Shown here: positions 1 through 64,000 of the stretch, piece by piece
Numbering within the stretch: position 1 is the first letter of the stretch
How the letters are laid out: each line of letters begins with the position of its first letter
DNA from: Gammaproteobacteria bacterium
GTDB taxonomy: Bacteria; Pseudomonadota; Gammaproteobacteria; GCA-001735895
DNA length: 64,000 nt
Direction of reading: 5' to 3'
Assembly (NCBI GenBank): GCA_018669845.1
Contig: JABHSO010000199.1
Location: 4,945-68,944 of the forward strand
Made by a program: the position numbers and the translations under genes
The notes under the pieces: model-generated
The model's input: the letters and a program-made list of their open reading frames with translations, nothing else
The model's database searches: none
What the model was told of the DNA's origin: nothing

Positions 1-112
1 TGACTGTCAACTGCGCTGTTGCACTATCAGGACGTGTCTCGGTGATGGTAATGCCCAGTAGTCTTGAAGCATCGTCATTGACTCGCATGGTTTCAGTACA
101 TGCTTCGGCCAT
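1..112 (-). CDS. paaI: PaaI-like hotdog-fold thioesterase, N-terminal fragment (gene runs off the left edge)
   Basis: Minus-strand ATG at 110-112, 13 nt after the paaH stop. Translation MAEACTETMRVNDDASRLLGITITETRPDSATAQLTV resembles PaaI N-termini. Position fits the paaFGHI order. Confidence 0.5.
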   Translation of the reverse strand, partial: MAEACTETMRVNDDASRLLGITITETRPDSATAQLTV

Positions 113-125
113 TTGAATGTCATTT

Positions 126-1646
126 TTACTCATAAAATGATTTACCAGCAGCAGCTTTTCTTACAATTAACGGGGAAGGGCGGTAACGGTCTTCACCGTA
201 GTTTTGACTTAGATTATCGAGTACGTCGAGTACGTTCTCAATGCCGATGGAGTCTGCCCAGGCTAATGGCCCTGCTGGATAATTGAGTCCACCTTTCATG
301 GCTATATCGACAGCGTTAATGCTACAAACCAGCTGGTTAACGGCATCAGCACCTTCGTTGGCCAGCATGCACACGGTGCGCATTACACACATTCCCGCAA
401 TATCATCAATTTGAGTAACCTGCTTGTCGGTTTTTTGTAGTAGTCCGATGATTTCATTCACTGCTGAGGTTTCTGCCTGGTCAGCAGCTGAGATAACCAG
501 TCGAGAGGTAGCAGCATAATCCAGAGCCAGATCAAGGTGAAGAAGATTGTTGATATTTTCTTCTACGGCTCGTACTGTTGCCATCTGCCCATTGGTGAGT
601 TTTAGAATTGCATTGTCACTGAGCAAAGCGAATTCATTACCATCGATGCGTGTGACTTCTACACCTGCATCTGTAAGCAGGGTCGCAAAAATCTCGGCAA
701 TAGTGGATTGTCCGATAATAGTAACTTGTTTTGGAGAGTCGCAGAACTCACAGGTTTCTGGCTCAGGTTTGTGAGCACCATCGGAATAATCATAAAACCC
801 ACGGCCAGATTTTCTACCGAGGTAACCACCATCAACCAGCTCTTTCTGAATCAGTGAAGGTAGGAAACGCTGGTCACCATAATAAGCATCAAATATAGAA
901 TGAGTAACGGCATAATTTACGTCATGACCTATTAAATCCATCAATTCAAAAGGACCCATGCGGAAACCACCACAGTCACGCATAATGGCATCGATGGTGG
1001 CAGGAGTCGTTGCTGCTTCCTGTAAAAGTCTTAAACCCTCAGCATAAAAAGGCCGGGCCACCCGGTTGACGATAAAGCCGGGAGTCGACTTTGCATGAAC
1101 AACCTGTTTACCCCAGGCTTTAGCTGTGTCGTAGATAGACTCTGCAAAAGTCGAATCTGTAGCGATGCCACTGATGATTTCAACCAGTTTCATCACTGGA
1201 GCGGGATTGAAAAAGTGCATGCCGAGTAATCTTTCGGGGTGCTTTAACGCTGAAGCGATAGCACTGACAGAAATTGAAGAAGTATTGGTGGCGAGAATGG
1301 CTTCGGGTCCACCAATATCTTCCAGTTGTTTGAACAGTTGTTGTTTTACTTCCAGCTTTTCAACAATGGCCTCGATGAAAAGAGATGCGGGTGCAAGCTC
1401 TTCTATATTATCGACGGGAGTAATTCTGGCGATTAGATCATCTTGTTGTTGCTGGCTAATACGCCCACGTTGAACCAGTTTGTCCAGCCCTCTGGCTGTA
1501 TTGTAGATGCCTTTTTGGGCGGCACCTGCTGCTACGTCAAACAGTAATACCTGATGACCTGCATTGGCTGCGACCTGGGCGACTCCGGCACCCATGGTTC
1601 CAGCACCGATAACAGCAATAATTTTGGAGGTGTCCAGTGCTGTCAT
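126..1646 (-). CDS. paaH: 3-hydroxyacyl-CoA (3-hydroxyadipyl-CoA) dehydrogenase
   Basis: N-terminal Rossmann motif [25 protein letters not shown] and GFIVNR motifs of the 3-hydroxyacyl-CoA dehydrogenase family, plus an extra C-terminal domain. Follows two crotonase genes. Confidence 0.85.
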
Positions 1647-1647
1647 G

Positions 1648-2439
1648 CTATTGTCCTACAAACTTTGGTTTACGTTTATTGATGAATGCATTTACGCCTT
1701 CGCGGTAGTCCTGAGTACGACCGGCGATGCGTTGCAGATCACGTTCCAGATCAAGTTGTTGATCGAAGGTATTGGTGCTTGATGCATTGATGGCGCGTTT
1801 GATGTACCCCAGTCCTTTGGTGGGTTGATTGGCTAAAGATGCAGCCAGTTTTTCGGCTTCAGGTAATAGCTCTTCATCATCAATACATTTCCAGATCATG
1901 CCCCATTTTTCAGCCTGTTCGGCAGGTACTTTTTCTGCCAGTAAAGAGAGTGCCATGGCACGGGCATGACCTACAATTTGGGGCAATGACCAGGTGCCGC
2001 CAGAATCAGGAACAAGGCCTATCTTGCTGAATGACTGAATAAAAGAGGCAGAGCGAGCGGCTAACACAATATCACAGGCTAAAGCTATGTTAGCACCGGC
2101 TCCGGCGGCTACTCCATTCACTGCACAGACCACGGGTTTTTCAAGTGCCTTTAAGCGGCGTAGTAACGGGTTGTAATTTTTTTCCAAAGACAAACCCAGG
2201 TCGGGTGATTGGGCATCTGCTGAAACATCACGATCATTTAAGTCTTGTCCGGCACAAAACCCCCGGCCACTGCCTGTGATCAGCAAGCAGCGGATGGTGT
2301 CATCTGATTCAATTACTTTTAAACATGTCCTGATTTCTTTGTGCATTTCTGCGGTAAAACTGTTGAGTTTATCCGGACGGTTTAGCACCAGTTTCGCAAC
2401 CCCATCGGTTACGTTAAATAAAATGGTTTTATAGCTCAT
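1648..2439 (-). CDS. paaG: enoyl-CoA hydratase/isomerase (PaaG-like)
   Basis: Crotonase motifs [38 protein letters not shown]. The internal ATG at 2437-2439 ([10 protein letters not shown]...) is preferred because the ORF-track start at 2526 would overlap paaF by 56 nt. Confidence 0.75.
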
Positions 2440-2470
2440 AGGGTGATGTTCCGGTTTAGGCTGTTCCAAT

Positions 2471-3250
2471 TTATTGGCCTTTGAAGTCAGGGTTACGTTT
2501 TTCAAGGAAGGCTGCCAGTCCCTCATTTCTATCTTCGGTGCCGGCCAGCATTACAAATGTTTCATGCTCAAAACTAAGCCCATCAGATAATGTGGTTTCA
2601 TAAGATTTTAGTAGACAGGCTTTAGCATGTTGTACCGCTAAAGGTGATTTTTGTGCAATTTTTATAGCAAGCTCTATGGCTCTTTCTACAGACAGTTCTG
2701 GTTGAGTGATTTCAGCAACCAGACCAACAGAAAGGGCTGTATTGGCATCGATAAATTCACCTGTTAAAACCATTTTACTCGCCAGTGCTTTTCCCACTGT
2801 TTTGATCAAACGTTGTGTGCCACCTGCGCCTGGAATAATGCCAAGATTAATTTCTGGCTGTCCAAACTGGGCATTACTGCCAGCGATAATAATGTCTGCA
2901 TGCATCGCCAGTTCACAGCCACCACCCAGCGCATAACCATTAATTGCAGCGACGATTGGTTTTGGAAATGTTGTGATAGTTTTCCAGTATTTGGGGCGCT
3001 CATCCTGCATGATTTCCATCATGTTCATGCTGGCCATTTCTGATACATCAGCACCCGCAGCAAATACAGTTTCACCTCCGGTCAGAACTATGCAACGACA
3101 GGAGTCATCGATTTTCAGGGTATTGAGAATATCTGCCAGCTCGGCTAACAGCTTGGTACGCAGGGCGTTTCTGGCTTCTGGTCGATTCAGGGTGATGCAA
3201 TACACACCGTGTCCTAAGTCATCGATTAGAATGTCTTCGTAGGTTTTCAT
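2471..3250 (-). CDS. paaF: enoyl-CoA hydratase (PaaF-like)
   Basis: Crotonase motifs ITLNRPEARNAL, FAAGADV, INGYALGGGCELAMHAD. First gene of the minus-strand paa string. Confidence 0.8.
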   Translation of the reverse strand: MKTYEDILIDDLGHGVYCITLNRPEARNALRTKLLAELADILNTLKIDDSCRCIVLTGGETVFAAGADVSEMASMNMMEIMQDERPKYWKTITTFPKPIVAAINGYALGGGCELAMHADIIIAGSNAQFGQPEINLGIIPGAGGTQRLIKTVGKALASKMVLTGEFIDANTALSVGLVAEITQPELSVERAIELAIKIAQKSPLAVQHAKACLLKSYETTLSDGLSFEHETFVMLAGTEDRNEGLAAFLEKRNPDFKGQ

Positions 3251-3413
3251 TTTTTCCCCGGAGCCAGTAAATGATTGTTTTTTTTACCGGTTTTATTGCT
3301 TACTGAGTATCAGGCAAATATACACGAATTGAATAAATAGATACAGAATTAATGAATATTACTGTAAAAAGTGTATCATATTATTTTGAATGTAGTTTTT
3401 ATGGAACTAGCTT

Positions 3414-4013
3414 ATGACCTGCTATTCAATTGACGGGATTATTCCTGTTTTAGATCCTTCCAGCTTTGTGCACCCAGCATCAACCATTATTGGAGATGTC
3501 ATTATAGGTCCCGGTTGTTATGTAGCACCTGGTGCTGTTTTACGCGGTGATTTTGGACGAATAATTTTGCACCAGGGGGCGAATGTACAGGATACCTGTG
3601 TCATGCACGGGTTTCCAGATACCGATACGATTATCGAAAAAAATGGTCATATTGGACATGGAGCAGTGCTGCACGGTTGTATCATTCGTGAGAATGCTTT
3701 GGTGGGAATGAATGCTGTAGTGATGGATGGGGCTATTGTTGGTCACTCTTCTATTGTTGCTGCAATGAGTTTTGTGAAAGCGGGTTTAGAAATTCCACAG
3801 CGTAAACTGTTTGCGGGTTCTCCAGCACGTTTTATTCGTGATTTGAGTGATGATGAAATTTCCTGGAAAGAAAAGGGCACGCAAGATTATCAACAATTGG
3901 CGTTGCGTAGTTTTGAATCACTAAAGGAAGTTGAAGCCTTAACTGAAGTGGAAGAAGGTCGTGCGAGACTGAATATTTCGGATAGTGTTCCTCTGTTTAA
4001 AACTAAAACTTAA
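3414..4013 (+). CDS. paaY: hexapeptide-repeat (gamma-carbonic-anhydrase-like) protein PaaY
   Basis: Left-handed beta-helix hexapeptide periodicity across the protein. Divergent from paaF and directly followed by paaX. Confidence 0.75.
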   Translation: MTCYSIDGIIPVLDPSSFVHPASTIIGDVIIGPGCYVAPGAVLRGDFGRIILHQGANVQDTCVMHGFPDTDTIIEKNGHIGHGAVLHGCIIRENALVGMNAVVMDGAIVGHSSIVAAMSFVKAGLEIPQRKLFAGSPARFIRDLSDDEISWKEKGTQDYQQLALRSFESLKEVEALTEVEEGRARLNISDSVPLFKTKT

Positions 4014-4027
4014 TCGGGAAATAAAAA

Positions 4028-4969
4028 GTGGCCACTAAAGATTTTAATTATCAGGCTCAGCAGCTGATTGATATCTACTCGAAATCGCAAATGGTGCATG
4101 CGAACTCTCTAGTACTGACTATCTTTGGTGACTACATTTGTTCTCATGGTGGTGAAATTTGGTTAGGCAGCATCATTAAAATGGTGGAGGGCCTGGGTAT
4201 CAGTCAACGTCTGGTTCGTACCTCTGTTTATCGACTGGCTGAAAAAGGTATTTTGCAATCTAAACAGGTTGGGCGGCGTAGTTTTTATTCACTCACAGAA
4301 AAAGGTTTTCGACAGTTTTCCACTGCTGCTGAACGAATTTATCGTTATCAGCAAAATAACTGGGATGGTGAATGGAGAGTGGTATTTACAACACTTAAAA
4401 ATATCTCAAAAAAGGATAAAGAAAAGTTTCAAAATGAACTGGTCTGGCTCGGTTTTAATCGTTTATCCAATGGGGTATATGCTCATCCTGTTGCTCAGCT
4501 GGATGTCGTCAATAAAATAGTTCATGAAATGAAACTGGATGATTCTGTGGTGGTTATGCAGGCGACTTCGATGGGTAATAATCCTTTGAAATCATCCGGC
4601 AATATGATTAAGCAATGTTTTAATTTTGATGTGATGAAGCAGGAGTACCTGGAATTTATTAATTTTTTTAACGGGATTCTGGTGAGTGCCGAATCAACAG
4701 ATTCTAAATCAGATGAAATGTGTTTTATGTTGAGGACCTTATTAATTCATAAATATCGTCATATTTTATTGAGAGAACCTGAGTTACCTCATGAGCTGGT
4801 ACCGGAAGATTGTTTAAGCCATAAAGCAAGAGAAATTACCGAGAAGCTCTACAAATTAATATGTAATCAGGCAGAGGTTTATTTTCTTCAAGTAGGCGAA
4901 GCAGAAGGTGGAGAGTTACCAAAGGTTAACAAAGAGTACTTCACCCGATTTGGTGGTATTTCTCGTTAA
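4028..4969 (+). CDS. paaX: PaaX-family transcriptional repressor of phenylacetate catabolism
   Basis: GTG start. Winged-helix segment RTSVYRLAEKGILQSKQVGRRSFYSLTEKG and a long PaaX-type C-terminal domain. Sits 14 nt after paaY. Confidence 0.8.
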   Translation: MATKDFNYQAQQLIDIYSKSQMVHANSLVLTIFGDYICSHGGEIWLGSIIKMVEGLGISQRLVRTSVYRLAEKGILQSKQVGRRSFYSLTEKGFRQFSTAAERIYRYQQNNWDGEWRVVFTTLKNISKKDKEKFQNELVWLGFNRLSNGVYAHPVAQLDVVNKIVHEMKLDDSVVVMQATSMGNNPLKSSGNMIKQCFNFDVMKQEYLEFINFFNGILVSAESTDSKSDEMCFMLRTLLIHKYRHILLREPELPHELVPEDCLSHKAREITEKLYKLICNQAEVYFLQVGEAEGGELPKVNKEYFTRFGGISR

Positions 4970-6267
4970 TGGTATAGCCACTGTGGCAGGATAAGAGAGA
5001 TCGCTGGAATCAGCGTAATCAAACTAAGCCGTATAATATCAGCAACCCAGAAGGGTGTGACCCCTTTAAATATAGTTGCGGTTTTAACATCTTTTAAAAC
5101 ACCGCTGAGAACAAAGACATTCAAACCAACGGGTGGCGTAATCAAGCTGATTTCTGTAACCACCACAACCACAATTCCAAACCAGATGAGATCGAAACCC
5201 AGGCTTTCTACAACCGGGTAAAATATTGGAATAGTCAGCAGCAACATCGACAGGCTTTCAAATACACAACCCAGCAATATATAAATCCCCAGAATCATGA
5301 AGATAACCATCATCGGTGAAATATCATTACCTGTGATTAATTGTAGTAACTGGTCAGGAAGTCCGGCACGGGTGATAAAAGTTGAAAATATCAATGCACC
5401 GATTATCACCATGAACAGAGAAGAAGTTGTCGCTGCAGTTTCATACAGAACATTAAAGGTGTTTTTGATTGTTAGAGATTTTCGCAGCAGAGCAATGATG
5501 AACGCACCGGCAGCACCTATTCCAGCGGCTTCAGTCGGGGTAAAAACACCACCGTAAATTCCTCCCATCACAATGCCGAATAACAGTAAGATGCCCCAAA
5601 CGCCTTTCAGAGAATCTACACGTTGTTTGGTGTTCATTCTTTCCCCACGGGGGCCAGCTTCCGGGTTTCGCCAGACTGTCCAGTAAACTGCACCGAGGTA
5701 TAATAAAACCCCTAACATGCCGGGAATAAACCCGGCAGCAAACAGTTCTCTGATACTTTGTTCCGACATGATGCCATAGATAACCAGAATAACACTGGGT
5801 GGAATTAATATGCCCAGCGTGCCACCAGCTGCGATGGAAGCCGCTGCCAGTGAATCACTGTAACCATAACGTCGCATCGGAGGCATGGAGACTTTAGCCA
5901 TGGTCGCGGCGGTTGCCAGGCTCGATCCACAAATTGCAGAAAATCCACCACAGGCAACTATTGTAGCCATCGAAAGACCACCGCGTAGATGTCCTAGAAA
6001 GGAGTAGGATGCTTTATAAAGCTCTTTTGAAAGCCCGGCTTTGGTGACCAGGTTTCCCATTAAAATAAACAGTGGAATAACTGATAATCCGTAATCTTGA
6101 GAAGTATCGATTATCCGCCGAGAAGCCATTGACAGGCTGGCAATCCAGTTAAAGTCATTGAGAAATAAAAATCCAAAAAAACCAACAAAGGCCATTGCAA
6201 AACTAATAGGTGTTCGCAATAAAATAAGAATCAACAGACCTACAAAACCAATTATGGAAATGCTCAT
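4966..6267 (-). CDS. dctM: TRAP transporter large permease (DctM family)
   Basis: 433-aa polytopic membrane protein with typical DctM sequence. Follows the DctQ- and DctP-like genes. Confidence 0.85.
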   Translation of the reverse strand: MSISIIGFVGLLILILLRTPISFAMAFVGFFGFLFLNDFNWIASLSMASRRIIDTSQDYGLSVIPLFILMGNLVTKAGLSKELYKASYSFLGHLRGGLSMATIVACGGFSAICGSSLATAATMAKVSMPPMRRYGYSDSLAAASIAAGGTLGILIPPSVILVIYGIMSEQSIRELFAAGFIPGMLGVLLYLGAVYWTVWRNPEAGPRGERMNTKQRVDSLKGVWGILLLFGIVMGGIYGGVFTPTEAAGIGAAGAFIIALLRKSLTIKNTFNVLYETAATTSSLFMVIIGALIFSTFITRAGLPDQLLQLITGNDISPMMVIFMILGIYILLGCVFESLSMLLLTIPIFYPVVESLGFDLIWFGIVVVVVTEISLITPPVGLNVFVLSGVLKDVKTATIFKGVTPFWVADIIRLSLITLIPAISLILPQWLYH

Positions 6268-6272
6268 GGAAT

Positions 6273-6803
6273 TTAATCAGCCTGGGAAATTGAAACTATG
6301 GTGAGACGGTATTCGCGATAACTTCGGTATATGCCCAGGGTGATTACCATTACGGCAGTAATCCAGCAGGCTATACCGATAAAATACATCATCCAGCCGG
6401 TAGGAATTTCGAGGTACTCGGTGACTTCTTCGTAGCTCAGAGAGCGTTCTCCGAGAACCATTATTCTGTAACCCACAAAGGTGAGTGCAATTGAAATGAG
6501 AATGTTCAGGATCATGTTTCGAATCATATGAACCCTGGGTGATACGAATTGATCCAGAAGGTCGACAACGACGTGATCATTGCGCCATGAAATGATGGGC
6601 AATATTGAAAAAATAACAATACCAACAGCCATTTCGGTTAATTCAGTAGAGCCGGTAAAAGGGCTGTTAAAAACATAACGTCCAACAACATCAATGCAGG
6701 TAATTAGCATCAGTGCGAATAGTGTGATTGCACTGATTGAGTGAAGGAAAAGGACCAACCACTTGATTGGCCCTTTTTCCGTCGAGTGTGTAACCTGTTC
6801 CAA
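6273..6803 (-). CDS. dctQ: TRAP transporter small permease (DctQ family)
   Basis: 176 aa with about four TM helices, located between the DctP- and DctM-like genes. Confidence 0.75.
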   Translation of the reverse strand: MEQVTHSTEKGPIKWLVLFLHSISAITLFALMLITCIDVVGRYVFNSPFTGSTELTEMAVGIVIFSILPIISWRNDHVVVDLLDQFVSPRVHMIRNMILNILISIALTFVGYRIMVLGERSLSYEEVTEYLEIPTGWMMYFIGIACWITAVMVITLGIYRSYREYRLTIVSISQAD

Positions 6804-6818
6804 GGTTAGCGTAGTTTT

Positions 6819-7838
6819 TTAGTGGTAAGTTCTAGCGATAGAACGAAGTTCAATCAGAGCTTCTTTAGCATTCACTTTACGGCCTTTAACATCTTTCAGC
6901 CAATTGTCAGCCATTCCTACAGTCATGTTTCTAAACTCACTCATGATTTCAGGTGTAGCATCCATAATAGTGTTTCCTGATTTTTTTGCATCAGCTTCAC
7001 CAATCTTTGCATCTTCACCCCAGAAACGACCTGCCATTGCAGAAAGCTTTTCGCCGGATACTGACATGATAGCATCACGATCTTTTTTACTTAGAGAATC
7101 CATGAAATCCGGGCTAATGAACATACCAAAGCTACCAAGGTACATTCCGTTAGGAAATTTCAGAGAGAAAGGAGCAACTTCTTTCAGGCGTAAAGTACGT
7201 TTTTCACCCATGGGCATGAAAACACCATCGGCAACGCCCTGAGATAAGATTTCATAAACCTTGGAGCCTGGTGCAGCAACACCTGTAACGTCCATTAGTT
7301 TTGCAAGTTCAGTTTGAACGCCGCCACCGATACGAATTTTCTTTCCTTTCATATCACTTAGGCTACTGATAGGTTCACGTAAATGAATGTTACCGGGTCC
7401 ATGAGTGAATAATGCGCCGAGGATAATGCCACGATGCTCACCTGCTTTTTTCAGATATTTCTCATTAACACGCCAGTGTGCAACAGAAGCAGCTTCAGCA
7501 TCTGCACCCAGGTTTGGTAGTTCTACAATTTTTGTCAGTTTGAAACGACCGGGAAAGTAACCATGGAAAGTCCAGCCAGCATCAAAAACACCATCTTGAA
7601 CATTATCCAGCAGGGCTTTAGGGTGACCACCAGGATATTCAATCTTTAGCTTTACTCGTCCTTCTGTTGCCTCTTCAATCCATTTTCCCCAGGTAGGTAT
7701 AACATCTTTGTTCATGGTGTGTTTAGGCGGTAACCAGGAACCTACGCGCATGGTTTTTTCTGCAAACGCTGGCGCGGAAAGAGACATTGCAGTCGTTGCA
7801 AAGGTCAGTCCTAAAAGCCATTTATTAACTTTTTTCAT
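6819..7838 (-). CDS. dctP: TRAP transporter periplasmic solute-binding protein (DctP family)
   Basis: Signal peptide ending SAPAFA-EK. Size about 340 aa. First gene of the DctPQM string. Confidence 0.8.
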   Translation of the reverse strand: MKKVNKWLLGLTFATTAMSLSAPAFAEKTMRVGSWLPPKHTMNKDVIPTWGKWIEEATEGRVKLKIEYPGGHPKALLDNVQDGVFDAGWTFHGYFPGRFKLTKIVELPNLGADAEAASVAHWRVNEKYLKKAGEHRGIILGALFTHGPGNIHLREPISSLSDMKGKKIRIGGGVQTELAKLMDVTGVAAPGSKVYEILSQGVADGVFMPMGEKRTLRLKEVAPFSLKFPNGMYLGSFGMFISPDFMDSLSKKDRDAIMSVSGEKLSAMAGRFWGEDAKIGEADAKKSGNTIMDATPEIMSEFRNMTVGMADNWLKDVKGRKVNAKEALIELRSIARTYH

Positions 7839-8066
7839 TTTTTATCTACTCCAGATGATAGTTGTTATTAAACTAATGAATTGAATATACATCACTAAGC
7901 TGGTTGATATGATACATAATGGTCTACTATAATCAATTATTATGTATCAAATAAGCTGTTGATACAGGTTTATGTTAGTGACAAGTTAAATTTATCATGA
8001 ATTACGTAATTGAATGACTTTATATGTCAGTTACATTAAGAATATTCTTCACTTAAGTAGATTATT

Positions 8067-8624
8067 ATGATTAACCTTTCCAAACAAAACGAGTTAATGA
8101 CAGATGATAACCCTCTGAATGAATTTTCAGGCTGTCATGAAGGTATTATTGAAAATTTTCACCAGTTACAGGAATTAATTTCACTACTGGATGAAATGCC
8201 TGATTCAGTGTTAATTCAACCACTGGCTAAAAAAATACTGTATTTCTTTGATGATGTAGTGCTGATTCACCATGCAGAAGAAGAGCAGGAACTTTTTACC
8301 ATCGTGCTGGAAAGTGCTGATAAAGGTGAAGAAGCCGATACAGCCAGAACATATATCAGACAGCTTGTAGCGGAACACCGTCAGCTAGAAGCCATGTGGA
8401 AAAATATTGAAAAAGATCTTCGCCTTTTATCTAAAGGTAAAACTGGAAAGCTGAATAGTAATACGGCATCAAAACTGGCGATAGATTATTTGGCACATGC
8501 TGAATTTGAAGAACTTTATTTTCTTCCATTGTCTGCCAAAATCCTGAGTAAAAACGATTTATCAGCATTGGGTTTGTCACTGCATATGCGACACCAGAAA
8601 GATTTACCGGCTAACTATATATAA
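8067..8624 (+). CDS. hemerythrin-like (HHE cation-binding) domain protein
   Basis: His/Glu-rich helices (IHHAEEEQELF, AEHRQLE, AHAEFEE) typical of hemerythrin-like domains. No signal peptide. Confidence 0.6.
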   Translation: MINLSKQNELMTDDNPLNEFSGCHEGIIENFHQLQELISLLDEMPDSVLIQPLAKKILYFFDDVVLIHHAEEEQELFTIVLESADKGEEADTARTYIRQLVAEHRQLEAMWKNIEKDLRLLSKGKTGKLNSNTASKLAIDYLAHAEFEELYFLPLSAKILSKNDLSALGLSLHMRHQKDLPANYI

Positions 8625-8963
8625 TAGTTAAGCTGAGATTTAACAGGCTTATAAATCTGTATCTAAACTGACTATTTGAAATTGACTCGTAGCAGACTTT
8701 TATAGAAGGTATTTTTATTGGCTAAAAGTGATTACCGGTCAATTGAGATTGATAACCCCTAATAATGGCTGAACGGATATTGTTCTCATTAATGAAGGTC
8801 ATAAATAATCAAATATCCTCATAATCAGCTCATCTATATTTATAAAAACCAGGCTTTTTTATAAATCATTAAATATTTCAAAAATAAATTAAGTTTTCCT
8901 GCTATAAGGTATGTCAGAACCTGAATTTGTAGCGTAAGAATTATTCAGAAAAATTAATGTTAT

Positions 8964-11354
8964 ATGAAAAATGAAACCCGATTATTGCTCATTTTCTTTA
9001 CGGTATTAACTCTGATTATCGTATTAAAATTTACCAAAGAATATCGAGATATTCAACAAACCTATAAGCAGGTTGCTATCCATGAAGCTCGTTCTCTTAA
9101 CCATATGGTTCAGTCTTTTAGTCATAGTTACTCAAACCTTATAAATCAGCTGGAAATGTCTCTGGACAAGGATAGTTTGCAATTACGTCCTGTTTTACGA
9201 TTACCTGAAATCAGTAAATTCTTTTCTGAGAAAGGTGATACCAATGCCCACTTGAGAACTGTATCCATGAACCCGATGAACCTCGACAACATGGTTACAG
9301 AGACAGAAAAAATACTCATGAACTTCTTTGTTCAAAATCCTGATAAAAAAGAAAAAGTTATGGCTCTGGAAAATGGTCAGTTTCTTTATGCAAATGTTCT
9401 CAGGGTTAAGAAAAAATGCCTAATTTGTCACGGGTCAAAAGCAACGGCTCCAGCAGTGATTCGTGATCATTATTCGACGGGGTATAATTATAAATTGAAT
9501 GATATTTTGGGTATTCGTCTTATTCGTTATCAAAATAGCAATATTCTGCATGATATGATGAAAATCTATTATCGGAATATAGTGGCAGCGACAGTAGTCT
9601 TTAGCTCAATTTATATCAGTATATTTTTAATGATGAGACATTTGAGCAGACGCGATAAAAAGCATTTGCAGCAACTTGAGCGACAAAATAATAATTTATT
9701 AAAAGAACAACAACGTTTAAATACTTTGCTTAATGCGATGGATATTGCCATTGTGTTTGAAAATACCCGCGGGGTAATTAGTTATGTGAATAAGGCCTTT
9801 AACAAAATCTGGCATATCCCCGAGAGCACGACTGTAAAAGAGGTTTCCCTGGATTCTTTTCAAAGTAAATCGCCTGCTAAAATTATCAATGAAATTGATC
9901 AGGTCTCCAGTCAGGATAATAAGATTCAAACTGAACTGTATCTGGATAATCAGAAAATCTTGCTTAAGAGCCAGATAGAAATCACTTCTCTAAGTAAAGA
10001 GACATACGGTAATTTAATATTATTTGAGGATGTCACCGCAAAATATCTAGCCAATCAAAAACTTACCTATCTGGCTGAACGTGATGCTTTAACCGGACTT
10101 TATAATCGGCACAAATTTCAATCTGAAATTGCCCTGATGCACTCGTTAATAAAGCGTAATAATGAATTGCTAGTATTGCTTTTCTTTGATCTCGATGAAT
10201 TTAAACTTATCAATGATAATTACGGTCATGAAAAGGGAGATTCGGTACTGGTTGGTATTGTAAATGCGGTGAACATTATCATCCGTCCCTCCGATTTATT
10301 TTTTAGACTGGGCGGGGATGAGTTTGCAGTCCTGTCTATCATGACATCTGAAAATGAAATAGAAATATTTGCTCAACGATTGATCCAGGAAATTTCACAA
10401 GTCAGCTTCAGATTTGATGATAAGCACATTCGTTTAACTGCCAGTCTGGGTTGTTCATTTTGCTCTCAGGAATCAAGTAACTGTAATGATTTATTATCAC
10501 AAGCCGATATTGCAATGTATGACGCCAAATCCCGTGGTAAAAACACTCTGTCCATTTATAGTGAAGCTACACAGGGCAGCACCGTATCTCTGGATCGTTT
10601 AAGCTGGAATGAAAAAATTGACAGTGCCTTTGAGTTAGACCTGTTTGAGCTACATTTTCAGGGTGTTTATACTGTTAAAACCGGTAAGTTAGCCCATCTT
10701 GAAGCATTAATAAGATTGAAAGATGAAGATAACCCTGGACAACTCATATACCCGGGCATATTTATTCCTTTTGCTGAAAAGACCGGCAAAATTCTTGATA
10801 TTGACCGGTGGGTTATTAAGAAAGCCTGCCAGTTACTGGGGGATAATACTGACATGCCCCCACTAGCCATTAATATTTCAGGTCGATCATTTGATCAACC
10901 CGAGTTGCCTCGTTATATTGGTGAGCAACTGGAAATTAATCAGGTAAATCCTAAACGGCTACTGGTTGAGCTTACCGAAACAGAAGCAGTATCTGATCTG
11001 ATGGATGCCCGGAATTTTATAGAAGCTTTACATGAAATTGGCTGCCCGGTTTGTCTGGATGACTTTGGCTCAGGTTTTTCATCTTTCGCCTATCTTAAAT
11101 ACCTGACAGTTGAGATTTTGAAAATAGACGGTATTTTTATAACAGATCTTCATCAGTCAAATGACAATCAGCTATTTGTTGAAAGTATGGTCCATGTAGC
11201 AAATGGTATGAACAAAAGATCCATAGCAGAATTTGTTGAGAGTCGTGAGATTTTGGAAAAACTTCAAGATTTGGGCGTTGATATGGCACAGGGGTATTAT
11301 TTGGACAAGCCTCAAAAAAATCATCCTGCATTGACCGGAGGGGTAAAGTTATAG
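8964..11354 (+). CDS. c-type-haem sensor domain (DUF3365/Tll0287-like) - PAS - GGDEF - EAL signalling protein
   Basis: N-terminal TM, then a periplasmic domain containing one CxxCH motif (KKCLICHG). Second TM, PAS-like region, GGDEF (RLGGDEFAV) and EAL domain (EALIRL, DDFGSGFSS). Confidence 0.8.
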   Translation: MKNETRLLLIFFTVLTLIIVLKFTKEYRDIQQTYKQVAIHEARSLNHMVQSFSHSYSNLINQLEMSLDKDSLQLRPVLRLPEISKFFSEKGDTNAHLRTVSMNPMNLDNMVTETEKILMNFFVQNPDKKEKVMALENGQFLYANVLRVKKKCLICHGSKATAPAVIRDHYSTGYNYKLNDILGIRLIRYQNSNILHDMMKIYYRNIVAATVVFSSIYISIFLMMRHLSRRDKKHLQQLERQNNNLLKEQQRLNTLLNAMDIAIVFENTRGVISYVNKAFNKIWHIPESTTVKEVSLDSFQSKSPAKIINEIDQVSSQDNKIQTELYLDNQKILLKSQIEITSLSKETYGNLILFEDVTAKYLANQKLTYLAERDALTGLYNRHKFQSEIALMHSLIKRNNELLVLLFFDLDEFKLINDNYGHEKGDSVLVGIVNAVNIIIRPSDLFFRLGGDEFAVLSIMTSENEIEIFAQRLIQEISQVSFRFDDKHIRLTASLGCSFCSQESSNCNDLLSQADIAMYDAKSRGKNTLSIYSEATQGSTVSLDRLSWNEKIDSAFELDLFELHFQGVYTVKTGKLAHLEALIRLKDEDNPGQLIYPGIFIPFAEKTGKILDIDRWVIKKACQLLGDNTDMPPLAINISGRSFDQPELPRYIGEQLEINQVNPKRLLVELTETEAVSDLMDARNFIEALHEIGCPVCLDDFGSGFSSFAYLKYLTVEILKIDGIFITDLHQSNDNQLFVESMVHVANGMNKRSIAEFVESREILEKLQDLGVDMAQGYYLDKPQKNHPALTGGVKL

Positions 11355-11621
11355 AACAATTGAGTTAATATCCAGCATAGGGAATATGTATTGTCATCAT
11401 CAATTAAACCATGTCTTCTAAATCTGTAGATACATTCGATAAGGTGAGCGATACCAACACCTCACCAGTAGTAATAATACTCAAAACAATGAAAATTTGA
11501 GCCTCAGGGCTAATCAGGAAATTATTTATACTATTATTCATAAATAAATAAAAACCACATTATTTATACAGTATTTAAAGCTATACTTTATAGCAACTCA
11601 TCTGATCGTTTGAGGTGCATC

Positions 11622-12650
11622 ATGAAAATACAGATACCTTTAAAACTATTCAGCAGATTCTTTGCTGCAGAAATGTGTATTTTATCTGCCGTTTTCAGCT
11701 TTTCTACTCCCTTAATTGCTGCCGAAACTGATGCTCTGAAAGAGTCAAAAGTTCAGATCAATAAAAATCTGGCTTATCTGGTTTCTGATCGACGCATCCC
11801 CTTTTGGGATATTATGAGCAGAGGAATTGAAAATGCTGCCAGAGAGTTAGGTTATGAAGTCCGTGTTTATAGTGCTGAAAACAATGCAAAAAATGAACTC
11901 AAAGCCACTATTACAGCAATAAAAAGCAAAGTCTCCGGGTTAATCATCTCACCCACCAATTCATCAGCCAGTGTCACTATTCTAAAACTGGCTAAAAAAG
12001 CAGGTATACCCGTTGTTATTTCAGATATTGGGACTGATCAGGGTGACTATGTTTCCTTTATTTCTTCAAACAATAAAGATGGAGCTTACCAGATTGGTAA
12101 AGTACTCACTGAAAAGATGATTTCAGTTGGCTGGCAAAGTGGTAGCGTTGGAATTATCGGCATACCTCAGAACAGATTGAATGGTCAAATGAGAACAGCG
12201 GGTTTTGTTCAGGCTTTGGATGAAGCAGGTATAAAAAGTGCGTCATTAAAGCAGCAGTCCCCTTTTTCTTATCAGGAAACTTATGAATACAGTAAAACCT
12301 TAATCAACAATCATGCAAACCTTCGCGCTATCTGGTTACAGGGTTCTGATCGTTACCAGGCTGCACTTGATGCTATAGCCGATGCTAATAAAACAGGTGA
12401 AATTCTATTGCTTTGTTTTGATGCGGAGCCTGTTTTTCTGGAGCTGATTCCACAAGGTATTCTGGTAGGGGCAGCAATGCAACAACCCTATCTAATGGGG
12501 GAAAAAGCTGTTTATAGCATGGATAGACATCTTAGAGGTAAAGCTGTTGAAAAAAATCAGCAACTGAATGTACTGGCAATATCGACTAAAAATATCAATG
12601 ATAAACTACCCATTATCCACAGAAATGTACTTGGCATTGAGGAAAAATAA
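11622..12650 (+). CDS. periplasmic sugar-binding-fold protein (RbsB/LuxP/TorT-like)
   Basis: Signal peptide followed by a type-I periplasmic binding protein fold. ATG at 11622 is preceded by GAGGTG. Directly upstream of a hybrid kinase. Confidence 0.7.
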   Translation: MKIQIPLKLFSRFFAAEMCILSAVFSFSTPLIAAETDALKESKVQINKNLAYLVSDRRIPFWDIMSRGIENAARELGYEVRVYSAENNAKNELKATITAIKSKVSGLIISPTNSSASVTILKLAKKAGIPVVISDIGTDQGDYVSFISSNNKDGAYQIGKVLTEKMISVGWQSGSVGIIGIPQNRLNGQMRTAGFVQALDEAGIKSASLKQQSPFSYQETYEYSKTLINNHANLRAIWLQGSDRYQAALDAIADANKTGEILLLCFDAEPVFLELIPQGILVGAAMQQPYLMGEKAVYSMDRHLRGKAVEKNQQLNVLAISTKNINDKLPIIHRNVLGIEEK

Positions 12651-12672
12651 CTTAATCTGTTAGAATTTAATT

Positions 12673-15054
12673 ATGTTTTTTTCACGGTTATCACTCTATA
12701 CCCTGCTTGGACTGACAATTGTCTCGACTGTTGTTGTGATCATTTCATTGCAATCATTTATTTCTTACCAATCCACCAAGAAACAAATGATTGAAATTAT
12801 TCACAGTAAGTCTGCGAATAGCTTACATGTGCTACAAAAAAATATGGCTGGATTTATTGAATCCTATGCAGTTAATGAATATGACAAGCTGATATTTAAT
12901 GAAATGACTGATAATGATTATCTGGCCATTATAGTTGAAGATTACAATATGGGTAAGGTGATCGAAGAAGCCTCTTATATATCAGGAAAAATCAGAGATA
13001 GTGAATGGAATGCCATCGATTATGATGTCGAAAGTATAGCTCATCTCAAGCAGATAAAAACAGCATTTTACACAGAACAGGCCATCATCCAGGGGCAGGC
13101 AGGGGAAAAAATATCCACCGTTAAAATTTATATCTCGGATCGATATGTCCAGCTAAGACTGAATGAAATTATCCGAGAAAAAGTTGTCAGTACTGCCATA
13201 CTTATTTTAATTTTAACCTTATTTCTTTTTTTCAGTATAAGATATTTCACTATAAAACCACTAAAAAGTATTATTAAAAGCATTAGCAATACCGATCATG
13301 AAGGCATCCCTGTCAATCCAGTGGCTACCTTTGGCACCAAAGAAACCGTGGCACTTGCTAATGCTATTAACTTGATGATTGAGACAATCAAGTCTTCCAG
13401 AGTGAAATTACGTCGTACCCAGAAAATGGATGCTATCGGCCAACTTGCAGGTGGTATCGCCCATGACTTCAATAACATACTCGGAATTATTTTAGGGAAT
13501 ATTAACTTTCTCAAACATGAAGTTGGAAATAATGAGAAGGCACTAAAACGCATTAATGCTGTTGACAAGGCCACTAAACGGGCAGCCCGGTTGACTCGTG
13601 AATTACTGGGTTTTTCACGCGAGCAAGCTATCGATACGGTCAATAGTAATATCAATAGTGTCATTAAGGAAATGGACAGTCTGATTATACGATCCATTAC
13701 ACCGGAGGTAGAAGTTGACAAATATTTTGCCAAAGACCTGTGGTTGACTGAAATTAATCTGGGTGATTTTCAGGATGCATTGATAAACCTGATACTCAAT
13801 GCCCGTGATGCAATGCCTGATGGTGGGCAGTTAACCCTTGAAACTAAAAACAGTATACTTGATGCAAACTACTGCAAACAAAACCATGGTCTAACCCCGG
13901 GTGAGTATATTCAGTTGTCAGTCAGTGATACCGGTAATGGCATTAGTACCGACAAACAGGAGAAAATTTTTGAACCCTTTTATACGACCAAGCCTGAAGG
14001 AAAAGGCACTGGTCTTGGATTGGCGATGGTGTTCAGTTTTGTCAATCGTTCCCATGGTCATATCAAGGTCTATTCAGAACCTGGAATTGGTACAACAATT
14101 CGCCTGTATTTACCACGTAATCAAGGAGAAGAACCTGAGACTGAAGTTACAGTTTTACAGACTGATCCTTTACCTGGTGGCAATGAAACTATTCTTGCTG
14201 TGGATGATGAAGAAGCACTACTGGAAATTGCCAGAGAATCACTTGAGTCACTTGGTTACAGTGTAATAACTGCAACTGATGGAAAGAATGCGCTCAAGCA
14301 ACTTTTAAAATACCCTTCGATTTCATTACTATTCAGTGATGTTGTGATGCCGGGAGGTATCAATGGATTTGAGCTGGCCGAACAGGCTTCTGCCCATCGT
14401 CCCGACCTGAGTATATTGCTAACTTCTGGGTTTACCAAAAAAGCAGTAGCTCATAATGGACAGGCTCGTTTTACTTCTAATCTTCTAAGTAAACCCTATT
14501 CTCAATCAGAATTAGCACAGAGAGTACGAACTGTATTGGGTGATTCAATATCAAATGCCCAGGACAAAAAACAACAGCAGCAAACGTCTATCGATTTATC
14601 AAATTTTATTGCCCGGGATGATACTTTTTTAGTAGGTATTGATTCTATTGATGATGATCACAGGAAACTGATGAATATATTTGAAAGAGTCAATCAATTA
14701 AAAGAGAGTGGGGTAGAGCAGGACGTTCTGAAATCTATTCTTTCTGAGCTTGAAGACTATACCCGGTATCACTTTCGACGAGAAGAAACGGTAATGAAAA
14801 CTTGTGATTACCCTGACTTCTATAATCACTTGCAAGTACATCAATTATTAATTAAACAGTTAGTGGAGAAAAAGCGACACTTACAGCAAAATAGTTTGAC
14901 TGCACAGGAATTGGCAACATTTCTAACCAGTTGGTTAGTAGACCATATTCAAACTATGGATAAGGCATTTGCTCCCTATTGTGTCGGAAAAGAAGATGTC
15001 ATTAAACAGGCGCTTGATTCCCTTGCAAATGAATCAGATAAAGAGTATTCCTGA
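12673..15054 (+). CDS. hybrid sensor histidine kinase - receiver - C-terminal bacteriohemerythrin domain
   Basis: Two TM segments flank a periplasmic region of about 150 aa. HisKA box AGGIAHDFNNILGII, HATPase (GTGLGLAMV) and REC (ILAVDDEEALL...FSDVVMPG). C-terminal hemerythrin ligand pattern DDDH, HFRRE, HLQVH, DHIQTMD. Confidence 0.85.
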   Translation: MFFSRLSLYTLLGLTIVSTVVVIISLQSFISYQSTKKQMIEIIHSKSANSLHVLQKNMAGFIESYAVNEYDKLIFNEMTDNDYLAIIVEDYNMGKVIEEASYISGKIRDSEWNAIDYDVESIAHLKQIKTAFYTEQAIIQGQAGEKISTVKIYISDRYVQLRLNEIIREKVVSTAILILILTLFLFFSIRYFTIKPLKSIIKSISNTDHEGIPVNPVATFGTKETVALANAINLMIETIKSSRVKLRRTQKMDAIGQLAGGIAHDFNNILGIILGNINFLKHEVGNNEKALKRINAVDKATKRAARLTRELLGFSREQAIDTVNSNINSVIKEMDSLIIRSITPEVEVDKYFAKDLWLTEINLGDFQDALINLILNARDAMPDGGQLTLETKNSILDANYCKQNHGLTPGEYIQLSVSDTGNGISTDKQEKIFEPFYTTKPEGKGTGLGLAMVFSFVNRSHGHIKVYSEPGIGTTIRLYLPRNQGEEPETEVTVLQTDPLPGGNETILAVDDEEALLEIARESLESLGYSVITATDGKNALKQLLKYPSISLLFSDVVMPGGINGFELAEQASAHRPDLSILLTSGFTKKAVAHNGQARFTSNLLSKPYSQSELAQRVRTVLGDSISNAQDKKQQQQTSIDLSNFIARDDTFLVGIDSIDDDHRKLMNIFERVNQLKESGVEQDVLKSILSELEDYTRYHFRREETVMKTCDYPDFYNHLQVHQLLIKQLVEKKRHLQQNSLTAQELATFLTSWLVDHIQTMDKAFAPYCVGKEDVIKQALDSLANESDKEYS

Positions 15055-16244
15055 TGAATGATATAACCATCTACATTATCGATGATGAACCTGAAATGGT
15101 GGAATTGCTTTCAGATGTAGTTGAACTTGCTGGTTTGAATGTACAGGGTTATACCCTGGCAAGTAAGTTTTTTGAGAAGGTGATCCACTATAATCCAGGT
15201 GATATTCTGTTGCTTGATCTGAATATGCCAGAAATGGATGGAGTCGAGGTCATGCGAAAATTATCGACACAACAAAACCAACCGGCATTAATTCTTATTA
15301 GCGGAACTGATAAAGGACTGTTATCTGCAGCAGAGAAACTTGGCAAAGCCCATAATCTCGATATTATTACAGTCCTGAGTAAGCCAGTTAATATATACAA
15401 TTTAATACCTCTATTAAATCGAAAAAATATTACTGCCCATACAGATCATCTTTCAAATTATCTGAACCCTCTCGATAGCTCATTGACAAAAGCTGATCTT
15501 CATTATGCTATCCAAAATAACCAGTTAGTTTTGTACTATCAGCCACAGCTTGAAATCTCAACTGGAAAACTGACTTCTGTTGAGGCATTGGTACGCTGGA
15601 ATCACCCTGAGCAGGGACTTATTTTTCCTGACCGTTTTATTCCTCTGGCTGAACACAGCGGACTAATTGGCGATTTAACCAGCTGGGTAGTTAATGAGAC
15701 AATGTATCAAAATCAGCAATGGCTTAAACAGAATTTAAAGATGTCCGTATCCGTTAATATATCAGCGGATGACGTTATGAGTTTGAACTTACCTGAGCAA
15801 ATAACCGAACTGTTAAACAACAACAGCCTGGATCCCTCATCACTCACTCTGGAAGTCACAGAAAGTGCTTTAATGGGAGAGTTGGTGACATCACTGGACA
15901 TTCTTACCCGACTTAGATTGAAAGGAATCAAATTATCAATAGATGATTTTGGTACTGGTTATTCATCTCTTTCTCAATTACATAAAATCCCCTTTACCGA
16001 ATTAAAAACTGATCGCAGTTTTGTTGATAAAATAACAACAGACAGTGAGGCCAGAGCTATTGTAAAAACCTGTATTATTCTGGGCCATGAAATAAATATG
16101 AAAGTTGTTGCTGAAGGGGTAGAAGACCAGCAAACCTGGGAACTTCTCAGTAATCTGGGCTGTGATATTGCACAGGGTTATTTTATTGCTAAAGCCATGC
16201 CAGGAGATGTTTTTGTCGATTGGGTTAACAGTCGAAATTTGTAA
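15054..16244 (+). CDS. response regulator with EAL (c-di-GMP phosphodiesterase) output
   Basis: REC domain (IIDDEPEM...LLLDLNMPEMDG) plus EAL domain (EALVRW, DDFGTGYSSL). Its ATG overlaps the kinase stop by 1 nt. Confidence 0.85.
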   Translation: MNDITIYIIDDEPEMVELLSDVVELAGLNVQGYTLASKFFEKVIHYNPGDILLLDLNMPEMDGVEVMRKLSTQQNQPALILISGTDKGLLSAAEKLGKAHNLDIITVLSKPVNIYNLIPLLNRKNITAHTDHLSNYLNPLDSSLTKADLHYAIQNNQLVLYYQPQLEISTGKLTSVEALVRWNHPEQGLIFPDRFIPLAEHSGLIGDLTSWVVNETMYQNQQWLKQNLKMSVSVNISADDVMSLNLPEQITELLNNNSLDPSSLTLEVTESALMGELVTSLDILTRLRLKGIKLSIDDFGTGYSSLSQLHKIPFTELKTDRSFVDKITTDSEARAIVKTCIILGHEINMKVVAEGVEDQQTWELLSNLGCDIAQGYFIAKAMPGDVFVDWVNSRNL

Positions 16245-16464
16245 CTAAAATTTTGTTTTAATGATTCAAGAGTTTTTTAATTGAATGAAATATCTAAACA
16301 GGAAGTAACCTGGAAAAAATTACCAGTAAGACTGAGAATTAATTGGGTTGCATCTGCAGTCGATTTAGCAACTTTATTTAGCTTTATGGTAGTTTTTTGC
16401 TGAATAATTATATATTGAGATTATACTTATCTTAATCATTCTAGCGGTATGATAGATTTCTAAA

Positions 16465-18156
16465 ATGCAGTCGCTTCAATCATTATTAAAAAAAATTGAG
16501 TCATCTGATCCGGATCAGGTATGTGAACTGGCTGGAGACTTATTAAGCCAGTCACGAGAGAGTGGGGCTGTTCAGTTCCAAGTAAAAGCTCTTGGCTATC
16601 TTGCGATTTGTGCCAAGAAGACTGGGAAAACTGCTGATGCTGAAAAATATGCTCGTGAAGCCATTGAACTTTCAGAACAACAGGGTTTTCAGCGGGAACT
16701 ACTGCTCAATATTAATACGCTTGCTGGTATAAAACTGGTTCAGGGTAAACATACTCAGGTTTTAGAATTACTTGAGCAGTATCTACCACAGGCAACACAG
16801 TCTGGTTTCACTGCTGAACAGGCTCGTTTTCTTACTAACCTGGGTATAGTCAATGAACTTTTAGGTCACTATCCTGCCGCGTTAGAGCATAACCTTCAAG
16901 CTATCGCCTTGTATCGGCAGCTACCAAAATCCCCAAATCTTGCTTATTCTTTGCATAATGTTGCAAATATTTATATGTGGCTGGAATTGTATTCAGAATC
17001 AGTCGGCTATAACCAGGAAGCTATTAATTTACTGGAAGAGCTGGGAGTTACTCATGGACAGGCGATCATATTAAATGGTTTGGGTGAGGCATTTTACCTG
17101 CAGGGTGATTTCACAGAAGCTGAAGCATTTCATGATAATGCGATCAGTTTGGCCAGGGAAACAGGAGATTACCATGAGCTTGCTGATTCGTTATTACAGA
17201 GGGCTAAATGTTCGAACATACCCGGTGCAGAAATTTTGACAAAAGGAATGCTGGATGAGGCCTTACAGCTCTGTTTAACCAGTGGAGAAAAAGGTTTGCA
17301 GGCAGGTATCATGTTGCAATATGGTGCAATGTATCTAAAACAAGAGAATTTTCCACAAGCGTTAGAAGCATTACAGCAAACTATAGGCCTTGCTGAATAT
17401 AGTGAATCAAATGAAATTCTCTGGAATGCTTATAAACTTTTTTCCGAAGCTTCTGAAAAAAGTGAAAATATTGCCGATGCTTTTAAATATTTATCGCTAT
17501 ACACAGAACTGAGGGAAGAGATAAAAGGGATTAAAGTGATTAATCAAATGCAGGCCATTGCTCTTCCCTTCAAACTTAGAGCTGCTCATGCTGAGGCAGA
17601 AGTATTGAGATTGAAAAATAAAGATCTTGAAGTTTTAAGTAAATATGACCACCTGACTGGGTTGGCTAATCGACGTTATTTACAGCAACAAATGGAAGTA
17701 TTATGGCAGCAGGGTTCGTTATCACTTCTTGTCCTCGATATTGATCTTTTCAAACAGATTAATGATCAGTTTTTGCATACAGTAGGAGACCAGGTTTTAA
17801 AAAAATGTGGAGAAATTTTGTTAAGTGCCTGTCAGAAAACTGGCCTGGCTGCCAGGTTTGGTGGTGAAGAATTTGTTTTACTATTACCGGAAGTGGGTTT
17901 AGCTGAAGCGGTAGTAACTGCTGAAAAATTACGGTTAGAATTTGAAAATAATGACTGGGAACAGGAAGCAAAAGGGTTAAAAGTAACCGTAAGCATTGGC
18001 ATTGCTCATAGCAGTGAAAAAAATAATATTGAATCAGTTTTACAATTAGCAGATAGCCGCTTATATCATGCTAAACGTTCAGGTCGAAATAGAACAATAC
18101 CTGATGCTAATATTGGCAGTGATCATTCGCTTCCCACTCAAAACACCTTGCAGTAA
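16465..18156 (+). CDS. TPR-repeat diguanylate cyclase
   Basis: About 380 aa of TPR-like helical repeats, then a GGDEF domain with an intact RFGGEEF active site. Confidence 0.85.
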   Translation: MQSLQSLLKKIESSDPDQVCELAGDLLSQSRESGAVQFQVKALGYLAICAKKTGKTADAEKYAREAIELSEQQGFQRELLLNINTLAGIKLVQGKHTQVLELLEQYLPQATQSGFTAEQARFLTNLGIVNELLGHYPAALEHNLQAIALYRQLPKSPNLAYSLHNVANIYMWLELYSESVGYNQEAINLLEELGVTHGQAIILNGLGEAFYLQGDFTEAEAFHDNAISLARETGDYHELADSLLQRAKCSNIPGAEILTKGMLDEALQLCLTSGEKGLQAGIMLQYGAMYLKQENFPQALEALQQTIGLAEYSESNEILWNAYKLFSEASEKSENIADAFKYLSLYTELREEIKGIKVINQMQAIALPFKLRAAHAEAEVLRLKNKDLEVLSKYDHLTGLANRRYLQQQMEVLWQQGSLSLLVLDIDLFKQINDQFLHTVGDQVLKKCGEILLSACQKTGLAARFGGEEFVLLLPEVGLAEAVVTAEKLRLEFENNDWEQEAKGLKVTVSIGIAHSSEKNNIESVLQLADSRLYHAKRSGRNRTIPDANIGSDHSLPTQNTLQ

Positions 18157-18305
18157 TTTTATCTATAAGGGTGGCTGCATATTGTTAATATAATGTAAAA
18201 AGAAATTGCAGATAACTCAGTAAACCATACTGAGAGAGAAAAAATCTGCTCAAATCAGGTTCCTCCCTTACTCAAGTATTTATTTTAACATTACCAGCAT
18301 ACGTC

Positions 18306-20036
18306 TTATTCCTGAGGTACCCAGCTGTTGATGCTTGCTCCCTCACTTAAGTTAGTAGTCCAGATGTAACTGTCTGCCCAGATGTAACCATCAGCCCAGA
18401 TGTAACTATTGGCCCAGATGTAACCATTAGCCCAGATGTAACCATCAGCCCAGATGTAACCATCGGCCCAAATGTAACCATCGGCCCAAATGTAACCATC
18501 AGCCCAGATGTAACCTGTGCTCTGTGAATAACTGCCATCCCACAGTGTATATTGACCACCATCGGGATCCATCAGGTAATAGTTACCTACTTCATCCTGG
18601 TTAACCGGGCCGCCGTAGTGCTCGATATTATCCAGATCTTTGCTGATATCCATGCCGCGATTGGCACAACCTATGGCTGTGCTGTAAACCGCGTTATAGG
18701 CATCTACCATGCCAGAACCTTGCTGTAGGATGCTGTAGGCCAGTTTACCTTTACGGGTGCTCGCAGTACGAGCGGAATCAATCAGGCGGCATTTAACGTC
18801 ATCCGGTGTCAGGCTTGGATCGGCCTGCAGCATCAGAGCTACTGCTCCGGTGACAACCGCTGTGGCCTGTGATGTACCAGACATGGTAAAAAATTCTCTA
18901 TAAGTGGGCTCCATAAATTCAGGATGATCAATGGCAAGCTGGTGCCCTGATTTATCCAGTAGCGCTAGAATATGTCCACCGGGTGCAACCATATCAGGTT
19001 TAACAAAACCAGCATGGGTGGGGCCTGCTGCCGAGAAGGAAGCGACCACATCATCGCCTGAATCATCAGGTGTATAGTTGTCAGTCATTGCGCCTACGGT
19101 AATGACATAAGGAACATTGCCGGGCACACCGATAGTCATAGGATCTGGGCCGGTGTTGCCTGCAGAGGCAACTACTACGATACCCGCTTGCCAGGCTGCC
19201 ATAACAGCCTGATTGAGTGGATCATCATAATAATAAGATTTTGGTGGAGCACTGAGGGAAAGGTTGAGTACCCGGATGTCGTAGGTATCTTTGTTTGCAA
19301 CGAGCCAGTCAATGCCTGAAATAACCCCGGCATAGGTGCCTTGACCATCTGCATCGAATACACGTACCGAAACCAGATCGGCTTCTGGCGCCATGCCATT
19401 GTAAAGTTGTGACGTGGTCTGGCCATAACTCATGATGATACTGGTAACGTGTGAACCATGGCCACTGTCATCATGAATGTCACTTTCGGCTTTTTTGTCG
19501 GGTTTATTGATATCGTACTGGGCCAGTACTCTATAGCCATTGCTATCATCGATCAGGTGACTTTTGTTCCACAGACCGGTATCGAGTACAGCAACTGTTA
19601 CGCCATCTCCAGTAATACCCTCTGAATGCAATGCAGATGCTCCAGTAAAAGTTGGGTAGCAAGTGTTGAGATACTGGTCACTACTGGGTTCGCACATACT
19701 GACCTGTGAACTATCACTGGGTTTGCCAGAGAGTTCAACAGGGCTATCGTCGTAGATATGCAGAATATCTTGATGCTGGCGCAGAGTTTGGAGGCTGGTA
19801 TTGTTCAGCTTGACGCTGACAGCATTGATGATGCCGAGCTCGTGAGTGATTTCACCGCCAACGGATGAGACTGCTACTTTTACAGACGCTATATCTGTAC
19901 CCTGAACAATAAGTGATTTTAACTCAGTCTTATTGGGAATTTGTAATATCGCTACAGAGCTTAGAATTACGAGTCCAACAGTTACTGCCAAGATTCTATG
20001 TTTTTGTTTAGAATTTATCATTTGATAACTTCTCAA
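18306..20036 (-). CDS. secreted subtilisin-family (S8) serine protease with C-terminal hexapeptide-repeat tail
   Basis: Signal/anchor peptide. Catalytic triad contexts VAVLDTGL (Asp), HGSHVTS (His), SGTSQATAVVTG (Ser). The C-terminus is GYIWAD repeated about nine times. Confidence 0.85.
   Translation of the reverse strand: MRSYQMINSKQKHRILAVTVGLVILSSVAILQIPNKTELKSLIVQGTDIASVKVAVSSVGGEITHELGIINAVSVKLNNTSLQTLRQHQDILHIYDDSPVELSGKPSDSSQVSMCEPSSDQYLNTCYPTFTGASALHSEGITGDGVTVAVLDTGLWNKSHLIDDSNGYRVLAQYDINKPDKKAESDIHDDSGHGSHVTSIIMSYGQTTSQLYNGMAPEADLVSVRVFDADGQGTYAGVISGIDWLVANKDTYDIRVLNLSLSAPPKSYYYDDPLNQAVMAAWQAGIVVVASAGNTGPDPMTIGVPGNVPYVITVGAMTDNYTPDDSGDDVVASFSAAGPTHAGFVKPDMVAPGGHILALLDKSGHQLAIDHPEFMEPTYREFFTMSGTSQATAVVTGAVALMLQADPSLTPDDVKCRLIDSARTASTRKGKLAYSILQQGSGMVDAYNAVYSTAIGCANRGMDISKDLDNIEHYGGPVNQDEVGNYYLMDPDGGQYTLWDGSYSQSTGYIWADGYIWADGYIWADGYIWADGYIWANGYIWANSYIWADGYIWADSYIWTTNLSEGASINSWVPQE
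18360..18521. repeat. nine tandem 18-bp units (consensus ccagatgtaaccatcagc) inside the S8 protease gene
   Basis: Read directly from the sequence: units start at 18360, 18378, 18396, 18414, 18432, 18450, 18468, 18486 and 18504, each with a few substitutions. Confidence 0.95.
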
Positions 20037-20487
20037 TCCTAATACATTAAATTTATCTCTTAATAGTACTTATGTCCAAAATACTCAATTGGTGATTGCT
20101 CCAATTTTCGTACTATAAAAGACCTATAAAGTATATGGTTTAATTTCAAAATTACCAATACAAGTAGCACTCAAAGTTGAATAATGACTACTAATTCTCA
20201 TAAATACATCCCAAAAAGTTAGCTATTTTAAAAAATGTACTGATATTCGTAGTTGTCAATTTTTTGCATTAGTTATGTAATTGGTAATACTTTCTTTACA
20301 GTTATACAATTTTAAATAGGCTTGTATTTATTAAGTCTCTGTTATTAATTATGGTAGTTTCATCGATATTGATTTCAACAAATGCTCCTGATGCAGTAAA
20401 TAAACTTGGTTATAGTTTTTTGGGGACTCTACATATCATTTAAGTTTTACTACAACGGACTATTCCTCTTTACTCGACCTAAGCTTC

Positions 20488-20640
20488 ATGGCAACAGGTC
20501 TACAGTCAATTAGTGATGAAAGCTGGGGTCTGGATAACGTAACTATTAGTACAACATTAGTTTCAGAGCCTTCAATTATCATTTTATTTGGTGCAGGATT
20601 AGTAGGCTTTGCGCTTGCTCGTCGACGTAGAATTAAATAA
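20488..20640 (+). CDS. short ORF ending in a PEP-CTERM sorting signal (probably the remnant of a longer gene)
   Basis: Translation MATGLQSISDESWGLDNVTISTTLVSEPSIIILFGAGLVGFALARRRRIK. SEP + hydrophobic helix + Arg cluster at the extreme C-terminus is the PEP-CTERM architecture. No signal peptide. Below the ORF-track length cut-off. Confidence 0.45.
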   Translation: MATGLQSISDESWGLDNVTISTTLVSEPSIIILFGAGLVGFALARRRRIK

Positions 20641-20663
20641 TAGTTTTCAAGACTGTAAATTTA

Positions 20664-20690
20664 GTCACCTGAAATTAGGTGGCTTTTTTT
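20664..20690 (+). terminator. Rho-independent terminator after the PEP-CTERM ORF
   Basis: gtcacct / aggtggc 7-bp stem (one G-U pair), 6-nt loop, followed by a T7 run at 20684-20690. Confidence 0.6.
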
Positions 20691-20821
20691 ATGTTCGTAA
20701 AAGTCAGTTTTTGGTTGAAAGCTATTTTCAATTGCCATCTCGAAAGGTCAAAGTTGAAGCTTTTAGTCTTTTCATAAGATAAATTTCAATGAAAGTAATT
20801 GCTGAATTTTGAGGGGCCTTA

Positions 20822-21400
20822 CTAATCACTTTTTTTGGTAGCGTTCTGAAAAACTTCAGGCCAGAATTCTTTAACGACAGGACTGGTATTGGCATAACTA
20901 TGACAGCTATTGATAAATTTTGAAGGTTGATTTACCTGGCTTTGGTTATCTGAATTCTCGCCATCAGGTCCATCCAGACTGACTAAAGTTTGAAAAGCAG
21001 TGGTTGCAACAGGACCTAATAACTCTGTTAGATGTGTGCAGCCTTTGGTGCCGCCCATGATATCTCTTAATTTTCCTCTCCAGCCGGGTCCAATTTGAAC
21101 GCCAATCAATTGTTTGAAAATATCAGAAATAGATTTGCAATAATCGTACGGTGTGTAATCCATCACAGCACTTGCATCTTTGATTAACATATCTCTATCG
21201 ATGGTGATTCGAATCGACATACCATGTAGAGCTTCTCCTGCTTTTATAAAACCACCACGATCTTTATTGGGGAAATCAAAAGGTTTGGTATCTACCAGGT
21301 GCCCTTCGATATCGACTAAACCATCATCTCTTAGATAGCCTTCACAGGTTACTTTACGTGTGTGGACTAATTTACGCTCGATAGAAGGAGATAGTGGCAT
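20822..21400 (-). CDS. DUF2889-family protein
   Basis: N-terminus MPLSPSIERKLVHTRKVTCEGYLRDDGLVDIEGHLVDTKPFDF and the later IGPGWRG...GCTHLTELL match my memory of the DUF2889 family. Confidence 0.65.
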   Translation of the reverse strand: MPLSPSIERKLVHTRKVTCEGYLRDDGLVDIEGHLVDTKPFDFPNKDRGGFIKAGEALHGMSIRITIDRDMLIKDASAVMDYTPYDYCKSISDIFKQLIGVQIGPGWRGKLRDIMGGTKGCTHLTELLGPVATTAFQTLVSLDGPDGENSDNQSQVNQPSKFINSCHSYANTSPVVKEFWPEVFQNATKKSD

Positions 21401-21553
21401 GATATTCTGATGTTGATAAAAAAGAGTATTCTATCAATGTTTCAAAAAGTTATGCGAGTTTGAGAAATATTTTTTATTGAACTGATTTTCTTAAAAAGTA
21501 CCTGGTTATTAGCCGCTAACATTTGTAAATGTCCAGTTTCAGTCATGATACAT

Positions 21554-21578
21554 GTAGGGTGCGCGCGGCACACCCTAC
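21554..21578. repeat. REP-like palindrome, family A (GTAGGGTG...CACCCTAC)
   Basis: gtagggtg cgcgcggca caccctac: 8-bp perfect stem. Related copies occur at 37767-37844. Lies just downstream of the last gene of the Mbx-like operon. Confidence 0.8.
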
Positions 21579-21614
21579 GCCAATTTTCAAGCTAAACACC
21601 AGATTGGAAGCTTG

Positions 21615-22127
21615 TCATACACCACCCGAATGTATGACTTTGTAATATATCTTTTCTAATTCATTTTTATGTTCAGTTTCTTCATGGGCGAGATAGGTGA
21701 ATAAATCTTTAATTGGACCTTCTTCAACTTCTGCTGCTAGAGAGGTGTATTGTTCCATGGCAGCCTGTTCACGGGACAGTGCATATTGCAAAATAGACTG
21801 GTCATCCGGGGTTTCTCCCATGTCTTTGGCCTGGACAGCATCTGAAAACCGGTTGTTGCTGGGAGGCGTTGCTACCATGTCAGATAATTGGCTTTCTATT
21901 TCTGGGTTGACCAGCAATTCAGAGAATAAATTGTAATGCTGCTCTTCTTCTTCGGCCAGTTCTTCAACCAGGTAGCGAATTTGCTTACCGACTTTGGGGA
22001 TTAGGTCAGTGTAAAAATCCTGCGCTGCTTTTTCAAATTGAATTGCGACTTCGAGGATTTCTCTCAGTGTTTTTTTTGATGCCAGCAATTCTCGGCTGCT
22101 GCTGGTATTTTCTGAATCTCTGCCCAT
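21615..22127 (-). CDS. rubrerythrin/ferritin-like di-iron protein (no rubredoxin domain)
   Basis: Two E...ExxH motifs (EELAEEEEQH and AHEETEH) in a four-helix-bundle-sized protein. The ATG at 22125-22127 is chosen, 1 nt after the stop of the upstream gene. The longer ORF-track start overlaps that gene. Confidence 0.7.
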   Translation of the reverse strand: MGRDSENTSSSRELLASKKTLREILEVAIQFEKAAQDFYTDLIPKVGKQIRYLVEELAEEEEQHYNLFSELLVNPEIESQLSDMVATPPSNNRFSDAVQAKDMGETPDDQSILQYALSREQAAMEQYTSLAAEVEEGPIKDLFTYLAHEETEHKNELEKIYYKVIHSGGV

Positions 22128-22128
22128 T

Positions 22129-24000
22129 TTATTTACCTGAAGAATTCTTTTTAGTTGTGGACATAAGTTGTTGCTCAATACTGGCAGCAACCCGATGTCC
22201 ATCAGCAACGGCATGTACAACGTCCGGGCCGTTAACACAGTCACCGGCTGACCATAACCAGTCCTCTGATGTTCTGCCATCTGCGTCTACCTGTAACCTG
22301 CCGCGATTCCATTCCAGTTGTTCGGTGAGTTCTTTACCCAGTAGAGAGGTATCGGCAAATTGCCCAATTGCTTCTATGACTGCCTCACAGTTATGAACCA
22401 CTTCCTGTTCTTCATCATATTGAGGTACAAATCGATGCTGTTCATCGAAAATAGAAGTGACTTTCCAGGTTTTAAGGCCTATCAGCTTTCCGTCAGTATC
22501 GATTTCACAGCCCTGAGGTCCACAGCTATCTTTAATGATAATGCCTTCTTCCAGAGATTCTTTAATTTCATCCGGGTCGGCCATAAAATGTTGTTGCTCT
22601 TCGAGGGCCGTCAAGGTTATCTGAACTTTACCGTATTGCTGTTTTTGCAATCTAGCCAGAGAACGGGCTATATCCATGGCAACATTACCGCCACCGATGA
22701 CTGCGACACTGTGTGGCAGTTCAAATTCTTCACCACTGGATATTTTCTGTAATAAATCTACGGCACGATAAACATGTCGATGATCGGAGTTTTTGATTCG
22801 CGTCTGGCGACCTTGAGACAGGCCAATAGCTAAAATAACAGCATCAAAGTTTTTATGCAGTGTGCTCATCCGTTTGTTTTTACCGATTTTACAATCATAA
22901 TGAATCGTCACGCCAAGAGAAGTAATAATATCGATATCCTGCTGCAAGGTATCGAATGGCAGACGATACTCAGGAATGCCGTAACGGGTCATACCACCGG
23001 CATGGGGCAGGGCCTCGAATACTTCAACTTTATGACCTGAACGAACCAGGTCAAAGGCGGCAGTAAGACCCGCAGGTCCTGCACCAATAATAGCGATCTT
23101 CTTGCCACTGGATTTAGAGGTGCTGCCTTCGTTGACAATTTCTTTAATACGTTCATGGCTGACAGAATCCATCGCATAACGCTTTAGCCAACGAATGGCA
23201 ATGGGCTCTCCACGAATACCGATGGAGCAGGCATCTTCGCAGCGTCTGGTACAAACTCGGCCACAAACGTGTGCAAAAGGATTGGTGCGATATATCTGGC
23301 GAACGGCTTCTTCGGCATCATTATTCCAGATAGCTCGAATATATTCCGGTGCATGCATATTGGTAGGGCAGGAGTCATGACACATGCCACATTGCACACA
23401 GCGTGAAGCTTCAAGCACAGCCTGTTCCGGGGTAAAGCCATCGACAATCTCATCAAAATTATCAATTCTGGTTTCAGGTTCCAGTTCAGCCATTGCACTG
23501 CGGGTCAGGCTGAGTAAATCGGAGTGTTCTGTTTTTTGCCAGCCTTTACCAAAATGCTCTTTATGCATGCCATTTGGATCAGGCAGAATAAAATAGCTGT
23601 CGATGTGCTCCTGATCGCAGGTGTGTACATACTCACGCGATAAAGACAGTGAAGAACTGGGACAGATATCCACGCAAAGCGCACACCAGCAGCAGCGACC
23701 GTAATCGATAGCCGGGCGATGGTTACGAATACCTTTTACCGGATCATTAGGCAGGCTGGGAATTTCCACCATGGTGATTGCAGCGTTATCACAGATTTTT
23801 TGGCAGCTTGCACAACCGACACATTCTTCCCAGTCGTTCAAGTGAAAGCCGCGATAATTCAGTGAGGCTAGTCTCGGCTTCAACGGTTCTGTAATTGGTT
23901 TACGCGCCAGAAATTGTAAATTTTTAAGCGGATTGAGCAGTGAACCGGAATCGCTGTGATCTATCACGGGTGTTTTTTTAGGCTTCAGATTTAATTTCAT
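22129..24000 (-). CDS. fusion protein: NuoI/MbxN-like 2x[4Fe-4S] subunit + GltD/SudA/NfnB-like NAD(P)H-FAD oxidoreductase
   Basis: The first ~135 aa carry CVGCASCQKIC and CCWCALCVDICP, as in NuoI/MbhN. From about residue 190 it is GltD-like: RCVQCGMCHDSCP, NPFAHVCGRVCTRRCEDAC, dinucleotide folds KKIAIIGAGPAGLTAA and VAVIGGGNVAMD, and MTRYGIPEYRLP. Confidence 0.85.
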   Translation of the reverse strand: MKLNLKPKKTPVIDHSDSGSLLNPLKNLQFLARKPITEPLKPRLASLNYRGFHLNDWEECVGCASCQKICDNAAITMVEIPSLPNDPVKGIRNHRPAIDYGRCCWCALCVDICPSSSLSLSREYVHTCDQEHIDSYFILPDPNGMHKEHFGKGWQKTEHSDLLSLTRSAMAELEPETRIDNFDEIVDGFTPEQAVLEASRCVQCGMCHDSCPTNMHAPEYIRAIWNNDAEEAVRQIYRTNPFAHVCGRVCTRRCEDACSIGIRGEPIAIRWLKRYAMDSVSHERIKEIVNEGSTSKSSGKKIAIIGAGPAGLTAAFDLVRSGHKVEVFEALPHAGGMTRYGIPEYRLPFDTLQQDIDIITSLGVTIHYDCKIGKNKRMSTLHKNFDAVILAIGLSQGRQTRIKNSDHRHVYRAVDLLQKISSGEEFELPHSVAVIGGGNVAMDIARSLARLQKQQYGKVQITLTALEEQQHFMADPDEIKESLEEGIIIKDSCGPQGCEIDTDGKLIGLKTWKVTSIFDEQHRFVPQYDEEQEVVHNCEAVIEAIGQFADTSLLGKELTEQLEWNRGRLQVDADGRTSEDWLWSAGDCVNGPDVVHAVADGHRVAASIEQQLMSTTKKNSSGK

Positions 24001-25139
24001 CGATCCACCTCCGGAGGACAGGCATCCAGAGAAAACATGGTTTGAGCGACATCTTCAACACGACAGCCAACGGCTAATTTTTCCAGCACCTGAACAGCAT
24101 GCATGGCAGATGGTCCTCGAATATGAACACGGTAAGGTTTTTCTCCACCGTTTGAGACGACATAATAAGCCAGTTCACCTTTGGATGACTCGACTCTTGC
24201 ATAACTGTCTCCAGCGGGCACACGCCAGGCCAGAGGGTTAGGAATAGGGGTTCGAACAGGGCCTTTAATATCCGGTAAGGCTTTGACTACCTGACGAATG
24301 ATGCGAATACTCTCGACCATTTCAAGGCGTCTAACCAGGGTTCTAGCCCAGGCATCACCTGCCTGTTCAGTAGGTATATCAAATTTAAGCTGATCATAAA
24401 TCAAATAGGGGTCATCACGTCGTACATCAAATTCGAGACCACAGGCACGTAGATTAGGGCCGGTAACACTCCATTCGAGAGCCTGTTCCTGATTAATAGT
24501 GCCAATGCCTTTTGCTCGCTTAACAAAAATTTGATTAGTAAAAAACAAATTGTCGTAATCTTTTAAACGGCCATCAATATAATTCAGCGTGTCAGTGACC
24601 CGTTGTAGAAAACCATCCGGGATATCCTGCCTTACTCCACCGGGTAAATTGTAAATACTGTAAACACGGCCTCCTGTCAGTTCTTCAAATAAATCAAGTA
24701 ACAGGTCTCGATCGGCAACACCCCAGTACATAGGTGTATACATGCCGGTCGTGGCTGCGTGCCCACCGAAGTAAAATAAATGTGCTGCAATGCGGGATAA
24801 TTCCAGTTGTAAAACGCGTAGCCACTGGGCTCTTTCAGGAACTTCAATGCCGGCAAGATCTTCAACGGCTAGTGAATAACACACTTCCATTGGAACAGGA
24901 TCGGGCACACAGATGCGTGGAACCAGTGCGATATTTTGAATCCACAGGCGGTCTTCCATCAATTTTTCGAAACCACGGTGCAGGTAACCGGCATCGGCTC
25001 TGGCTTCGACAACCGTATCACCCTGTAGTTTGACTTTCAGCGCATAGTTGCCTTCAATTCCCGGATGATTGGGGCCAAAGTTGAGTTCGAATTCATTGCT
25101 GGGCGGATGATTAACCGACTGATAGTTTTCAGGTCTCAT
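23997..25139 (-). CDS. NuoD / [NiFe]-hydrogenase-large-subunit-like catalytic subunit (MbxL/MbsL-like)
   Basis: GPNHPGIEGNYAL...GYLHRGFEKLMEDR matches the NuoD/HycE family. The NiFe Cys pairs are degenerate: RICVPDP and C-terminal DACPPEVDR. Confidence 0.85.
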   Translation of the reverse strand: MRPENYQSVNHPPSNEFELNFGPNHPGIEGNYALKVKLQGDTVVEARADAGYLHRGFEKLMEDRLWIQNIALVPRICVPDPVPMEVCYSLAVEDLAGIEVPERAQWLRVLQLELSRIAAHLFYFGGHAATTGMYTPMYWGVADRDLLLDLFEELTGGRVYSIYNLPGGVRQDIPDGFLQRVTDTLNYIDGRLKDYDNLFFTNQIFVKRAKGIGTINQEQALEWSVTGPNLRACGLEFDVRRDDPYLIYDQLKFDIPTEQAGDAWARTLVRRLEMVESIRIIRQVVKALPDIKGPVRTPIPNPLAWRVPAGDSYARVESSKGELAYYVVSNGGEKPYRVHIRGPSAMHAVQVLEKLAVGCRVEDVAQTMFSLDACPPEVDR

Positions 25140-25140
25140 T

Positions 25141-25704
25141 TTAGTGCTCCTTCATCCTGATAGATTCAGGAGTGCTGACTACACCACCACCCTGTTTCTC
25201 AAGGTCTTTCAACCAGTCCGGGTGATACTCCTGCCAGCTGAATGTTTCCATAACCCATTTTTCTGAATTAAAGTCTTTGCGCATGGGAGGTGGTCCATTC
25301 CATTCGGTTAAAATGAACTTACTCATGTCTGGACTGCCTTCAAAGTAAAGGCCAAACATTTCGTGGATGTCACGTTCAAAAAATGCAGCGGGTGTATAAA
25401 TATCAAATACAGATAAATAAATACCGGGGTCTCGAGGAATTCGAATATGAGCTGAAATCAGTACCGATGTTTCATAAGACCACAGATGATAAACAAGTTC
25501 GAACTGGTTTTCCTCGATCCAGTCGACGCAGGAAATTGCAGATAGATGGACATAACTGGCACGTCCTCGCAGTAATGCGAGTAATGCGGGCAGAGCTTCG
25601 GCAGCAATATCAGCACGTAAACGGCGTGGATTATGATGGGTGAGGTGTATGCCTTCAATTTCCTGCAACAGTACATTGAGATTTTGAGAGTGTGCGGCAC
25701 TCAT
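25141..25704 (-). CDS. NuoC-like (30 kDa) subunit (MbxK-like)
   Basis: FERDIHEMFGLYFEGSPD motif typical of NuoC/HycE-N. Sits between the NuoB-like and NuoD-like genes. Confidence 0.8.
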   Translation of the reverse strand: MSAAHSQNLNVLLQEIEGIHLTHHNPRRLRADIAAEALPALLALLRGRASYVHLSAISCVDWIEENQFELVYHLWSYETSVLISAHIRIPRDPGIYLSVFDIYTPAAFFERDIHEMFGLYFEGSPDMSKFILTEWNGPPPMRKDFNSEKWVMETFSWQEYHPDWLKDLEKQGGGVVSTPESIRMKEH

Positions 25705-26402
25705 AGCTTCATCTCCAATGGTTCCAGCGGACGTTGAACTGACTCAAGAATTTTTGTGTGTTCACCCAGAGTATTGGGGCCTTCTAATTTATAAGTTTTG
25801 GCTTCACCGATAATATCGGTTGGTGTCTGCCAGTTATTTCCAAATAAATGTTGTTGATTGCCGAGATAATAGTCGTAGTTCGCGTAGTACTGTTTCCACG
25901 AATTAGCTTCATCGGTTTTAATCTTTTCCATCAACTGCTGCAGACCTTCCATCACCGCTTCCGGTCTGGGCATACAACCGGCGATATATAAATCGACAGG
26001 AACATACTCGTCCAGTTTTTTTGCTGTAGCATAACTTTGCCAGTACATGCCGCCATTGACGGTGCAGGAACAGATTCCGATAACGTATTTAGGCGCACCC
26101 ATCTGTTCATATGTCAGTATGACCCGTTTTAATGTTTTGATAGAAACATAACCGGTGATCAGCAGGATGTCAGCCTGACGTGGTGTAACCATCGGCTGAA
26201 TGCCCAGTCTTTCCATATCGAAACGAGATGTCATGGCCGGGGGTAATTCTATTGCACCACAACCGGTGCAATAGTGCAGCATGAACATCGAACGAGAACG
26301 GCAGAAGCTGACCAGTTCATCAAACACATTAGCAAATGGATTGCTACGCTTTGCGACCGGTTTCTGGTTTACTTCAATTTTATCGAGGTCAGTATTACTC
26401 AT
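25701..26402 (-). CDS. NuoB-like [4Fe-4S] subunit (MbxJ-like) with a C-terminal extension
   Basis: Cluster Cys contexts YCTGCGAIE, GICSCTVNGG and IAGCMPRPE. About 70 extra C-terminal residues. Confidence 0.8.
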   Translation of the reverse strand: MSNTDLDKIEVNQKPVAKRSNPFANVFDELVSFCRSRSMFMLHYCTGCGAIELPPAMTSRFDMERLGIQPMVTPRQADILLITGYVSIKTLKRVILTYEQMGAPKYVIGICSCTVNGGMYWQSYATAKKLDEYVPVDLYIAGCMPRPEAVMEGLQQLMEKIKTDEANSWKQYYANYDYYLGNQQHLFGNNWQTPTDIIGEAKTYKLEGPNTLGEHTKILESVQRPLEPLEMKL

Positions 26403-26427
26403 TAGGCTTTCTCATCGATTGGCTCCT

Positions 26428-27336
26428 TTAATTCATCACGAACGCGATACCAATCAGCGCCAGCATGACAGGCCACTTCCACACCAGACGCACAAGATCA
26501 TCGGTGCGATAACGAGGGAAAAGGTAAGCGATAACAACAGGTATTGCCAGGACACCAAAACACTTCAGCAGAAAGGTAATCCAGTTTTCTCCACCACCCA
26601 GAAATAGTGAAACGTAAAGCACACTGGCGGTATAAAGCTGAAAACTTTGCATGACGAATAAACCACCCAGAAACTTCCCACCCATTTCGACCATAGGGCC
26701 AGTGGCTATTTCTGCTGGTGCAATATAGATTTCAAAAGGTTGTTTTCCAAGCGAAGCATGCATAGCGAATAATCCGGCAAGTGCAAGCACTGGCATTTCA
26801 CTGATACCCCAGGTGCTGAATCCACCTGCCTGCTGGGTAGCAATAATGTCCACCAGATTGGTGCTGCCAAATTGATAAGCGACACCGAAAATGACGATGA
26901 TAAAAGGAATGTCATAAGCCAGCATTGAAGTCAGTGCGCGAGATATACCTATTGAACCATTCGGGTTTGCGCATTGACCAACCCCGAGTGCCAAGCCAAG
27001 AGAAGGCACCATGGTCAGGTAAGCCAGTGTGATAATGCCACCTTGAGCAGCGATACCATTCATGCCGGGAACGGGCAGTAGTGCTTCAGCGGCCACATAT
27101 CCACCCACGGCCATAACGATGCCAATGTCATGAATTAAACCATGTGATACCTGGGTCTGTTTGCCGTACAGCTTGATGATGTCATACAACGGTTGAAACA
27201 GGGGAGGACCGACACGTCGCTGTAATCTAGCCGCAAGTTTGCGCATCATCAAAACCATGAATAAACCGATGATGAAGGCCACTATCGGCATCATGATAAC
27301 TTCTATGATGGTGAGTAGAATATCGTTCATCGCCAT
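26428..27336 (-). CDS. NuoH/HycD-like membrane subunit (MbxM-like)
   Basis: RKLAARLQRRVGPP motif and about eight TM helices. Confidence 0.8.
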   Translation of the reverse strand: MAMNDILLTIIEVIMMPIVAFIIGLFMVLMMRKLAARLQRRVGPPLFQPLYDIIKLYGKQTQVSHGLIHDIGIVMAVGGYVAAEALLPVPGMNGIAAQGGIITLAYLTMVPSLGLALGVGQCANPNGSIGISRALTSMLAYDIPFIIVIFGVAYQFGSTNLVDIIATQQAGGFSTWGISEMPVLALAGLFAMHASLGKQPFEIYIAPAEIATGPMVEMGGKFLGGLFVMQSFQLYTASVLYVSLFLGGGENWITFLLKCFGVLAIPVVIAYLFPRYRTDDLVRLVWKWPVMLALIGIAFVMN

Positions 27337-29211
27337 CTATTGTCCTGTAAAAAAGTAGAGTGAAAGCGTTGCTGCTATCAATAAAAACAGAGCTGGATGA
27401 AAACTGTTAAAGAGTATCTGAGTGAAGCCGCTCAACAGACTGACAATTGAAACCAGTGATGCTTCAAGCCATTGGAAGGTGCCTCGATACCAGCCACCGA
27501 TATGGTGCATCAGGCCGGCATAAAAATTATTACTGTAATGGTAGCGGGTATCGGCTGTGAGGAAATGTCCGCCGGCATAATTGTCCAGCTGGTGAACGCG
27601 TTTAGTCTTATTACCAGAGTAAAACAGTAATGCTCCGACACCAAATCCACCAAATAACACGCCACATATCCAAATCATGTCAAGGCTACCTCGGGTAGAT
27701 TCAACGCCACCGAGGTGATGCACAACCTGAGGAATACCTATGGATGCCTGTGCAGCAGCCACCCAGTCCAACACCAGTCCCGGCATGAAACCGGTGATAA
27801 AGACCACGGCCGATAACAACAGCATAGGAATCATCATGCTCCAGGGCACCTCACGAATCTGTTCATGTTCCAGTCGAAGTTGTCCCAGAAACGTATTATG
27901 AATGAGTTTATACACCGAAAGAATCGTGCCCAATGTGCCTATAACTGCGGCCACAAAAAGTAATGGCATGCCTTCAATAATCAGTGAACGATACACCAGC
28001 CACTTGGACACAAAACCGTTCATGGGTGGAATGCCTGCCAGGCCGATAATGCCGACCAGCATCACCATAAAAGTTAAGGGCATGCGAGCAACCAACCCAC
28101 CAAGCTGGTTTAAATCTGATGTTTTGGTGCGATAGATAACCGATGAAACCGACAGGAACAGTGCTGCCTGATAAGTCGCGTGATTAAATACATGCATCAA
28201 ACCACCGGCACTGCCAAAGGGATCGAGTACAAGCACACCCATCAACATATAACCACCCTGACCGATGCCATGCCAGGCTAATAATCGACGTGCATCATTT
28301 TGACGAAGAGCCGTGAAGGTTGCAAAGATCGTGGTGAAAGCCGCGATCCACATGATAAAATCACGCAGAGAAAAGAAGGTATAAGGTATTTCAATTTCTA
28401 TCAGTCGTGCCAGACCCACTAACTGAATGATGACAACCAGAATGGCATAAAGACCCATGCGAGAAGATATAGAACCCAGAAATGCTGTGCCGGGACCGGG
28501 TGTTTCTGCATAGGCATCTGCTTGCCAAAGATGGAATGGAATCAAGCCCATCTTGATACCAAAGCCCACGATGAATAACAGGCTCAGAGTAGTGACTTGT
28601 ACTGTATTAAATTTAGGGGCTATAGCGGCCAGATCAGAATAGGAAAATGATCCGGTTAAATGGTAAATAAACCCGAGACCAGCCAGAACAGCCATGGCTC
28701 CTGCCGTAGCGTAAACGATGTACCTCAATCCATATTCAGTGGCTTTACCACCGGCTATCACCATCAATAACAGACTTGCCCAGCTGACCAGTTCCCATCC
28801 GATGAACAGTGAAAGCAGGTCGCCACTGCCGAGCAAAACCAGCATGGCAAATACATTGAGTGCGATTGAAAATTGTAACAACCCTGGTTTGCCACCATGT
28901 TTCAGATGGTCTTTAGCCCACGATCCGGCTGCAAACATTGAACTGGTTAAAGCAGCACCGATTGTGATCAGTGCAAAAAACCAGGATAGGCCATCAAAGC
29001 GCCAGCTAAGTGGTTGGCCAAGTATGGACAGGTTGAAAGAAGATTCTATGGCTGCGCCGCCATAACCGAGGCTTCCCATGAACAGTAAATTCAAAAATTG
29101 AGCGGTAAATAAAGCTGCCGTTACCCAGCCGATCAAATGCTGTTTTTGTCCCAGTCCGGAAATAACCGCTGTTATTAACGAGAGTAATAGTAAGGTATCA
29201 AGTGCACTCAT
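27337..29211 (-). CDS. NuoL/MrpA-type antiporter-like subunit (MbxH'-like)
   Basis: 624-aa polytopic protein with the Proton_antipo_M core (GWELVSWASLLLM). Confidence 0.8.
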   Translation of the reverse strand: MSALDTLLLLSLITAVISGLGQKQHLIGWVTAALFTAQFLNLLFMGSLGYGGAAIESSFNLSILGQPLSWRFDGLSWFFALITIGAALTSSMFAAGSWAKDHLKHGGKPGLLQFSIALNVFAMLVLLGSGDLLSLFIGWELVSWASLLLMVIAGGKATEYGLRYIVYATAGAMAVLAGLGFIYHLTGSFSYSDLAAIAPKFNTVQVTTLSLLFIVGFGIKMGLIPFHLWQADAYAETPGPGTAFLGSISSRMGLYAILVVIIQLVGLARLIEIEIPYTFFSLRDFIMWIAAFTTIFATFTALRQNDARRLLAWHGIGQGGYMLMGVLVLDPFGSAGGLMHVFNHATYQAALFLSVSSVIYRTKTSDLNQLGGLVARMPLTFMVMLVGIIGLAGIPPMNGFVSKWLVYRSLIIEGMPLLFVAAVIGTLGTILSVYKLIHNTFLGQLRLEHEQIREVPWSMMIPMLLLSAVVFITGFMPGLVLDWVAAAQASIGIPQVVHHLGGVESTRGSLDMIWICGVLFGGFGVGALLFYSGNKTKRVHQLDNYAGGHFLTADTRYHYSNNFYAGLMHHIGGWYRGTFQWLEASLVSIVSLLSGFTQILFNSFHPALFLLIAATLSLYFFTGQ

Positions 29212-30704
29212 TGAACTTTACTCATTTGTTGATCCAGACTTGTTTGCTTTCTCATCGGGGCCTGCTTTGTTGAAAACGTGGTATTTATATACAAAGCACG
29301 GTCACTACTTTCTGCTGCAATCTTATTTAGCTTATTGCCTAAAGGCGCCAGAGTGACAAGTGCCACAATCAACACCACAGCGAATACAGATACAATGGTT
29401 AAATTGAAGGGTGTCTGATGAAGTTTTTTGCGCTGCTTCTTTTTACCTTTGGAATAAATATGTATAGCTGTGCGCATTAAATAATGAGCTTCGATAACGG
29501 TTGCCGTTAATAGAACTACCAGGGCAGTGATATAGAGTGATGCACTGGCTTCCACAAGGCCGTTCACCAGTAATAGTTTTGCCCAGAAACCGGGTAGAGG
29601 CGGTACGCCAATCAATGACAATGCAAATATCATGAATAATATAGCTGCCAGAGGTGAGCTTTTAGCAGCGCCTTTCAGTTTGTCGATTGCTCCGTTCCAG
29701 TATTCTGTCAGCATGAACAGTGCAGGTTTGACGATGAGATGATGTAACATCATAGCGATACCGGCGAACATACCGGCTTCACCGGGAATAGAAAAAGCGA
29801 CCAGCACCATGCCCAGTTGACCGATGGATGAAAAAGATAACATCCGTTTCAAATCCCTGGAACGCCAGGCCGATAGTTCACCCCAGAAGATGCCGAGCAT
29901 ACCCAGAACCAGTAGTAAATTTAATGCTTCAGGTACCTGGTAAGCCACCACCAGCAGTCTGATGATAACCAGTACCGCCAGTTTTGAAATGAGTCCTGCG
30001 AGCAGGGCGCTGATACGTGGACTTGCGGTGGAATACACTTCTGGAACCCAGCCATTGACTGGAAAAATTTCAGCTTTGACACCTATACCGACAACGATTA
30101 ATGCGAATGCAGAGAGTCCAACCGGGTTATTAAGCTGAGAAGCCAGCAAACCGATATGAGCTAAATTTAGTGTGCCGGTCTGGGTGTAGATGAGGCCGAT
30201 ACCGGTTAATGCCAAAACCGTGCCCAGTCCGCTCATGACCAGATAACGAAAAGTAGCTGCAAAAGCGGCACCGGTACGATTGGCAGCAGCCAGTCCAAAG
30301 GAAGCAACAGAAAGTAGTTCATAGAAAACGTAAATGTTAAACAGGTCACTGGATAAAGCCAGTCCACTTGCTGAACCGGCCAGCAGTAATAATAATGATT
30401 CTTCACGATAGCCTTCTTTGTTGGCGTAGGGCCATAGCAGTAACATGATTAACGGGATAATGCAGGCCATTAATAATGAAAGATTATCCAGATGAAAAGT
30501 GATGCCTAGCGGTGGACGGAAGCCGCCGAGAGCAATGGCTATAGGGTGTTCAAGCATATTAAAGTAAGCCAGTGCGAACCCAAGCATCGCCAGCAGAACG
30601 AAGGGGCCGATAAAGCGCGCAGCTGATTTTGAATTATTGCTTATGATGGGTAATAGAAATGCGGTGAGCAAAGGTAGCGCGACATTGAAAGCTATGTTAT
30701 TCAT
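29208..30704 (-). CDS. MrpD/NuoN-type antiporter-like subunit (MbxH-like)
   Basis: 498-aa polytopic protein (FYELLSVASFGLAA). 4-nt overlaps with both neighbouring genes. Confidence 0.8.
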   Translation of the reverse strand: MNNIAFNVALPLLTAFLLPIISNNSKSAARFIGPFVLLAMLGFALAYFNMLEHPIAIALGGFRPPLGITFHLDNLSLLMACIIPLIMLLLWPYANKEGYREESLLLLLAGSASGLALSSDLFNIYVFYELLSVASFGLAAANRTGAAFAATFRYLVMSGLGTVLALTGIGLIYTQTGTLNLAHIGLLASQLNNPVGLSAFALIVVGIGVKAEIFPVNGWVPEVYSTASPRISALLAGLISKLAVLVIIRLLVVAYQVPEALNLLLVLGMLGIFWGELSAWRSRDLKRMLSFSSIGQLGMVLVAFSIPGEAGMFAGIAMMLHHLIVKPALFMLTEYWNGAIDKLKGAAKSSPLAAILFMIFALSLIGVPPLPGFWAKLLLVNGLVEASASLYITALVVLLTATVIEAHYLMRTAIHIYSKGKKKQRKKLHQTPFNLTIVSVFAVVLIVALVTLAPLGNKLNKIAAESSDRALYINTTFSTKQAPMRKQTSLDQQMSKVQ

Positions 30705-31186
30705 TTGTCACCTCCCTGGTTTAGCTGAGCAGTTTCATTTTGTGCTGATGGCTCAGGTAAAGGACGTTCACCCGCAGGCTGCTCGCTGCTTAACAGAGAA
30801 ATCACGCCGCTATTACTGTCGATGTCAGTCGATAGTCTCTGGTGGATTTCACGTATATCGAGAGTTTTGTAGTTTTGATAAACTTTTAGGACCAACGCCA
30901 GTGCCAGTGCCTGAATACCGACACCGATGACAATAGAAGTTAATACCATCGCCTGTGGAACCGGGTCGACCATCAGCTGGTTAACCGACGACCCCGTTAA
31001 AATGGGCGCAATTGCATCGAAGCGATAACCGGCAATCACCAGTAACAGGTTGGCTCCTGCTTCAGCGATGACCAGAGCCAGAACGATGCGGAAGATATTG
31101 TTCAATGTCACCACACCGACAATACCTATAACGATTAAACCCATGGCTCCGCCGTAGAGTAACCAGTGAATCAGGTCTGTAGTCAT
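30701..31186 (-). CDS. MrpC/NuoK-like subunit (MbxG-like) with a hydrophilic C-terminal tail
   Basis: Three TM helices of NuoK/MnhC type, then a polar tail of about 50 aa. Confidence 0.7.
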   Translation of the reverse strand: MTTDLIHWLLYGGAMGLIVIGIVGVVTLNNIFRIVLALVIAEAGANLLLVIAGYRFDAIAPILTGSSVNQLMVDPVPQAMVLTSIVIGVGIQALALALVLKVYQNYKTLDIREIHQRLSTDIDSNSGVISLLSSEQPAGERPLPEPSAQNETAQLNQGGDK

Positions 31187-31941
31187 GATCCGTTACTCTC
31201 CGTTTGCAGTGATGATTCTTCCAGGTCAGTTGATTCTGGCACTATTTCACCAATCTCAGCCAAATTAGCCAGTAAGCCGGAAAGCTCTGCACCCACTTTC
31301 AAACCAACTGCGGTATAAAGTAATGGCAGTGTACCGGCTGAAAGAAGTGAACCCATTTCACCGTGACTAAAAAAAGGTTGTAGAAAAGCATTGCCCTGAA
31401 ATAACGCGATAATGCCAATCACTATAAAAGATGCGCCGGCAAAACCTTCGACCAGAGCCAGTCCACTGTGATTAACCCCGCGTCCGGGTACTGCTAGCAA
31501 GGGTAGAAAGAAAGCAGCTGCCAGAATAACACCGCCCTGGAAACCACCGCCCGGTGTTAAATGACCGTGCAGAATAATGTACATGCCAAGGGTAATGAGT
31601 AGAGGGAAAAACAAACTGGCACTGCTGGCCAGGATAGTGCCTTCATCTCTGATGCTTTCTTTTTTGTTTGAAGATGATTTTGTAGATAATGAGCTTAACA
31701 CCAGTGATGTTGCGGTAGATGCGGTAAAAAGTATCGCAATTTCTCCCAGCGTATCAATTCCCCTGTAACCCAGTACCACTGAAGTAACCAGGTTGGCAGC
31801 TCCGACTTCATCGGCTCCCTGTTGTAATATTGCTTCACCGATTAACATAGGAGCACCACCGACAACGAATTGCCAGGTGATGACCAGCAGTAAAAAAGCA
31901 AGACCAGAAGCAAACACTAAAGCACTGACATTACGCATCAT
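31183..31941 (-). CDS. MrpB (MnhB)-domain membrane subunit (MbxF-like)
   Basis: NLVTSVVLGYRGIDTLGEIAILF is the MnhB signature. Confidence 0.7.
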   Translation of the reverse strand: MMRNVSALVFASGLAFLLLVITWQFVVGGAPMLIGEAILQQGADEVGAANLVTSVVLGYRGIDTLGEIAILFTASTATSLVLSSLSTKSSSNKKESIRDEGTILASSASLFFPLLITLGMYIILHGHLTPGGGFQGGVILAAAFFLPLLAVPGRGVNHSGLALVEGFAGASFIVIGIIALFQGNAFLQPFFSHGEMGSLLSAGTLPLLYTAVGLKVGAELSGLLANLAEIGEIVPESTDLEESSLQTESNGS

Positions 31942-32197
31942 TTTGCTCCGACTGTTGTTTACCGTGGTTTTTATTAATTCGGAATAAAGCCAGTGCCAGA
32001 ATAACCGTGCTTAAACCAGAACCGACAACTGCTTCGGTCATCGCAACATCAGGTGCTTGCAGGATGACGAATAATACCGACAGGGCCAGTGATACAGCTG
32101 ATGTAGCGGCGATAGCAGAAACATGGCTCTCTACAAACAAAACGGTGATAGCCCCGGCTAACATTATGATAACCATCAATGCGATAACCCAGGTCAT
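31931..32197 (-). CDS. DUF4040 / MbhD-MbxD-like small membrane subunit
   Basis: 88 aa with three TM helices and the APDVAMTEAVVG motif. Confidence 0.6.
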   Translation of the reverse strand: MTWVIALMVIIMLAGAITVLFVESHVSAIAATSAVSLALSVLFVILQAPDVAMTEAVVGSGLSTVILALALFRINKNHGKQQSEQNDA

Positions 32198-32523
32198 GTC
32201 TTTTCACCAGAGGTGTTTAAAGGTTTCTGCTGTTTGGAAGGTTTAGTCCAGGGTTTAATGCCTGACAGGTACACAGCGCGTGAAAGTACAGAGGAGCTGA
32301 CTGGACTGGTAAATAACAGAAAGCCAATGATGCAAAGTAATTTTGTCCACCATTCAGGGTAAAGTAGACCTACGCCTAAAATGATCGCAATTGAACCTAA
32401 TGTTGCTGCCTTGGTACCCGCCTGAATGCGGTTGTAAATATCGGGCATTCGAATCAGCCCCAAAGCGCCTAAAAAGCAAAATATTGCCCCAAGAAGTAGT
32501 ATGACATCGGCAATAAGTCTCAT
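32194..32523 (-). CDS. MrpG (MnhG)-like subunit (MbxC-like)
   Basis: LLLGAIFCFLGALGLIRMPDIYNRIQAGTKAATLG is the MnhG/PhaG signature. Confidence 0.75.
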   Translation of the reverse strand: MRLIADVILLLGAIFCFLGALGLIRMPDIYNRIQAGTKAATLGSIAIILGVGLLYPEWWTKLLCIIGFLLFTSPVSSSVLSRAVYLSGIKPWTKPSKQQKPLNTSGEKT

Positions 32524-32786
32524 GATCTTCCTCCCTCAATAACCCGGGAGATCGCTATTATTCCGATAAAAGAGATAGCACCATAAACCAGTGCAACATC
32601 AAGAAAAAGAGGGCTATTGAAATAAGCTGCAAATACAGTCAGTCCAGCGGTGATGGTAACTGACATGGTGTCAGCACTAATAACCCGGTCAGGTGCATCA
32701 GGGCCGATAATGAGTCGAATGAGACCCAGCAGTAAGGCGGCTCCGATAAAGCCAACCGCTATTTGTTCCAGCAGGTTAAAGGTCAC
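32520..32786 (-). CDS. MrpF (MnhF)-like subunit (MbxB-like)
   Basis: 88 aa with three TM helices and the GPDAPDRVISADT motif. Confidence 0.7.
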   Translation of the reverse strand: MTFNLLEQIAVGFIGAALLLGLIRLIIGPDAPDRVISADTMSVTITAGLTVFAAYFNSPLFLDVALVYGAISFIGIIAISRVIEGGRS

Positions 32787-33292
32787 TTGAGGAATCCTGA
32801 AATATGTTTTTCGAAGCCGGTGGCTATATCCTGAGTTGCCTGTTCCAGGCTGATGCCTTCGGGGGCGGCAATCCAGTGTACTAATATTTTGTTATGCCTT
32901 AACTCGACAGCTAAAGTGCCCGGTGTCAGAGTGATGCTATTCGCCAGTAACATCTGGCCAAGTCTGGATTCCAGTTTTGTATCGATTTCTAGCAGTTCTG
33001 GGCTGATGGGTAAAGAAGGGGAAAGAACCCGATGAGCCATATCGAAATTTGCTTTAATCAGCGCAATAAAAAAGTATCCCAGATAGGTAAGTAATGAAAC
33101 TATTGCGGTCGGGGTATATCGAATGCCATCAAAAATATTGATATAGGGGGCAGAGATCAGGGAAACCACGGCTGCTACCATGATACCAGCAAAGAGTTCA
33201 TCCAGTGCCAGAGATCCTGTCAACAATATCCACAACAGCAACATGGTAGCAAACAGAAATATATGGTGATGAATATTGAGACGGTTAAGCAT
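32783..33292 (-). CDS. MrpE (MnhE)-like subunit (MbxA-like), first gene of the operon
   Basis: 169 aa: N-terminal TM helices plus a soluble MnhE-type domain. Its stop overlaps the next gene by 4 nt. Confidence 0.65.
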   Translation of the reverse strand: MLNRLNIHHHIFLFATMLLLWILLTGSLALDELFAGIMVAAVVSLISAPYINIFDGIRYTPTAIVSLLTYLGYFFIALIKANFDMAHRVLSPSLPISPELLEIDTKLESRLGQMLLANSITLTPGTLAVELRHNKILVHWIAAPEGISLEQATQDIATGFEKHISGFLK

Positions 33293-33544
33293 TCAATTAA
33301 AGTTTTCCTGTAGTGTGGTGAACTATAATATTGATGTCTTGTAAAAGATATTTTAAGTACGTAATAGTTTTAGTTCAATCAGGGAGTATTATCTATTTTT
33401 TTTAATGATTTTCTACATTAGAATCTGGAATAGTAGCTTGTTATGATATAGGTCAAATGGGATATGCCAGCAAGTGAATCAGGAAGATAATGAGTGCCTT
33501 AAAATTGAAGAAAACGTAGAGTCTCCCTTACAATTATTTTTACT

Positions 33545-34693
33545 ATGATGAAATTTATTCACACCTCAGACTGGCACATAGGACGTCAGTTTCACAATGT
33601 ATCTTTACTTGATGATCAGTCTTATGTGCTGGATCAACTGATTCAGTACATAAAGCAAGAATCAGTCGATGCACTGATCATTGCGGGTGATATTTATGAT
33701 AGATCAATTCCTCCGGCTACAGCAGTTGAATTGCTTGATAAAATCCTGAAAACCATTTGTGTAGATTTATCAGTGCCTGTCATTTTGATACCCGGTAACC
33801 ACGACAGTGCGGAGCGCCTACGGTTTGCTGCCAACCAGTTAAAACAGTCCGGTTTATATATTCTAGGGGATCTGGGCAATGTTACTGAGCCTGTGATTAT
33901 TCAAAATAAGCATGAAAGCCTGTGTTTTTACGGTATTCCTTATAACGATCCCGAGCATGTACGAAATCAGTTTAATGTGGATTTATCGGGTTATGAGCAG
34001 GCTCATGCCTACCTGATCAAACTTATTGAAGATAATAAGGATGAGCAATCAGCTAATATCATCATCAGTCACTGTTTTGTTGATGGTGCAGAAGAGTCGG
34101 AATCTGAGCGTCCGTTATCTATCGGCGGAGCTGACAGAATTTCAGCGAGTCTTTTCAAAGGCTTCGATTATGTAGCTCTTGGGCATTTGCACGGGCCTCA
34201 ATATAAAAATGAACAATACATTCGTTATTCCGGCTCGTTATTGAAATACAGTTTCTCGGAACAAAATCAACATAAAGGCGTGACACTAGTAGAGTTTGAC
34301 GATAATACCTTGAAAGAAATTACTCACTTACCACTAAGCCCATTACATGATATGCGAATCATTGAAGGAGAACTGGAAGAGATTTTACAGCAGGGCAGGG
34401 TTGACCCAAATGCAGAAGATTATTTACTGGTTCGCTTAACCGATACTCATGCCATTCTGGATGCCATGGGAAAACTAAGAGTCGTGTATCCCAACGTATT
34501 ACATCTCGAGAAACCTGGTTTGATGGCTTCAACAGATCAACAATCAGTCAACAGAGATAAAATCAGGCGTAGTGAACTTGAAATGTTTCATGATTTCTTC
34601 AAACAGGTAACGGGCAGGGATCTGGATGAAAAACAGGCTGATGCCTTGCAGGAAACAGTATCGTCTTTACACCACAGCCAGGTTGACTCATAG
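33545..34693 (+). CDS. sbcD: exonuclease SbcD (Mre11-type nuclease)
   Basis: FIHTSDWHIG, AGDIYD, GNHD and GHLH phosphoesterase motifs. Confidence 0.9.
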   Translation: MMKFIHTSDWHIGRQFHNVSLLDDQSYVLDQLIQYIKQESVDALIIAGDIYDRSIPPATAVELLDKILKTICVDLSVPVILIPGNHDSAERLRFAANQLKQSGLYILGDLGNVTEPVIIQNKHESLCFYGIPYNDPEHVRNQFNVDLSGYEQAHAYLIKLIEDNKDEQSANIIISHCFVDGAEESESERPLSIGGADRISASLFKGFDYVALGHLHGPQYKNEQYIRYSGSLLKYSFSEQNQHKGVTLVEFDDNTLKEITHLPLSPLHDMRIIEGELEEILQQGRVDPNAEDYLLVRLTDTHAILDAMGKLRVVYPNVLHLEKPGLMASTDQQSVNRDKIRRSELEMFHDFFKQVTGRDLDEKQADALQETVSSLHHSQVDS

Positions 34694-37600
34694 TGAAACC
34701 TCTTAAACTATCCATTCAAGCCTTTGGACCTTTTGCCGGTTTACAGGAAATAGACTTTAGTCTTTTAGGGCAAAGCCCGTTATTTTTGATCAATGGTCCG
34801 ACCGGTGCTGGTAAAAGTTCAATTCTGGATGCTATCTGTTTTGCACTGTATGGAAAAACTACGGCTGATGAACGTGATGCCAGCGAAATGCGCTGTGATC
34901 AGGCTGATGCAAATACATTAACAGAAATTACACTGGACTTTGAACTTGCCGGAAAACAGTACCGGGTAAAGCGATCCCCGCAACAGGATAGACCCAAAGC
35001 CCGAGGTGATGGATTTACCAGACACAACGGTGAAGCCACTTTATGGAGTATTGATAAACAGGGTGAATTAACTTTGATGGTGGCAAGAAAAGTAAAAGAT
35101 ACCAATCAGCAAATTGAAACTATTACCGGATTGAATGTGGAACAATTCAGACAGGTGATGGTTTTACCGCAGGGAAAATTTCGAGACTTACTATTAGCCG
35201 ATTCCGCCCAGCGGGAAAAGATTTTTGGGCAACTGTTTCAAACTCACATTTATAGAAGAATCGAAGATCAGCTCAAACAACAGGCGTCAGTCATTGTTCA
35301 TGATATCAGGGATCTGGAAAATCAGATCAAAGGTATTCTTCAAAGTGCTGAGTTGAATACTGAAAATGAAATTGAACAACAGTTTGAAATACTTAAACCA
35401 GAATTAAAAAAATCGTTAAAGCTAAAACAACATGCGAATGCCAGTTTTCAAAATGTGCTTTTAGAAAAGCAGTCATCTCAGGACATAGTTGAGAAATTTG
35501 CAGAACTGGAAAGCTCTAAAAAGAAATTATCAGATTTACAGCTGCAACAGGCAGGGATCACTTCAAAGCAGAAGGTAGTAGATGCTGCTAATAAAGCACA
35601 AAAAATAAAAGCCCAGTTTGATGAGTTAAACAGGCAAAAAGATCAATTGAATAAAATTCAGCAGCAAATGATTGAATCTGTCCAGCTTAGAGATGATGCT
35701 GATCGGGAATTTATTTTTTCCCAGAAAGAACTGGTAAAAGCTAAGAAATCATTTGAAGAAGTTGATTCACTAAAAGCTGAACGTCAACAAATAGAAAGTT
35801 ATGTTAATAAAATTAATCAGCTGGATAGTGCTAAAAAAATTGCAACTGAATCTGCACTAAAAGAAAGTAAAAGTTCATCAGAATTTATATCTATTCAAAA
35901 TGACGTTACTTCAGTTACAAATAAAATTGTCTCGCAAGAAAAACAGTTGGGTAATCTTCACCAGGAAACTTCAGGTCTAGGCAATAAACAAATTGAACTT
36001 GTCAGCTTGCAGCAGCAGTCTAATCAACGAGAGAAACTTGCAAAATTACAAGACAAGATTGTTTCAGGTTCAAAACAACTTATACAGACTGAAAGTGAGT
36101 TTGAGCGTTTAACCGGTATTGCTGATAAGTCTCTTCGACAGGCTAAACAGCAGGAAATGTTTTGGCATTCAGGGCAGGCCATGAATCTGGCTAAAGAGCT
36201 GAAGCAGAACCAACCTTGTCCCGTTTGTGGAAGTACTTCGCATCCATCACCCGCATTGCCTGATAATAATCAGTTTGTTATCAGTAAAGATCAAGTCGAA
36301 CAGGCTAGATTGCAAGCTGACAGTGATAAAGATAAACAGCAGAAAATATTGAACCAGTTGAATGAACTTAAAATCAAACAGGAACAGCTGGAAAAAGAAA
36401 TTACAGAGTTAAGCAATCAACCCGGAATGTCCTCTGAATTAACCGATCATGACTTTAATGAACGCTTTGAAAGCTTAAAATTAGAGGTTCAAATGCTGGT
36501 GGAAAAGCAGGCGAGCATTTCTACATTTAATGAAACTTTGTCTGGCCATAAATTAACTCTTCAATCACTCAATAATAGTTTATCCCAGATCCAGCAACTT
36601 CATGAAAAAGAGAAACAACAACTGTTAATCGATCAGCAAGCCGTTAAACATTTAAGTAGTGATATCCCTGAACAATACCAGCTAAAAACATCTGTAGTTG
36701 AAGCATTAGAAAGGCTTTCAACTTCAGTGAAAAAACTGACTGAAAATTTTGAAAAAGCGAATTCAGCTAATCAACAATGTCTGACCCGGTTAACAGAGTT
36801 AAAAACCACTGTTGAAGATAAAAACCGGTTAAGTATCTCTCTGAGGTCAGAATTGGAAATATCTGCATCAGACTGGGAACAGGTTATTTCAAATAGTATT
36901 TTTGATACCGAGCAACACTTTTGTAATGCCTTGTTAACTGAAGTAGAACAAACTGCAATTTCTCAGCAAATTACAATATTTATCGATTTGCTGAATGACT
37001 TAAAAAGCATAATAAAGTTACAGACAAAAGAGCTTAAAGATAAAGTTGAGCCGGATATGACAGTGGTAAATCTGGCTGTAGAAGAATCTGAGAAAAATTT
37101 TAAAATTATAGAGCAACAATGGTTAAAGGTGGATAGCAGAGTTAAGCAATTAAAATCTGTAACGAAAAAACTTAAACAGGCTCATACCACCAATAAAGAG
37201 CTTGAATCCCGATATGCAATTTATGGTGTGTTGAGCGATGTGGCAAATGGTCGTACCAGTAATAAAATAAGTTTACAGCGTTTTGTGTTGAGTGTGTTAC
37301 TGGATGACGTATTGATACAGGCTTCACAAAGATTATCGTTAATGTCTAAAGGGCGGTACCAGTTACTACGAAGGCAAACTAGTTCGGATAATAGAAAAGT
37401 GTCCGGTCTTGAACTAGACATTGAAGATGCCTACACAGGAAAGTCACGCTCAGTATCAACTCTATCTGGCGGTGAATCTTTTATGGCCGCTTTATCTTTG
37501 GCTTTAGGATTATCCGATGTGGTGCAGGCTTATGCAGGTGGCATAAAACTGGATACACTTTTTATTGATGAAGGATTCGGCAGCCTCGATCAGGAATCCC

Positions 37601-37755
37601 TCGATCTGGCGATAAGAACGCTGGTTGATTTACAGGCAACAGGACGCATGATTGGCATTATTTCTCATGTGACTGAACTGAAGGAGCAAATGGCTTTAAG
37701 GCTGGATGTTATTAGTTCTAAAACAGGTAGCCATGTAAATATAATAACCGCATGA
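34693..37755 (+). CDS. sbcC: exonuclease SbcC (Rad50-type ATPase)
   Basis: GTG start overlapping the sbcD stop. Walker A GPTGAGKSS, long coiled coil with a CPVCGS zinc hook, LSGGESF signature and Walker B FIDEGFGSLD. Confidence 0.9.
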   Translation: MKPLKLSIQAFGPFAGLQEIDFSLLGQSPLFLINGPTGAGKSSILDAICFALYGKTTADERDASEMRCDQADANTLTEITLDFELAGKQYRVKRSPQQDRPKARGDGFTRHNGEATLWSIDKQGELTLMVARKVKDTNQQIETITGLNVEQFRQVMVLPQGKFRDLLLADSAQREKIFGQLFQTHIYRRIEDQLKQQASVIVHDIRDLENQIKGILQSAELNTENEIEQQFEILKPELKKSLKLKQHANASFQNVLLEKQSSQDIVEKFAELESSKKKLSDLQLQQAGITSKQKVVDAANKAQKIKAQFDELNRQKDQLNKIQQQMIESVQLRDDADREFIFSQKELVKAKKSFEEVDSLKAERQQIESYVNKINQLDSAKKIATESALKESKSSSEFISIQNDVTSVTNKIVSQEKQLGNLHQETSGLGNKQIELVSLQQQSNQREKLAKLQDKIVSGSKQLIQTESEFERLTGIADKSLRQAKQQEMFWHSGQAMNLAKELKQNQPCPVCGSTSHPSPALPDNNQFVISKDQVEQARLQADSDKDKQQKILNQLNELKIKQEQLEKEITELSNQPGMSSELTDHDFNERFESLKLEVQMLVEKQASISTFNETLSGHKLTLQSLNNSLSQIQQLHEKEKQQLLIDQQAVKHLSSDIPEQYQLKTSVVEALERLSTSVKKLTENFEKANSANQQCLTRLTELKTTVEDKNRLSISLRSELEISASDWEQVISNSIFDTEQHFCNALLTEVEQTAISQQITIFIDLLNDLKSIIKLQTKELKDKVEPDMTVVNLAVEESEKNFKIIEQQWLKVDSRVKQLKSVTKKLKQAHTTNKELESRYAIYGVLSDVANGRTSNKISLQRFVLSVLLDDVLIQASQRLSLMSKGRYQLLRRQTSSDNRKVSGLELDIEDAYTGKSRSVSTLSGGESFMAALSLALGLSDVVQAYAGGIKLDTLFIDEGFGSLDQESLDLAIRTLVDLQATGRMIGIISHVTELKEQMALRLDVISSKTGSHVNIITA

Positions 37756-37766
37756 GAAAAATAGTT

Positions 37767-37844
37767 CGCGCGGCGCACCCTACAACCATTCATTCTAAAA
37801 TGGTACGAGTACCCAGATTTAATGTAGGGTGCGCCGTGCGCACC
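37767..37844. repeat. REP-like family A, two inverted half-elements
   Basis: cgcgcggcgcaccctac (37767-37783) and gtagggtgcgccgtgcgcacc (37824-37844) are inverted, 40 bp apart. Same core as the palindrome at 21554. Confidence 0.75.
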
Positions 37845-37949
37845 ATTTTATTATTAAGATTAATTGCACTTGATTGAAATTTGGCAAAATGAAATACTCG
37901 CAACTGTTCCATATGAATTCTTTTGAATACTCTAAATTCCAAAATCATT

Positions 37950-39965
37950 ATGTTTAAATTTTCAATAATGCCTGTAATTATCAGCGCGCTGTTAATCTCT
38001 AGTTGTAGTAGTTTATCTGGAATACAGCCTTCAGAAATTTCGAGCAATCCAGCAATTGATGTTTCAGGCATAAAGTCTGATTTCACTGGAGAAGAATATA
38101 CAGCCCTTTGTGAAGAAGTTCTAAAACAGGCCGGTGAGGATTTCACCTTGATTGAGCAGGATACGTCCATCGCTACGCTAGATTCTGTTATGGGTAAATA
38201 TGAGGGGCTACAGAAAGTTTTACAACGAGTTCGTCAAAGAGGTTATTTAAAGTCAGTTCACCCGGATGAAGATTTACGTGATTCTGCGATGAAGTGTTCA
38301 GAGAAATTTTCAGGATTTTATTCCAGAGTGGGTATGTCCAGGCTTTTCTATAATCGGCTAGCGGCTATCGATTTAACAGATGTCAGTGAAGCTGAGAAAT
38401 TTATGGTCGAAACCACTTTAGAAGATTTTAAACGTGCTGGAGTTAATAAAGATGAACAGACTCGTGAAAAGTTACGCCAGCTAAGAAAAGAGATCAGTGT
38501 TATTGGCAACAAGTTCTCAAAAAATATTCAGGAGGATGTTCGCTCGGTAACAACGACTGTTGATGGCTTGAAAGGTTTACCTGCTGATTATATAAAATCT
38601 CACCCTGCTGACGAAAATGGGCTTGTTACTATCACCACTAATTACCCTGATCTTAGCCCGGTGATGAAATATGCAGAAAGTGATGACCTGCGATATAGAT
38701 TGCGAATAGCATCCCGTTCCCGGGCTTATCCAGATAATGAAAGCATATTAAAAGAGCTTTTAACTAAACGTTATGAACTGGCGCAATTACTGGGCTTTGA
38801 TAACTGGGCCGAATATTCCATGAGCGACAATATGATTGGAGGCCCGAAACAGGCTAGTGAATTCTTAACGACGGTTGGTCACGCGCTTAAAGAACCTGTA
38901 AAAAAGGAACTCGAAATAGAACTGGCGCAACTTCGGCAGATAAATCCAGATGCTGACATTGTTCAGGTATGGCAGTCAGGTTACGTTGATAACCTGATTC
39001 GTAAACAACTATATGATCTCGATGCAAAAGAAGTTCGAGAATATTTTGATTTTCAAAACGTTAGAGATGGAATTTTAAAACTGACTGAAAATTTGTTTGG
39101 TGTAGAAATTAGACCATGGAAAACGATGACCTGGCATGAAGATGTTGAAACTTATGAAATTCTGGAGAATGGAGAATTACTGGGCAGATTTTATTTAGAT
39201 AACCATCCACGAGAAGGTAAATACAAACATGCGGCTCATTTTACTCTGCGCACGGGAATTAAAGACAAGCAAATTCCTTTGTCTGCTTTGGCTCAAAATT
39301 TCCCCAAAGGTTTGATGGAACATGGACAGGTAGAAACATTTTTACATGAGTTTGGGCACCTGTTACATAATATGTTTGCAGGAAAACAAAAGTGGCGTGG
39401 AATGTCCGGCATGGGTGTTGAAAGTGATTTCGTTGAAGCGCCTTCTCAAATGCTGGAAGAGTGGGTTTGGGACTATGACACTTTAAAATCTTTTGCTAAA
39501 AATAAAAATGGTAAAATTATCCCTCGTGAACTAGTTGCTAAAATGAATAAAGCCCGGGATTTTGGACAGGCAACGAGTACAGCAGCCCAGTTGTATTTTG
39601 CTAATCTGTCACTGAGTATTTATGACCGTGATCCAGATAGTTTTGATTTGATGACAATAACTAAAAAATTATCTGCAGAGTTTAGTCCTTATCCTTTTGT
39701 GGAAGGAACAGCATTTTATTGTAATTTTGGACATTTAAGAGGCTACTCGTCTAACTATTATACTTATCAATGGTCACTTGCTATTGCTACCGATATGTTT
39801 TCCAGATTTAAGAAAGAAGGTATTCATAATGCACAGGTTGCCAGAGAATATAGAGAAAAAGTGTTAGCACCTGGTAGCAGTAAACCAGCACGTCAAACTG
39901 TCACTGATTTTCTGGGGCGTGAGTTTTCTACTGAAGCATATATCGAAAAGTTAAAGGCTGGTTGA
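37950..39965 (+). CDS. M3-family zinc metallopeptidase (oligopeptidase A / Dcp-like), lipoprotein
   Basis: HEFGH zinc motif. Lipobox LLISSC after the ATG at 37950, which is preferred to the TTG at 37923. Confidence 0.8.
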   Translation: MFKFSIMPVIISALLISSCSSLSGIQPSEISSNPAIDVSGIKSDFTGEEYTALCEEVLKQAGEDFTLIEQDTSIATLDSVMGKYEGLQKVLQRVRQRGYLKSVHPDEDLRDSAMKCSEKFSGFYSRVGMSRLFYNRLAAIDLTDVSEAEKFMVETTLEDFKRAGVNKDEQTREKLRQLRKEISVIGNKFSKNIQEDVRSVTTTVDGLKGLPADYIKSHPADENGLVTITTNYPDLSPVMKYAESDDLRYRLRIASRSRAYPDNESILKELLTKRYELAQLLGFDNWAEYSMSDNMIGGPKQASEFLTTVGHALKEPVKKELEIELAQLRQINPDADIVQVWQSGYVDNLIRKQLYDLDAKEVREYFDFQNVRDGILKLTENLFGVEIRPWKTMTWHEDVETYEILENGELLGRFYLDNHPREGKYKHAAHFTLRTGIKDKQIPLSALAQNFPKGLMEHGQVETFLHEFGHLLHNMFAGKQKWRGMSGMGVESDFVEAPSQMLEEWVWDYDTLKSFAKNKNGKIIPRELVAKMNKARDFGQATSTAAQLYFANLSLSIYDRDPDSFDLMTITKKLSAEFSPYPFVEGTAFYCNFGHLRGYSSNYYTYQWSLAIATDMFSRFKKEGIHNAQVAREYREKVLAPGSSKPARQTVTDFLGREFSTEAYIEKLKAG

Positions 39966-40012
39966 ATTTAGCTGAAAGTCAGTGGTGTATGAAAAATACG
40001 GGAATGAGCTAA

Positions 40013-40258
40013 ATGAAAATTGATCCTGTTACAATTCCATTAGATAAACTGACACCTGTTCTTAAGAAAGATTTAGACAAAAACTTATGTGTCTGTAATG
40101 AAGTACTTAAGAAAGATATTATCAATGCCATCGTAAATGGAGCTTCAAAGGTAGCTGAAATTAAAACACAGACCTATGCCACAATGGGAACCGGCTGTTG
40201 TACTCAACAGGTAGAACAGTTGATAGAATGTCTTTGCTCAGCAGAAATGGAGAAGTAA
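40013..40258 (+). CDS. BFD-like [2Fe-2S]-binding domain protein
   Basis: 81 aa with Cys pairs in NLCVCNEV and GTGCCTQQ, the BFD-like pattern. Confidence 0.55.
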   Translation: MKIDPVTIPLDKLTPVLKKDLDKNLCVCNEVLKKDIINAIVNGASKVAEIKTQTYATMGTGCCTQQVEQLIECLCSAEMEK

Positions 40259-40285
40259 CTCGCTAGAAACGGTATACTCAATTTA

Positions 40286-41932
40286 TTATATATCCTCTGC
40301 AATCATGGCAATTGCACCACAGGGGCATTCAGCTTCACACATTCCACAGCCTTTGCAGTAATCATATTTAAATTCAAAGCCTTTGCCGACACCCAGTTTG
40401 GTGATGGCATTGTCCGGGCATATTCCATAACAGTTATCACATTCAAAGCAGTTGCCGCAAGACATGCAGCGCCTGGCTTCGTATTTGGCACTGTCCAGGT
40501 CCAGGTCACCGACTACTTCTGCAAATCCGCTTTTACGTCTGACGGCTTCAAGGTATGGCTGAGCTGTTCTAGGGGCATCACTGTAATACCAGGGTTCCAT
40601 TTTATCGAAACTGGCTACTTCATCCTGTGGCACTGGTTGCCAGGTTTGGCCCTGTAACCAGGCATTGATGGTTCTGGCTGCTTTTTTACCATGACCCAGA
40701 GCCGTGGTGACGGATCGTTGAGAGGGTACTGCATCTCCAGCAGCGAATATGCCGTTCTGAGATGTCTGCATAATTTCATCAATTTGAATGGTGTTGTTTT
40801 CGACATTTATCTGTGGATTTTTGTTTAATATCTCTGCATCCACTAATTGACCGATGGCGAGTACAACCACGTCTGCTTCAATGGTTTCGTGTTCACCTGT
40901 TTCGACTACTCTTGATTTACCAGAATAGTATTCTTCACTGGCTTTTAATAGTTCCAGAGTGATTTGATTACCATTTATAGCCTTAATTGAACGCAAGCTT
41001 AAAATACTGGTACCTTCTTCCAGAGCTTCTTTTATTTCAAAGGGGTGTGCTGACATATTATCCTGTTCGTAGCGACTGACCACTACTACATCTTGTGCAC
41101 CCATGCGAACTGCGGTTCGAGCTACATCCATGGCTGAGTTTCCTCCGCCATAAACAACCACGCGGCCGATTAACTGGTTGCGCATTTCTTGTTCGGTGTC
41201 ACGTAATACTTTTAATGCATCAAGTACCTGAATGCTGGACTCTCCTTCAAATTTAATATGATTTGATTTCTGAGCACCGATGCAGATTAATGCAGCATCA
41301 AAATTTCCCTCTTCTCGAGTTTTATCAATATCTTCAATGCGCTGTCTGAATTTAAATTTGACACCCATTTGTTCAATTCGATAAATTTCAGCATTTAGTT
41401 TCTCACGGGGAAGACGGTATTTTGGAATGCCATAACGCATCATGCCACCGGGCTTTTCGGATGCTTCGAAAATAGTCACCTGATGGCCAAATAGGCGTAA
41501 ATGATAAGCTGCCGCCAGACCAGCAGGGCCAGAGCCAATAATCATTACTTTCTTACCGGTATCTTTTCCGGCAGTAAACTGCCAGTTGTTTACCAGTCCC
41601 TGTTCACCAATAAACCGTTCGACTGAATTTATGCCAACGGGTAAATCGAGTTCTCCCCGGTTGCAGGTGTTTTCGCAGGGGTGGTAGCAAACCCGTCCCA
41701 TAATGGCTGGGAAAGGATTGTCTTTGGTGAGTAGTTCCCAGGCGGCTTTATAATTTTCTTCTTCTGTCAGGCTTAACCAGCCCTGGATATTTTCACCGCA
41801 GGGGCAGGCTTTATTACAGGGTGGCATGCGATTCACATACAGTGGTTTCATGCTGCGCCAGCTGCCTGTTTTATTGAGGTGGCTGGTTCCTACATCCAGG
41901 GTAATGGCAAAAGGTTTGTTTTGTTCAGTCAT
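40286..41932 (-). CDS. GltD-like NAD(P)H flavoprotein carrying PorD-like N- and C-terminal elements (2x[4Fe-4S])
   Basis: N-terminal NKTGSWRSMKP (delta-subunit-like leader). GltD core (PFPAIMGRVCYHPCENTC, KKVMIIGSGPAGLAAA, MMRYGIPKYRLP, VVVYGGGNSAMD). C-terminal CMSCGNCFECDNC...CKGCGMCEAECP. Confidence 0.8.
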   Translation of the reverse strand: MTEQNKPFAITLDVGTSHLNKTGSWRSMKPLYVNRMPPCNKACPCGENIQGWLSLTEEENYKAAWELLTKDNPFPAIMGRVCYHPCENTCNRGELDLPVGINSVERFIGEQGLVNNWQFTAGKDTGKKVMIIGSGPAGLAAAYHLRLFGHQVTIFEASEKPGGMMRYGIPKYRLPREKLNAEIYRIEQMGVKFKFRQRIEDIDKTREEGNFDAALICIGAQKSNHIKFEGESSIQVLDALKVLRDTEQEMRNQLIGRVVVYGGGNSAMDVARTAVRMGAQDVVVVSRYEQDNMSAHPFEIKEALEEGTSILSLRSIKAINGNQITLELLKASEEYYSGKSRVVETGEHETIEADVVVLAIGQLVDAEILNKNPQINVENNTIQIDEIMQTSQNGIFAAGDAVPSQRSVTTALGHGKKAARTINAWLQGQTWQPVPQDEVASFDKMEPWYYSDAPRTAQPYLEAVRRKSGFAEVVGDLDLDSAKYEARRCMSCGNCFECDNCYGICPDNAITKLGVGKGFEFKYDYCKGCGMCEAECPCGAIAMIAEDI

Positions 41933-41941
41933 GATGAGCCC

Positions 41942-42940
41942 CTAGAGCAGGTTGTAGCGTTTGATATTTTTATCTGCCAAAGCCCGAATTGAGGCCAGTT
42001 GGTGCTGATTTGCCGGTTTTAAAATATGTGAGTAACGACGTTGTAGCTGCAGGTAATCTTCTACAGGAATTCGATAACGTATTTTTGTTGAATTGATTAA
42101 GTCACCATTTTCGGCTTCAAATAATGGTACAAGACCACTTTCAACACCCATACGTGCTAACTTGATGGTTAATGCGGGATCACTACCCCAGCCCAGAGGG
42201 CAGGGCACATTTATTTGAATGTACCTTGCTCCATGGAAGCTCATGGCTTTTTCTACCTTACGTTCCAGGTCGTGTAAATCATGCACGGAAGCCGTCGCTA
42301 CATAAGGAATTTCATGAGCCATGGCGATAGCGGGTAAGAATTTTCCGGTGTTAAAAGAACTGCCGGGGTTATCACCCACGGGCATGGTGGTGGATGTTCT
42401 GGCACCGCCAGGAGTAGCACTGGAACGCTGAACGCCGGTATTCATGTAACCGCCGTTGTCGTAACAGATATAAAGTACATCATCGTTACGATCAAACATG
42501 CCGGACAAAGTGGCAAAGCCAATATCGGTTGAGCCACCATCGCCGCCCTGAGCGATGACTCTGGTTTCGGTGTCACCTTTGGCTTTCAGTGAAGCTGCTA
42601 TACCTGAGGCGACTGAGGCAACATTGCCAAACAGGGAATGAATCCATGGAATATTCCAGGCTGTTTCAGGATAAGGCGTGGTAAATACTTCCAGACAACC
42701 GGTTGCATTTGCAGCGATTATTTTATTATTGGTAGCTCGCATTGCGGCATCCAGAGCATAACGTGCGCCCAGAGCCTGACCACAACCCTGACAGGCTCGA
42801 TGACCTGAGTCTATGGTGTTGCAGCGTTCCTGAGTTGCCTGAACGGTGCGATAATTTTCATCTAATAAGCGGTTACCGACGGTAAAGGTTCCAGTCTGAT
42901 AAAATTTAACCGTTTGATGGTTGGTTCCCTGTTTAGCCAT
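41942..42940 (-). CDS. 2-oxoacid:ferredoxin oxidoreductase beta (TPP-binding) subunit
   Basis: Cluster Cys CQGCG...GC and the TPP motif GGDGGSTDIGF...YDNGGYMNTG. Confidence 0.85.
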   Translation of the reverse strand: MAKQGTNHQTVKFYQTGTFTVGNRLLDENYRTVQATQERCNTIDSGHRACQGCGQALGARYALDAAMRATNNKIIAANATGCLEVFTTPYPETAWNIPWIHSLFGNVASVASGIAASLKAKGDTETRVIAQGGDGGSTDIGFATLSGMFDRNDDVLYICYDNGGYMNTGVQRSSATPGGARTSTTMPVGDNPGSSFNTGKFLPAIAMAHEIPYVATASVHDLHDLERKVEKAMSFHGARYIQINVPCPLGWGSDPALTIKLARMGVESGLVPLFEAENGDLINSTKIRYRIPVEDYLQLQRRYSHILKPANQHQLASIRALADKNIKRYNLL

Positions 42941-42969
42941 TTTTATAACTCTTTCCTGGTAAGGTAGCG

Positions 42970-44226
42970 TTAATGTGTTTTAGATGCGGAAACCACACCC
43001 ATGTCACGGAGAATATTTTCAGCGGTTGATCCCGATGATGGTTCTGATCGCTGCCGGTTTATTTCTTTCTCTACCGTTTCAAGGTCCAGATCCATAAAGG
43101 TTTCATGTTCCAGTTCCCCCTTACTCGCAAGATCAACAATATTTTTCAGTGATTTAACGGTGATGGTACGGCCACCCAGACCTCCGATGATGGAGTTGAT
43201 TTTAATGTGTAAACCATGAGTTGCCATGTGAACCTCACTGGCCAAAACTCCACCCATACCAACAGCAAAACTTTTCTCGAATACGATAATCTGTTTCGCT
43301 GATTTTAATGCGTTTCTTATAGATTTAATTGGAAAAGGTCGGAACGAACGTAAACTTAAAATACCGATAGACTGTCCCTGTTCACGTAACTCGGATGCTA
43401 ATGCCTGTAAAGTTCCAACCACAGAGCCCATCGCGACAAAAACTATATCGGAGCTTTCTGCATCATAAGATTTAACCAGTCCACCTGAGTCCCGACCAAA
43501 TATTTCCTCAAACTGTCTGGCCTGCTTCTCGATAATGGAAAGTGCCTGTTGCTGTTTTTCATGCGCTAGATAACGTACTTCGGTAAATGCATCTGGTCCC
43601 ACCATGGCACCAATAGTCAAAGGTGCTGAGGTATCGAGTAGTTGGCGAGGTATGAAAGAGGGTAAAAACTGATCAACCTGTGATTGTTCGGGCATATCGA
43701 CTCGTGTGATCGCATGGGTCAGGATAAAACCATCCATGTTGACCATGACTGGCAGACTTAAAGCTTCGGCCAGTTTAAAAGCCTGAATATGCACATCAAC
43801 AGCCTGCTGATTATTCTCCACAAATAACTGAATCCAGCCGGCATCACGAACAGACATCGCATCGGAATGATCATTCCAGATATTGATTGGAGCACCGATG
43901 GCTCGATTACCCAAAGTCATGACAATGGGCAGTCCAAGACCGGATGCATTATAAACGGCTTCCATCATATACAGCAGACCCTGGCTGGCGGTTGCTGTAT
44001 AGCTACGGGCACCGGTTGCAGATGAACCGATGCAAACACTCATGGCAGCAAATTCAGACTCTACATTTTCATAGGTGCAGTTTTTTAATTCACCACTTTT
44101 TACCAGCGTGCTGAGATGTTCGACGATATGCGTTTGCGGTGTTATCGGGTAGCAGGGGACTACTTCAGGGCGACATAATGCAACGGCTTTGGCAACGGCT
44201 ATTGAGCCACTTATTTGCTTTAACAT
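42970..44226 (-). CDS. 2-oxoacid:ferredoxin oxidoreductase alpha subunit
   Basis: 418 aa, typical PorA/KorA sequence (YPITPQT near the N-terminus). Confidence 0.85.
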   Translation of the reverse strand: MLKQISGSIAVAKAVALCRPEVVPCYPITPQTHIVEHLSTLVKSGELKNCTYENVESEFAAMSVCIGSSATGARSYTATASQGLLYMMEAVYNASGLGLPIVMTLGNRAIGAPINIWNDHSDAMSVRDAGWIQLFVENNQQAVDVHIQAFKLAEALSLPVMVNMDGFILTHAITRVDMPEQSQVDQFLPSFIPRQLLDTSAPLTIGAMVGPDAFTEVRYLAHEKQQQALSIIEKQARQFEEIFGRDSGGLVKSYDAESSDIVFVAMGSVVGTLQALASELREQGQSIGILSLRSFRPFPIKSIRNALKSAKQIIVFEKSFAVGMGGVLASEVHMATHGLHIKINSIIGGLGGRTITVKSLKNIVDLASKGELEHETFMDLDLETVEKEINRQRSEPSSGSTAENILRDMGVVSASKTH

Positions 44227-44228
44227 GA

Positions 44229-44810
44229 CTAAACTTCCTTTGCCTCTTCAAGTTTTTGCATAATTAGATTATATCCGGCTGTGGTTGCAGTGATATTCGG
44301 TTTAGCAATGCGACTGGGAAATTTCCCCAGTATGGCTTTTTCGAGTGCGGGAATTTGAACCATATGGCTCATGGCTGCAAAAGCTCCGAGCAGTACTGTA
44401 TTGGGTTTGGGTTGTTTAATGTATTTAAGTGCCAGTTCAGTGGCTGGAATAGTCATCACATGATGTTCTGGAAACTGTGATGTTATTTCTTCAATGCCTA
44501 ACTCTGCTGGAGTTTTAGAGCTATTAATCAATAAATATCCTCCCGTTTTGACACCATCGAAAACATTGATGGCATTGAATAAGGTCGGGTCCTGGATAAT
44601 TAGCATATCCGGTTCCATTACAGGTTCGCGAATGGTGATAGCTTCGTCACTGATACGTGCAAAAGCCTGTACAGGCGCCCCCATTCGCTCAGAACCAAAA
44701 CTGGGGAAGGACTGGGAAAATTTGCCTTCTTCAAATGCGGCAACGGATAGCAGTTCTGAGGCAGAGACTACGCCCTGACCACCGCGTCCATGAATTCGAA
44801 TTTGGAACAT
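44229..44810 (-). CDS. 2-oxoacid:ferredoxin oxidoreductase gamma subunit
   Basis: MFQIRIHGRGGQGVV N-terminus typical of PorG/KorC. First gene of the operon. Confidence 0.85.
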   Translation of the reverse strand: MFQIRIHGRGGQGVVSASELLSVAAFEEGKFSQSFPSFGSERMGAPVQAFARISDEAITIREPVMEPDMLIIQDPTLFNAINVFDGVKTGGYLLINSSKTPAELGIEEITSQFPEHHVMTIPATELALKYIKQPKPNTVLLGAFAAMSHMVQIPALEKAILGKFPSRIAKPNITATTAGYNLIMQKLEEAKEV

Positions 44811-45132
44811 GATTTAGCCTGATTGAATAGAAAAAATAAATAAATAGAAAGTGATTAAAGTTTAGCAAAAAATCTGTAGAGTGCTGATATATTTTGAACT
44901 TGAATGGCGTAATGTAAATGGTGTAATTATTGTTTGGAATTATATGCTTACTGTTGTTAGGAATATGCTGTTCAAGCAATTTATTCCTCAGTTACTAAAT
45001 ATAGCCAAAAAGTATTTGAGAGCGCAGCATATGCGGAAAGACTGGCTATTAAAAATGATATAGATCAATGGTTAGTGGGTGCATTTTGTTTAGTATTCCT
45101 GACTTGATCTAATATATTTTCAGGGTTTAATT

Positions 45133-45618
45133 TTGGTCTCTAGAAGGCAGATATTGCAGGGTGTTTTATCGGGGCATCGCGGACAGTTTTATCCGCCCTG
45201 GTCGATTCAATTGAAACGTTTCATTGAGTTATGTACTCAATGTGATGATTGTATAAAAAGTTGCCCTCAGCATATTCTAAAACGGAATAACGAGGGCTAT
45301 CCGGTGGTTGATTATGCTCTTGCCGGTTGTACTTTTTGTGGTGAATGTGCCAACGCCTGTAAAACAGGCAGCCTGTCCTTAATGGAATTTATCGGTGCAG
45401 AGCCCTGGACTGTAAAAGCAGTAATTACCAGGCATTGCGTAAATTTTAACGGAACTGTATGCCAGATGTGTTCAGCTGGCTGCCCGTTTAATGCCATAAA
45501 ATTCCGCGTCCATAGTGGCAATATGACACTGCCAGAAATAGATTTAGAGGAGTGTAATGGATGTGGAGACTGTTACCGCAGTTGCCCTAAACTGGCAATT
45601 GATATAAAACAACTTTAA
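45133..45618 (+). CDS. napF: NapF-like polyferredoxin
   Basis: TTG start. SRRQILQG N-terminus followed by four Cys clusters, collinear with E. coli NapF as I recall it. No other nap genes are in the window. Confidence 0.6.
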   Translation: MVSRRQILQGVLSGHRGQFYPPWSIQLKRFIELCTQCDDCIKSCPQHILKRNNEGYPVVDYALAGCTFCGECANACKTGSLSLMEFIGAEPWTVKAVITRHCVNFNGTVCQMCSAGCPFNAIKFRVHSGNMTLPEIDLEECNGCGDCYRSCPKLAIDIKQL

Positions 45619-45628
45619 TTTAAGGCTT

Positions 45629-45729
45629 TTACCACGAAGACACGAAGCTCTCGAAGTAAATAAATCACTCTAATATTCTGAAATTAATTTATGACCACAA
45701 AATAGTTTACCTTCGCGTACTTTGTGGTG
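45629..45729. repeat. REP-like family B (CACGAAG sub-repeats) as an inverted pair
   Basis: ttaccacgaagacacgaagctctcgaag (left arm) and ccttcgcgtactttgtggtg (45710-45729, right arm, inverted). A related copy lies at 55727-55796. Confidence 0.75.
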
Positions 45730-45807
45730 AATAGCTTTTTCTATCTGAATGCTGAAGAGTTACATTTATCCAAATATAACTGAAGGTCTGCGGTGATCAG
45801 GATTCCT

Positions 45808-47235
45808 TTAACCGGAGTTTTCCAGCGGTTCTGTTTCCATGAAATCTTCGATATCAACTTCTTCGTTCTCTGTGCCACAGGGATCAACCATTTGGTGCTG
45901 TTTGATGATGCGTCTCAGACGGGGTCTGGATATTCCGAGAATTTTGCAGGTTTCTCCTTTATGCCAGTTAGTGAAGTTTAATACTCTGGCAACATGAATT
46001 TTTTCCATTTCTTCAAGGCTTGTTTGAACTGGCATACCCAGGTCGCTACTTTGTTCATGTTTCTCACTGATAAATTCTGGAATCAAGTCCAGTGTGATGG
46101 TGTCAGTGGGTGACAGGGCAACAGCTTTTGTCAGTACATTTTCAAGCTCGCGCACATTGCCTGGCCAGCGATAGCTGTTGAAGGAGTTAATAACTTCCAG
46201 AGACAGTCGGCAGACAGTATTGGACATTTCCCTGTTAATTCTCCCCAGTAAAGTTTGAATCAGATCCATCAGGTCTTCTTTACGTTCCCGTAAGGGTGGA
46301 ATATTGATATTGACAACTTGCAGCCTGTAAAAAAGATCTTCTCTGAATAATCCCAGTTTTACCTTTTCCTGAAGGTCATTATTGGTTGCAGCAATAATTC
46401 GGGCATTTGAATTAATGATTTTAGTGCCGCCCACGGGAATGTATTCTTTTTCCTGCAGTACGCGTAATAATTTTGCCTGGATTGCAGGTGATAGCTCACC
46501 CACTTCATCCAGAAAGAGGGTGCCATTTTCAGCCATGGCAAACTTGCCCATGTGTTTGTTGATGGCTCCAGTAAAAGCACCTTTTTCATGTCCAAATAAA
46601 TCGGACTCCAGCAGGCTTTCGACTAATGCAGCACAGTTTACCGCTACATAAGGTCCATCGGCACGATTGCTTGATTCGTGAATTGCCTTGGCGACCAACT
46701 CTTTACCAGTACCACTTTCACCCGTGACCAGGACGTTAATCGGTTTGTTTGCGATTAAACCGATAGTTTTATAAATCTCTCGCATCGCGCTGCTGTGACC
46801 GGCCATGCGATTTTGGTTATTCTGGGTTTTGTTGCTATCTTCTTCTGGAATCGACAGGTTGGTGTTTTCTTCGTTAGACCTGATTAACGTCCGCTCTACG
46901 GCCTGATCCAGTTCGTTGATATCGACCGGTTTATGTATGTAATCATCGGCACCATTTTGCATGGCAGCGATGGTTGTTTCCATATCATGATAGGCGGTGA
47001 TCATGATAATAGGGGTGCCGGGCACAACTTCCCGGAAATCGGGCAAGCTTTCAAGTCCTGATTTATTGGGCATCTGGTTATCGAGTATGATCAGGTCGAT
47101 TTCATTTGATGCAGCGGCCAGTAACCCATCATTGACACTATGGGCGGTGATTACATGATGAGACATACTGCTATAGTGCAATTGCAATGTTCGACATATA
47201 GCGATGTCATCATCAATAATCAGTAGTGTACTCAT
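45808..47235 (-). CDS. sigma-54-dependent response regulator (NtrC family)
   Basis: REC domain, AAA+ domain with Walker A GESGTGKE and the GAFTGA sigma-54 contact loop, and a C-terminal Fis-type HTH. Confidence 0.9.
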   Translation of the reverse strand: MSTLLIIDDDIAICRTLQLHYSSMSHHVITAHSVNDGLLAAASNEIDLIILDNQMPNKSGLESLPDFREVVPGTPIIMITAYHDMETTIAAMQNGADDYIHKPVDINELDQAVERTLIRSNEENTNLSIPEEDSNKTQNNQNRMAGHSSAMREIYKTIGLIANKPINVLVTGESGTGKELVAKAIHESSNRADGPYVAVNCAALVESLLESDLFGHEKGAFTGAINKHMGKFAMAENGTLFLDEVGELSPAIQAKLLRVLQEKEYIPVGGTKIINSNARIIAATNNDLQEKVKLGLFREDLFYRLQVVNINIPPLRERKEDLMDLIQTLLGRINREMSNTVCRLSLEVINSFNSYRWPGNVRELENVLTKAVALSPTDTITLDLIPEFISEKHEQSSDLGMPVQTSLEEMEKIHVARVLNFTNWHKGETCKILGISRPRLRRIIKQHQMVDPCGTENEEVDIEDFMETEPLENSG

Positions 47236-47290
47236 AACCTAATAAATCTCTGGAATGAAAAAACATAATACTCCTGGCGTAATGAATTAC

Positions 47291-50233
47291 TCATTGCGCT
47301 GGATCAATATTTAATTTAACTATAGCCGTAGTGCCTTCATTTTCTCCGGCCTGTAACTGCATACTGCCTTGCTGTAATTCTATAAATCGTTTTGCAATAG
47401 CGAGTCCAAGCCCAGTACCTTTGGCTCGACTGGTATAAAAAGGCTCAAACAATTCATCAACCTTATCATTATCGATTCCACAACCATTATCCTGAATGGT
47501 TATTTTTATATAGGAATTTGATTCAGTGAGGTCTAATTGAACGGTAATATTTATAACAGGTGTTACATCATGCAGTGTTTCTACTGACTGCATGGCGTTT
47601 GTTAACAGGTTAGATATGATCTGACGCAGTTTTCTTGAGTCAGCATTGATAATTGGCAAACCTTTTTCGTACCAGGTATTAATTTTAGCGTTAAATGAAT
47701 CAATGTCTTTCTGAACAAGTCCTATGCTGTGTTCAACCACTTTCTTAATCTCTACCCATTCGAGCTTAACGGCATCCGGGCGGGAATAACTCATTAAATC
47801 TTCCAGTATTTCTTCCATATAAAGTACTTGTTCGAGTGCTATCTGATTTATTTCAACAGCGTCATCATGGCTGATTTTGTTAGATTGTTTTTGAAAAATC
47901 TGTAAGCCCATTTTGATGGATGAAAGTGGGTTACGTAAATCATGGGCAATCATATTAGCCATTTTGCCAACGGTATTGAGAGCCTGGTTACGGCTTATTT
48001 CGTCATTACGTTGTAGCAGTTCCGTTTCCAGTTCTATGCGTGCGGTTAAATCAATAATGGCTGAGATATTTAATTTTCCTTCAAGCGTAGGGGCAGAGCT
48101 GAAACCTACTTCAACGGGAAACATTTCTCCTGACTTTTTATAAGCCAGGAAATCCATGCTATTGGTTGAATTTATAGCTGAATTGTCCAGTGTGTTTTGT
48201 TTTTGTGCTATCAACTGTTTGGATTCTGTATCATCAGGAATGATGATGTTGATTGCCTGACCTACCAGCTCTTCTTCTTTATAGCCATACAACTGTTGCA
48301 GGGTATCATTAGCGAGTAAAATTGCTCCGCTAGAGTCAGTCATGACCATCGCAACAGGTGCTGAATTGAAACAATGTTTAAAACGTTCTTCCAGCATTTT
48401 TTGTTCAGTAATATCTTCTTTGACGGCCAGAAAATGAGTAATTTCACCTTCCGGGTTTCGAATGCCAGAAATAGATGCTGATTCCCAGTAAAGCTCGCCA
48501 TTCTTTTTCCGGTTATGAAAAATTCCTCGCCAGGTTTTACCCTTTCTTACCGTGTTCCATAATCTAGAATAATCTTCTGGGCTTGTTTCACCCGATTTAA
48601 GTACACGGGGATTAAGTCCTTTAATATCATCGAGTTTGTAACCGGTTAAATGTTCAAATTTTGGGTTTATATATTCAATTTTGCCATGTTTATCCGTTAA
48701 CATGACAGAAGCAGGGCTTTGTTCTACTGCTTCAGAAAGGTGGCGAATTTTTATTTCGTTTTCACGATACTGGGTAATATCTTCACCCATAAATATCAGC
48801 CCAATTAAATTACCTTCGGTATCTGTCATCGAAGTGTCATGCCAGCGAATCAGATATTCTCGACCAACTTTATCCTGTAGCCAGCTTTCATGAGTGGATG
48901 TGCTTTTATTATCATCTTTAGACTGCTGGAATATTTTGGCGCAGGTATTTTTATAACGGTTAACAACTAGAGTTTCTATCCAGTTTTTGCCGATTAACTG
49001 ATTTCTTTTCCAGCCTAGTAAATTAAGTAGAGAATCGTTACAGAATGAAATGTTTCCCTGCAGATCAACTGCTAAAACGTTTAACTCAATAGATTCCAGA
49101 ACTTTTCTAAAGTGCTGCTCAAACTCTACCTGTATTTCTGCTATTTGATGATTCACTCTTAAGCGAGCAATGATATGTGTACCTATTAGAAACAATGTGA
49201 AAATAACCAGGTAAAAAAACATATTGTTTCGTACAAATATTTTAGGCAGGCTACTCAATTCGCTCGGTGAAATATGTGCGATCAGGTTCCATGGATGATT
49301 TAGGTATTCGAGTCTGGTCTGGCTCTGGTCATATTCTTTGCCCAAACCGGTAATCTCCAGTCCGGGGTATACTGTTGAATAGCTGAATAAGCCATTAGGT
49401 GTTTCAAACTGACCGGACTGATTGCTGGATACCTGTTTCCATTCTTTCTCAAAATCTGTTGCAAAACTTTGTTCCTGGCCAAGCATGAAACCCCATTCAA
49501 GATCACGATTATGGTGACTCAACCAGTAACCGTCATGATTCAGTAACATGACATTTTCTGAGATATTTGAGGTTGCCGTGCGAAAATTATTAAGCAAACG
49601 ATTACCCAGATAATTGAGGATTAGAACACCGACTTTGGACCCTTTGGAGTTGAAAACAGGCGTACCAAATCGAATGACAGGTTTTAGTGGAATTTGGATT
49701 TTCCCGTGTTCTACATTCAGGTCAAAAGGAGAAATATATATTTCATTACGTTTTAACTGGAAGCTTTCCTTAAAGTAATATCTATTTATCTTGTTTTGTA
49801 GACGGTCTTTTTCGACAATGATGGATTGCCCATTTTGATTGTTTATTCGAATTATTTCCTGACCATTGATATCGATGAATCGAATATGGTCATACACAAT
49901 TTTTTTATCTGAAAATAATTGAAAATCATTGGCTAAAATTGTTAGGTTAGTATCATTTAGCTGATCAAAATAACCGTGTAATTCGGCCTGGCGAGCCAGA
50001 AAATTAACATCAGACTGGATATTTGAAAGCTCAGTTACAATGCTGGTTTTACCGAGTTCCAAATTTAATAACTGTTGGCTATTGCGTTGGTTACTGGTGG
50101 TAGATATATAAATACTGTAGTGAATGGAAATAATAGTCAGAAGTATGATTGTGCAGATCAACGCATACCACAGGCTTTGCTGTAGTATTCTCTGGTTTTT
50201 GCTTAAATGGTGATCAGGGCTATGGCTTATCAT
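47291..50233 (-). CDS. sensor histidine kinase: periplasmic Cache-like domain, three PAS domains, HisKA-HATPase
   Basis: Two TM segments flank a periplasmic region of about 300 aa. Repeated PAS blocks. H-box MIAHDLRNPLSSI. G-boxes DNGCGI and GTGLGLAI. Confidence 0.85.
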   Translation of the reverse strand: MISHSPDHHLSKNQRILQQSLWYALICTIILLTIISIHYSIYISTTSNQRNSQQLLNLELGKTSIVTELSNIQSDVNFLARQAELHGYFDQLNDTNLTILANDFQLFSDKKIVYDHIRFIDINGQEIIRINNQNGQSIIVEKDRLQNKINRYYFKESFQLKRNEIYISPFDLNVEHGKIQIPLKPVIRFGTPVFNSKGSKVGVLILNYLGNRLLNNFRTATSNISENVMLLNHDGYWLSHHNRDLEWGFMLGQEQSFATDFEKEWKQVSSNQSGQFETPNGLFSYSTVYPGLEITGLGKEYDQSQTRLEYLNHPWNLIAHISPSELSSLPKIFVRNNMFFYLVIFTLFLIGTHIIARLRVNHQIAEIQVEFEQHFRKVLESIELNVLAVDLQGNISFCNDSLLNLLGWKRNQLIGKNWIETLVVNRYKNTCAKIFQQSKDDNKSTSTHESWLQDKVGREYLIRWHDTSMTDTEGNLIGLIFMGEDITQYRENEIKIRHLSEAVEQSPASVMLTDKHGKIEYINPKFEHLTGYKLDDIKGLNPRVLKSGETSPEDYSRLWNTVRKGKTWRGIFHNRKKNGELYWESASISGIRNPEGEITHFLAVKEDITEQKMLEERFKHCFNSAPVAMVMTDSSGAILLANDTLQQLYGYKEEELVGQAINIIIPDDTESKQLIAQKQNTLDNSAINSTNSMDFLAYKKSGEMFPVEVGFSSAPTLEGKLNISAIIDLTARIELETELLQRNDEISRNQALNTVGKMANMIAHDLRNPLSSIKMGLQIFQKQSNKISHDDAVEINQIALEQVLYMEEILEDLMSYSRPDAVKLEWVEIKKVVEHSIGLVQKDIDSFNAKINTWYEKGLPIINADSRKLRQIISNLLTNAMQSVETLHDVTPVINITVQLDLTESNSYIKITIQDNGCGIDNDKVDELFEPFYTSRAKGTGLGLAIAKRFIELQQGSMQLQAGENEGTTAIVKLNIDPAQ

Positions 50234-50245
50234 AAAATGAATTTT

Positions 50246-50590
50246 TTAATTACATTGATTAAGCATCAGGTAGTTTAATCGACGAAGATAATCCGGCTTG
50301 CTTTCATCCTGTTTCATGGGGTGCAGGAATAGTAATTTGGCTGCAATCATGGTTTGTCTGCGGTGTTCATTCTGAATGCTGGCTTCATCATCCAGTAATT
50401 TTGATAGTTGACGTAATGCCTGCTGCGGGTCTTTGCAAAAACGGGGCAGAGTTACATTACTGGCATACCACTGGGCCATCAGTGATACAGACAGTAGTGC
50501 AATTAAAACAGGGATAATAACTTTAAGGGGATTGAAAGGCGGTTTGATTTGCTCTTCAATCTGATCTTGTTGCTGAGCCTGTTGATTCAT
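50246..50590 (-). CDS. small single-pass membrane protein, unknown function
   Basis: ATG at 50588-50590 forms an ATGA overlap with the upstream stop. Translation MNQQAQQQDQ..., one TM helix (VIIPVLIALLSVSLMAQW). The longer ORF-track start lies inside the upstream gene. Confidence 0.5.
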   Translation of the reverse strand: MNQQAQQQDQIEEQIKPPFNPLKVIIPVLIALLSVSLMAQWYASNVTLPRFCKDPQQALRQLSKLLDDEASIQNEHRRQTMIAAKLLFLHPMKQDESKPDYLRRLNYLMLNQCN

Positions 50591-52005
50591 GACATGACTC
50601 GCTGAGCATGTACAGAAACTGCACTTTCTGTTTGATGTGTTTGTGCAGAGAGATTTGAGCAAACCTTATCTGCAACCGATTTAGACTGAATAATTCTATC
50701 TCGAATTGAAATTCCATTCAGAAAATTGGATACAAAATACAGCCCATTTGATTCACTGGCTTGTGATTCAATAGCTTTTGATAACTGGTAGTATTTACCA
50801 TGATATAGAGGTAAACCTTGATGATGACGGTTTATTCTGACCATTTCAGGTGACTGTTTAATACCGGTGAGTTTTTGTAAAGTGGCAAGTGTCTGGTCAA
50901 TTAATACATCATCAGAACTTTTAAGGGCATTTATCTGACAGCCACCGCCGACAAAATTGCTGGTGAGAATTTTATTTTCAGGTGCACGGTGATTGACCAG
51001 ATTACTCATCCAGAGACTGCCTCGTATAGCCATTTTTTCCCGGCTGGGAACCAGAAAGCCATTCCCATCCAGTGAGTTATTCAACCCTGTTTTATCAAAG
51101 CCCATGTGAATCTGGGCGATTGGGGCATATTCGATTTGATCTAGAAGTTCGGCAAGCTCTGTTTTAACGGGTTTAAGCAGTGATGATGATACGTTAGCCG
51201 GAGTAGAAAATATGACCTGTTTAGTCAAATACTGGTACTCGGTATTATTCACCTTGCTGGTTATTCTCCAGCCTGATTTTGCGGGTTCTATCGCTAAAAC
51301 CTGTTGCCCGGTATGAACATCGGTTAAAGGATTTTGGGAAAGCATATTGGTGAGTGTTTTCATGCCACCGTTAAATGAAAATGCTTCCTGAGGTAAACCT
51401 TTTTTGCCTGGTATGAATTTTTTAGTGATGATGCCAGCGGTAAAGCTACCAAAGTTTTTTTCCAGGGCTGTAAGCCGTGGCAAAGTACTACGGGCACAGG
51501 CTTTTTCTGGATCACAGGCGAGAACTGCTGAAACATAGGGATCTATAGCAAGATCCAGAATTTCCTGACCTAGTCTACGTCTGATAAAGTCAGCTACTGT
51601 TTCGGAATCTGAGTGGGAGCGAGACCTGAAAGGTTCGGACAGTAGTTTCAAACGGGTTTTTAATGAGAATAAATCTGAAAATAAAATGCCTCTGATGTTT
51701 TCTGGAATTTGTTGAAGACGGCTATTTTTTAATACATAACGTTTGGAAATTTTGTTCCTGTTGATTTTGTAATCCAGCAACCCTGAATGAGTCATAAACT
51801 TGCTGACCAGAGAATTAAAGTTGAGCACCATAGCTGCTGCATGGTCGGTCACATAACCATCCTGATTCGTCGTATCGATCAAACCACCGGTTTTGTAAGA
51901 CTGTTCCAGAATCGTTGAGCGAATGCCTTTTTGAGCTAACCACCAGGCTGATGATAATCCGGATATTCCACCACCAATAATCAGAACATCGGTATGCCTT
52001 ATCAT
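50587..52005 (-). CDS. FAD-dependent protoporphyrinogen/coproporphyrinogen oxidase-like enzyme (HemY/CgoX family)
   Basis: DVLIIGGGISGLSSAWWL...LEQSYKTGGLI FAD fold. ETVADFIRRRLGQEILDLAIDPYVSAV is collinear with HemY-type oxidases. Confidence 0.7.
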   Translation of the reverse strand: MIRHTDVLIIGGGISGLSSAWWLAQKGIRSTILEQSYKTGGLIDTTNQDGYVTDHAAAMVLNFNSLVSKFMTHSGLLDYKINRNKISKRYVLKNSRLQQIPENIRGILFSDLFSLKTRLKLLSEPFRSRSHSDSETVADFIRRRLGQEILDLAIDPYVSAVLACDPEKACARSTLPRLTALEKNFGSFTAGIITKKFIPGKKGLPQEAFSFNGGMKTLTNMLSQNPLTDVHTGQQVLAIEPAKSGWRITSKVNNTEYQYLTKQVIFSTPANVSSSLLKPVKTELAELLDQIEYAPIAQIHMGFDKTGLNNSLDGNGFLVPSREKMAIRGSLWMSNLVNHRAPENKILTSNFVGGGCQINALKSSDDVLIDQTLATLQKLTGIKQSPEMVRINRHHQGLPLYHGKYYQLSKAIESQASESNGLYFVSNFLNGISIRDRIIQSKSVADKVCSNLSAQTHQTESAVSVHAQRVMS

Positions 52006-53300
52006 GGATTTTCACCTGATTCTGAATCTGAATTGGTGACCGTTTGGGGGCGTTTCCAGGGTAGATTATTACCAAAACGTTTAGCTGAAAGTTGCTGCAT
52101 ATGAGCAATGGTGATTAATTCTTCACCCAGATCCAGAACATAAGTTTCTGTTCTCTTTTTAACCATGTTACGAATGAAGCCGGGAATACGGTTAAGTTTT
52201 TTGCTGGCATCATCTGACCAGATTAAATTTGCAGTTTCAAAATCAGTAACAGGTTCGATAATGTCACCATGGTGAGGAATATAACCACAGGATGTATCTT
52301 CATCCATCAGTTGTTTGCCTGCTGCGAGTGGCCTGGCGCGACAACCTCCACACAGTTTTTGAAACTCACACTCTCCGCATTTTCCGGTTAACTGCGGGTT
52401 TCTTAGCGAGAGGAAATCTTCAGCGGTATTCCAGATGGTTTGAAAATCCTGTTGTTTGATATTGCCGACAGTTTTTTCGATATACGGGCAGGCAGTTACA
52501 TCACCTTCGGGTGTTACACGACAATAATGAGTGCCAGCGATACAGCCATCGCCTTCCTGCCCACTGATTCGATTAAGAGCAGATTCGGGAGCCATTTGCC
52601 AGGCCACTCTTTTGAAATAGGGCGCACAACGAGGACGAATTATCAGGTTTTCATATTTGTTCTGACATTCGATGATTTTTTTGATGCCTGCTTCATAATT
52701 GACAGTAGAAATATTACCGACCGATTCGGCACGTCCTGTACAGATAATGAAAAAGAAATTAACCACTCTGGCACCGGACATTTCGGCGAAGTTAATAATA
52801 TCTTCAATTTCGTGGTGGTTATCATCAGTAATGGAAAAATGTATTTGAAAATCCAGCTGGTGTTTGCGGCAGTGTTCAATGCCTGACATGGTTTTCAACC
52901 AGCTTCCAGTTTGCCCTCTGAAAGCATCATGACGAGCAGGATCAAGTGAGTCGACACTGATACCAATGCCCATAGCACCTGCATTTTTAAGAGAGATAAC
53001 ACGACGTTCGGTAAGCAAAGCACCATTACTGCCGATGACAACCATTAGTCCGAGTGATTTACCGTGGCTACAAAGCTGTTCCAGATCTGTTCTAATCAAA
53101 GGCTCACCACCGGTTAGAACAATCATGGTGCCTTCATGGTGTTGGGCTATTTGATCGAGCAGATCTTTTACATCCTGAGTTGATAATTCATTTGCAGAAG
53201 GTGTGTTTAGTTCATCAGCATCCAGATAACAATGCTCGCAGGAAAGGTTACACCGTCTGGTCAGGTTGATTGCAATAATCTGGAGTTGATTAGTGTCCAT
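52002..53300 (-). CDS. NirJ/AhbC/AhbD-type radical SAM (SPASM) enzyme with a C-terminal PCP_red-like module
   Basis: CNLSCEHCY radical SAM cluster, FFFIICTGR, RCAPYFKR, GCIAGTHYCRVTPEGDVTACP and CGECEFQKLCGGCRAR (SPASM). Residues ~361-405, WSDDASKKLNRIPGFIRNMVKKRTETYV, match the BchB C-terminal domain motif. Confidence 0.8.
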   Translation of the reverse strand: MDTNQLQIIAINLTRRCNLSCEHCYLDADELNTPSANELSTQDVKDLLDQIAQHHEGTMIVLTGGEPLIRTDLEQLCSHGKSLGLMVVIGSNGALLTERRVISLKNAGAMGIGISVDSLDPARHDAFRGQTGSWLKTMSGIEHCRKHQLDFQIHFSITDDNHHEIEDIINFAEMSGARVVNFFFIICTGRAESVGNISTVNYEAGIKKIIECQNKYENLIIRPRCAPYFKRVAWQMAPESALNRISGQEGDGCIAGTHYCRVTPEGDVTACPYIEKTVGNIKQQDFQTIWNTAEDFLSLRNPQLTGKCGECEFQKLCGGCRARPLAAGKQLMDEDTSCGYIPHHGDIIEPVTDFETANLIWSDDASKKLNRIPGFIRNMVKKRTETYVLDLGEELITIAHMQQLSAKRFGNNLPWKRPQTVTNSDSESGENP

Positions 53301-53317
53301 CGTCTAAAAGATTTTCT

Positions 53318-53405
53318 CACCGCAAAGGACGCTAAGGTACGCAGAGGAAACCAACATTAAATTGTTTTGTTTTTCCTTTGCGAACCTTAGCGTCCTCTGC
53401 GGTAA
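53318..53405. repeat. REP-like family C inverted repeat (CGCAGAGGA-type sub-repeats)
   Basis: tcaccgcaaaggacgctaaggtacgcagaggaa and its inverted partner ttcctttgcgaaccttagcgtcctctgcggtaa: about 31-bp arms with 3 mismatches. Lies between the Usp/PCP_red gene and the radical SAM gene. Confidence 0.85.
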
Positions 53406-53421
53406 AAATGGTTTTTTACAG

Positions 53422-55548
53422 TTAAGCATTATTCCTCGGATCATCTGGATCCAGGTGAAATTGCTTGCTTTGGCTCCATTTGCCTTTAATGGCTTCGACT
53501 ATTTCCAGGGTAATTTCAGTTTTGTTGTTTTGGTTCGCCCAGGTTTCTATCTCATGCACTAATATGCCTCTCACCATGTCCGGGGCATTGGCAATGCTGT
53601 CTCTGGCATCTTGTTGCCAGTCGAGAGTTTCAACGACTTTAGCGGAGCCTTTCTGGAAAGTTTCCAGAGTAGACTTAATGAACTCTTTGTCTATTGACGG
53701 TAAGCCCATTTTACTGGCGATTGTTTCCATTGCATTAACGGTCATGTCTCGGCAGTAACCTTCAGGAACATTGTTTAATAATTTTTTACTGCCTTGTAGC
53801 CATTCTACTGTTGAAGCTGTTTCTTCCTGTTCCAGAGTCATTCCTGCAAACGGGCATTTACTGGCTTTTTTCGGAGCTGGCTTTTCCCCGCTTTTTACCT
53901 GTTGTTCCATGGCCAGACGAGATATTTCCAGACCCTTTTCGGCTACTTCGAGAGATATGCTGGTGATGTTGTTGTCAGTGGCATAACTTTCAATATTTCT
54001 TTTTGCCGCATCTCGCATAAATCCTTCGGGTGCACGCATCAGTCTGGCTATGGCAGCTGTTTCCCAACGTAAGTGTTCATTGTTTTGCTGTTGAACAAAG
54101 GTTTTAATATGTTGTGTGTCGACCTGAAAGGTTTTATCGGCACGGGCTTTTTTCTCTGCCCGACCTTTAATATTCTCTCTTAATGATGGGTCAGTTATTG
54201 ATTGTAATAACTCTTCTGCTTCACCTGTCCAGGTCATGGGTTTCGTAGTGACAGAAGTTTTAAGCTCACCACGGTCAGCAGCTTCGACGATTTCCTGTAT
54301 GGCATTTTCTGCATGACCTGGCATCAGCTCGGCTGTGGCGGCTTCTACAATACTTTCGGTGATGACGGTATGACCTTTTTCCTGGGCATAGCGTAATATC
54401 GCCATTTTGGCCATAGGGCGGACAAAAACGGGGACTTTTAACATACGTTTCTCTGCTTCAACTGACCAGGACGTGGTTGCCGCAGCGATTCTTTCAATAC
54501 GGGGTTGATGCTCCTGCATGCCGAGCAAAATGGAGCAATTGATATTGCGCAATAAATTTTCGGCATTGCCGCCTATATCCAGTTCCGGATCGGCGTGTAT
54601 CCCCAGTTTTCCAATAATCAGTAATGATGCATTGACCTCGGCTACATATTTTTCAATAGCATCGTAGGCTTTACCATCGAGTAATTTAGTGTCAATGCTA
54701 ATGCCATAATCTTCAGCAATGGATTCAGCAACATCAAGATGTCCCTGATAAATTTTAGCCAGACCTGAATCGATAATGTCTTCGTGCAGTTTTTCCTGTT
54801 CCTTGAATTTGAAAACCTTTCCGGCTTCTTCTGATAGTACGTCGGCAATTTTATTAAAGGCGACATAGTGATAATAAGGATCGAAGGTTGAAATAACCTT
54901 GAGTTCTACGTTCCATTGTTGTGATAGTGAAAATGCGCTGAGCAGGGCACCATAGGATTTTCTGGAGCCATCGATTGCAACGACGATGGGACCTTTACTG
55001 ATTAATTTTTGTGGCTGCTTAATGACCAGTGTATCAATATTTGTTCTGCGCACTGTCCTGTCACAAACGGTACCTATCCGGCTTCCTTCTATAGCACCGA
55101 CACCAATAGAACCTAAAATCAGCAGATCATAATCACCTTTGTTGGCTTCATTCACTAAAGCGCGGTAGTTTTTTCCTTCGAGAGATGAACGGTAAAATTC
55201 TATGCTCTCCAGGTGACACTGTTTATCAATTTGATCCAGATAAGATTCGGTGATGATCGACAAGCCCCGGGTGATCAAGTCATCATGAACTTCGCGTTGG
55301 TGTTCCAGTTCCTGTTCAACTCTATATTGTTCGGGTAAACCACCTTCCATTTGACGAAAACGTATATCATGCATTTTGGCTGCGTAGGCATGAGTTCCCG
55401 TTATTTTACTGCCCCAGGCTTTTGCCAGCTGGACTGATTCCACTATGGCCTGGTTAGAATGATCGGATGAATCTACAGCTACCAGAATAGACTGGTATCG
55501 GGTTAATGGGTCGAGGGATTCATCTTGTTGAGGTGCTGTAGCCGTCAT
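53422..55548 (-). CDS. two universal-stress-protein (Usp) domains followed by five PCP_red-like (BchB C-terminal) modules
   Basis: Usp-like blocks at ILVAVDSSDHS...LLILGS and IVVAIDGSRKS...LLIIGK. Five repeats begin at W361, W440, W495, W583 and W644 with the pattern W-x2-(E/D)-A-x3-L-x3-P-x3-R. Confidence 0.75.
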   Translation of the reverse strand: MTATAPQQDESLDPLTRYQSILVAVDSSDHSNQAIVESVQLAKAWGSKITGTHAYAAKMHDIRFRQMEGGLPEQYRVEQELEHQREVHDDLITRGLSIITESYLDQIDKQCHLESIEFYRSSLEGKNYRALVNEANKGDYDLLILGSIGVGAIEGSRIGTVCDRTVRRTNIDTLVIKQPQKLISKGPIVVAIDGSRKSYGALLSAFSLSQQWNVELKVISTFDPYYHYVAFNKIADVLSEEAGKVFKFKEQEKLHEDIIDSGLAKIYQGHLDVAESIAEDYGISIDTKLLDGKAYDAIEKYVAEVNASLLIIGKLGIHADPELDIGGNAENLLRNINCSILLGMQEHQPRIERIAAATTSWSVEAEKRMLKVPVFVRPMAKMAILRYAQEKGHTVITESIVEAATAELMPGHAENAIQEIVEAADRGELKTSVTTKPMTWTGEAEELLQSITDPSLRENIKGRAEKKARADKTFQVDTQHIKTFVQQQNNEHLRWETAAIARLMRAPEGFMRDAAKRNIESYATDNNITSISLEVAEKGLEISRLAMEQQVKSGEKPAPKKASKCPFAGMTLEQEETASTVEWLQGSKKLLNNVPEGYCRDMTVNAMETIASKMGLPSIDKEFIKSTLETFQKGSAKVVETLDWQQDARDSIANAPDMVRGILVHEIETWANQNNKTEITLEIVEAIKGKWSQSKQFHLDPDDPRNNA

Positions 55549-55590
55549 AGAATTGCTTATCCAGTTCAGGGGATTGATTAAACCTGGCTA

Positions 55591-55710
55591 TTAACCAAAT
55601 AAAACCCAGTATCCAAAAAGATAGGTAATTACCAGAATATTGATTGCAGCACCGGCAAAAACAAAATAATCAAAACCTGTCAGGTTCTGTAACCACTTAA
55701 ATTGAGTCAT
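55591..55710 (-). CDS. possible 39-aa single-TM peptide
   Basis: MTQFKWLQNLTGFDYFVFAGAAINILVITYLFGYWVLFG, located 42 nt upstream of the Usp/PCP_red gene. No clear Shine-Dalgarno sequence. Below the ORF-track cut-off. Confidence 0.25.
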   Translation of the reverse strand: MTQFKWLQNLTGFDYFVFAGAAINILVITYLFGYWVLFG

Positions 55711-55726
55711 AGAGATAAATATATTT

Positions 55727-55796
55727 TTACCACGAAGTACACGAAGAGCACGAAGAAAATATTGGTGAATAGTTAAATATTTTTCTTCGTGTCTTC
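55727..55796. repeat. REP-like family B with an inverted arm
   Basis: ttaccacgaagtacacgaagagcacgaagaaaa (three tandem CACGAAG sub-units) and the inverted ttcttcgtgtcttc at 55783-55796. Confidence 0.8.
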
Positions 55797-55816
55797 AGTA
55801 TATTTCGAACCTGGTC

Positions 55817-56557
55817 TTATTTCTTTTTAAACATAAAATCAACAGTTTGGGAATCTCCCCCTGCTATTGTTGCTTTACCTTTTTGAGTTCCGAGAGTTCC
55901 GTGGAAAGCTCTTACTTTATATTTTCCGGCTGGAATATTGTCAATGGTGTAACTTCCATCGTCAGCTACTTGTGCGTAGTAAGGGTTTTTTGCAACGAAT
56001 ACAAAACCGTGCATGAAATCATGGGCGTCACATTCGATTTTCATGCCCACACCACGTTTAAGTTTGATTTTTTTGTTGATGGTGCCTTTATCGGGTTGAC
56101 TGATATTCATTACAGTCTTTTTCGCTTTACCGATAATTTCATAGCTGTGGATATTATGCAGTACGGGATCTTCATTGATGATGGCCGCATTGCCTTCGTT
56201 GTGCATGATTTGCATGTAAGGCAGAAATTCACAACCTTGCTGTAAAATTTTAGAGTCTGAATTCGCCTCATTAAATGCTTTACCTTGCTTTACTTTATCC
56301 AGGTAAACAACGACGTCAGTTAAAGCTCCGCCGTTAACTCTTACGTAATCTATTTCGCGGTTACCCGTTCCACAAACGTCGTTATCTTTTGAAATTTTGA
56401 ATACCAAAGGAGAGGGATCTTTACCCGTGAATGATACTTTACCGGAAATGCTTCCTCCGTTGGCAACGTCAACAACTTTATATTTTGCAGCCAGTACAGC
56501 CGGGCTAGTGCTTATGGCCAAAGTGAGGCCTGCGATTATAGATAGATTTTTAAACAT
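55817..56557 (-). CDS. periplasmic amicyanin-like type-1 copper (cupredoxin) protein with flanking beta-sandwich domains
   Basis: Signal peptide ending VLA-AK. Copper-ligand contexts PVLHNIHSY and IECDAHDFMHG (C-x2-H-x2-M) parallel amicyanin MPHNVHF and HCTPHPFM. C-terminal DDGSYTIDNIPAGKYKVRAF is a carboxypeptidase-regulatory-like fold. Confidence 0.65.
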   Translation of the reverse strand: MFKNLSIIAGLTLAISTSPAVLAAKYKVVDVANGGSISGKVSFTGKDPSPLVFKISKDNDVCGTGNREIDYVRVNGGALTDVVVYLDKVKQGKAFNEANSDSKILQQGCEFLPYMQIMHNEGNAAIINEDPVLHNIHSYEIIGKAKKTVMNISQPDKGTINKKIKLKRGVGMKIECDAHDFMHGFVFVAKNPYYAQVADDGSYTIDNIPAGKYKVRAFHGTLGTQKGKATIAGGDSQTVDFMFKKK

Positions 56558-56590
56558 ATGTTTTCACCTTAAGTTTTACAAATTTTAGTT

Positions 56591-59026
56591 TTATGATGCT
56601 TCTGCTAGTGGAACAGTTCGGTACATTTCTTCAAGCATTTCAATAGCAAATCGTCTTTCATAGCTTGTGGGTAAGTCAGAGAGTAACTCAACCAACCTTG
56701 CCGTACCCTGAACAGGTTCGATGGCTTTTAGAACCAATGCCATGTCACGTGTTCTGCCACCCTGATTATTAAAAGGGCATTGAACAATTTGCTCTATAGC
56801 TTTCGCCATTAATTCCTGTTGCTGATTAATTTCTTCTGCCATGAGACAGAGTTTAAGATTGTTTACTGCACTATAACGAACGCCTGGATCTTTGTCCTGA
56901 AGCAGGTCGATTAAAACATTGACCCATTCGGTCAGGTTTATTGGCATTTCAGGAACATGTGCATTTTTAAGCAGTTCGTCGCCGTTTAACTCTAGCTCGG
57001 TAATGGATTCTATTGCCTGGATGCGAATCGCTGTGCGATTATGCTCGAAGGCGGTCATTAAAATGGGTATGGCAGCCCTGTTATGAATTGTGCCCAGAGC
57101 CTTGATGCAAGCAAGTTTCAAATCCCATTGCTCATTATGGAATTGGGTGATCAGGCCGCCGTAAGCATATTCGATACCGCCAATTTTGGGATTATCCATG
57201 GCTATTTGTGCAATAGAATCGGCAGCATAGGTACTAAGCTTTATGTCAGCTGAGTTCAGTGCTGTGACCAGGCTATCAACAGTCCGTTTTGCTTTGTCTT
57301 CATTCAAATGGTCAGGCAGTTTTGCAAGTATTTTTGCAGCCAGATGTTGTACATCCTGGGCCACGGAGATTTCTTCATTTTTGTTTTTAAACAGCCATTC
57401 ACTTTTAGTGACATTATCCTGTACAAGATTATGAAATTCCTGCATCTCGGGATCTTCTTCGGTTTCTGGCTCTGCCTGATTTTCCTGTTGCTGCTGGTTT
57501 TGTTCAACAAACAGACTATCCTGCATGATTGATTCCAGAGTCGATAATGCTTCAGCCGGTGCAGCTTCTTCTACTGATTCATCCTCAGTTGCAGATTGTT
57601 CTGTATCTTCTGATGTGTTTTCAGTCTGCTCGGGCAATAAAGAAGATACTTCAATTTCCAGAACCACACGGCCATTTAAAGTCTCGTTGATGATATCTAT
57701 CGGTGTTTTAACTTGAGTCGAATCTAACTCTGTATGTTCGATACTTTTTTCCATGTCCATCAGTGCCTGCAAGGTTGTAAGCCTGATGGGTTGATCGTTA
57801 TGATTAATCAAACGGGTCATTATTCGAGATATATTGACGTTCCATCTGGATATCTGTGCCAAAGTACTGATGCAGGTTCTAAGGATTTTTTCTGAGATTT
57901 TAGGTCTTGATATAAGTTGTATCAGGCTCGCTTCTGAAGATTCTTTATTCGTTAATTTCAGTAATAAAGGTATTGCAGCGAGGATCACTATTTCATTTTG
58001 GTCATTAAATGCTGTAGTGATATGGTCCAGCAATTCTTCATCACTGAGATTGACGTCTTCAGCCTGTAGAGATTGTAAATAGGTCGATCTAACATCTGCG
58101 TCTGGATCGTTAAGTAAACGCTCATTTCCCTTGTCATCGGTTTTTTCCGATTTAACACCAGCACTCAGAGAGTTATAAGCAATAATTGCGGCTTGACGTA
58201 CTTTTTCAGAACGATCTTTTTTTAATAACTCAATGGCTGGCAGGTATTTGGTTGCCTTTCTTGTCACCATGGCCTGCAGTGCATAAAGACGAACATCTTC
58301 AGATGCATCGGTAAAAGCTGAGGATAATGCTTTTAATGATTTTTTAGTGGAGGAAAATGATAATGCGTAAGCGGCTCTTCTTCGTGTAAGAGCAGATGCT
58401 TCTTTCAAAAGCCCAGTGACTCTTTGTTCTCCCTCTTCTCCAATATTGACCAGTGCATTGAGAATGACATGTTCAATATCGAGAACATCATCACTTTCGA
58501 GTAAATTCATTAATACCTGAGTGGCCGGCTGTGCTTTCATTTTACCCAGAGCCAGTACAGCTTCTTTCTGCATATCCCACCAGTCATCCCAGTCTTCATT
58601 GCTATCAATAATCATATCTTCAGGATGATGCTCGGCAATTTCTATCAGAATGGGGATACTGGTAGGGCTTTTTATATCACCCAGTGCTTTAACGATAGCT
58701 GTTTTCAACTCTCCATCAGGGTCATTCTTTAATGACTCTATCAATTGGGGCACGACATGAGTGGCATTTAACTTACCCAGTGCTTCTGCTGCATCGATAC
58801 AGACATCAATATCTTCATCCCGTAATTTTATGACAAGATCATTAATGGCTTCAGTTGCACCAATGGTGCCTAGAGCGCGGCTGGCATTACATTTATCGAC
58901 TTCATCGCCATTGTTTAACAAATCTCGTAAGCTGTGAACGACATTAGCTCTTGACTCATTTGACGTTTCGATAGAACTATCTGAATTTGTTGTATCGATA
59001 GAGCTATCTGTATCTGCTGTTAACAC
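56591..59026 (-). CDS. large cytoplasmic HEAT-repeat (PBS-lyase-type) protein with an acidic central linker
   Basis: GTG start. Recurrent ~30-aa repeats of the type D-x-D-V-R-x-x-A-x-x-A-L-G. Acidic Glu/Gln-rich insert near residues 455-530. Confidence 0.7.
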   Translation of the reverse strand: MLTADTDSSIDTTNSDSSIETSNESRANVVHSLRDLLNNGDEVDKCNASRALGTIGATEAINDLVIKLRDEDIDVCIDAAEALGKLNATHVVPQLIESLKNDPDGELKTAIVKALGDIKSPTSIPILIEIAEHHPEDMIIDSNEDWDDWWDMQKEAVLALGKMKAQPATQVLMNLLESDDVLDIEHVILNALVNIGEEGEQRVTGLLKEASALTRRRAAYALSFSSTKKSLKALSSAFTDASEDVRLYALQAMVTRKATKYLPAIELLKKDRSEKVRQAAIIAYNSLSAGVKSEKTDDKGNERLLNDPDADVRSTYLQSLQAEDVNLSDEELLDHITTAFNDQNEIVILAAIPLLLKLTNKESSEASLIQLISRPKISEKILRTCISTLAQISRWNVNISRIMTRLINHNDQPIRLTTLQALMDMEKSIEHTELDSTQVKTPIDIINETLNGRVVLEIEVSSLLPEQTENTSEDTEQSATEDESVEEAAPAEALSTLESIMQDSLFVEQNQQQQENQAEPETEEDPEMQEFHNLVQDNVTKSEWLFKNKNEEISVAQDVQHLAAKILAKLPDHLNEDKAKRTVDSLVTALNSADIKLSTYAADSIAQIAMDNPKIGGIEYAYGGLITQFHNEQWDLKLACIKALGTIHNRAAIPILMTAFEHNRTAIRIQAIESITELELNGDELLKNAHVPEMPINLTEWVNVLIDLLQDKDPGVRYSAVNNLKLCLMAEEINQQQELMAKAIEQIVQCPFNNQGGRTRDMALVLKAIEPVQGTARLVELLSDLPTSYERRFAIEMLEEMYRTVPLAEAS

Positions 59027-59060
59027 AATGTAATACCTGAATTAGAATTTAGCCATATTA

Positions 59061-59076
59061 AGCATAAATAGTGCCA
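59061..59076 (-). promoter_or_regulatory. sigma-54 (-24/-12) promoter for the HEAT-repeat gene string
   Basis: The minus strand reads TGGCAC TATTT ATGCT (consensus TGGCAC-N5-TTGCW). The -12 GC lies about 35 nt upstream of the GTG at 59026. Confidence 0.65.
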
Positions 59077-59164
59077 ATAAAAAGTTGTTACTAATTAACT
59101 CATTGAAAGATAGGATATTAATTGCATTTTACAGGTTCGGTTTTGCGTTGGCGTATGTGTTCAA

Positions 59165-59279
59165 TTGAATGAATTGTTCTATTCATTTTGAACGTAAATT
59201 ACAGTTGAACAAAACGTTCAATTTATAAGGGTGGCATGATTTGATCAGCTGAATTGGGCATTTTGAACATTTCGTTAAT
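59165..59279. promoter_or_regulatory. three 6-N5-6 inverted repeats (TTGAAC-N5-GTTCAA), candidate enhancer-binding-protein sites
   Basis: TTGAATgaattGTTCTA (59165-59181), a perfect TTGAACaaaacGTTCAA (59205-59221) and TTGAACatttcGTTAAT (59263-59279). All lie between the two divergent sigma-54 promoters. Confidence 0.55.
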
Positions 59280-59413
59280 TATTTCTTCTTATCGTGCTTT
59301 ATCTGAATTGTTATAAACTAAACCCCTTGATGTAGTATGTTTATTACTAAGGTATTGATTTAATGAATAAATTAACACATTAAGTGATTTATAAATGTAT
59401 TTATGTTTAGTAT

Positions 59414-59430
59414 TGGCAAGAAAATTGCAT
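59414..59430 (+). promoter_or_regulatory. sigma-54 (-24/-12) promoter for the bd-like/cytochrome c operon
   Basis: TGGCAA GAAAA TTGCAT: near-consensus spacing and elements, 31 nt upstream of the ATG at 59461. Confidence 0.7.
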
Positions 59431-59460
59431 TTGGCGGTATAAACATTATTAGGAAACGTT

Positions 59461-59622
59461 ATGTCTGATATAGAAAACGAAGCGCAAACAACTGGGCAGA
59501 ATGCTGGTGTTAATGAATCAGTAACCTGGGGTCCCAAATTGTTTTATGGCGTTCTTATCGCTGTATTAGTGTTTTTCTGGTGGATGGTGATTTATCCACA
59601 CGGTGTAGCTCCAACTCATTAA
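59461..59622 (+). CDS. 53-aa single-TM peptide, first gene of the bd-like operon
   Basis: AGGAAA Shine-Dalgarno 5 nt before the ATG. Translation MSDIENEAQTTGQNAGVNESVTWGPKLFYGVLIAVLVFFWWMVIYPHGVAPTH. Below the ORF-track cut-off. Confidence 0.55.
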   Translation: MSDIENEAQTTGQNAGVNESVTWGPKLFYGVLIAVLVFFWWMVIYPHGVAPTH

Positions 59623-59770
59623 GGCGATCTGGTTCAGATAATTATAAATAAATGAACACATGAGCAATAAATGGGACTTTTAGATCCGGTATTGAATAAC
59701 TAAGGTCCCAATTTAATCATTTTTTAACGCTGATATCGCTTAAAAGTATGCAACAGAAGGTACAAACAAA

Positions 59771-59905
59771 ATGAATATGAAAAATCCTCTGATTAACTGG
59801 GTTCTCGCTATTGTGATAGTCGTAGCAGTATTTTATGGGCTAAACCACGGGGTGATGTCGATGCAGGGCTTGCCATTAAATGTTGATTTAACGCCTGTTC
59901 AATAA
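59771..59905 (+). CDS. 44-aa single-TM peptide
   Basis: MNMKNPLINWVLAIVIVVAVFYGLNHGVMSMQGLPLNVDLTPVQ. GAAGG upstream. Ends 20 nt before the CydA-like gene. Confidence 0.5.
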   Translation: MNMKNPLINWVLAIVIVVAVFYGLNHGVMSMQGLPLNVDLTPVQ

Positions 59906-59925
59906 GGGTCACCTAAGGTAACACT

Positions 59926-61812
59926 ATGAATTCAGATATATTAAATAAGAATAAAATCAGGGTTATTCTGAGCCTGTTATTTGCTCTGATGTTGGCAGGC
60001 ATGATTTCTGTGTCGGTATCGAATGAGGTTTATGCCGCTTCAGAAATAACAAGTATCGAAGATAGAATCCGCTCTGTAGATACGGGTGGTCTGTCGGCTG
60101 ATCAATTTAAAGTCGAACCGAAGTCTGTTGGTTTTCCTCCTTTTGCAGCACCAAAATTAAAAGCCAAAGATTACTCTAAAATTATGGGTGTAAGCAGTCG
60201 TTCAATAGTCTGGGTTGTGGCTCAGATGCACCTGTTTTTTGCTGCATTCGTACTGGCCGTTCCACTTTTTGTACTGGTCATTGAATGGATTGGTGCGAAG
60301 TCGGGCGATGAGCGTTATGACGATATGGCGCATGAATGCATGAAAATCAGTATGACTGCATTTTCTATTACGGCTATTTTTGGTGGTTTACTGGCCTTTG
60401 CATTGTTCATTCTGTATCCGCAGTTTATGGGATATATGATGAATGTTTTTAATACTCAGGTGCTGGTGTATGCACTGTTATTTTTTGCCGAGAGTTTTTT
60501 CCTTTACCTCTATTATTACAGCTGGTATGCCTACCGCTGGGGCAACAAAAAATGGGTACATCTGACTCTGGGTTTAATGCTGAATGTAGTTGGAACGACT
60601 ATTTTATTACTGGCTAATGCCTGGGTCACTTTCATGATGGCTCCTACCGGAGTGGATGATGCGGGTGCGGTTACCGGTGGTATCTGGGAAATAATGAGAG
60701 GGCCTCTCTGGAATCCCATCAACTTACATCGATTCATTGCTAATATTGCTTTTGGTGGTGCTGTTATCGGTGCATATGCTGCCTACAAATTTCTTTCTGC
60801 AACTGATCTTAAAGCCAGGGCGCATTATGACTGGATGGGCTACACCGCCAATTTCATTGCTATTTTAGCATTCTTACCGTTGCCTTTTGCCGGTTACTGG
60901 TTGATGGCTGAAATTTATGCTTATTCCCAGCAAATGGGTATTACTGCGATGGGTGGAATACTGGCCTGGTTGTTTATTGTACAGGCAGTGTTGATTGGCA
61001 CTATTTTACTGGCTGGTAATTATTACCTGTGGTCGGGCATGTCGAGAACGAAAGGGTCTGAGCGATATACCTGGATGATCAAATATATCGCGATGGTGCT
61101 AGTAACCTGCTTTCTGATCTGGGTGACACCTCACACGTTGATTTTGAGCGCTTCGGAAATGAAATTGCTGGGCGGTAGCCATCATCATTTGCTTGGACCC
61201 CTGGGCATTATGCCGGCTAAAAATATTGCGGTTAATCTGATGTTAATTTTTACTTTTCTTTCTTTTCAATTATACCGGAGATCAGATAAAGAAATCACTG
61301 TGGGTTGGGCAGGTTTTGGTAATGCATTGATGGTGAGCATTTATGTTGTTGCAATTGTTAATGTCATTTTTGCTGGTGTGTATTACGGCTATTTCACCAA
61401 TACGGTTTATAAGGTGGGTTCCAGTGTGGCCCAGGTCGTTTCAACGTTGGTGGTTATTATTGCAGGTGTTGTTATCGATACCTATATGTTTAAGGGTGCG
61501 AAAAAGTTGCCGTCTGAATGGGGAAAAGTTTCTAACCGGGCTCAATATGCATTATTTGCATTACCTGTTGCTTTCACCTGGTTGATGGCACTGATGGGTT
61601 ATGTACGTTCTTCGGTCAGAACCAACTGGCATGTGTACACGGTGATGAAAGATAACTCTCCAGATAATTATATTCCGGCCATAGGCTTTGCAGGCAATAT
61701 GATGACTATCGTGACGGTGTTGTTCCTTATATTTGTATTGTTTATTTTCTGGGTGGCATCTTTAAGTGATACAAAGCAGCCTAAACCTGATTTTCTGACG
61801 GGAGATAAATAA
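59926..61812 (+). CDS. cytochrome bd oxidase subunit I (CydA)-superfamily membrane protein, atypical (no CydB partner)
   Basis: Blocks collinear with E. coli CydA as I recall it: AQMHLFFAAFVLAVPLF (vs MYHFLFVPLTLG), LLFFAESFFLYLYYYSW (vs MAFFLESTFVGLFFFGW), LLLANAWVTFMMAPTG (vs WILVANGWMQNP), WNPINLHRFIANIAFGG (vs LNPVAQVKFVHTVASG). It also has an N-terminal signal-like peptide and extra C-terminal TM helices. Confidence 0.75.
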   Translation: MNSDILNKNKIRVILSLLFALMLAGMISVSVSNEVYAASEITSIEDRIRSVDTGGLSADQFKVEPKSVGFPPFAAPKLKAKDYSKIMGVSSRSIVWVVAQMHLFFAAFVLAVPLFVLVIEWIGAKSGDERYDDMAHECMKISMTAFSITAIFGGLLAFALFILYPQFMGYMMNVFNTQVLVYALLFFAESFFLYLYYYSWYAYRWGNKKWVHLTLGLMLNVVGTTILLLANAWVTFMMAPTGVDDAGAVTGGIWEIMRGPLWNPINLHRFIANIAFGGAVIGAYAAYKFLSATDLKARAHYDWMGYTANFIAILAFLPLPFAGYWLMAEIYAYSQQMGITAMGGILAWLFIVQAVLIGTILLAGNYYLWSGMSRTKGSERYTWMIKYIAMVLVTCFLIWVTPHTLILSASEMKLLGGSHHHLLGPLGIMPAKNIAVNLMLIFTFLSFQLYRRSDKEITVGWAGFGNALMVSIYVVAIVNVIFAGVYYGYFTNTVYKVGSSVAQVVSTLVVIIAGVVIDTYMFKGAKKLPSEWGKVSNRAQYALFALPVAFTWLMALMGYVRSSVRTNWHVYTVMKDNSPDNYIPAIGFAGNMMTIVTVLFLIFVLFIFWVASLSDTKQPKPDFLTGDK

Positions 61813-62678
61813 TGAATCTCAGCATCAGAAAAGTCCAGTCCGGTGCAGTTTTATTCAATGTTTTACTGTTCAGTTTTTCTTTAACCCTGGTGTTTACGCT
61901 GGTTGCTAATTTACTGCCCCAGGTTGAAGGTGAAGCACCGGTCGAAGTAGAAATAGATCTGAGTGCAATGACTATGGATGGTTTTGTGTCACTCGGAGAA
62001 AGTATTTTTTCCGGTAAAGGAACCTGTACGTTATGCCATAACAACATGGGACGGGCGCCTGATATTTTACAGTTAAATATGGTTGCTACTTCAACCGAGC
62101 GCATGGCTGATGAACGTTATAAGGGAGCCGCTGCTTCTGTTGAAGACTACATGCGCGAATCAATGCTCGATCCTAGTTTGTATGTAGTAAAAGGTTTTGG
62201 GCAGAAGGGCAGCAACGATACTGTTTCACCCATGCCGACGGCAAATAAAGCGCCTATCCTATTAACCGATGTTGAAATGGATGCTGTTATTGCTTTTATG
62301 CAAGCTAAAGATGGCAATGATGTCACCGTTGCCTTACCGGAAGGTTTGCCTGAAAAATCAGCAGAAGAACAGGCAGGGGCTTCTGCTGTAGCAGCTGTAC
62401 AAGGACCGGCTGAAACGGCCGAAGAAGCTTTAGGAAAATTTACCTGTACAGCATGTCATGCAGTAGCTGGTAGTGAATCAATGGTGGGTCCAGAGTTAAA
62501 TGCAGTCGGTAATCGGCTGGATAAAGATAAAATCCGTGAGAGTATTCTTAACCCTGAAGCGGTGATTGCTGAGGGTTTTGATGCAGGCATGATGCCGGCA
62601 GATTTTGCAAAGAAAATGACAATAAGCGAGCTGGACATGGTTACCGAGTACTTACTCAATCAAAAGGGAGGGCAATAA
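61812..62678 (+). CDS. membrane-anchored dihaem cytochrome c
   Basis: N-terminal TM helix and two CxxCH motifs (CTLCH, CTACH). The ATG overlaps the CydA-like stop by 1 nt. Confidence 0.8.
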   Translation: MNLSIRKVQSGAVLFNVLLFSFSLTLVFTLVANLLPQVEGEAPVEVEIDLSAMTMDGFVSLGESIFSGKGTCTLCHNNMGRAPDILQLNMVATSTERMADERYKGAAASVEDYMRESMLDPSLYVVKGFGQKGSNDTVSPMPTANKAPILLTDVEMDAVIAFMQAKDGNDVTVALPEGLPEKSAEEQAGASAVAAVQGPAETAEEALGKFTCTACHAVAGSESMVGPELNAVGNRLDKDKIRESILNPEAVIAEGFDAGMMPADFAKKMTISELDMVTEYLLNQKGGQ

Positions 62679-62680
62679 TC

Positions 62681-64000
62681 ATGCGTATCCCTGCGTTATT
62701 ACAGGCCGTTCTGGTTATCGTCATTGCCTATCTGATTTTAGATAATGCATTTCCACCTGTTTTACCTTTAACACTATTGATTCAATATATGCTGATCACT
62801 GTGGTCGGTGTGTTGTTGTACTTTTCTTTTGATGATGATCGTTGGGCTGAGTTTTTATCACCGATTCAAGCTGTTTTACGTAATGATAATCAATGGCTCT
62901 TACGTGGATTTTTCCTGGTAGCTATTCCAGTTCTTGTCGGCTGGGTTACTTTTCAGATGGTCAAACCATCACTCGATTCGCCTATCGAACTGCGTCAGGT
63001 ACATCCGGCACCACCCTCCAGTCTGAACGTTTTTAATAAAAAATATGATTTAACTAAACTGGAAAACCCTATTCGTGCTGAAGTTATAGAAAAATACCCA
63101 ACCGATAAAGATGGCGCCATGCAGGTTTATAATGACGGCGTGTTAGCGGGCAGGGATGTTTATTATCAGAACTGTTTTTATTGTCATGGTGATTTACTCG
63201 ATGGCACAGGACATTTTGCCGATGGTTTTACCAATCCTTTGCCGATCAATTTTCAGGATGTTGGAACGATAGCGCAGTTACAGGAAGCCTTTTTATTCTG
63301 GCGTATCTCTACCGGTGGACCTGGATTGCCAAAAGAAGGAACACCATGGAATTCAGCTATGCCAGTCTGGCATGAATACCTGAATGAAGATGATATATGG
63401 AATGTAATTACTTTCCTGTATGACTATGTTGGGCAGGTACCCAGAATCTGGGATCAGAAACAGTCAAAAATTGCTTCTGCCATTAAAGATGATCTGGTTT
63501 CTAAACGTGCCACTATGATGGGTAAGGAATTGTATGATTTACGTTGTACTGTTTGTCATGGCGATCAGGGCATGGCCGATGGTGTTGCAGCAGAGCGTAT
63601 GTATCCAAAACCACGTGATTTTACGTTGGGATTATTTAAGTACAAAACCACACCGGGCTCGCTGCCAGCGAGTGACGATGACCTGTTCAATACCATTAAA
63701 CATGGATTGATGGCGACAGGCATGCCAGGCTGGAGCAGTTTATTGTCAGATGAACAGATAAAAAGTCTGATACCCGTACTCAAAGGTTTTGATATTGCAT
63801 CGACCTGGCCCCCTGAAGATGCTGATGATGATGCTTTCGATGACGATGGACGATATACCAAAGATGATTTTATTTCGATTACCGAACGTGAACCATTTGA
63901 AGGTGCCGTCGATTACACTCCTGAGTCATTAACTCGAGGCAAAGAAGTTTTTGATAAAGCCTGTAAAGAATGTCACGGAGCTACAGGGCGAGGCAATATT
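62681..64000 (+). CDS. membrane-anchored multihaem cytochrome c (at least three haems; 3' end beyond the window)
   Basis: GGGAGGG Shine-Dalgarno before the ATG at 62681. Open frame to the window edge (not in the ORF track because there is no stop). About three N-terminal TM helices, then CFYCH, CTVCH and CKECH. Confidence 0.8.
   Translation, partial: MRIPALLQAVLVIVIAYLILDNAFPPVLPLTLLIQYMLITVVGVLLYFSFDDDRWAEFLSPIQAVLRNDNQWLLRGFFLVAIPVLVGWVTFQMVKPSLDSPIELRQVHPAPPSSLNVFNKKYDLTKLENPIRAEVIEKYPTDKDGAMQVYNDGVLAGRDVYYQNCFYCHGDLLDGTGHFADGFTNPLPINFQDVGTIAQLQEAFLFWRISTGGPGLPKEGTPWNSAMPVWHEYLNEDDIWNVITFLYDYVGQVPRIWDQKQSKIASAIKDDLVSKRATMMGKELYDLRCTVCHGDQGMADGVAAERMYPKPRDFTLGLFKYKTTPGSLPASDDDLFNTIKHGLMATGMPGWSSLLSDEQIKSLIPVLKGFDIASTWPPEDADDDAFDDDGRYTKDDFISITEREPFEGAVDYTPESLTRGKEVFDKACKECHGATGRGNI

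Follow-up and report, generated by a model that had tools for sequence, protein, structure and literature searches.

MBS of P. furiosus is a demonstrated polysulfide reductase that works at its proximal cluster (PMC7684303). It takes its electrons from free ferredoxin at MbsN, and a pattern of two of the four NiFe cysteines has been published for its large subunit MbsL (C85/C385; Yu 2020). Thermotoga reduces S0, and mbxA of T. maritima was up 4.4-fold upon S0 addition (PMC9431562). The architecture of the locus presented here was already described by Degli Esposti (2015; PMC4758237), with a gltD-related subunit, a terminal rubrerythrin and vestigial Cys. Mitchell et al. (2024; PMC11636981) reported a "putative Mrp-Mbx complex" in the tubeworm symbiont Endoriftia, whose genes were co-expressed with sulfur-globule proteins, hydrogenases, V-type ATPase and the rTCA cycle. 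In Beggiatoa, stored S0 is respired with PHA by an enzyme that is unknown (PMC3253548).

The window analysed here is a stretch of 64,000 nt whose closest genomes were gammaproteobacterial MAGs, in line with the proteobacterial host proposed in a preliminary description. That description had read 13 packed minus-strand genes, and the ORF list returned 13 close-set ORFs (33292-22129) at exactly the same coordinates. All 13 were present, but a 14th gene (21615-22127) had been overlooked. Neighbouring ORFs among the 13 mostly overlapped by 4 nt or abutted, with a widest overlap of 11 nt (31931-31941) and a widest gap of 25 nt (26403-26427). The locus is a real 14-gene operon predicted to encode an MBS/Mbx-related membrane ion pump. 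Genes for a 2-oxoacid:ferredoxin oxidoreductase and a polyferredoxin lie in the same window, ~16-21 kb from the operon. The features are listed in the direction of transcription.

33293-33544, no strand assigned: divergent intergenic region mbsA/sbcD, tentatively presumed to be the operon promoter region
32783-33292, minus: mbsA (MrpE-like), 169 aa; Pfam MNHE, E 1e-34; top PDB 6u8y_A, 103 bits
32520-32786, minus: mbsB (MrpF-like), 88 aa; Pfam MrpF_PhaF; top PDB for that stretch 6u8y_B, 53 bits
32194-32523, minus: mbsC (MrpG-like), 109 aa; Pfam PhaG_MnhG_YufB; top PDB 6u8y_C, 82 bits
31931-32197, minus: mbsD (MbhD/DUF4040), 88 aa; Pfam MbhD; 6u8y_D, 38 bits; also matches the MrpA C-terminal part
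31183-31941, minus: mbsE (MbhE + MrpB-like), 252 aa; Pfam MnhB and weak MbhE; top PDB 6u8y_E, 151 bits
30701-31186, minus: mbsG (MrpC/NuoK-like), 161 aa; Pfam Oxidored_q2; top PDB 6u8y_G, 75 bits
29208-30704, minus: mbsH (MrpD/NuoN-like antiporter subunit), 498 aa; Pfam Proton_antipo_M; 6u8y_H, 222 bits; NCBIfam PRK08377
27337-29211, minus: mbsH' (MrpA N-terminal/NuoL-like antiporter subunit with C-terminal extension), 624 aa; Pfam Proton_antipo_M
26428-27336, minus: mbsM (NuoH-like membrane anchor), 302 aa; Pfam NADHdh; top PDB 6u8y_M, 180 bits
25701-26402, minus: mbsJ (NuoB-like, proximal [4Fe-4S]), 233 aa; top PDB 6u8y_J, 226 bits
25141-25704, minus: mbsK (NuoC-like), 187 aa; Pfam Complex1_30kDa; top PDB 6u8y_K, 67 bits
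23997-25139, minus: mbsL (NuoD-like; two of four NiFe Cys kept), 380 aa; top PDB 6u8y_L, 401 bits, E 4e-119
22129-24000, minus: mbsN::gltD-like fusion, 623 aa; Pfam Fer4_9/Fer4_7, Fer4_20 and Pyr_redox_2
21615-22127, minus: erythrin-like diiron four-helix-bundle protein, 170 aa; Pfam Rubrerythrin/Ferritin_2
21554-21578, minus: GC-rich hairpin read from the sequence, ~35 nt past the erythrin stop codon; possible operon end

Pfam assignments ran MNHE, MrpF, MnhG, MbhD, MnhB+MbhE and Oxidored_q2 for genes 1-6, and two Proton_antipo_M (498 and 624 aa), NADHdh, Oxidored_q6, Complex1_30kDa and Complex1_49kDa for genes 7-12. For 13/13 products the top solved-structure match was the corresponding chain of P. 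furiosus MBS, PDB 6U8Y (in gene order A, B, C, D, E, G, H, X=H', M, J, K, L and N), which agrees with the earlier assignment to an MBS/Mbx-type cluster comprising an Mrp module, NuoBCDHI and both antiporter-like subunits H and H'. In the PDB alignment, mbsH kept Glu and Lys at the P. furiosus E138 and K250 columns. The best match of mbsH' was 6u8y_X (MbsH'; 189 bits), spanning P. furiosus residues 50-587, and NCBIfam PRK08668 matched it over its full length (410 bits). The TMH5-6 loop motif of mbsM, K-x-P-F-x-I-x-I-A-P-x-E-I-x-x-G-P-M-V-E-x-G-G-K, was kept, including the E203 and E211 columns. Other residues of the P. furiosus MBS structure paper differed: the MbsM E104 and E193 columns carried Met and Gln, and the MbsH H330 column Met. 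These substitutions count against an MBS-type sulfur reading.

In the peripheral arm, mbsJ and mbsL both scored closest to MBS. mbsJ scored 226 bits against 6u8y_J, 120 against NdhK and 106 against MbhJ. Its Cys45/48/113/143 correspond to MbsJ C25/C28/C93/C123, since the alignment was without gaps, and it has the short MBS-type loop and a CxxC...C...C pattern, whereas N2 of complex I is bound by a tandem CC. mbsL was 51% identical to P. furiosus MbsL, with RICVPDP and a C-terminal DACPPEVDR in place of RICVPEP and DNCPPDIDR; both motifs were invariant across 19 proteobacterial mbsL orthologues. Alignment with MbsL, MbhL, HycE and Nqo4 gave 401 bits for MbsL, 268 for Nqo4, 130 for MbhL and 111 for HycE. 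At the Nqo4 quinone-ligand columns, His38 was replaced by Glu and Tyr87 by Val. Judged by these columns and the cysteine motifs, mbsL has neither a NiFe site nor the quinone ligands of complex I. The preliminary description had taken this subunit for neither a canonical group-4 hydrogenase nor complex I NuoD, with two of four NiFe Cys as in the MBS clade; the alignment bore this out, the two cysteines in the translated motifs being the counterparts of MbsL C85/C385.

The last of the 13 genes had been called NuoI-like. This held for approximately residues 19-130, an NuoI/MbsN-like 2x[4Fe-4S] domain matched by 6u8y_N at residues 19-129. The remainder is a fused module: residues ~167-613 form a GltD/NfnB-like domain with 2x[4Fe-4S], FAD and NAD(P)H sites, matched by the NfnB-type chains 4ylf_B, 5jca_L and 9n5u_A. 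NCBIfam PRK13984 covered the full length with 772 bits, short of the 946 set as its curated cut-off. All cluster cysteines (16/16) were invariant among 14 homologues. In contrast to P. furiosus MBS, which is fed by free ferredoxin, MbsN is here covalently extended by this module, and the predicted electron donor is therefore a pyridine nucleotide instead of ferredoxin. NfnB and GltD carry the NADPH-type 'YRR', whereas the fusion has 'ALE' and the Thermosipho protein 'SLER'. Loss of this single 2'-phosphate motif suggests that NADH is preferred over NADPH. The pLDDT of the AlphaFold model (53) was too low for judging domain docking.

The ATG of the 14th gene lies one base past the stop codon of the fusion gene, and an independent gene caller found the same 170-aa ORF. 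The product belongs to the rubrerythrin family, has two ExxH motifs and no rubredoxin domain, and matched the ferritin-like diiron proteins 2fzf_A and 1vjx_A. The gene was directly downstream in 80/80 related loci and also in Thermosipho. The protein is probably a companion or subunit that scavenges peroxide.

The fusion protein had matches in up to 456 species-representative genomes. In the 80 best loci the gene order was constant as far as the contigs reach, and the hosts included Thiodiazotropha, Sedimenticola, tubeworm symbionts, Thiobacillus, Gallionellaceae and Chromatiales. An identical 14-gene operon was found in Thermosipho. The preliminary description implied that the synteny is rare in Proteobacteria. 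This was wrong, as it recurs in these 80 best-matching species genomes, which are of sulfur-oxidising Gamma- and Betaproteobacteria. The layout is thus common in this group, and genome-based descriptions of it date back to 2015. Named hosts were overwhelmingly sulfur oxidisers handling S0. Gallionellaceae and Cellvibrionales-labelled MAGs among the hosts are not classic S0 storers, which counts against a sulfur reading.

The analysis shows which genes are present, their homology, conservation and distribution, and the residues that bind cofactors; substrate, nucleotide preference, direction and the role of the erythrin-like protein are inferred. The 14 genes encode an MBS/Mbx-type respiratory complex that, with a probability of about 0.5, is an ion-translocating, probably NADH-linked sulfane-sulfur oxidoreductase. 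The Mrp-derived membrane arm (MbsA-E, G, H and H') would move H+/Na+, and MbsM would anchor the peripheral arm of MbsJ, K and L, whose [4Fe-4S] chain would end at the MbsJ proximal cluster. Electrons would pass from NAD(P)H to FAD and 2x[4Fe-4S] in the GltD part, to 2x[4Fe-4S] in the MbsN part, to the proximal cluster and to the substrate at the J/L/M interface, and this chemistry would be coupled to the movement of ions. Homology to P. furiosus MBS, together with a sulfur-based lifestyle in nearly every named host, makes sulfane sulfur, as polysulfide or persulfide, the most likely substrate. The S0 response of mbxA in T. maritima, the co-expression seen in Endoriftia and the S0 respiration of Beggiatoa also speak for this reading. 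The standard potentials are ~-320 mV for the NADH couple and ~-270 mV for the S0/HS- couple, and because they are so close the complex should turn over easily in either direction. When sulfide is low, stored S0 would be respired with NADH and an ion gradient built; when sulfide and membrane potential are both high, the complex could run in reverse. Under standard conditions NADH to polysulfide yields ~10-12 kJ/mol per 2e- versus ~42 from ferredoxin, therefore barely one ion's worth unless sulfide is low, which counts against sulfur respiration.

It is possible, though rather unlikely, that the opposite direction is the physiological one, the H+/Na+ gradient pushing electrons from sulfide or polysulfide to NAD+ in chemolithoautotrophs. 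As a short cut in reverse electron transport, it would provide the NADH needed to fix CO2 more cheaply than quinol to NAD+ via complex I. Nearly all hosts are sulfide-oxidising autotrophs, a gap of ~50-60 mV estimated from standard potentials would need little driving force, the forward yield is poor compared with ferredoxin-driven MBS, and the Endoriftia authors give the direction of MBX as unknown (PMC11636981). However, in Endoriftia the Mrp-Mbx genes fall into one group with those for rTCA, hydrogenases and sulfur-globule proteins (PMC11636981), the rTCA and Hyd1e partners increase under sulfide limitation, and Mrp-Mbx stands apart from the CBB/Sox/rDsr module active on sulfide. Thermotogae with the same operon are fermenters that induce it with S0 as electron sink, and sulfide-oxidising activity is reported for no MBS.

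Two further functions were considered. In the older Mbx model taken up by Degli Esposti (2015), the complex is an ion-translocating ferredoxin:NAD(P)+ oxidoreductase; the GltD module would be the site of NAD(P)+ reduction with ferredoxin as partner, working like Rnf or possibly reversed, to supply the rTCA cycle or nitrogenase with reduced ferredoxin. We regard this as highly unlikely: polysulfide, reduced at the proximal cluster, was later shown to be the substrate of P. furiosus MBS instead of NADP+, the conserved unit has no ferredoxin gene, and the kept MbsJ/MbsL catalytic-site motifs would be left without a role. Complex-I-type coupling would also need chemistry at the J/L/M interface, which transfer between soluble carriers via the distal clusters would bypass. 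In its favour are the function stated for mbx-like operons (PMC4758237), the Endoriftia co-expression with the rTCA cycle, which depends on ferredoxin (PMC11636981), and the ferredoxin-related genes of the window. Very doubtful as well is a complex I analogue with the GltD-like flavoprotein instead of NuoEFG, an Mrp-type pumping arm and quinone reduction at MbsL/J. NADH to quinone would provide ample energy for two pump subunits, several subunits carry Nuo-like NCBIfam names, and NuoD is the second-best score of MbsL, far over hydrogenase large subunits. But the replaced His38/Tyr87 and the MbsJ CxxC argue against a quinone site, and the site motifs are identical to, or 1-2 residues off, those of polysulfide-reducing P. 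furiosus MBS. Thermotogae own the same operon and, to our knowledge, have no respiratory quinones.

At the borders of the operon, the hairpin past the erythrin-like gene (GTAGGGTG...CACCCTAC) is absent from the list of the terminator scan because no U-tract follows it. The next gene, encoding a DUF2889 protein (20822-21400), was not kept in related loci. In the intergenic region 33293-33544, three sigma-70-like matches were found on the minus strand, but the overall number of matches was no better than in shuffles. A tentative FNR-like half-match, TTGACCTATATCAT, lies ~164 nt upstream of the mbsA start codon.

Thirteen ORFs followed one another on the minus strand from position 33292 to 22129, overlapping by 4 nt or abutting, with the exception of one 11-nt overlap and one 25-nt gap. 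Each of the 13 products was searched against all PDB sequences. [quoted passage not shown] The Mbx/Mbs-type complex named in the preliminary description is confirmed, at the coordinates given there, by these matches and by the Pfam assignments, far beyond chance.

Genes of the operon in order from 33292 to 21615 (minus strand), with Pfam assignment and score against the cognate 6U8Y chain.
Gene 1, subunit A: MNHE (MrpE), 103 bits
Gene 2, subunit B: MrpF, 53 bits
Gene 3, subunit C: MnhG, 82 bits
Gene 4, subunit D: MbhD/DUF4040, 38 bits
Gene 5, subunit E: MnhB and MbhE, 151 bits
Gene 6, subunit G: Oxidored_q2 (NuoK/MrpC), 75 bits
Gene 7, subunit H: Proton_antipo_M, 498 aa, 222 bits
Gene 8, subunit H': Proton_antipo_M, 624 aa, 189 bits (chain X)
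Gene 9, subunit M: NADHdh (NuoH), 180 bits
Gene 10, subunit J: Oxidored_q6 (NuoB), 226 bits
Gene 11, subunit K: Complex1_30kDa (NuoC), 67 bits
Gene 12, subunit L: Complex1_49kDa (NuoD), 401 bits
Gene 13, subunit N, 22129-24000: 4Fe-4S dicluster and Fer4_20/Pyr_redox_2 domains, 623 aa, 72 bits over residues 19-129 only
Gene 14, 21615-22127: erythrin-like protein, 170 aa, with two ExxH motifs and weak matches to Pfam Rubrerythrin/Ferritin_2

All 13 subunit types of the P. furiosus MBS were present, comprising the full Mrp set with H and H' together with M, J, K, L and N, and they were arranged in the same order (A, B, C, D, E, G, H, H', M, J, K, L, N). Identity to the P. furiosus subunits was 51% for MbsL and 54% for MbsJ. 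The TMH5-6 loop of MbsM was conserved, as were Glu and Lys at the key positions of MbsH that were checked. Some charged residues of the membrane arm differed, and the host is a mesophilic proteobacterium, unlike P. furiosus. The group 4 enzyme MBH (PDB 6CFW) shares common ancestry in the Mrp module and the J/K/L/M/N subunits, but it lacks the second antiporter subunit H'. The GC content of the operon (about 46%) was higher than that of its immediate flanks (36-42%), yet within the range found elsewhere in the window, and was not counted as evidence of recent transfer.

The preliminary description had reported that the NuoD-like subunit keeps two of the four NiFe cysteines, as in MBS, and fits neither a canonical group 4 hydrogenase nor the NuoD of complex I. 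Both statements were borne out by alignment with MbsL, Nqo4, MbhL and HycE. The window MbsL scored 401 bits against P. furiosus MbsL, 268 against T. thermophilus Nqo4, 130 against MbhL and 111 against HycE, and its motifs RICVPDP and, at the C-terminus, DACPPEVDR aligned to RICVPEP and DNCPPDIDR in the archaeal protein. Of the four NiFe ligands, P. furiosus MbsL retains C85 and C385 (Yu et al. 2020, PMC7684303). Likewise, only the first Cys of each NiFe pair was found in the window MbsL, and this pattern was invariant in 19 orthologues. The second Cys of each pair was replaced by Asp or Glu, which together with the low MbhL and HycE scores excludes a group 4 [NiFe]-hydrogenase of the Mbh/Ech/Hyc type. 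The alignment with Nqo4 places Glu29 and a Val of the window MbsL in the columns of the quinone ligands His38 and Tyr87, as is the case for P. furiosus MbsL.

The proximal cluster of P. furiosus MbsJ is ligated by C28, C93 and C123, and C25 is displaced because its loop is three residues shorter than that of MBH (PMC7684303). Residues 26-192 of the window MbsJ aligned without gaps to residues 6-172 of the P. furiosus protein, with identical Cys pattern and loop length, so that Cys45, 48, 113 and 143 fell on the columns of C25, C28, C93 and C123. The window protein has CxxC (CTGC) in place of the tandem CC of complex I. The lack of these tandem N2 cysteines and the Glu and Val in the quinone columns reject a respiratory complex I. 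Homologues of NuoB/C/D/H/I/K/L/N and the L-shaped, pump-coupled architecture are shared with complex I (Nuo/Nqo); NuoA and NuoJ are missing, however, Mrp E/F/G/B subunits are present, and Pfam found no NuoE/F/G NADH-input module among the 14 operon genes. At the level of sequence, the window MbsL and MbsJ have the features of an MBS. In the MbsL of a Thermosipho locus (L081 8882-9985), the Nqo4-His38 column holds His (GPNHPGMHGN), whereas Glu was found in P. furiosus and in 19 of 19 proteobacterial orthologues. It is possible that this change marks a substrate-site difference within the group of operons with a fused last subunit.

The last of the 13 genes had been described as NuoI-like, which holds for the N-terminus of its product. 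Residues of about 167-613 were identified by Pfam, PDB and NCBIfam as an NfnB/GltD/SudA-type flavoprotein (PDB matches 9n5u_A, 219 bits; 4ylf_B, 208 bits; 5jca_L, 199 bits). Thus, the stand-alone MbsN that takes electrons from ferredoxin in P. furiosus MBS is replaced by a fusion protein that is extended at its C-terminus by about 490 aa, the bulk of which is a GltD/NfnB-like module for FAD, NAD(P)H and two [4Fe-4S] clusters. NCBIfam PRK13984 ('putative oxidoreductase') matched the fusion protein end to end at 772 bits, under its curated cut-off of 946. The MbsN-like part carries two CxxCxxCxxxC motifs (C60/63/66/70 and C103(104)/106/109/113). In the GltD-like part, C201/204/207/211 and C246/250/254/258 form two invariant cluster motifs, and two Rossmann folds bear the FAD and NAD(P)H GxGxxG signatures GAGPAG and GGGNVA. 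All 16 cluster cysteines were invariant in an alignment of 14 sequences with 65-86% identity. The C-terminal 450 aa therefore show the same Fer4_20 two-cluster arrangement and FAD and NAD(P)H Rossmann folds as 4YLF_B, 5JCA_L and 2VDC_G, but they are fused to a NuoI-like domain, neither NfnA nor GltB is encoded as a partner in the operon, and five extra residues are inserted ahead of beta2. An AlphaFold2 model of the fusion protein built on the 14-sequence alignment (mean pLDDT 53, pTM 0.42) was too poor to judge domain docking.

In Rossmann folds, an acidic residue generally selects for NAD and Arg for NADP. The post-beta2 'YRR' of 9bov, 8oh5, 9n5u, 5vj7 and 5jca, taken as the NADPH 2'-phosphate site of NfnB/GltD, aligned to 'ALE' in the window protein. 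A465 and E467 were invariant and L466 nearly so among the 14 sequences, and the Thermosipho fusion protein has 'SLER' at this site. Because 'ALE' replaces 'YRR', we infer from the acidic/Arg rule that the fusion subunit prefers NADH, and the GltD/NfnB-like extension makes NADH, not ferredoxin, the probable electron donor of the complex.

Cofactor-binding residues were present for FAD, a nicotinamide nucleotide and five [4Fe-4S] clusters. Electrons would pass from NADH to FAD and through the four clusters of the fusion subunit to the proximal cluster of MbsJ. There a sulfane-sulfur compound may be reductively cleaved as in P. furiosus MBS (PMC7684303), and this cleavage would drive H+/Na+ movement in the Mrp-type arm. 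We estimated from standard potentials that electron transfer from NADH to polysulfide yields only about 10-12 kJ/2e-, compared with about 42 kJ/2e- for ferredoxin. With sulfide in the micromolar range, the NADH yield would be several-fold higher owing to the Nernst shift of the S0/HS- couple. Since the yield is small and sulfide-dependent, the fused-type enzyme should operate near equilibrium and be reversible.

Operation in the forward direction fits three reports. Beggiatoa respires S0 with stored PHA by an unexplained enzyme (PMC3253548), and mbxA of T. maritima rises 4.4-fold upon addition of S0 (PMC9431562). In Candidatus Endoriftia persephone, the symbiont of Riftia, a 'putative Mrp-Mbx complex' has been described (Mitchell et al. 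2024, PMC11636981), which is co-expressed with the rTCA cycle, both hydrogenases, the V-type ATPase and sulfur-globule proteins. The data on the Endoriftia complex concern expression only, and its function and direction were left open by the authors. The main rival to forward operation is the reverse reaction from sulfide to NAD+. In sulfur-oxidising autotrophs, the MBS could run mainly as a gradient-driven sulfide/polysulfide:NAD+ oxidoreductase that bypasses complex I, with the erythrin-like product of gene 14 protecting the flavin/Fe-S module. Electrons from reduced sulfur would then reach NADH almost isopotentially, costly reverse electron transport from quinol to NAD+ via complex I would be avoided, and the protection would apply at oxic-anoxic interfaces. 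We consider it unlikely that reversal is the principal mode. An older model, in which the complex is a ferredoxin:NAD(P)+ oxidoreductase, leaves the conserved J/L site without a role and conflicts with the activity shown for P. furiosus MBS. The missing quinone ligands and the occurrence of the operon in Thermotogae both argue against a quinone reductase.

The cluster had been thought to end at 13 genes, and a 14th gene (21615-22127) was missed. Its ATG lies a single base past the gene 13 stop codon. The same 170-aa product was called independently on a metagenome contig, and its top PDB matches were the ferritin-like diiron proteins 2fzf_A and 1vjx_A. A rubrerythrin-like terminal gene was conserved in all 80 related loci compared and in Thermosipho. 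The tight coupling and the conservation from Thermotogae to Gammaproteobacteria suggest that the erythrin acts in stoichiometric partnership with the complex, its simplest role being to scavenge peroxide for what would be an oxygen-sensitive flavin/Fe-S module. A GC-rich hairpin was found 3' of the erythrin gene. The adjoining downstream gene (20822-21400, minus strand, 192 aa, DUF2889) has its own spacer and was conserved beside the operon in none of the 80 loci. When the ORFs that follow the erythrin gene were clustered across the related loci, no universal 15th gene emerged; the neighbours were clade-specific, mostly within Thiodiazotropha. Beyond the 14 genes, nothing was conserved across clades.

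A scan of the operon with promoter and terminator consensus sequences gave counts no different from shuffles. FNR boxes (TTGAT-N4-ATCAA) with at most 2 mismatches were found upstream of mbsA in 12 of 42 loci, against 6.2 expected from shuffles, a weak enrichment that is suggestive at best. FNR/CRP-like palindromic half-matches lay 100-175 nt upstream of mbsA in the window (33293-33544) and in the related loci L001, L003, L006, L009, L012, L013 and L034. The window and L001 share the half-match TTGACCTATATCAT; L003 has CTGATCTGGATCAA, and the tubeworm-symbiont loci and L034 have CTGATCTGTGTCAT/A.

The preliminary description had implied that the arrangement is rare in Proteobacteria. The synteny search found it to be common in this lineage. 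More than 120 full-length relatives of the fusion protein were found in the protein database (66-95% identity), named as tubeworm endosymbionts, Ca. Thiodiazotropha, Sedimenticola, Gallionellaceae and Chromatiales. A scan of one genome per GTDB species gave 456 stretches with a relative. One of its two search patterns falls in the GltD-like part, so that the fusion itself is encoded by at most 456. The best 80 of the 456 were all full-length, with 65-94% identity, and further included Thiobacillus, Hydrogenophilales, Parasulfuritortus, Thiohalobacter, Thiohalocapsa, Thiolapillus, Thiogranum and Thiotrichaceae; the closest among them were an unclassified gammaproteobacterial MAG (94%) and then a Thiotrichaceae MAG (88%). 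As shown by tblastn of the window proteins against these 80 loci, the 13 genes and the erythrin gene had the same order and orientation wherever the contig sufficed. In a neighbor-joining tree, proteobacterial MbsL formed one tight clade, in which GPNHPGIEGN, RICVPDP and DACPPEVDR were invariant, with P. furiosus and Thermosipho outside. An exhaustive search of 50%-identity representatives gave about a dozen more clusters with the full fusion architecture, whose named members were Thermosipho melanesiensis, candidate division WOR-3, Ca. Hydrothermae and Spirochaetaceae. The Thermosipho locus had the identical 14-gene order with one-base spacing before a 167-aa erythrin-like gene, and its subunits were 30-65% identical to those of the window.

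Vestigial Cys residues, a gltD-related flavoprotein in the position of NuoI and a rubrerythrin at the operon end were already described for mbx-like operons in 2015 (PMC4758237). The window operon shares with them the NuoI-gltD-type flavoprotein, the terminal rubrerythrin-like gene and the vestigial first and third NiFe cysteines, and it belongs to this group. The 14-gene order and the Cys vestiges are the same in both; however, Thermosipho-type hosts are S0-reducing fermenters, whereas the relatives of the window are sulfur oxidisers. Endoriftia, also a gammaproteobacterial sulfur oxidiser, was compared through its close relatives: the 14-gene cluster is likewise found in the symbionts of Lamellibrachia and Escarpia, whose fusion protein is 72% identical to that of the window. 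The hyf-like six-gene 'Mbx'-related cluster of Ca. Symbiobacter mobilis is a different system. A biochemical study of the fused-type complex was not found in the literature search, and the top-ranked literature had no mention of Mbx with Beggiatoa, Thiomargarita, Thioploca, Sedimenticola or Thiodiazotropha.

The fused-type arrangement is thus already known from genomes, and the window operon is one more copy of it. Of the preliminary interpretation, the assignment to the MBS type stands, and the plain NuoI as gene 13 and the implied rarity do not. What the window adds is a corrected annotation, with a fusion subunit, a 14th gene and a probable preference for NADH. Sulfidic interfaces are dominated by sulfur-storing chemolithoautotrophs, such as lucinid and tubeworm symbionts, relatives of Beggiatoaceae, Sedimenticola and Thiobacillus. 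The enzyme that respires stored S0 under anoxia and the cost of making NAD(P)H are long-standing gaps for these organisms. An MBS that is conserved, pumps ions and brings along a pyridine-nucleotide module is a candidate for S0 respiration or for a role in cheap NAD(P)H formation.

Other gene sets were observed in the window.

45133-45618 (plus): divergent polyferredoxin gene, adjoining the following set
44229-44810, 42970-44226 and 41942-42940 (minus): 2-oxoacid:ferredoxin oxidoreductase set of POR gamma, alpha and TPP beta
40286-41932 (minus): second GltD/NfnB-like protein (Fer4_20 and Pyr_redox_2, C-terminal 4Fe-4S dicluster), after TPP beta, with 'SRYE' where NfnB has 'YRR'
59926-62678 (plus): protein of 628 aa, of which residues 91-345 match part of the cytochrome bd subunit I domain, immediately followed by a 288-aa c-type cytochrome
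50587-59026 (minus): unusual series of an amine-oxidase/phytoene-desaturase-like flavoprotein, radical SAM/SPASM protein with a PCP_red domain, 708-aa protein with two Usp and three PCP_red domains, unannotated 246-aa ORF and 811-aa HEAT-repeat protein
8067-18156 (plus): signalling cluster of oxygen/iron-sensing flavour, with a stand-alone hemerythrin, a Tll0287-like/GGDEF/EAL protein, a periplasmic binding protein, a hybrid histidine kinase with C-terminal hemerythrin domain, a response regulator-EAL protein and a TPR-GGDEF protein
126-7838: paa-type fatty-acid/phenylacetate degradation set (3-hydroxyacyl-CoA dehydrogenase, two enoyl-CoA hydratases, hexapeptide transferase, PaaX regulator), adjoining the TRAP transporter DctPQM

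The genes at 40286-44810 could be an NAD(P)H-linked 2-oxoacid synthase/oxidoreductase, and those at 59926-62678 look like a 'bd-like' oxidase arrangement, not canonical CydAB. The content of 126-7838 agrees with the flanking paa and TRAP genes reported earlier.

Follow-up and report, generated by a model that had tools for sequence, protein, structure and literature searches.

The window, a stretch of 64,000 nucleotides of gammaproteobacterial DNA, carries on its minus strand a 14-gene operon encoding six Mrp-type subunits, two antiporter-like pumps, NuoH/B/C/D-like subunits, a fused subunit and a rubrerythrin-like protein, in which the fusion is the last subunit gene before the rubrerythrin-like gene. 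Pfam searches on 13 of the genes showed that the operon matches, gene for gene, the anatomy of the membrane-bound sulfane reductase MBS (formerly MBX) of Pyrococcus furiosus. Features are given in gene order with E-values in brackets, and the parts of the fused subunit follow its entry.

32783..33292, minus strand: MrpE-like membrane subunit at the MbsA position, operon gene 1, 169 aa (Pfam MNHE, 1.2e-34)
32520..32786, minus strand: MrpF-like subunit, 88 aa (Pfam MrpF_PhaF, 1.3e-16)
32194..32523, minus strand: MrpG-like subunit, 109 aa (Pfam PhaG_MnhG_YufB, 9e-26)
31931..32197, minus strand: MbhD-like subunit, 88 aa (Pfam MbhD, 5.6e-19)
31183..31941, minus strand: MnhB/MbhE-like subunit, 252 aa (Pfam MnhB, 1.1e-20; MbhE, 1.1e-5)
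30701..31186, minus strand: NuoK/MrpC-like subunit, 161 aa (Pfam Oxidored_q2, 1.6e-19)
29208..30704, minus strand: antiporter-like pump at the MbsH position, 498 aa (Pfam Proton_antipo_M, 9.1e-51; position kept at all loci)
27337..29211, minus strand: second antiporter-like pump at the MbsH' position, 624 aa (Pfam Proton_antipo_M, 6.4e-53)
26428..27336, minus strand: NuoH/MbsM-like subunit anchoring the peripheral arm in the membrane, 302 aa (Pfam NADHdh, 1.4e-51)
25701..26402, minus strand: NuoB/MbsJ-like subunit with a predicted proximal [4Fe-4S] cluster, 233 aa (6u8y_J, 5.3e-66)
25141..25704, minus strand: NuoC/MbsK-like subunit, 187 aa (Pfam Complex1_30kDa, 1.1e-25)
23997..25139, minus strand: NuoD/MbsL-like subunit without a NiFe site, 380 aa (6u8y_L, 3.9e-119, full length)
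22129..24000, minus strand: fused subunit, an MbsN/NuoI-like two-cluster domain joined to an NfnB/GltD-type module for FAD, NAD(P)H and two clusters (Pfam, HMM, structure matches, alignment and AF2 model)
23614..23946, minus strand: MbsN/NuoI-like domain of the fusion, aa 19-129, where two CxxCxxCxxxC motifs would bind two [4Fe-4S] clusters (6u8y_N match and invariant cysteines)
23470..23613, minus strand: linker joining the two modules, aa 130-177 (alignment and AF2 model)
23152..23469, minus strand: Fer4_20 domain, aa 178-283, whose eight cysteines would hold two [4Fe-4S] clusters (Pfam Fer4_20, 1.3e-29)
22210..23100, minus strand: FAD- and NAD(P)H-binding dinucleotide domains, aa 301-597 (Pfam Pyr_redox_2, 4.3e-28)
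21615..22127, minus strand: rubrerythrin-like di-iron protein, 170 aa, without a rubredoxin domain (Pfam Rubrerythrin, 2.1e-14)

The same order of 14 genes was found at 11 proteobacterial loci, in Thermosipho melanesiensis and in a closed 3.49-Mb genome (L018) that has the same operon as the window, and the MrpE-like gene held its position in L001-L012, Thermosipho L015 and L018. The first-pass annotation had placed the fusion at the end of an Mrp-NuoH/B/C/D-type operon, which the Pfam assignments and the conserved order bear out. GC content was 46% in the operon and 40-41% in its flanks, with GC3 of 0.39-0.46 and 0.30-0.40, respectively, a contrast too mild to call recent horizontal transfer of the operon.

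The fused gene is one open reading frame of 623 aa with an ATG start and zero internal stops in translation. Its N-terminal half contains CVGCASCQKIC (aa 60-70) and CCWCALCVDICP (aa 102-113) and is matched by Pfam Fer4_9/Fer4_7 at aa 59-116, while the Fer4_20 region contains RCVQCGMCHDSCP (aa 200-212) and VCGRVCTRRCEDAC (aa 245-258) and the dinucleotide folds IAIIGAGPAGL (aa 302-312) and VAVIGGGNVAMD (aa 432-443). Comparison of the sequence with solved structures matched aa 19-129 to MbsN (6u8y_N, E 2.5e-20 to 2.5e-19) and aa 167-613 to NfnB/NfnI-L (4ylf_B, 1.9e-60; 5jca_L, 1.1e-57). The single frame and the motifs quoted in the first-pass annotation were thus confirmed by translation and Pfam, and its description of a NuoI/MbxN-like N-terminus continuing as a GltD/NfnB/SudA-like NAD(P)H flavoprotein agrees with both the Pfam and the structure matches. 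In an alignment of 18 fused proteins, with identities as low as 35%, neither the 16 Fe-S cysteines nor the two dinucleotide motifs varied. The invariant residues are C60, C63, C66, C70, C103, C106, C109 and C113 in the NuoI-like domain, spaced as C61/64/67/71 and C96/99/102/106 of MbsN; C201, C204, C207, C211, C246, C250, C254 and C258 in the Fer4_20 domain; and G306/G308/P309 and G436-G438/D443/R446 in the dinucleotide folds, such that the expected FAD- and NAD(P)H-binding residues are present in the C-terminal part.

The fused gene is real and not an assembly artefact. The junction region suspected earlier (about 23430-23600, aa 133-190) reads through in the 18 fused proteins, with G153 and R167 nearly invariant and F182 invariant, and the linker differs in length among lineages. 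We found a single-frame match to the fusion at 14 of 14 genome loci, more than 100 homologues aligned over 96-99% of its length, and 136 assembly blocks that index an identical protein. Uninterrupted homologues at 35-95% identity occur in sulfur-oxidizing Gamma- and Betaproteobacteria, cultured Thermosipho, WOR-3, Hydrothermae and Spirochaetaceae. An assembly error or frameshift uniting two separate genes has a negligible probability and was ruled out by the orthologous loci, which show no stop or frameshift, and by the 136 identical blocks; intact homologues in complete genomes of cultured Thermosipho and in the closed L018 genome, a curated full-length HMM for the fusion and one homologue with a further fusion to a rubrerythrin-like domain also argue against it.

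The AF2 model of the fusion had a pLDDT of 86.1, falling below 50 only at aa 126-131, and a pTM of 0.82, which hints at a defined packing between the modeled domains. Foldseek matched the modeled C-terminal module to NfnI-L (5jca_L, TMt 0.89, rmsd 2.3 Å), and the module also superposes on NfnB (4ylf_B) and GltD (6s6s). It shares with the NfnB/NfnI-L/GltD family (4YLF_B, 5JCA_L, 6S6S) a fold (TMt 0.86-0.89), eight cysteines for clusters, and Rossmann motifs for FAD and NAD(P)H, but it is fused to a complex I-type NuoI domain, is without an NfnA/S or GltB partner, and belongs to a family of fusions most members of which carry an LQKQQYG insertion. The Arg-Arg that follows β2 of the NADPH fold in NfnB (4ylf_B) is Thr-Ala in the window fusion, with a Glu next, and YRR was kept in 4 of 18 fused family members. 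The basic pair is also absent from some NADPH-dependent GltD-type subunits, so Thr-Ala was not treated as decisive in a call between NADH and NADPH. The PorD-like ferredoxin subunit of a 2-oxoacid:ferredoxin oxidoreductase in the window likewise carries a fused GltD-type module, the second one there, such that NAD(P)H modules on ferredoxin-facing subunits are a recurring design in this genome.

We assessed which member of the superfamily the catalytic subunits resemble. The best match among solved structures was the corresponding 6u8y chain for each equivalent of L, J, M, H' and N, with a margin of 20-80 orders of magnitude for L, J and M. The MbsL-like subunit matched 6u8y_L at 3.9e-119, Nqo4 at 1e-78 and MbhL at 9e-37; the NuoH/MbsM-like subunit matched 6u8y_M at 3.6e-53, MbhM at 6.5e-17 and NuoH at 1.3e-15; and the pump at the MbsH' position matched 6u8y_X (618 aa) at 1.2e-55. 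The MbsJ-like subunit aligned to 6u8y_J ungapped over aa 26-192, and C48, C113 and C143, which correspond to the MbsJ cluster ligands C28, C93 and C123, were invariant in 9 homologues, while C45, the equivalent of the non-ligand C25, is replaced by Gly in one subgroup, leaving three cysteines there. This alignment predicts an MBS-type three-Cys proximal cluster with a shortened C-x-x-C loop in the MbsJ-like subunit, and in MBS the three-Cys cluster is the polysulfide-reducing site (Yu 2020, PMC7684303). The subgroup of the window has an extra cysteine, C111, two residues before the ligand C113, that could act as a fourth ligand and alter the cluster chemistry.

The MbsL-like subunit has the C-terminal CPPxxDR motif in common with 6u8y_L, and its C77 and C374 align with the vestigial C85 and C385 of MbsL. 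No NiFe site was found in this subunit, where one cysteine is left of each CxxC pair, and Pfam NiFeSe_Hases scored below threshold on it (18.8 vs. 25.8). A Group 4 [NiFe] hydrogenase (MBH/Ech/Hyc) was rejected on the incomplete L1/L2 CxxC pairs and the distance to MbhL. The quinone head-group ligands His38 and Tyr87 of Nqo4 are replaced by Glu29 and Val78, likewise exchanged in MbsL, the NuoB-like subunit has C-T-G-C, an MBS-type C-x-x-C, and not the tandem Cys-Cys of complex I, and Pfam detected no NuoE/F/G genes in the operon. A quinone reductase of the complex I type was rejected on these active-site residues.

The window operon resembles P. furiosus MBS (PDB 6U8Y; PMC7684303) in gene order and subunit set, in the three-Cys ligands, in the vestigial MbsL cysteines and in having neither a NiFe site nor quinone ligands. 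It differs in that MbsN of P. furiosus is a stand-alone protein of 208 aa that receives electrons from free ferredoxin, whereas the MbsN-like domain of the window runs into a 450-aa NfnB/GltD-type NAD(P)H flavoprotein module; in the rubrerythrin-like gene after the fusion; and in its host, a mesophilic proteobacterium as opposed to a hyperthermophilic archaeon. Another counterpart is found in T. melanesiensis, which has the identical 14-gene order with a fused NuoI-GltD protein of 616 aa (ABR31076.1) and a rubrerythrin-like gene of 167 aa. The two fusions are 46% identical with all cofactor residues in common, although the Thermotogota hosts are fermentative sulfur reducers and the window host is related to sulfur oxidizers and symbionts. 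As regards the putative Mrp-Mbx of Endoriftia and further symbionts of tubeworms and lucinids, the fused subunit was 67-73% identical in symbionts of Lamellibrachia, Escarpia and Seepiophila, in Ca. Thiodiazotropha and in Sedimenticola.

The fusion is the known last subunit of bacterial MBX, already catalogued and noted in the literature. The 611-position NCBIfam model NF010590 (PRK13984), a fused NuoI-GltD ‘putative oxidoreductase’, aligned with aa 20-615 of the window protein over positions 10-609 (E = 2.9e-232). Its curated equivalog cut-off of 946 bits is passed by the Thermosipho protein P0122 (1194.7), while the window fusion (772.2) and a tubeworm-symbiont protein (803.7) fall below it; the window fusion has the same architecture and is placed by these sequence scores on a separate, more distant proteobacterial branch. 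A GltD-related flavoprotein in the place of NuoI in an mbx-like operon, followed by rubrerythrin, was described by Degli Esposti 2015 (PMC4758237), and Mitchell et al. 2024 (PMC11636981) reported a putative Mrp-Mbx complex in Ca. Endoriftia persephone, ‘function/direction unknown’, with the NAD(P)H fusion undiscussed. The novelty implied by the first-pass annotation therefore largely falls away, since the architecture is described in these sources (NF010590/PRK13984; Degli Esposti 2015; PMC11636981). Its statement that no complex with this fusion had been characterized held up, as we found no biochemical characterization of bacterial MBX or of the fusion in the literature searched. The MBX of T. 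maritima has 13 subunits, its mbxA was up 4.4-fold with S0 (PMC9431562), and the Thermotoga model draws ferredoxin as donor.

The rubrerythrin-like gene begins one nucleotide past the stop of the fusion (‘...ggt aaa taa a atg ggc...’) and lies directly downstream of it at 13 of 14 genome loci as well as in Thermosipho and L018, and in one protein (P0121, 764 aa) a rubrerythrin-like domain forms the C-terminus of the NuoI-GltD protein. This strict conservation and the occasional fusion to the complex suggest that the rubrerythrin-like protein is an unrecognized fourteenth subunit, probably attached to the complex as a peroxide scavenger or redox accessory.

The genes identified, their synteny, the residues that bind cofactors and the MBS-type residues of the catalytic site are those of an MBX with its own pyridine-nucleotide module, in support of the earlier suggestion that such a module sits on the electron-entry subunit of a predicted Mbx-like ion-translocating complex. 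We consider it somewhat probable that this complex is an ion-translocating bacterial MBX that joins NAD(P)H to sulfane sulfur (polysulfide) through the fused terminal subunit of the peripheral arm. It would be the counterpart, within the complex I/Mrp superfamily, of P. furiosus MBS, with the difference that the NfnB/GltD-type module would connect the Fe-S chain with the pool of NAD(P)+ and NAD(P)H. Electrons would pass, in either direction, between NAD(P)H, FAD, the two Fer4_20 clusters, the two NuoI-like clusters, the MbsJ-like proximal cluster and polysulfide, with the substrate held in a chamber of the MbsL-, MbsJ- and MbsM-like subunits. By homology to one archaeal enzyme, we infer that the substrate at the MbsJ/MbsL site is sulfane sulfur. 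The rise of T. maritima mbxA with S0 (PMC9431562) gives indirect support to the predicted ion-coupled polysulfide reductase activity, and the Endoriftia Mrp-Mbx, which is co-expressed with sulfur-globule proteins, hydrogenases and the rTCA cycle (PMC11636981), also speaks for this reading. The redox reaction would be coupled to H+ or Na+ movement via the two antiporter-like subunits and the Mrp-type module.

With NAD(P)H at about −320 mV and polysulfide/sulfide at about −260 mV, little separates the two potentials, so the reaction is expected to sit near equilibrium and to be reversible. In fermenters such as Thermotogota the forward direction, sulfur reduction driven by NAD(P)H, could operate, while either direction may be possible in sulfur-storing oxidizers. 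Standard potentials give a calculated yield of only about 12 kJ per 2 e− for electron transfer from NAD(P)H to polysulfide, and MBS runs two pumps on about 42 kJ from ferredoxin (PMC8165549). About 12 kJ seems too little for two pumps, which counts against the linking of NAD(P)H to polysulfide, and the NuoI-like domain could still accept ferredoxin. It is also conceivable, if on balance unlikely, that in sulfur-storing autotrophs ion influx drives sulfide or polysulfide oxidation at the three-Cys cluster and pushes electrons ~60 mV uphill to NAD(P)+, the reverse of archaeal MBS. If true, this would be a direct and cheap route from sulfur to NAD(P)H that avoids driving electrons backwards through the quinone pool and complex I, and we know of no description of such a route in chemolithoautotrophs. 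It would also explain the frequency of the fusion in tubeworm and lucinid symbionts, Thiobacillus and Gallionellaceae, and the retention of two pumps despite the small forward energy yield.

A competing possibility, credible and yet improbable, is an Rnf-like ion-translocating ferredoxin:NAD(P)+ oxidoreductase, in which reduced ferredoxin would feed the Fe-S chain and the GltD module would reduce NAD(P)+, or its gradient-driven reverse, which would supply the rTCA cycle or nitrogenase with reduced ferredoxin. Mbx was viewed in this way earlier (Schut 2013, cited by the Mesotoga preprint 10.1101/322537; Degli Esposti 2015), and the view is stated for the Thermotoga and proteobacterial operon (PMC4758237) and for Mesotoga (10.1101/322537). 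The NuoI-like subunit is the ferredoxin-docking one in MBS, transfer from ferredoxin to NAD(P)+ gives about 30 kJ per 2 e−, enough for pumping, and the rTCA cycle co-expressed with the Mrp-Mbx in Endoriftia depends on ferredoxin (PMC11636981). However, the founding P. furiosus enzyme was later shown to reduce polysulfide directly and not NADP+, and transfer between ferredoxin and FAD alone would leave the proximal cluster, which lies at the membrane interface, without electrons. Yet conservation is highest (57-62% identity to the archaeal hyperthermophile) in that cluster with its three ligands and in the MbsL/MbsM chamber, and Rnf itself is also encoded in Thermotoga and tubeworm symbionts.

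Less likely again is a confurcating or bifurcating enzyme, in which electron pairs would be divided or combined at the NfnB-like FAD, with NAD(P)H, ferredoxin and the sulfur site as partners; ferredoxin and NAD(P)H would, for example, jointly reduce polysulfide by analogy with Nfn. The energy of ferredoxin would then cover the shortfall of NAD(P)H alone, and the closest solved relatives of the module are the bifurcating NfnB/NfnI-L, Nfn-ABC and StnC, ahead of true GltD. Against this, Nfn requires a high-potential second branch (NfnA/S, [2Fe-2S] + FAD), and no NfnA/PyrK-like partner gene was found in the 14-gene operon, the 64-kb window or the Thermosipho locus, which left the bifurcating option of the first-pass annotation unsupported. 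In glutamate synthase and dihydropyrimidine dehydrogenase the same fold simply feeds in electrons from NADPH along a linear path.

The least probable of the functional alternatives, and one to which we give little credence, is a pared-down complex I that would act as an NAD(P)H:quinone oxidoreductase with the GltD module in place of the NuoEFG input. NCBIfam would name the 380-aa subunit NuoD (NF004739, 452.6 bits, with 360 as the cut-off) and the 233-aa one NuoB, and the host is a proteobacterium with quinone-dependent respiration and cytochrome genes at 59926..62678. The exchanged quinone ligands and the missing tandem Cys-Cys speak against it, as does the far closer match of the compared subunits to MBS than to complex I/NDH-1 structures.

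As a discovery the fusion adds little, given that it is catalogued, was pointed out in 2015 and belongs to an operon named MBX in Thermotoga and Riftia symbionts. Published models of the bacterial complex, however, predate or ignore either the direct polysulfide reduction by archaeal MBS or the NAD(P)H module built into the bacterial enzyme. If the complex is an ion-coupled sulfane-sulfur oxidoreductase linked to NAD(P)H, it would bear on the disposal of NADH onto sulfur by fermenters, and on how abundant sulfur-oxidizing symbionts balance reductant, stored sulfur and two CO2-fixation pathways.

The 623-aa NuoI-GltD fusion is encoded by gene 13 of a tightly packed minus-strand operon that runs from 33292 down to 21615, and combines a NuoI-type domain with a flavoprotein module in one reading frame.

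Operon genes 1-6, minus strand: MrpE-, MrpF-, MrpG-, MbhD-, MnhB/MbhE- and NuoK-like proteins
Operon genes 7-8, minus strand: antiporter-like subunits of 498 and 624 aa
Operon genes 9-12, minus strand: NuoH-, NuoB-, NuoC- and NuoD-like proteins
22129..24000, minus strand: gene 13, the 623-aa fusion; ATG start, no internal stops
Fusion aa 59-116: NuoI-type dicluster domain (Pfam)
Fusion aa 178-283: Fer4_20 domain (Pfam, 1.3e-29)
Fusion aa 301-597: Pyr_redox_2 domain (Pfam, 4.3e-28)
21615..22127, minus strand: gene 14, rubrerythrin-like di-iron protein of 170 aa; two E...ExxH motifs, rubredoxin domain absent

All motifs quoted in the first-pass annotation were found in this reading frame, which is real, and its domain reading was right. 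An assembly artefact at the junction, which that annotation had raised, was ruled out by uninterrupted full-length homologues and by the repeated occurrence of the identical protein, indexed in 136 assembly blocks. In a word-indexed search, over 100 homologues aligned across 96-99% of the length (66-95% identity); their sources are tubeworm symbionts (Lamellibrachia, Escarpia, Seepiophila), Ca. Thiodiazotropha, Sedimenticola, Gallionellaceae and Chromatiales. An exhaustive HMMER search, run on 50%-identity representatives, added ~13 clusters matching end to end at 37-48% identity; named members are candidate division WOR-3, Ca. Hydrothermae, Spirochaetaceae and Thermosipho melanesiensis, which is in culture and has a complete genome. 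The 16 Fe-S cysteines, F182 at the start of the Fer4_20 domain and both dinucleotide motifs (FAD GxGxxG and the second, GGGNVAMD) did not vary among 18 aligned fusions, and linker residues G153 and R167 hardly did.

The novelty implied by the first-pass annotation did not hold. The NCBIfam model NF010590/PRK13984 ('putative oxidoreductase', 611 positions) covers the whole fusion, scoring the Thermosipho protein at 1194.7, above its cut-off of 946, and the window protein at 772 bits, end to end but below it. A published account of a GltD-related flavoprotein replacing NuoI and followed by rubrerythrin (Degli Esposti 2015, PMC4758237) fits the locus exactly. The architecture is thus already described, and the window protein adds a proteobacterial member.

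When all window proteins were compared by tblastn with 14 genome loci, the 11 that span the operon showed an identical gene order; these 11 come from Gammaproteobacteria MAGs, a lucinid symbiont, Hydrogenophilales, Parasulfuritortus and Thiobacillus. The 14-gene order is also kept in a closed 3.49-Mb genome, and T. melanesiensis shares the 14 genes in the same order (fusion 616 aa, rubrerythrin-like protein 167 aa). In almost all loci, those of Proteobacteria as well as Thermosipho, the rubrerythrin-like gene follows the fusion; here its ATG (22127) lies one base past the fusion stop codon, and the two are translationally coupled. In one homologue (P0121, 764 aa) the rubrerythrin-like domain is joined to the C-terminus of the NuoI-GltD protein, which links the gene functionally to the complex. 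The rubrerythrin-like protein is probably an additional, so far unrecognised subunit of MBX, the bacterial counterpart of the Pyrococcus furiosus membrane-bound sulfane reductase (MBS). GC content was 46% in the operon and 40-41% in both flanks (GC3 0.39-0.46 vs. 0.30-0.40), and core subunits shared 57-62% identity with their counterparts in a hyperthermophilic archaeon, a pattern compatible with, though not diagnostic of, an old inter-domain transfer.

Past the operon, after a 214-nt gap, lies a gene for a 192-aa DUF2889 protein (20822..21400, minus strand; 1.2e-42), also present in an identical contig (L017) but without tblastn matches in the 14 related genome loci, including one 94% identical (L001). 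A subtilase-family protease is encoded at 18306..20036 (minus strand; Peptidase_S8, 1.6e-51), with a 'GYIWAD'-type hexapeptide repeated about ten times in tandem in its C-terminus. Sensing and c-di-GMP genes form a plus-strand cluster at 8067..16244, which points to signalling in response to oxygen or iron close to the operon. Two of its products have a hemerythrin domain, one of them a hybrid histidine kinase with this domain at its C-terminus; the others are a periplasmic binding protein, an EAL-domain response regulator and a GGDEF-EAL protein whose sensor domain is Tll0287-like. The region 52002..55548 (minus strand) encodes two PCP_red proteins, a radical SAM/SPASM protein with one such domain and a 708-aa Usp protein with three.

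For each of the core subunits compared, the closest solved relative was the corresponding MBS chain (6U8Y). The 380-aa protein matched MbsL at 3.9e-119, compared to 1e-78 for Nqo4 and 9e-37 for MbhL, and the 302-aa protein matched MbsM at 3.6e-53, compared to 6.5e-17 for MbhM, while the 233- and 624-aa proteins matched MbsJ (5.3e-66) and MbsH' (1.2e-55). MBS reduces polysulfide at its proximal [4Fe-4S] cluster, for which only three cysteines, MbsJ C28, C93 and C123, serve as ligands (Yu et al. 2020, PMC7684303). The window MbsJ-like protein aligns without gaps, placing C48, C113 and C143 at these positions, and all three are invariant in nine homologues. In one proteobacterial subgroup, Gly replaces the equivalent of MbsJ C25 (C45) and Tyr that of MbsL C385, in agreement with the dispensability of both, such that, of the cysteine positions compared, its NuoB-like subunit has just the three ligands left. 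This subgroup comprises four loci (L005, L009, L010, L012; MbsJ- and MbsL-like genes at ~7500-10000), with ~60% identity in the fusion and ~46% in MbsL. In place of the complex I quinone ligands Nqo4 His38 and Tyr87, the 380-aa protein has Glu29 and Val78, and NiFe ligands are missing from it in the alignment to solved relatives. With the ligand cysteines kept and these residues absent, the redox site is predicted to be of MBS type, not a quinone or hydrogenase site. Two additional cysteines, C34 and C111, occur in the window MbsJ-like subunit (25701..26402, minus strand) and its closest relatives (L002-L004) and are absent from P. furiosus, Thermosipho and the other proteobacterial subgroup. 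C111 lies two residues ahead of C113 (in 'GICSCTVNGG') and could be a candidate fourth cluster ligand.

Within the fusion, the best matches to aa 167-613 were NfnB-type subunits (4ylf_B, 1.9e-60; 5jca_L, 1.1e-57), with true GltD ranking behind at 1e-42. An AlphaFold2 model built from the 18-sequence alignment was confident (mean pLDDT 86.1, pTM 0.82) and weak at aa 1-50 and 126-131 only. Foldseek matched its C-terminal module to NfnI-L 5jca_L (TMt 0.89, rmsd 2.3 Å), and further to Xfn, T. maritima NfnB and A. brasilense GltD. Modules of this type serve a linear NAD(P)H-FAD-cluster role in glutamate synthase and dihydropyrimidine dehydrogenase. Because an NfnA/PyrK-like partner was not found in the operon, the 64-kb window or the Thermosipho locus, such a linear input or output role appears more likely than bifurcation. 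Where NfnB has Arg-Arg after β2, the window fusion (aa 465-466 in the alignment) and most family members have Thr-Ala; YRR is retained in 4 of 18 (P0129 from Hydrothermae, P0130 and P0131 from Spirochaetaceae, and P0137). A second type, with '(A/S/C)LE' and an LQKQQYG-type insertion, includes the window, symbiont, Thermosipho and WOR-3 proteins, and this split may mirror NADPH vs. NADH use.

A 2-oxoacid:ferredoxin oxidoreductase cluster (40286..44810, minus strand) encodes gamma (44229..44810), alpha (42970..44226) and beta (41942..42940) subunits, followed by a 548-aa protein joining a GltD-type module (Fer4_20 and Pyr_redox_2) to a PorD-like dicluster domain (NF009410, 699.7 bits; cut-off 516). 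It is the window's second example of a ferredoxin-dependent enzyme whose ferredoxin-facing subunit carries a grafted NAD(P)H module. A 161-aa polyferredoxin-like protein is encoded divergently (45133..45618, plus strand).

The most likely function of the fusion complex is a reversible path in which electrons would pass between NAD(P)H, FAD, the two Fer4_20 clusters, the two NuoI-like clusters, the three-cysteine proximal cluster and sulfane sulfur, coupled to ion movement via two pumps and the Mrp-type module. Expression data provide indirect support: T. maritima mbxA increased 4.4-fold with S0 (PMC9431562), and an Endoriftia 'putative Mrp-Mbx complex', its direction listed as unknown, was co-expressed with sulfur-globule proteins, hydrogenases and the rTCA cycle (PMC11636981). 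An older model, a ferredoxin:NAD(P)+ oxidoreductase (PMC4758237; Mesotoga, 10.1101/322537), seems unlikely, as it assigns no role to the best-conserved catalytic site. A confurcating scheme is less probable still given the missing partner subunit, and a quinone reductase, lacking quinone ligands, is the least plausible.

For the NAD(P)H-to-sulfane-sulfur path, forward yield computed from standard potentials is ~12 kJ per 2 e−. The potentials are about −320 mV for NAD(P)H and about −260 mV for polysulfide/sulfide, and the yield is comparable to that of MBH. It is far below the figure for ferredoxin-driven MBS, quoted as 42 kJ (PMC8165549). With so small a yield the enzyme should work near equilibrium, and the direction of bacterial MBX may depend on the organism; sulfur oxidisers might conceivably, though we give this a rather low probability, run the complex in reverse and use sulfide or polysulfide to make NAD(P)H. 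A literature search turned up no bacterial MBX that has been characterised biochemically, and the remaining interest of this family lies in that biochemistry and in its possible reverse operation in sulfur oxidisers.

What the first reader, a model, noticed from the sequence alone, without database searches (positions are those of the whole stretch)
45808..59076. Tetrapyrrole-themed gene string behind a sigma-54 promoter, ending in its own kinase/NtrC pair
All genes from 59026 down to 45808 are on the minus strand with short gaps. In order they are:
- a HEAT-repeat protein of the PBS-lyase type, the family that includes bilin lyases;
- an amicyanin-like cupredoxin;
- a 2xUsp protein carrying five copies of the BchB C-terminal (PCP_red) module, which in protochlorophyllide reductase helps cap the porphyrin pocket;
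- a NirJ/AhbC/AhbD-type radical SAM enzyme (haem d1 / alternative haem pathway family) carrying a sixth PCP_red module;
- a HemY/CgoX-like porphyrinogen oxidase;
- a small membrane protein;
- a Cache-PAS histidine kinase;
- a GAFTGA-containing NtrC-type activator.

Four independent gene products therefore point at binding or modification of a tetrapyrrole. The string is divergently paired with a haem-rich bd-like/cytochrome c operon. I cannot assign it to any pathway I know (not Ahb, not Nir, not Hem). One hypothesis is a dedicated cofactor modification, delivery or quality-control system for the neighbouring respiratory module. This is the strongest candidate in the window for an undescribed system.
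Basis: partly seen in the sequence, partly recalled or inferred. Interest (0 to 1): 0.82.

Follow-up and report, generated by a model that had tools for sequence, protein, structure and literature searches.

The report
Haem-tailoring operon beside bd-like oxidase
A conserved, sigma-54-controlled set of genes that look like haem-processing and haem-carrying proteins sits next to an uncharacterised "bd-like" respiratory oxidase in hundreds of sulfur- and iron-oxidising bacteria, which suggests that this oxidase needs its own, so far undescribed, cofactor-maturation system.

Summary
All domain calls hold, with small corrections.

The minus-strand string encodes:
- a HEAT/PBS-type repeat protein;
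- a secreted cupredoxin-like protein;
- a tandem-Usp protein with five BchB-C-terminal (PCP_red) modules;
- an AhbD/NirJ2-like radical SAM/SPASM enzyme with a sixth module;
- a HemY-family oxidase;
- a small membrane protein;
- a PAS histidine kinase;
- a GAFTGA sigma-54 activator.

It diverges from an OR-N2 "bd-like" CydA operon with c-type cytochromes.

The Usp-PCP_red, radical SAM and HemY genes are adjacent in every related locus with enough sequence: radical SAM 65/65, HemY 55/59. A bd-like oxidase lies within 10 kb in 30/36. In Beta/Zetaproteobacteria and SAR324 the accessory genes are collinear with the oxidase genes.

Two divergent sigma-54 promoters and a shared TTGAAC repeat are conserved across loci.

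Best reading: a dedicated tetrapyrrole processing and hand-off module for this respiratory complex. The link is well supported. The chemistry is inferred. I found no paper describing it.

Caveats:
- Nitrospirota keep only the Usp-PCP_red/radical SAM pair, away from bd-like genes.
- Beta/Zeta loci place a clade III N2O reductase next to the trio.

The parts
59061..59076 (-). sigma-54 (-24/-12) promoter of the accessory operon, TGGCACTATTTATGCT, 35 nt upstream of the HEAT gene start
   Evidence: An equivalent element faces the HEAT gene in 23 of 31 related divergent loci, against a chance expectation of about 0.05 per strand.
59159..59268 (.). Cluster of five TTGAAC/GTTCAA hexamers between the two promoters; candidate enhancer (UAS) for the in-cluster NtrC-type activator
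   Evidence: 5 copies in 110 bp against 0.86 per kb across the window. It is the most recurrent hexamer in the 31 homologous intergenic regions. Binding by the activator is inferred.
59414..59429 (+). Second sigma-54-type promoter, TGGCAAGAAAATTGCA, 32 nt upstream of the first micro-ORF of the bd-like operon
   Evidence: Conserved facing the bd-like operon in 24 of 31 loci.
56591..59026 (-). 811-aa HEAT-repeat protein with PBS-lyase-type repeats
   Evidence: Ortholog present in 38/59 loci and next to the Usp-PCP_red gene in SAR324 (27% identity, E 5e-57).
55817..56557 (-). 246-aa secreted cupredoxin-like protein (type-1 copper ligand set H134, C176-x2-H179-x2-M182) with a C-terminal CarboxypepD_reg/Ig-like domain
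   Evidence: Fold not confirmed: the single-sequence model was unusable.
55591..55710 (-).
   Evidence: Conserved in nearly all Gamma-type loci with a DY...G.IN..V....GYW signature.
53422..55548 (-). 708-aa tandem-Usp protein with five PCP_red (BchB C-terminal) modules and an invariant Cys565-Pro-Phe in the linker between modules 3 and 4
52002..53300 (-). 432-aa AhbD/NirJ2-like radical SAM/SPASM enzyme with one C-terminal PCP_red module. This is the short form; the family median is 677 aa with four modules.
50587..52005 (-). 472-aa HemY-family FAD-dependent porphyrinogen oxidase (PgoX/CgoX type)
50246..50590 (-). Small (about 114 aa from ATG 50590) single-helix membrane protein with two conserved cysteines; its start overlaps the HemY stop codon
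   Evidence: Present in 36 loci.
47291..50233 (-). 980-aa sensor histidine kinase: periplasmic Cache-like sensor, three PAS domains, HisKA, HATPase
   Evidence: Syntenic in 31/43 loci together with the activator.
45808..47235 (-). 475-aa NtrC-type sigma-54 activator (receiver, AAA+ with GAFTGA, Fis-type HTH)
59461..59622 (+). 53-aa micro membrane protein, first gene of the bd-like operon
   Evidence: Conserved in related loci.
59771..59905 (+). 44-aa micro membrane protein
59926..61812 (+). 628-aa CydA-like 'bd-like' subunit of the OR-N2 type: no Q-loop match, roughly a dozen hydrophobic segments, His102 equivalent to His19 of CydA, seven invariant histidines
61812..62678 (+). 288-aa dihaem c-type cytochrome (CXXCH at residues 72 and 212)
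62681..64000 (+). N-terminal 440 aa of a membrane-anchored multihaem cytochrome c. Full-length relatives are about 800 aa and end in an EbdC-like haem b domain. The gene runs off the window.

Best explanation
The minus-strand string is the accessory and regulatory half of a two-operon respiratory island. The other half encodes an OR-N2 'bd-like' CydA complex with c-type cytochromes.

Proposed mechanism:
1. The kinase and its NtrC-type partner activate both divergent sigma-54 promoters from shared TTGAAC sites. The signal is probably oxygen or redox state, sensed through the PAS domains. This step is inferred from the conserved promoters and repeats.
2. Within the accessory operon, three cytoplasmic proteins form a tetrapyrrole processing and hand-off module.
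   - The AhbD/NirJ2-like radical SAM enzyme remodels propionate side chains of a haem-type tetrapyrrole. Its nearest relatives convert propionate to vinyl.
   - The HemY-family flavoenzyme carries out the porphyrinogen-to-porphyrin ring oxidation.
   - The PCP_red modules hold the tetrapyrrole between steps and deliver it to the membrane complex. Five sit on the ATP-binding tandem-Usp protein and one to four on the radical SAM.
   - The chemistry is inferred from family membership only.
3. The product may be ordinary haem b made by a private route, or a modified haem.
4. The HEAT protein is likely a scaffold or chaperone.
5. The secreted cupredoxin-like protein and the three micro membrane proteins are likely redox-partner or subunits of the complex.

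What is shown: domain identities, gene order, its conservation, and promoter conservation. What is inferred: substrate, product, carrier function, and which protein receives the cofactor.
For: **Domain identities** hold.

**Spread.** The Usp-PCP_red protein is 55-60% identical over 700 aa across Gamma-, Beta-, Zeta- and Alphaproteobacteria. 440 confirmed matches were found among species-representative genomes.

**Adjacency**:
- radical SAM 65/65;
- HemY 55/59;
- bd-like within the fetched flanks 30/36.

**Gene order.** The recurrent neighbour families are exactly the window's genes.
- Gammaproteobacteria keep the window's divergent layout, for example Endoriftia.
- In Gallionella, Nitrosomonadales and Mariprofundus the trio lies downstream of the bd-like and cytochrome genes on the same strand.
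- In SAR324 the order is bd-like, cytochromes, radical SAM, PCP_red-only, Usp-PCP_red, HEAT, all on one strand. Orthology there is 36-49% identity.

**Taxonomic overlap.** The Usp-PCP_red family is also found in Nitrospirota, Manganitrophaceae and Nitrospinota. These are the phyla where OR-N oxidases are prevalent.

**Co-regulation.** Sigma-54 promoters face both operons in most loci, and a shared hexamer repeat is conserved.

**Radical SAM.** It keeps CX3CX2C and 7-8 SPASM cysteines. It scores far higher against AhbD/NirJ2 (277-308 bits) than against peptide maturases (150 bits or less).

**Precedent.** AhbD/NirJ/AhbC all tailor ring A/B side chains of iron tetrapyrroles (PMC7242693). AhbD is known to pair with HemY-type CgoX in some CPD-pathway bacteria (PMC13564367). 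HemQ/AhbD are largely absent from proteobacteria that use the classical pathway (PMC5095920), so this pair is not expected housekeeping there.
Against: - No experiment bears on any step.
- The radical SAM fails the equivalog cutoffs for AhbD, NirJ and NirJ2, so its substrate is open.
- No ferrochelatase or other haem gene recurs in the loci.
- HemY is absent from the SAR324 and Nitrospirota versions.
- In Nitrospirota the Usp-PCP_red/radical SAM operon is not within 10 kb of a bd-like gene. In one Nitrospinota contig Usp-PCP_red stands alone.
- In 6 of 36 well-flanked proteobacterial loci no bd-like gene is nearby.
- In Beta/Zeta loci a clade III N2O reductase and a cytochrome c lie between the oxidase genes and the trio. 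In L022 they are present without a bd-like gene. The client could therefore be a wider respiratory island.
- That PCP_red binds tetrapyrrole outside DPOR is untested. Its role in capping the BchB substrate pocket is my recollection of the DPOR structures, not checked here.
Confidence: 0.55

Rival explanations
1. Private supply line, nothing exotic. The radical SAM is a true coprohaem (or coproporphyrinogen) decarboxylase. HemY is a standard coproporphyrinogen or protoporphyrinogen oxidase. Together they are an alternative late haem b branch, co-induced to meet the haem demand of a haem-rich complex at low oxygen. The PCP_red proteins only stabilise or regulate the enzymes.
For: - AhbD and NirJ2 are the top hits.
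- HemY passes the protoporphyrinogen oxidase model.
- AhbD is known to serve the CPD pathway alongside CgoX in some Gram-positive bacteria.
- In Nitrospirota the pair sits apart from oxidase genes, as a housekeeping operon might.
- HemY appears only in the proteobacterial versions. That would fit hosts which lack a coproporphyrin branch.
Against: - An essential housekeeping step would not be expected behind a sigma-54 two-component switch shared with one oxidase.
- The radical SAM scores well below the AhbD equivalog cutoff (277 against 500).
- The tight collinearity with OR-N2 genes in three classes and in SAR324 is not explained by bulk supply.
- No ferrochelatase travels with the genes.
Confidence: 0.22
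2. Peptide or protein maturation. The SPASM radical SAM modifies a peptide or an oxidase subunit, for example one of the three micro membrane proteins, or installs a cross-link. PCP_red modules would act as peptide-recognition domains and HemY as a follow-up oxidase, on the pattern of PQQ or mycofactocin biosynthesis.
For: - SPASM enzymes are mostly peptide maturases. PqqE, MftC and sactipeptide maturase models all give significant though weaker hits.
- Three conserved micro-ORFs lie in the island.
- PQQ and mycofactocin clusters share the same logic of radical SAM, oxidase and small binding protein. This comparison is from my own knowledge.
Against: - AhbD/NirJ2 scores are 2-3 times higher than any peptide maturase score.
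- HemY passes a porphyrinogen oxidase model.
- PCP_red is known only from a tetrapyrrole enzyme.
- The micro-ORFs are hydrophobic single helices. They are absent beside the Nitrospirota Usp-PCP_red/radical SAM operons.
- The bd-like subunit has no conserved cysteine.
Confidence: 0.1
3. Sensor or regulator. The Usp-PCP_red protein is an ATP- and haem-sensing regulator of respiratory-complex assembly. The neighbouring enzymes are unrelated housekeeping genes retained by chance linkage.
For: - Usp proteins are usually nucleotide-binding regulators.
- The ATP motif G-x2-G-x9-G-T is intact in the first Usp domain, and a Cys-Pro motif is invariant.
Against: - Adjacency with the radical SAM in 65/65 loci, extending across phyla, is far beyond chance linkage.
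- PCP_red modules are shared between the Usp protein and the enzyme, which argues for a physical or functional partnership.
Confidence: 0.08

Closest known systems
AhbD (haem b synthase) and NirJ/AhbC radical SAM enzymes of the siroheme-dependent haem and haem d1 pathways
   Same: - Radical SAM core plus a SPASM domain with two auxiliary-cluster cysteine sets.
- They are the top profile hits (NirJ2 308 bits, AhbD 277 bits).
- nirJ also lies beside its client enzyme gene nirS, so the genomic logic is alike.
   Different: - Scores fall below every equivalog cutoff.
- The enzyme carries one to four PCP_red modules.
- No ahbA/B/C or nirDLGH/F/N partners are present.
- The host is a proteobacterium with a HemY gene alongside.
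Terminal steps of the coproporphyrin-dependent pathway (CgoX/HemY with AhbD replacing ChdC in some Gram-positive bacteria)
   Same: A HemY-family oxidase paired with an AhbD-type oxygen-independent decarboxylase.
   Different: - No coproporphyrin ferrochelatase in the cluster.
- Found in Proteobacteria.
- Conditionally expressed from a sigma-54 promoter next to one respiratory complex.
- Extra Usp-PCP_red and HEAT proteins.
- The HemY is slightly closer to M. xanthus PgoX than to B. subtilis CgoX (184 against 141 bits).
C-terminal domain of BchB/ChlB of dark-operative protochlorophyllide reductase (Pfam PCP_red)
   Same: Same roughly 45-residue helical module, by sequence profile in both directions.
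   Different: - No nitrogenase-like domains and no BchL/BchN.
- The module is arrayed five times on a tandem-Usp protein and appended to a radical SAM.
- The organisms are not phototrophs.
OR-N2 subfamily of the cytochrome bd superfamily (Murali et al. 2021); 'TO_1'-type bd-like terminal oxidase clusters of Nitrospirota
   Same: - A CydA-like subunit with the His19 equivalent and no quinol-binding loop.
- The operon has several c-type cytochromes and an EbdC-like haem b domain.
   Different: - Those descriptions do not mention the Usp-PCP_red, radical SAM, HemY or HEAT genes or the sigma-54 control.
- I could not run their HMM classifier.
CtaA/CtaB haem o and haem a synthases encoded with aa3-type oxidases
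   Same: Works like it in concept: haem-tailoring enzymes dedicated to one oxidase family and encoded beside it.
   Different: Unrelated protein families and chemistry. CtaA and CtaB are membrane enzymes, whereas the enzymes here are soluble and carry carrier-like modules.

Membership tests
AhbD haem b synthase (TIGR04545) | Radical SAM CX3CX2C motif plus a SPASM domain with cysteines for two auxiliary clusters | tested here: met
   C17, C21 and C24 are conserved. So are C253, C260, C271, C308, C311, C317 and C320. Pfam Radical_SAM and SPASM both match.
AhbD haem b synthase (TIGR04545) | Score at or above the curated equivalog cutoff (500 bits) | tested here: not met
   277 bits. NirJ2 TIGR04055 gives 308 against a cutoff of 500. 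Orthologs in SAR324 and Nitrospira score 300-331, also below cutoff.
AhbD haem b synthase (TIGR04545) | Converts Fe-coproporphyrin III to haem b | not testable with these tools
   Needs an enzyme assay.
NirJ haem d1 enzyme (TIGR04051) | Equivalog score and nir gene context | tested here: not met
   160 bits against a cutoff of 515. No nirS/F/D/L/G/H/N recurs in 80 loci.
HemY family (PgoX/CgoX, TIGR00562) | Curated model cutoff, N-terminal FAD-binding GxGxxG, and full-length similarity to solved PPOs | tested here: met
   255 bits against a cutoff of 98. GGGISG at residues 11-16. M. xanthus PPO 2ivd aligns over residues 6-450 at E 3e-53.
HemY family (PgoX/CgoX, TIGR00562) | Substrate: protoporphyrinogen IX or coproporphyrinogen III | tested here: inconclusive
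   The score is somewhat higher to PgoX of M. xanthus (184 bits) than to B. subtilis CgoX (141 bits). That does not decide the substrate.
PCP_red (BchB/ChlB C-terminal domain, PF08369) | Pfam gathering score and reciprocal match to the BchB C-terminus | tested here: met
   127 and 49 bits against a cutoff of 32.5. The window-module profile hits 2xdq_B, 3aek_B, 2ynm_D and 8vqi_B at their C-termini.
DPOR subunit B (TIGR01278) | Nitrogenase-like catalytic domains and equivalog score | tested here: not met
   69 bits against a cutoff of 490. Only the last 55 profile positions match.
Tandem universal stress protein | Two Usp domains, the Usp fold, and the ATP motif G-x2-G-x9-G-(S/T) | tested here: met
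   Pfam finds Usp twice. Foldseek matches Rv2623 and TTHA0350 with target TM 0.7-0.8. The motif G146..G149..G159-T160 is invariant. The second domain has G-G instead of G-S/T.
Cytochrome bd superfamily, OR-N2 subfamily | CydA N-terminal four-helix core with the His19 equivalent | tested here: met
   Pfam Cyt_bd_oxida_I matches residues 91-345. The alignment to 5doq and 9r2g places H102 on the His19-equivalent histidine of those CydA chains. H102 is invariant.
Cytochrome bd superfamily, OR-N2 subfamily | No quinol-binding loop; about 14 helices; operon with several cytochromes c and an EbdC homolog | tested here: met
   The match to CydA stops before the Q-loop region. A crude hydropathy count gives about 12-14 segments. 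Operon content was checked.
Cytochrome bd superfamily, OR-N2 subfamily | Assignment by the authors' subfamily HMMs; oxygen reductase activity | not testable with these tools
   The HMMs are not available here. Activity has not been shown for any OR-N2 member in the sources I read.
Sigma-54 regulon with an NtrC-type two-component system | -24/-12 promoter; activator with receiver, AAA+ GAFTGA and HTH domains | tested here: met
   Sigma-54 dependence in vivo was not tested.
Cupredoxin (type-1 copper, amicyanin-like) | Cupredoxin fold with His, Cys, His, Met ligands | tested here: inconclusive
   The ligands are invariant and align with those of amicyanin, but hhalign probability is only 35% and the PDB profile E-value is 0.73. 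There is no Pfam hit. The structure model failed at pLDDT 38.
Phycobiliprotein lyase (CpcE/F, NblB) | Equivalog-level similarity, not just HEAT_PBS repeats | tested here: not met
   NblB 75 bits against 300 and CpcE 52 against 330. Only the repeat type is shared.

The most novel reading that the evidence does not exclude
OR-N2 'bd-like' complexes use a haem derivative that has not been described, one that is not haem b, d, o, a or d1. They are the presumed terminal oxidases of Nitrospira, Manganitrophus and many sulfur and iron oxidisers. The cofactor would be made from a late haem intermediate by the AhbD-like radical SAM, with HemY in Proteobacteria. A new kind of tetrapyrrole carrier built from arrayed BchB-type capping modules on an ATP-binding Usp scaffold would then hand it over. 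These genes would then be the missing requirement for producing active OR-N enzymes in a heterologous host.
Probability: 0.22. Interest if true: 0.92.

Novelty: new variant of a known kind. Interest (0 to 1): 0.76.

Why it matters
Bd-like (OR-N) complexes are the presumed oxygen-reducing enzymes of nitrite, manganese, iron and many sulfur oxidisers. No member has been characterised biochemically in the sources I read, and their cofactors are unknown.

A conserved, co-regulated set of tetrapyrrole-type enzymes and carrier-like proteins next to them gives a concrete, testable reason why. It also gives a gene list to co-express.

The finding would add a new use of the AhbD/NirJ enzyme family. It would also give a first functional context for PCP_red modules outside chlorophyll synthesis.

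The adjacency to clade III N2O reductase in iron oxidisers further suggests that the island matters for low-oxygen and N-oxide respiration.

Tried and rejected
1. **HemJ replacement in Nitrospirota.** I asked whether the CopD-like membrane protein that follows the radical SAM in Nitrospirota is a HemJ-type protoporphyrinogen dehydrogenase standing in for HemY. It matches only CopD and DUF4149, with no HemJ hit even at E 10. Left open, not supported.
2. **RiPP precursor.** The 39-aa ORF between the cupredoxin and Usp genes could have been a precursor peptide. It is a conserved hydrophobic single helix and is absent from the Nitrospirota operons. A micro-subunit is the more likely reading.
3. 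**Covalent haem attachment by the HEAT 'lyase'.** The bd-like subunit has no conserved cysteine.
4. **Conserved NapF-like ferredoxin as electron donor.** The gene at 45133-45618 has no counterpart in any related locus.
5. **Structure of the cupredoxin-like protein.** The single-sequence model had pLDDT 38 and was not used.
6. **Foldseek on the whole Usp-PCP_red model** (pLDDT 71). It recovered only tandem Usp proteins. The PCP_red part was confirmed by sequence profile instead.
7. **Internal sigma-70 promoters or terminators.** Counts are at or below the shuffle background.
8. **Literature.** Ten full-text searches found no paper that links these accessory genes to bd-like oxidases. The bd superfamily paper and the Manganitrophaceae paper do not mention them. 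Subscription-only papers were not searched, including any primary paper on clade III NosZ.
9. **Reaching Nitrospira OR-N2 from the bd-like query.** The top 120 hits were all close relatives.

Full report
**1. What is in the window**

Eight ORFs lie head to tail on the minus strand between 59026 and 45808.
- an 811-aa HEAT protein with PBS-lyase-type repeats;
- a 708-aa protein with two Usp domains and PCP_red modules;
- a 432-aa radical SAM/SPASM enzyme with a PCP_red tail. Its best models are NirJ2 (308 bits) and AhbD (277 bits), both below the 500-bit equivalog cutoffs;
- a 472-aa HemY-family oxidase (TIGR00562, 255 bits against a cutoff of 98). Its closest solved relative is M. xanthus protoporphyrinogen oxidase at E 3e-53;
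- a small membrane protein;
- a Cache-like/PAS x3 histidine kinase;
- an NtrC-type activator with GAFTGA.

The five modules of the Usp protein and the one on the radical SAM align with a shared W..A...L...P.F.R signature. A profile built from them finds the last 45 residues of BchB/ChlB in every solved DPOR structure.

The 246-aa secreted protein has no family hit. Its invariant H134, C176, H179 and M182 line up with the four copper ligands of amicyanin, at weak significance.

I add a conserved 39-aa membrane ORF at 55591-55710. I also move the likely start of the small membrane protein to ATG 50590.

**2. The divergent partner**

The plus-strand operon encodes the following:
- two micro membrane proteins;
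- a 628-aa CydA-like protein that matches only the N-terminal half of cytochrome bd subunit I;
- a dihaem cytochrome c;
- a membrane-anchored multihaem cytochrome that runs off the window.

Full-length relatives of the last protein end in an EbdC-like haem b domain. An SCO1 copper chaperone follows them.

This matches the published description of OR-N2 operons in the cytochrome bd superfamily: no quinol site, about 14 helices, several cytochromes c and an EbdC homolog. His102 aligns with the His19-equivalent histidine of solved CydA and is invariant. Six further histidines are invariant, and no cysteine is.

**3. Conservation**

The Usp-PCP_red protein has thousands of relatives. They are 55-60% identical across sulfur- and iron-oxidising Gamma-, Beta-, Zeta- and Alphaproteobacteria. 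A scan of species-representative genomes confirmed 440 matches, and I fetched 80 loci.

Unsupervised clustering of all ORFs in these loci returns the window's own gene set as the recurrent families. Using only loci with enough flanking sequence:

| Gene | Loci with it |
|---|---|
| radical SAM following the Usp gene | 65/65 |
| HemY | 55/59 (two of the four misses are divergent HemY copies) |
| bd-like gene within the fetched flanks | 30/36 |
| HEAT | 38/59 |
| cupredoxin-like | 43/69 |
| kinase plus activator | 31/43 |

Gammaproteobacteria, including Endoriftia, Sedimenticola and Thiodiazotropha, keep the exact divergent layout of the window.

Gallionella, Nitrosomonadales and Mariprofundus place the trio downstream of the bd-like and cytochrome genes on the same strand. 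They lack HEAT, cupredoxin and the regulators.

**4. Beyond Proteobacteria**

A search with the module profile shows that arrayed PCP_red proteins mostly combine with Usp. They also combine with a rubredoxin-like insert or with radical SAM/SPASM.

The Usp-PCP_red family extends to Nitrospirota, Manganitrophaceae, Nitrospinota, SAR324 and Binatia.

In SAR324 the order is cytochromes, bd-like, cytochromes, radical SAM-PCP_red, a PCP_red-only protein, Usp-PCP_red-rubredoxin and HEAT, all on one strand and without HemY. Identity to the window proteins is 27-49%.

In four Nitrospirota-type contigs the operon is Usp-PCP_red, radical SAM-PCP_red, sometimes a PCP_red-only protein, and a CopD-like membrane protein. 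No bd-like gene lies within 10 kb.

The cross-phylum core is therefore the Usp-PCP_red protein plus the AhbD-like radical SAM. HemY, HEAT, the cupredoxin and the two-component system are lineage additions.

The usual proteobacterial radical SAM is 677 aa with four modules. This looks like a fusion with the PCP_red-only protein. The window's lineage has the short form, and no separate copy exists in the window.

**5. Regulation**

The intergenic region holds two sigma-54-type promoters, one facing each operon. Such elements occur in 23 and 24 of the 31 homologous divergent regions, where chance predicts about 0.05 per strand.

Between them lie five TTGAAC/GTTCAA hexamers. This is the most recurrent hexamer across the 31 regions.

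No excess of sigma-70-like promoters or terminators is seen inside the string.

The simplest reading is that the in-cluster NtrC-type pair drives both operons. This is inferred.

**6. How it most likely works**

AhbC, AhbD and NirJ all remodel ring A/B side chains of iron tetrapyrroles. AhbD performs the same propionate-to-vinyl conversion as coproporphyrinogen dehydrogenase (PMC7242693).

AhbD is known to complete the coproporphyrin pathway next to HemY-type CgoX in some Gram-positive bacteria (PMC13564367). HemQ/AhbD are largely absent from proteobacteria that use the classical route (PMC5095920).

An AhbD-like enzyme plus a HemY in Proteobacteria, switched on together with one respiratory complex, is therefore best read as a dedicated late tetrapyrrole module for that complex.

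The PCP_red modules are shared between the enzyme and the ATP-binding Usp scaffold. They are otherwise known from the part of BchB that, as I recall from the DPOR structures (not checked here), closes over the bound pigment. They are the obvious candidates for holding and passing on the intermediate.

The invariant Cys-Pro-Phe sits where relatives carry a rubredoxin-like insert. It may bind haem or a metal.

Whether the product is ordinary haem b or a new derivative cannot be decided here.

**7. Rivals and caveats**

A plain alternative haem b branch, co-induced for supply, remains possible. It fits the Nitrospirota context. It fits poorly with sigma-54 control and with the tight collinearity elsewhere.

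A peptide-maturation role for the SPASM enzyme is less likely given the score pattern.

One observation widens the picture. In ten Beta/Zeta loci the gene just upstream of the trio, with a cytochrome c between them, is a clade III lactonase-type N2O reductase (NCBIfam 753 bits against a cutoff of 700). One such locus has no bd-like gene within 10 kb.

The client may thus be a low-oxygen/N-oxide respiratory island rather than the bd-like subunit alone. The function of OR-N2 itself, oxygen reduction or something else, is unproven.

**8. Novelty**

The bd-like family and each protein superfamily are known. The combination, its spread, the arrayed PCP_red carrier-like protein and the shared sigma-54 control were not found in any paper I could search (papers read).

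I rate it a new variant of a known kind: cofactor-tailoring genes encoded beside their client enzyme, as with nirJ and nirS or ctaAB and aa3 oxidases.

Noticed in passing
window 55591-55710 (-): Unlisted 39-aa single-helix ORF between the cupredoxin-like gene and the Usp-PCP_red gene. It is conserved in nearly all Gamma-type loci. With the 53-aa and 44-aa ORFs of the plus operon, the island has three micro membrane proteins.
   Followed up: yes
L014, L018, L022, L025, L026, L034, L052, L060, L064, L071 (e.g. L071:6984-8762): In Beta- and Zetaproteobacterial relatives a clade III lactonase-type N2O reductase lies just upstream of the Usp-PCP_red/radical SAM/HemY trio, with a 320-aa cytochrome c between them. 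It scores 753 bits on NCBIfam L-NosZ (cutoff 700) and has a CuA motif. It is 73-94% identical between the two classes. It is absent from the window.
   Followed up: partly
window 52002-53300 (-) versus e.g. L028:12267-14300: The window's radical SAM is a short form with one PCP_red module. The family norm is about 677 aa with four modules, apparently a fusion with the PCP_red-only protein that is a separate gene in SAR324 and Manganitrophaceae. No separate copy exists in the window.
   Followed up: yes
L084:7225-9807, L088:5615-8128: In Nitrospirota-type contigs the Usp-PCP_red/radical SAM operon lies beside methyl-plastoquinone biosynthesis genes (MpqE 400 bits, cutoff 335, and a B12-type radical SAM). 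A CopD-like 153-175-aa membrane protein follows it.
   Followed up: partly
window 53422-55548 (-), residue C565; relatives such as P0241 residues 605-633: An invariant Cys-Pro-Phe sits in a disordered linker between modules 3 and 4. Non-proteobacterial relatives carry a rubredoxin-like domain between PCP_red modules, apparently at the same place.
   Followed up: partly
window 59926-61812 (+): The bd-like subunit has seven invariant histidines (H102, H212, H268, H300, H403, H420, H569), more than the haem ligands expected from CydA. Relatives have an SCO1 copper chaperone downstream. A copper site is conceivable.
   Followed up: no
window 45133-45618 (+): An orphan NapF-type ferredoxin gene (TIGR00402, 106 bits against a cutoff of 102) diverges from the activator gene, with no nap genes beside it. 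It is not conserved in related loci.
   Followed up: partly
window 40286-44810 (-): A 2-oxoacid:ferredoxin oxidoreductase gene set (POR gamma, POR_N/PFOR_II, TPP-binding subunit) together with a 548-aa pyridine-nucleotide-disulfide oxidoreductase that has Fe-S domains.
   Followed up: no
window 126-4969 and 8964-16244: Phenylacetate catabolism genes (PaaH, PaaG, PaaY, PaaX), a TRAP transporter, GGDEF/EAL proteins and a histidine kinase with a C-terminal hemerythrin domain. The host is therefore not a strict minimal chemolithoautotroph.
   Followed up: no
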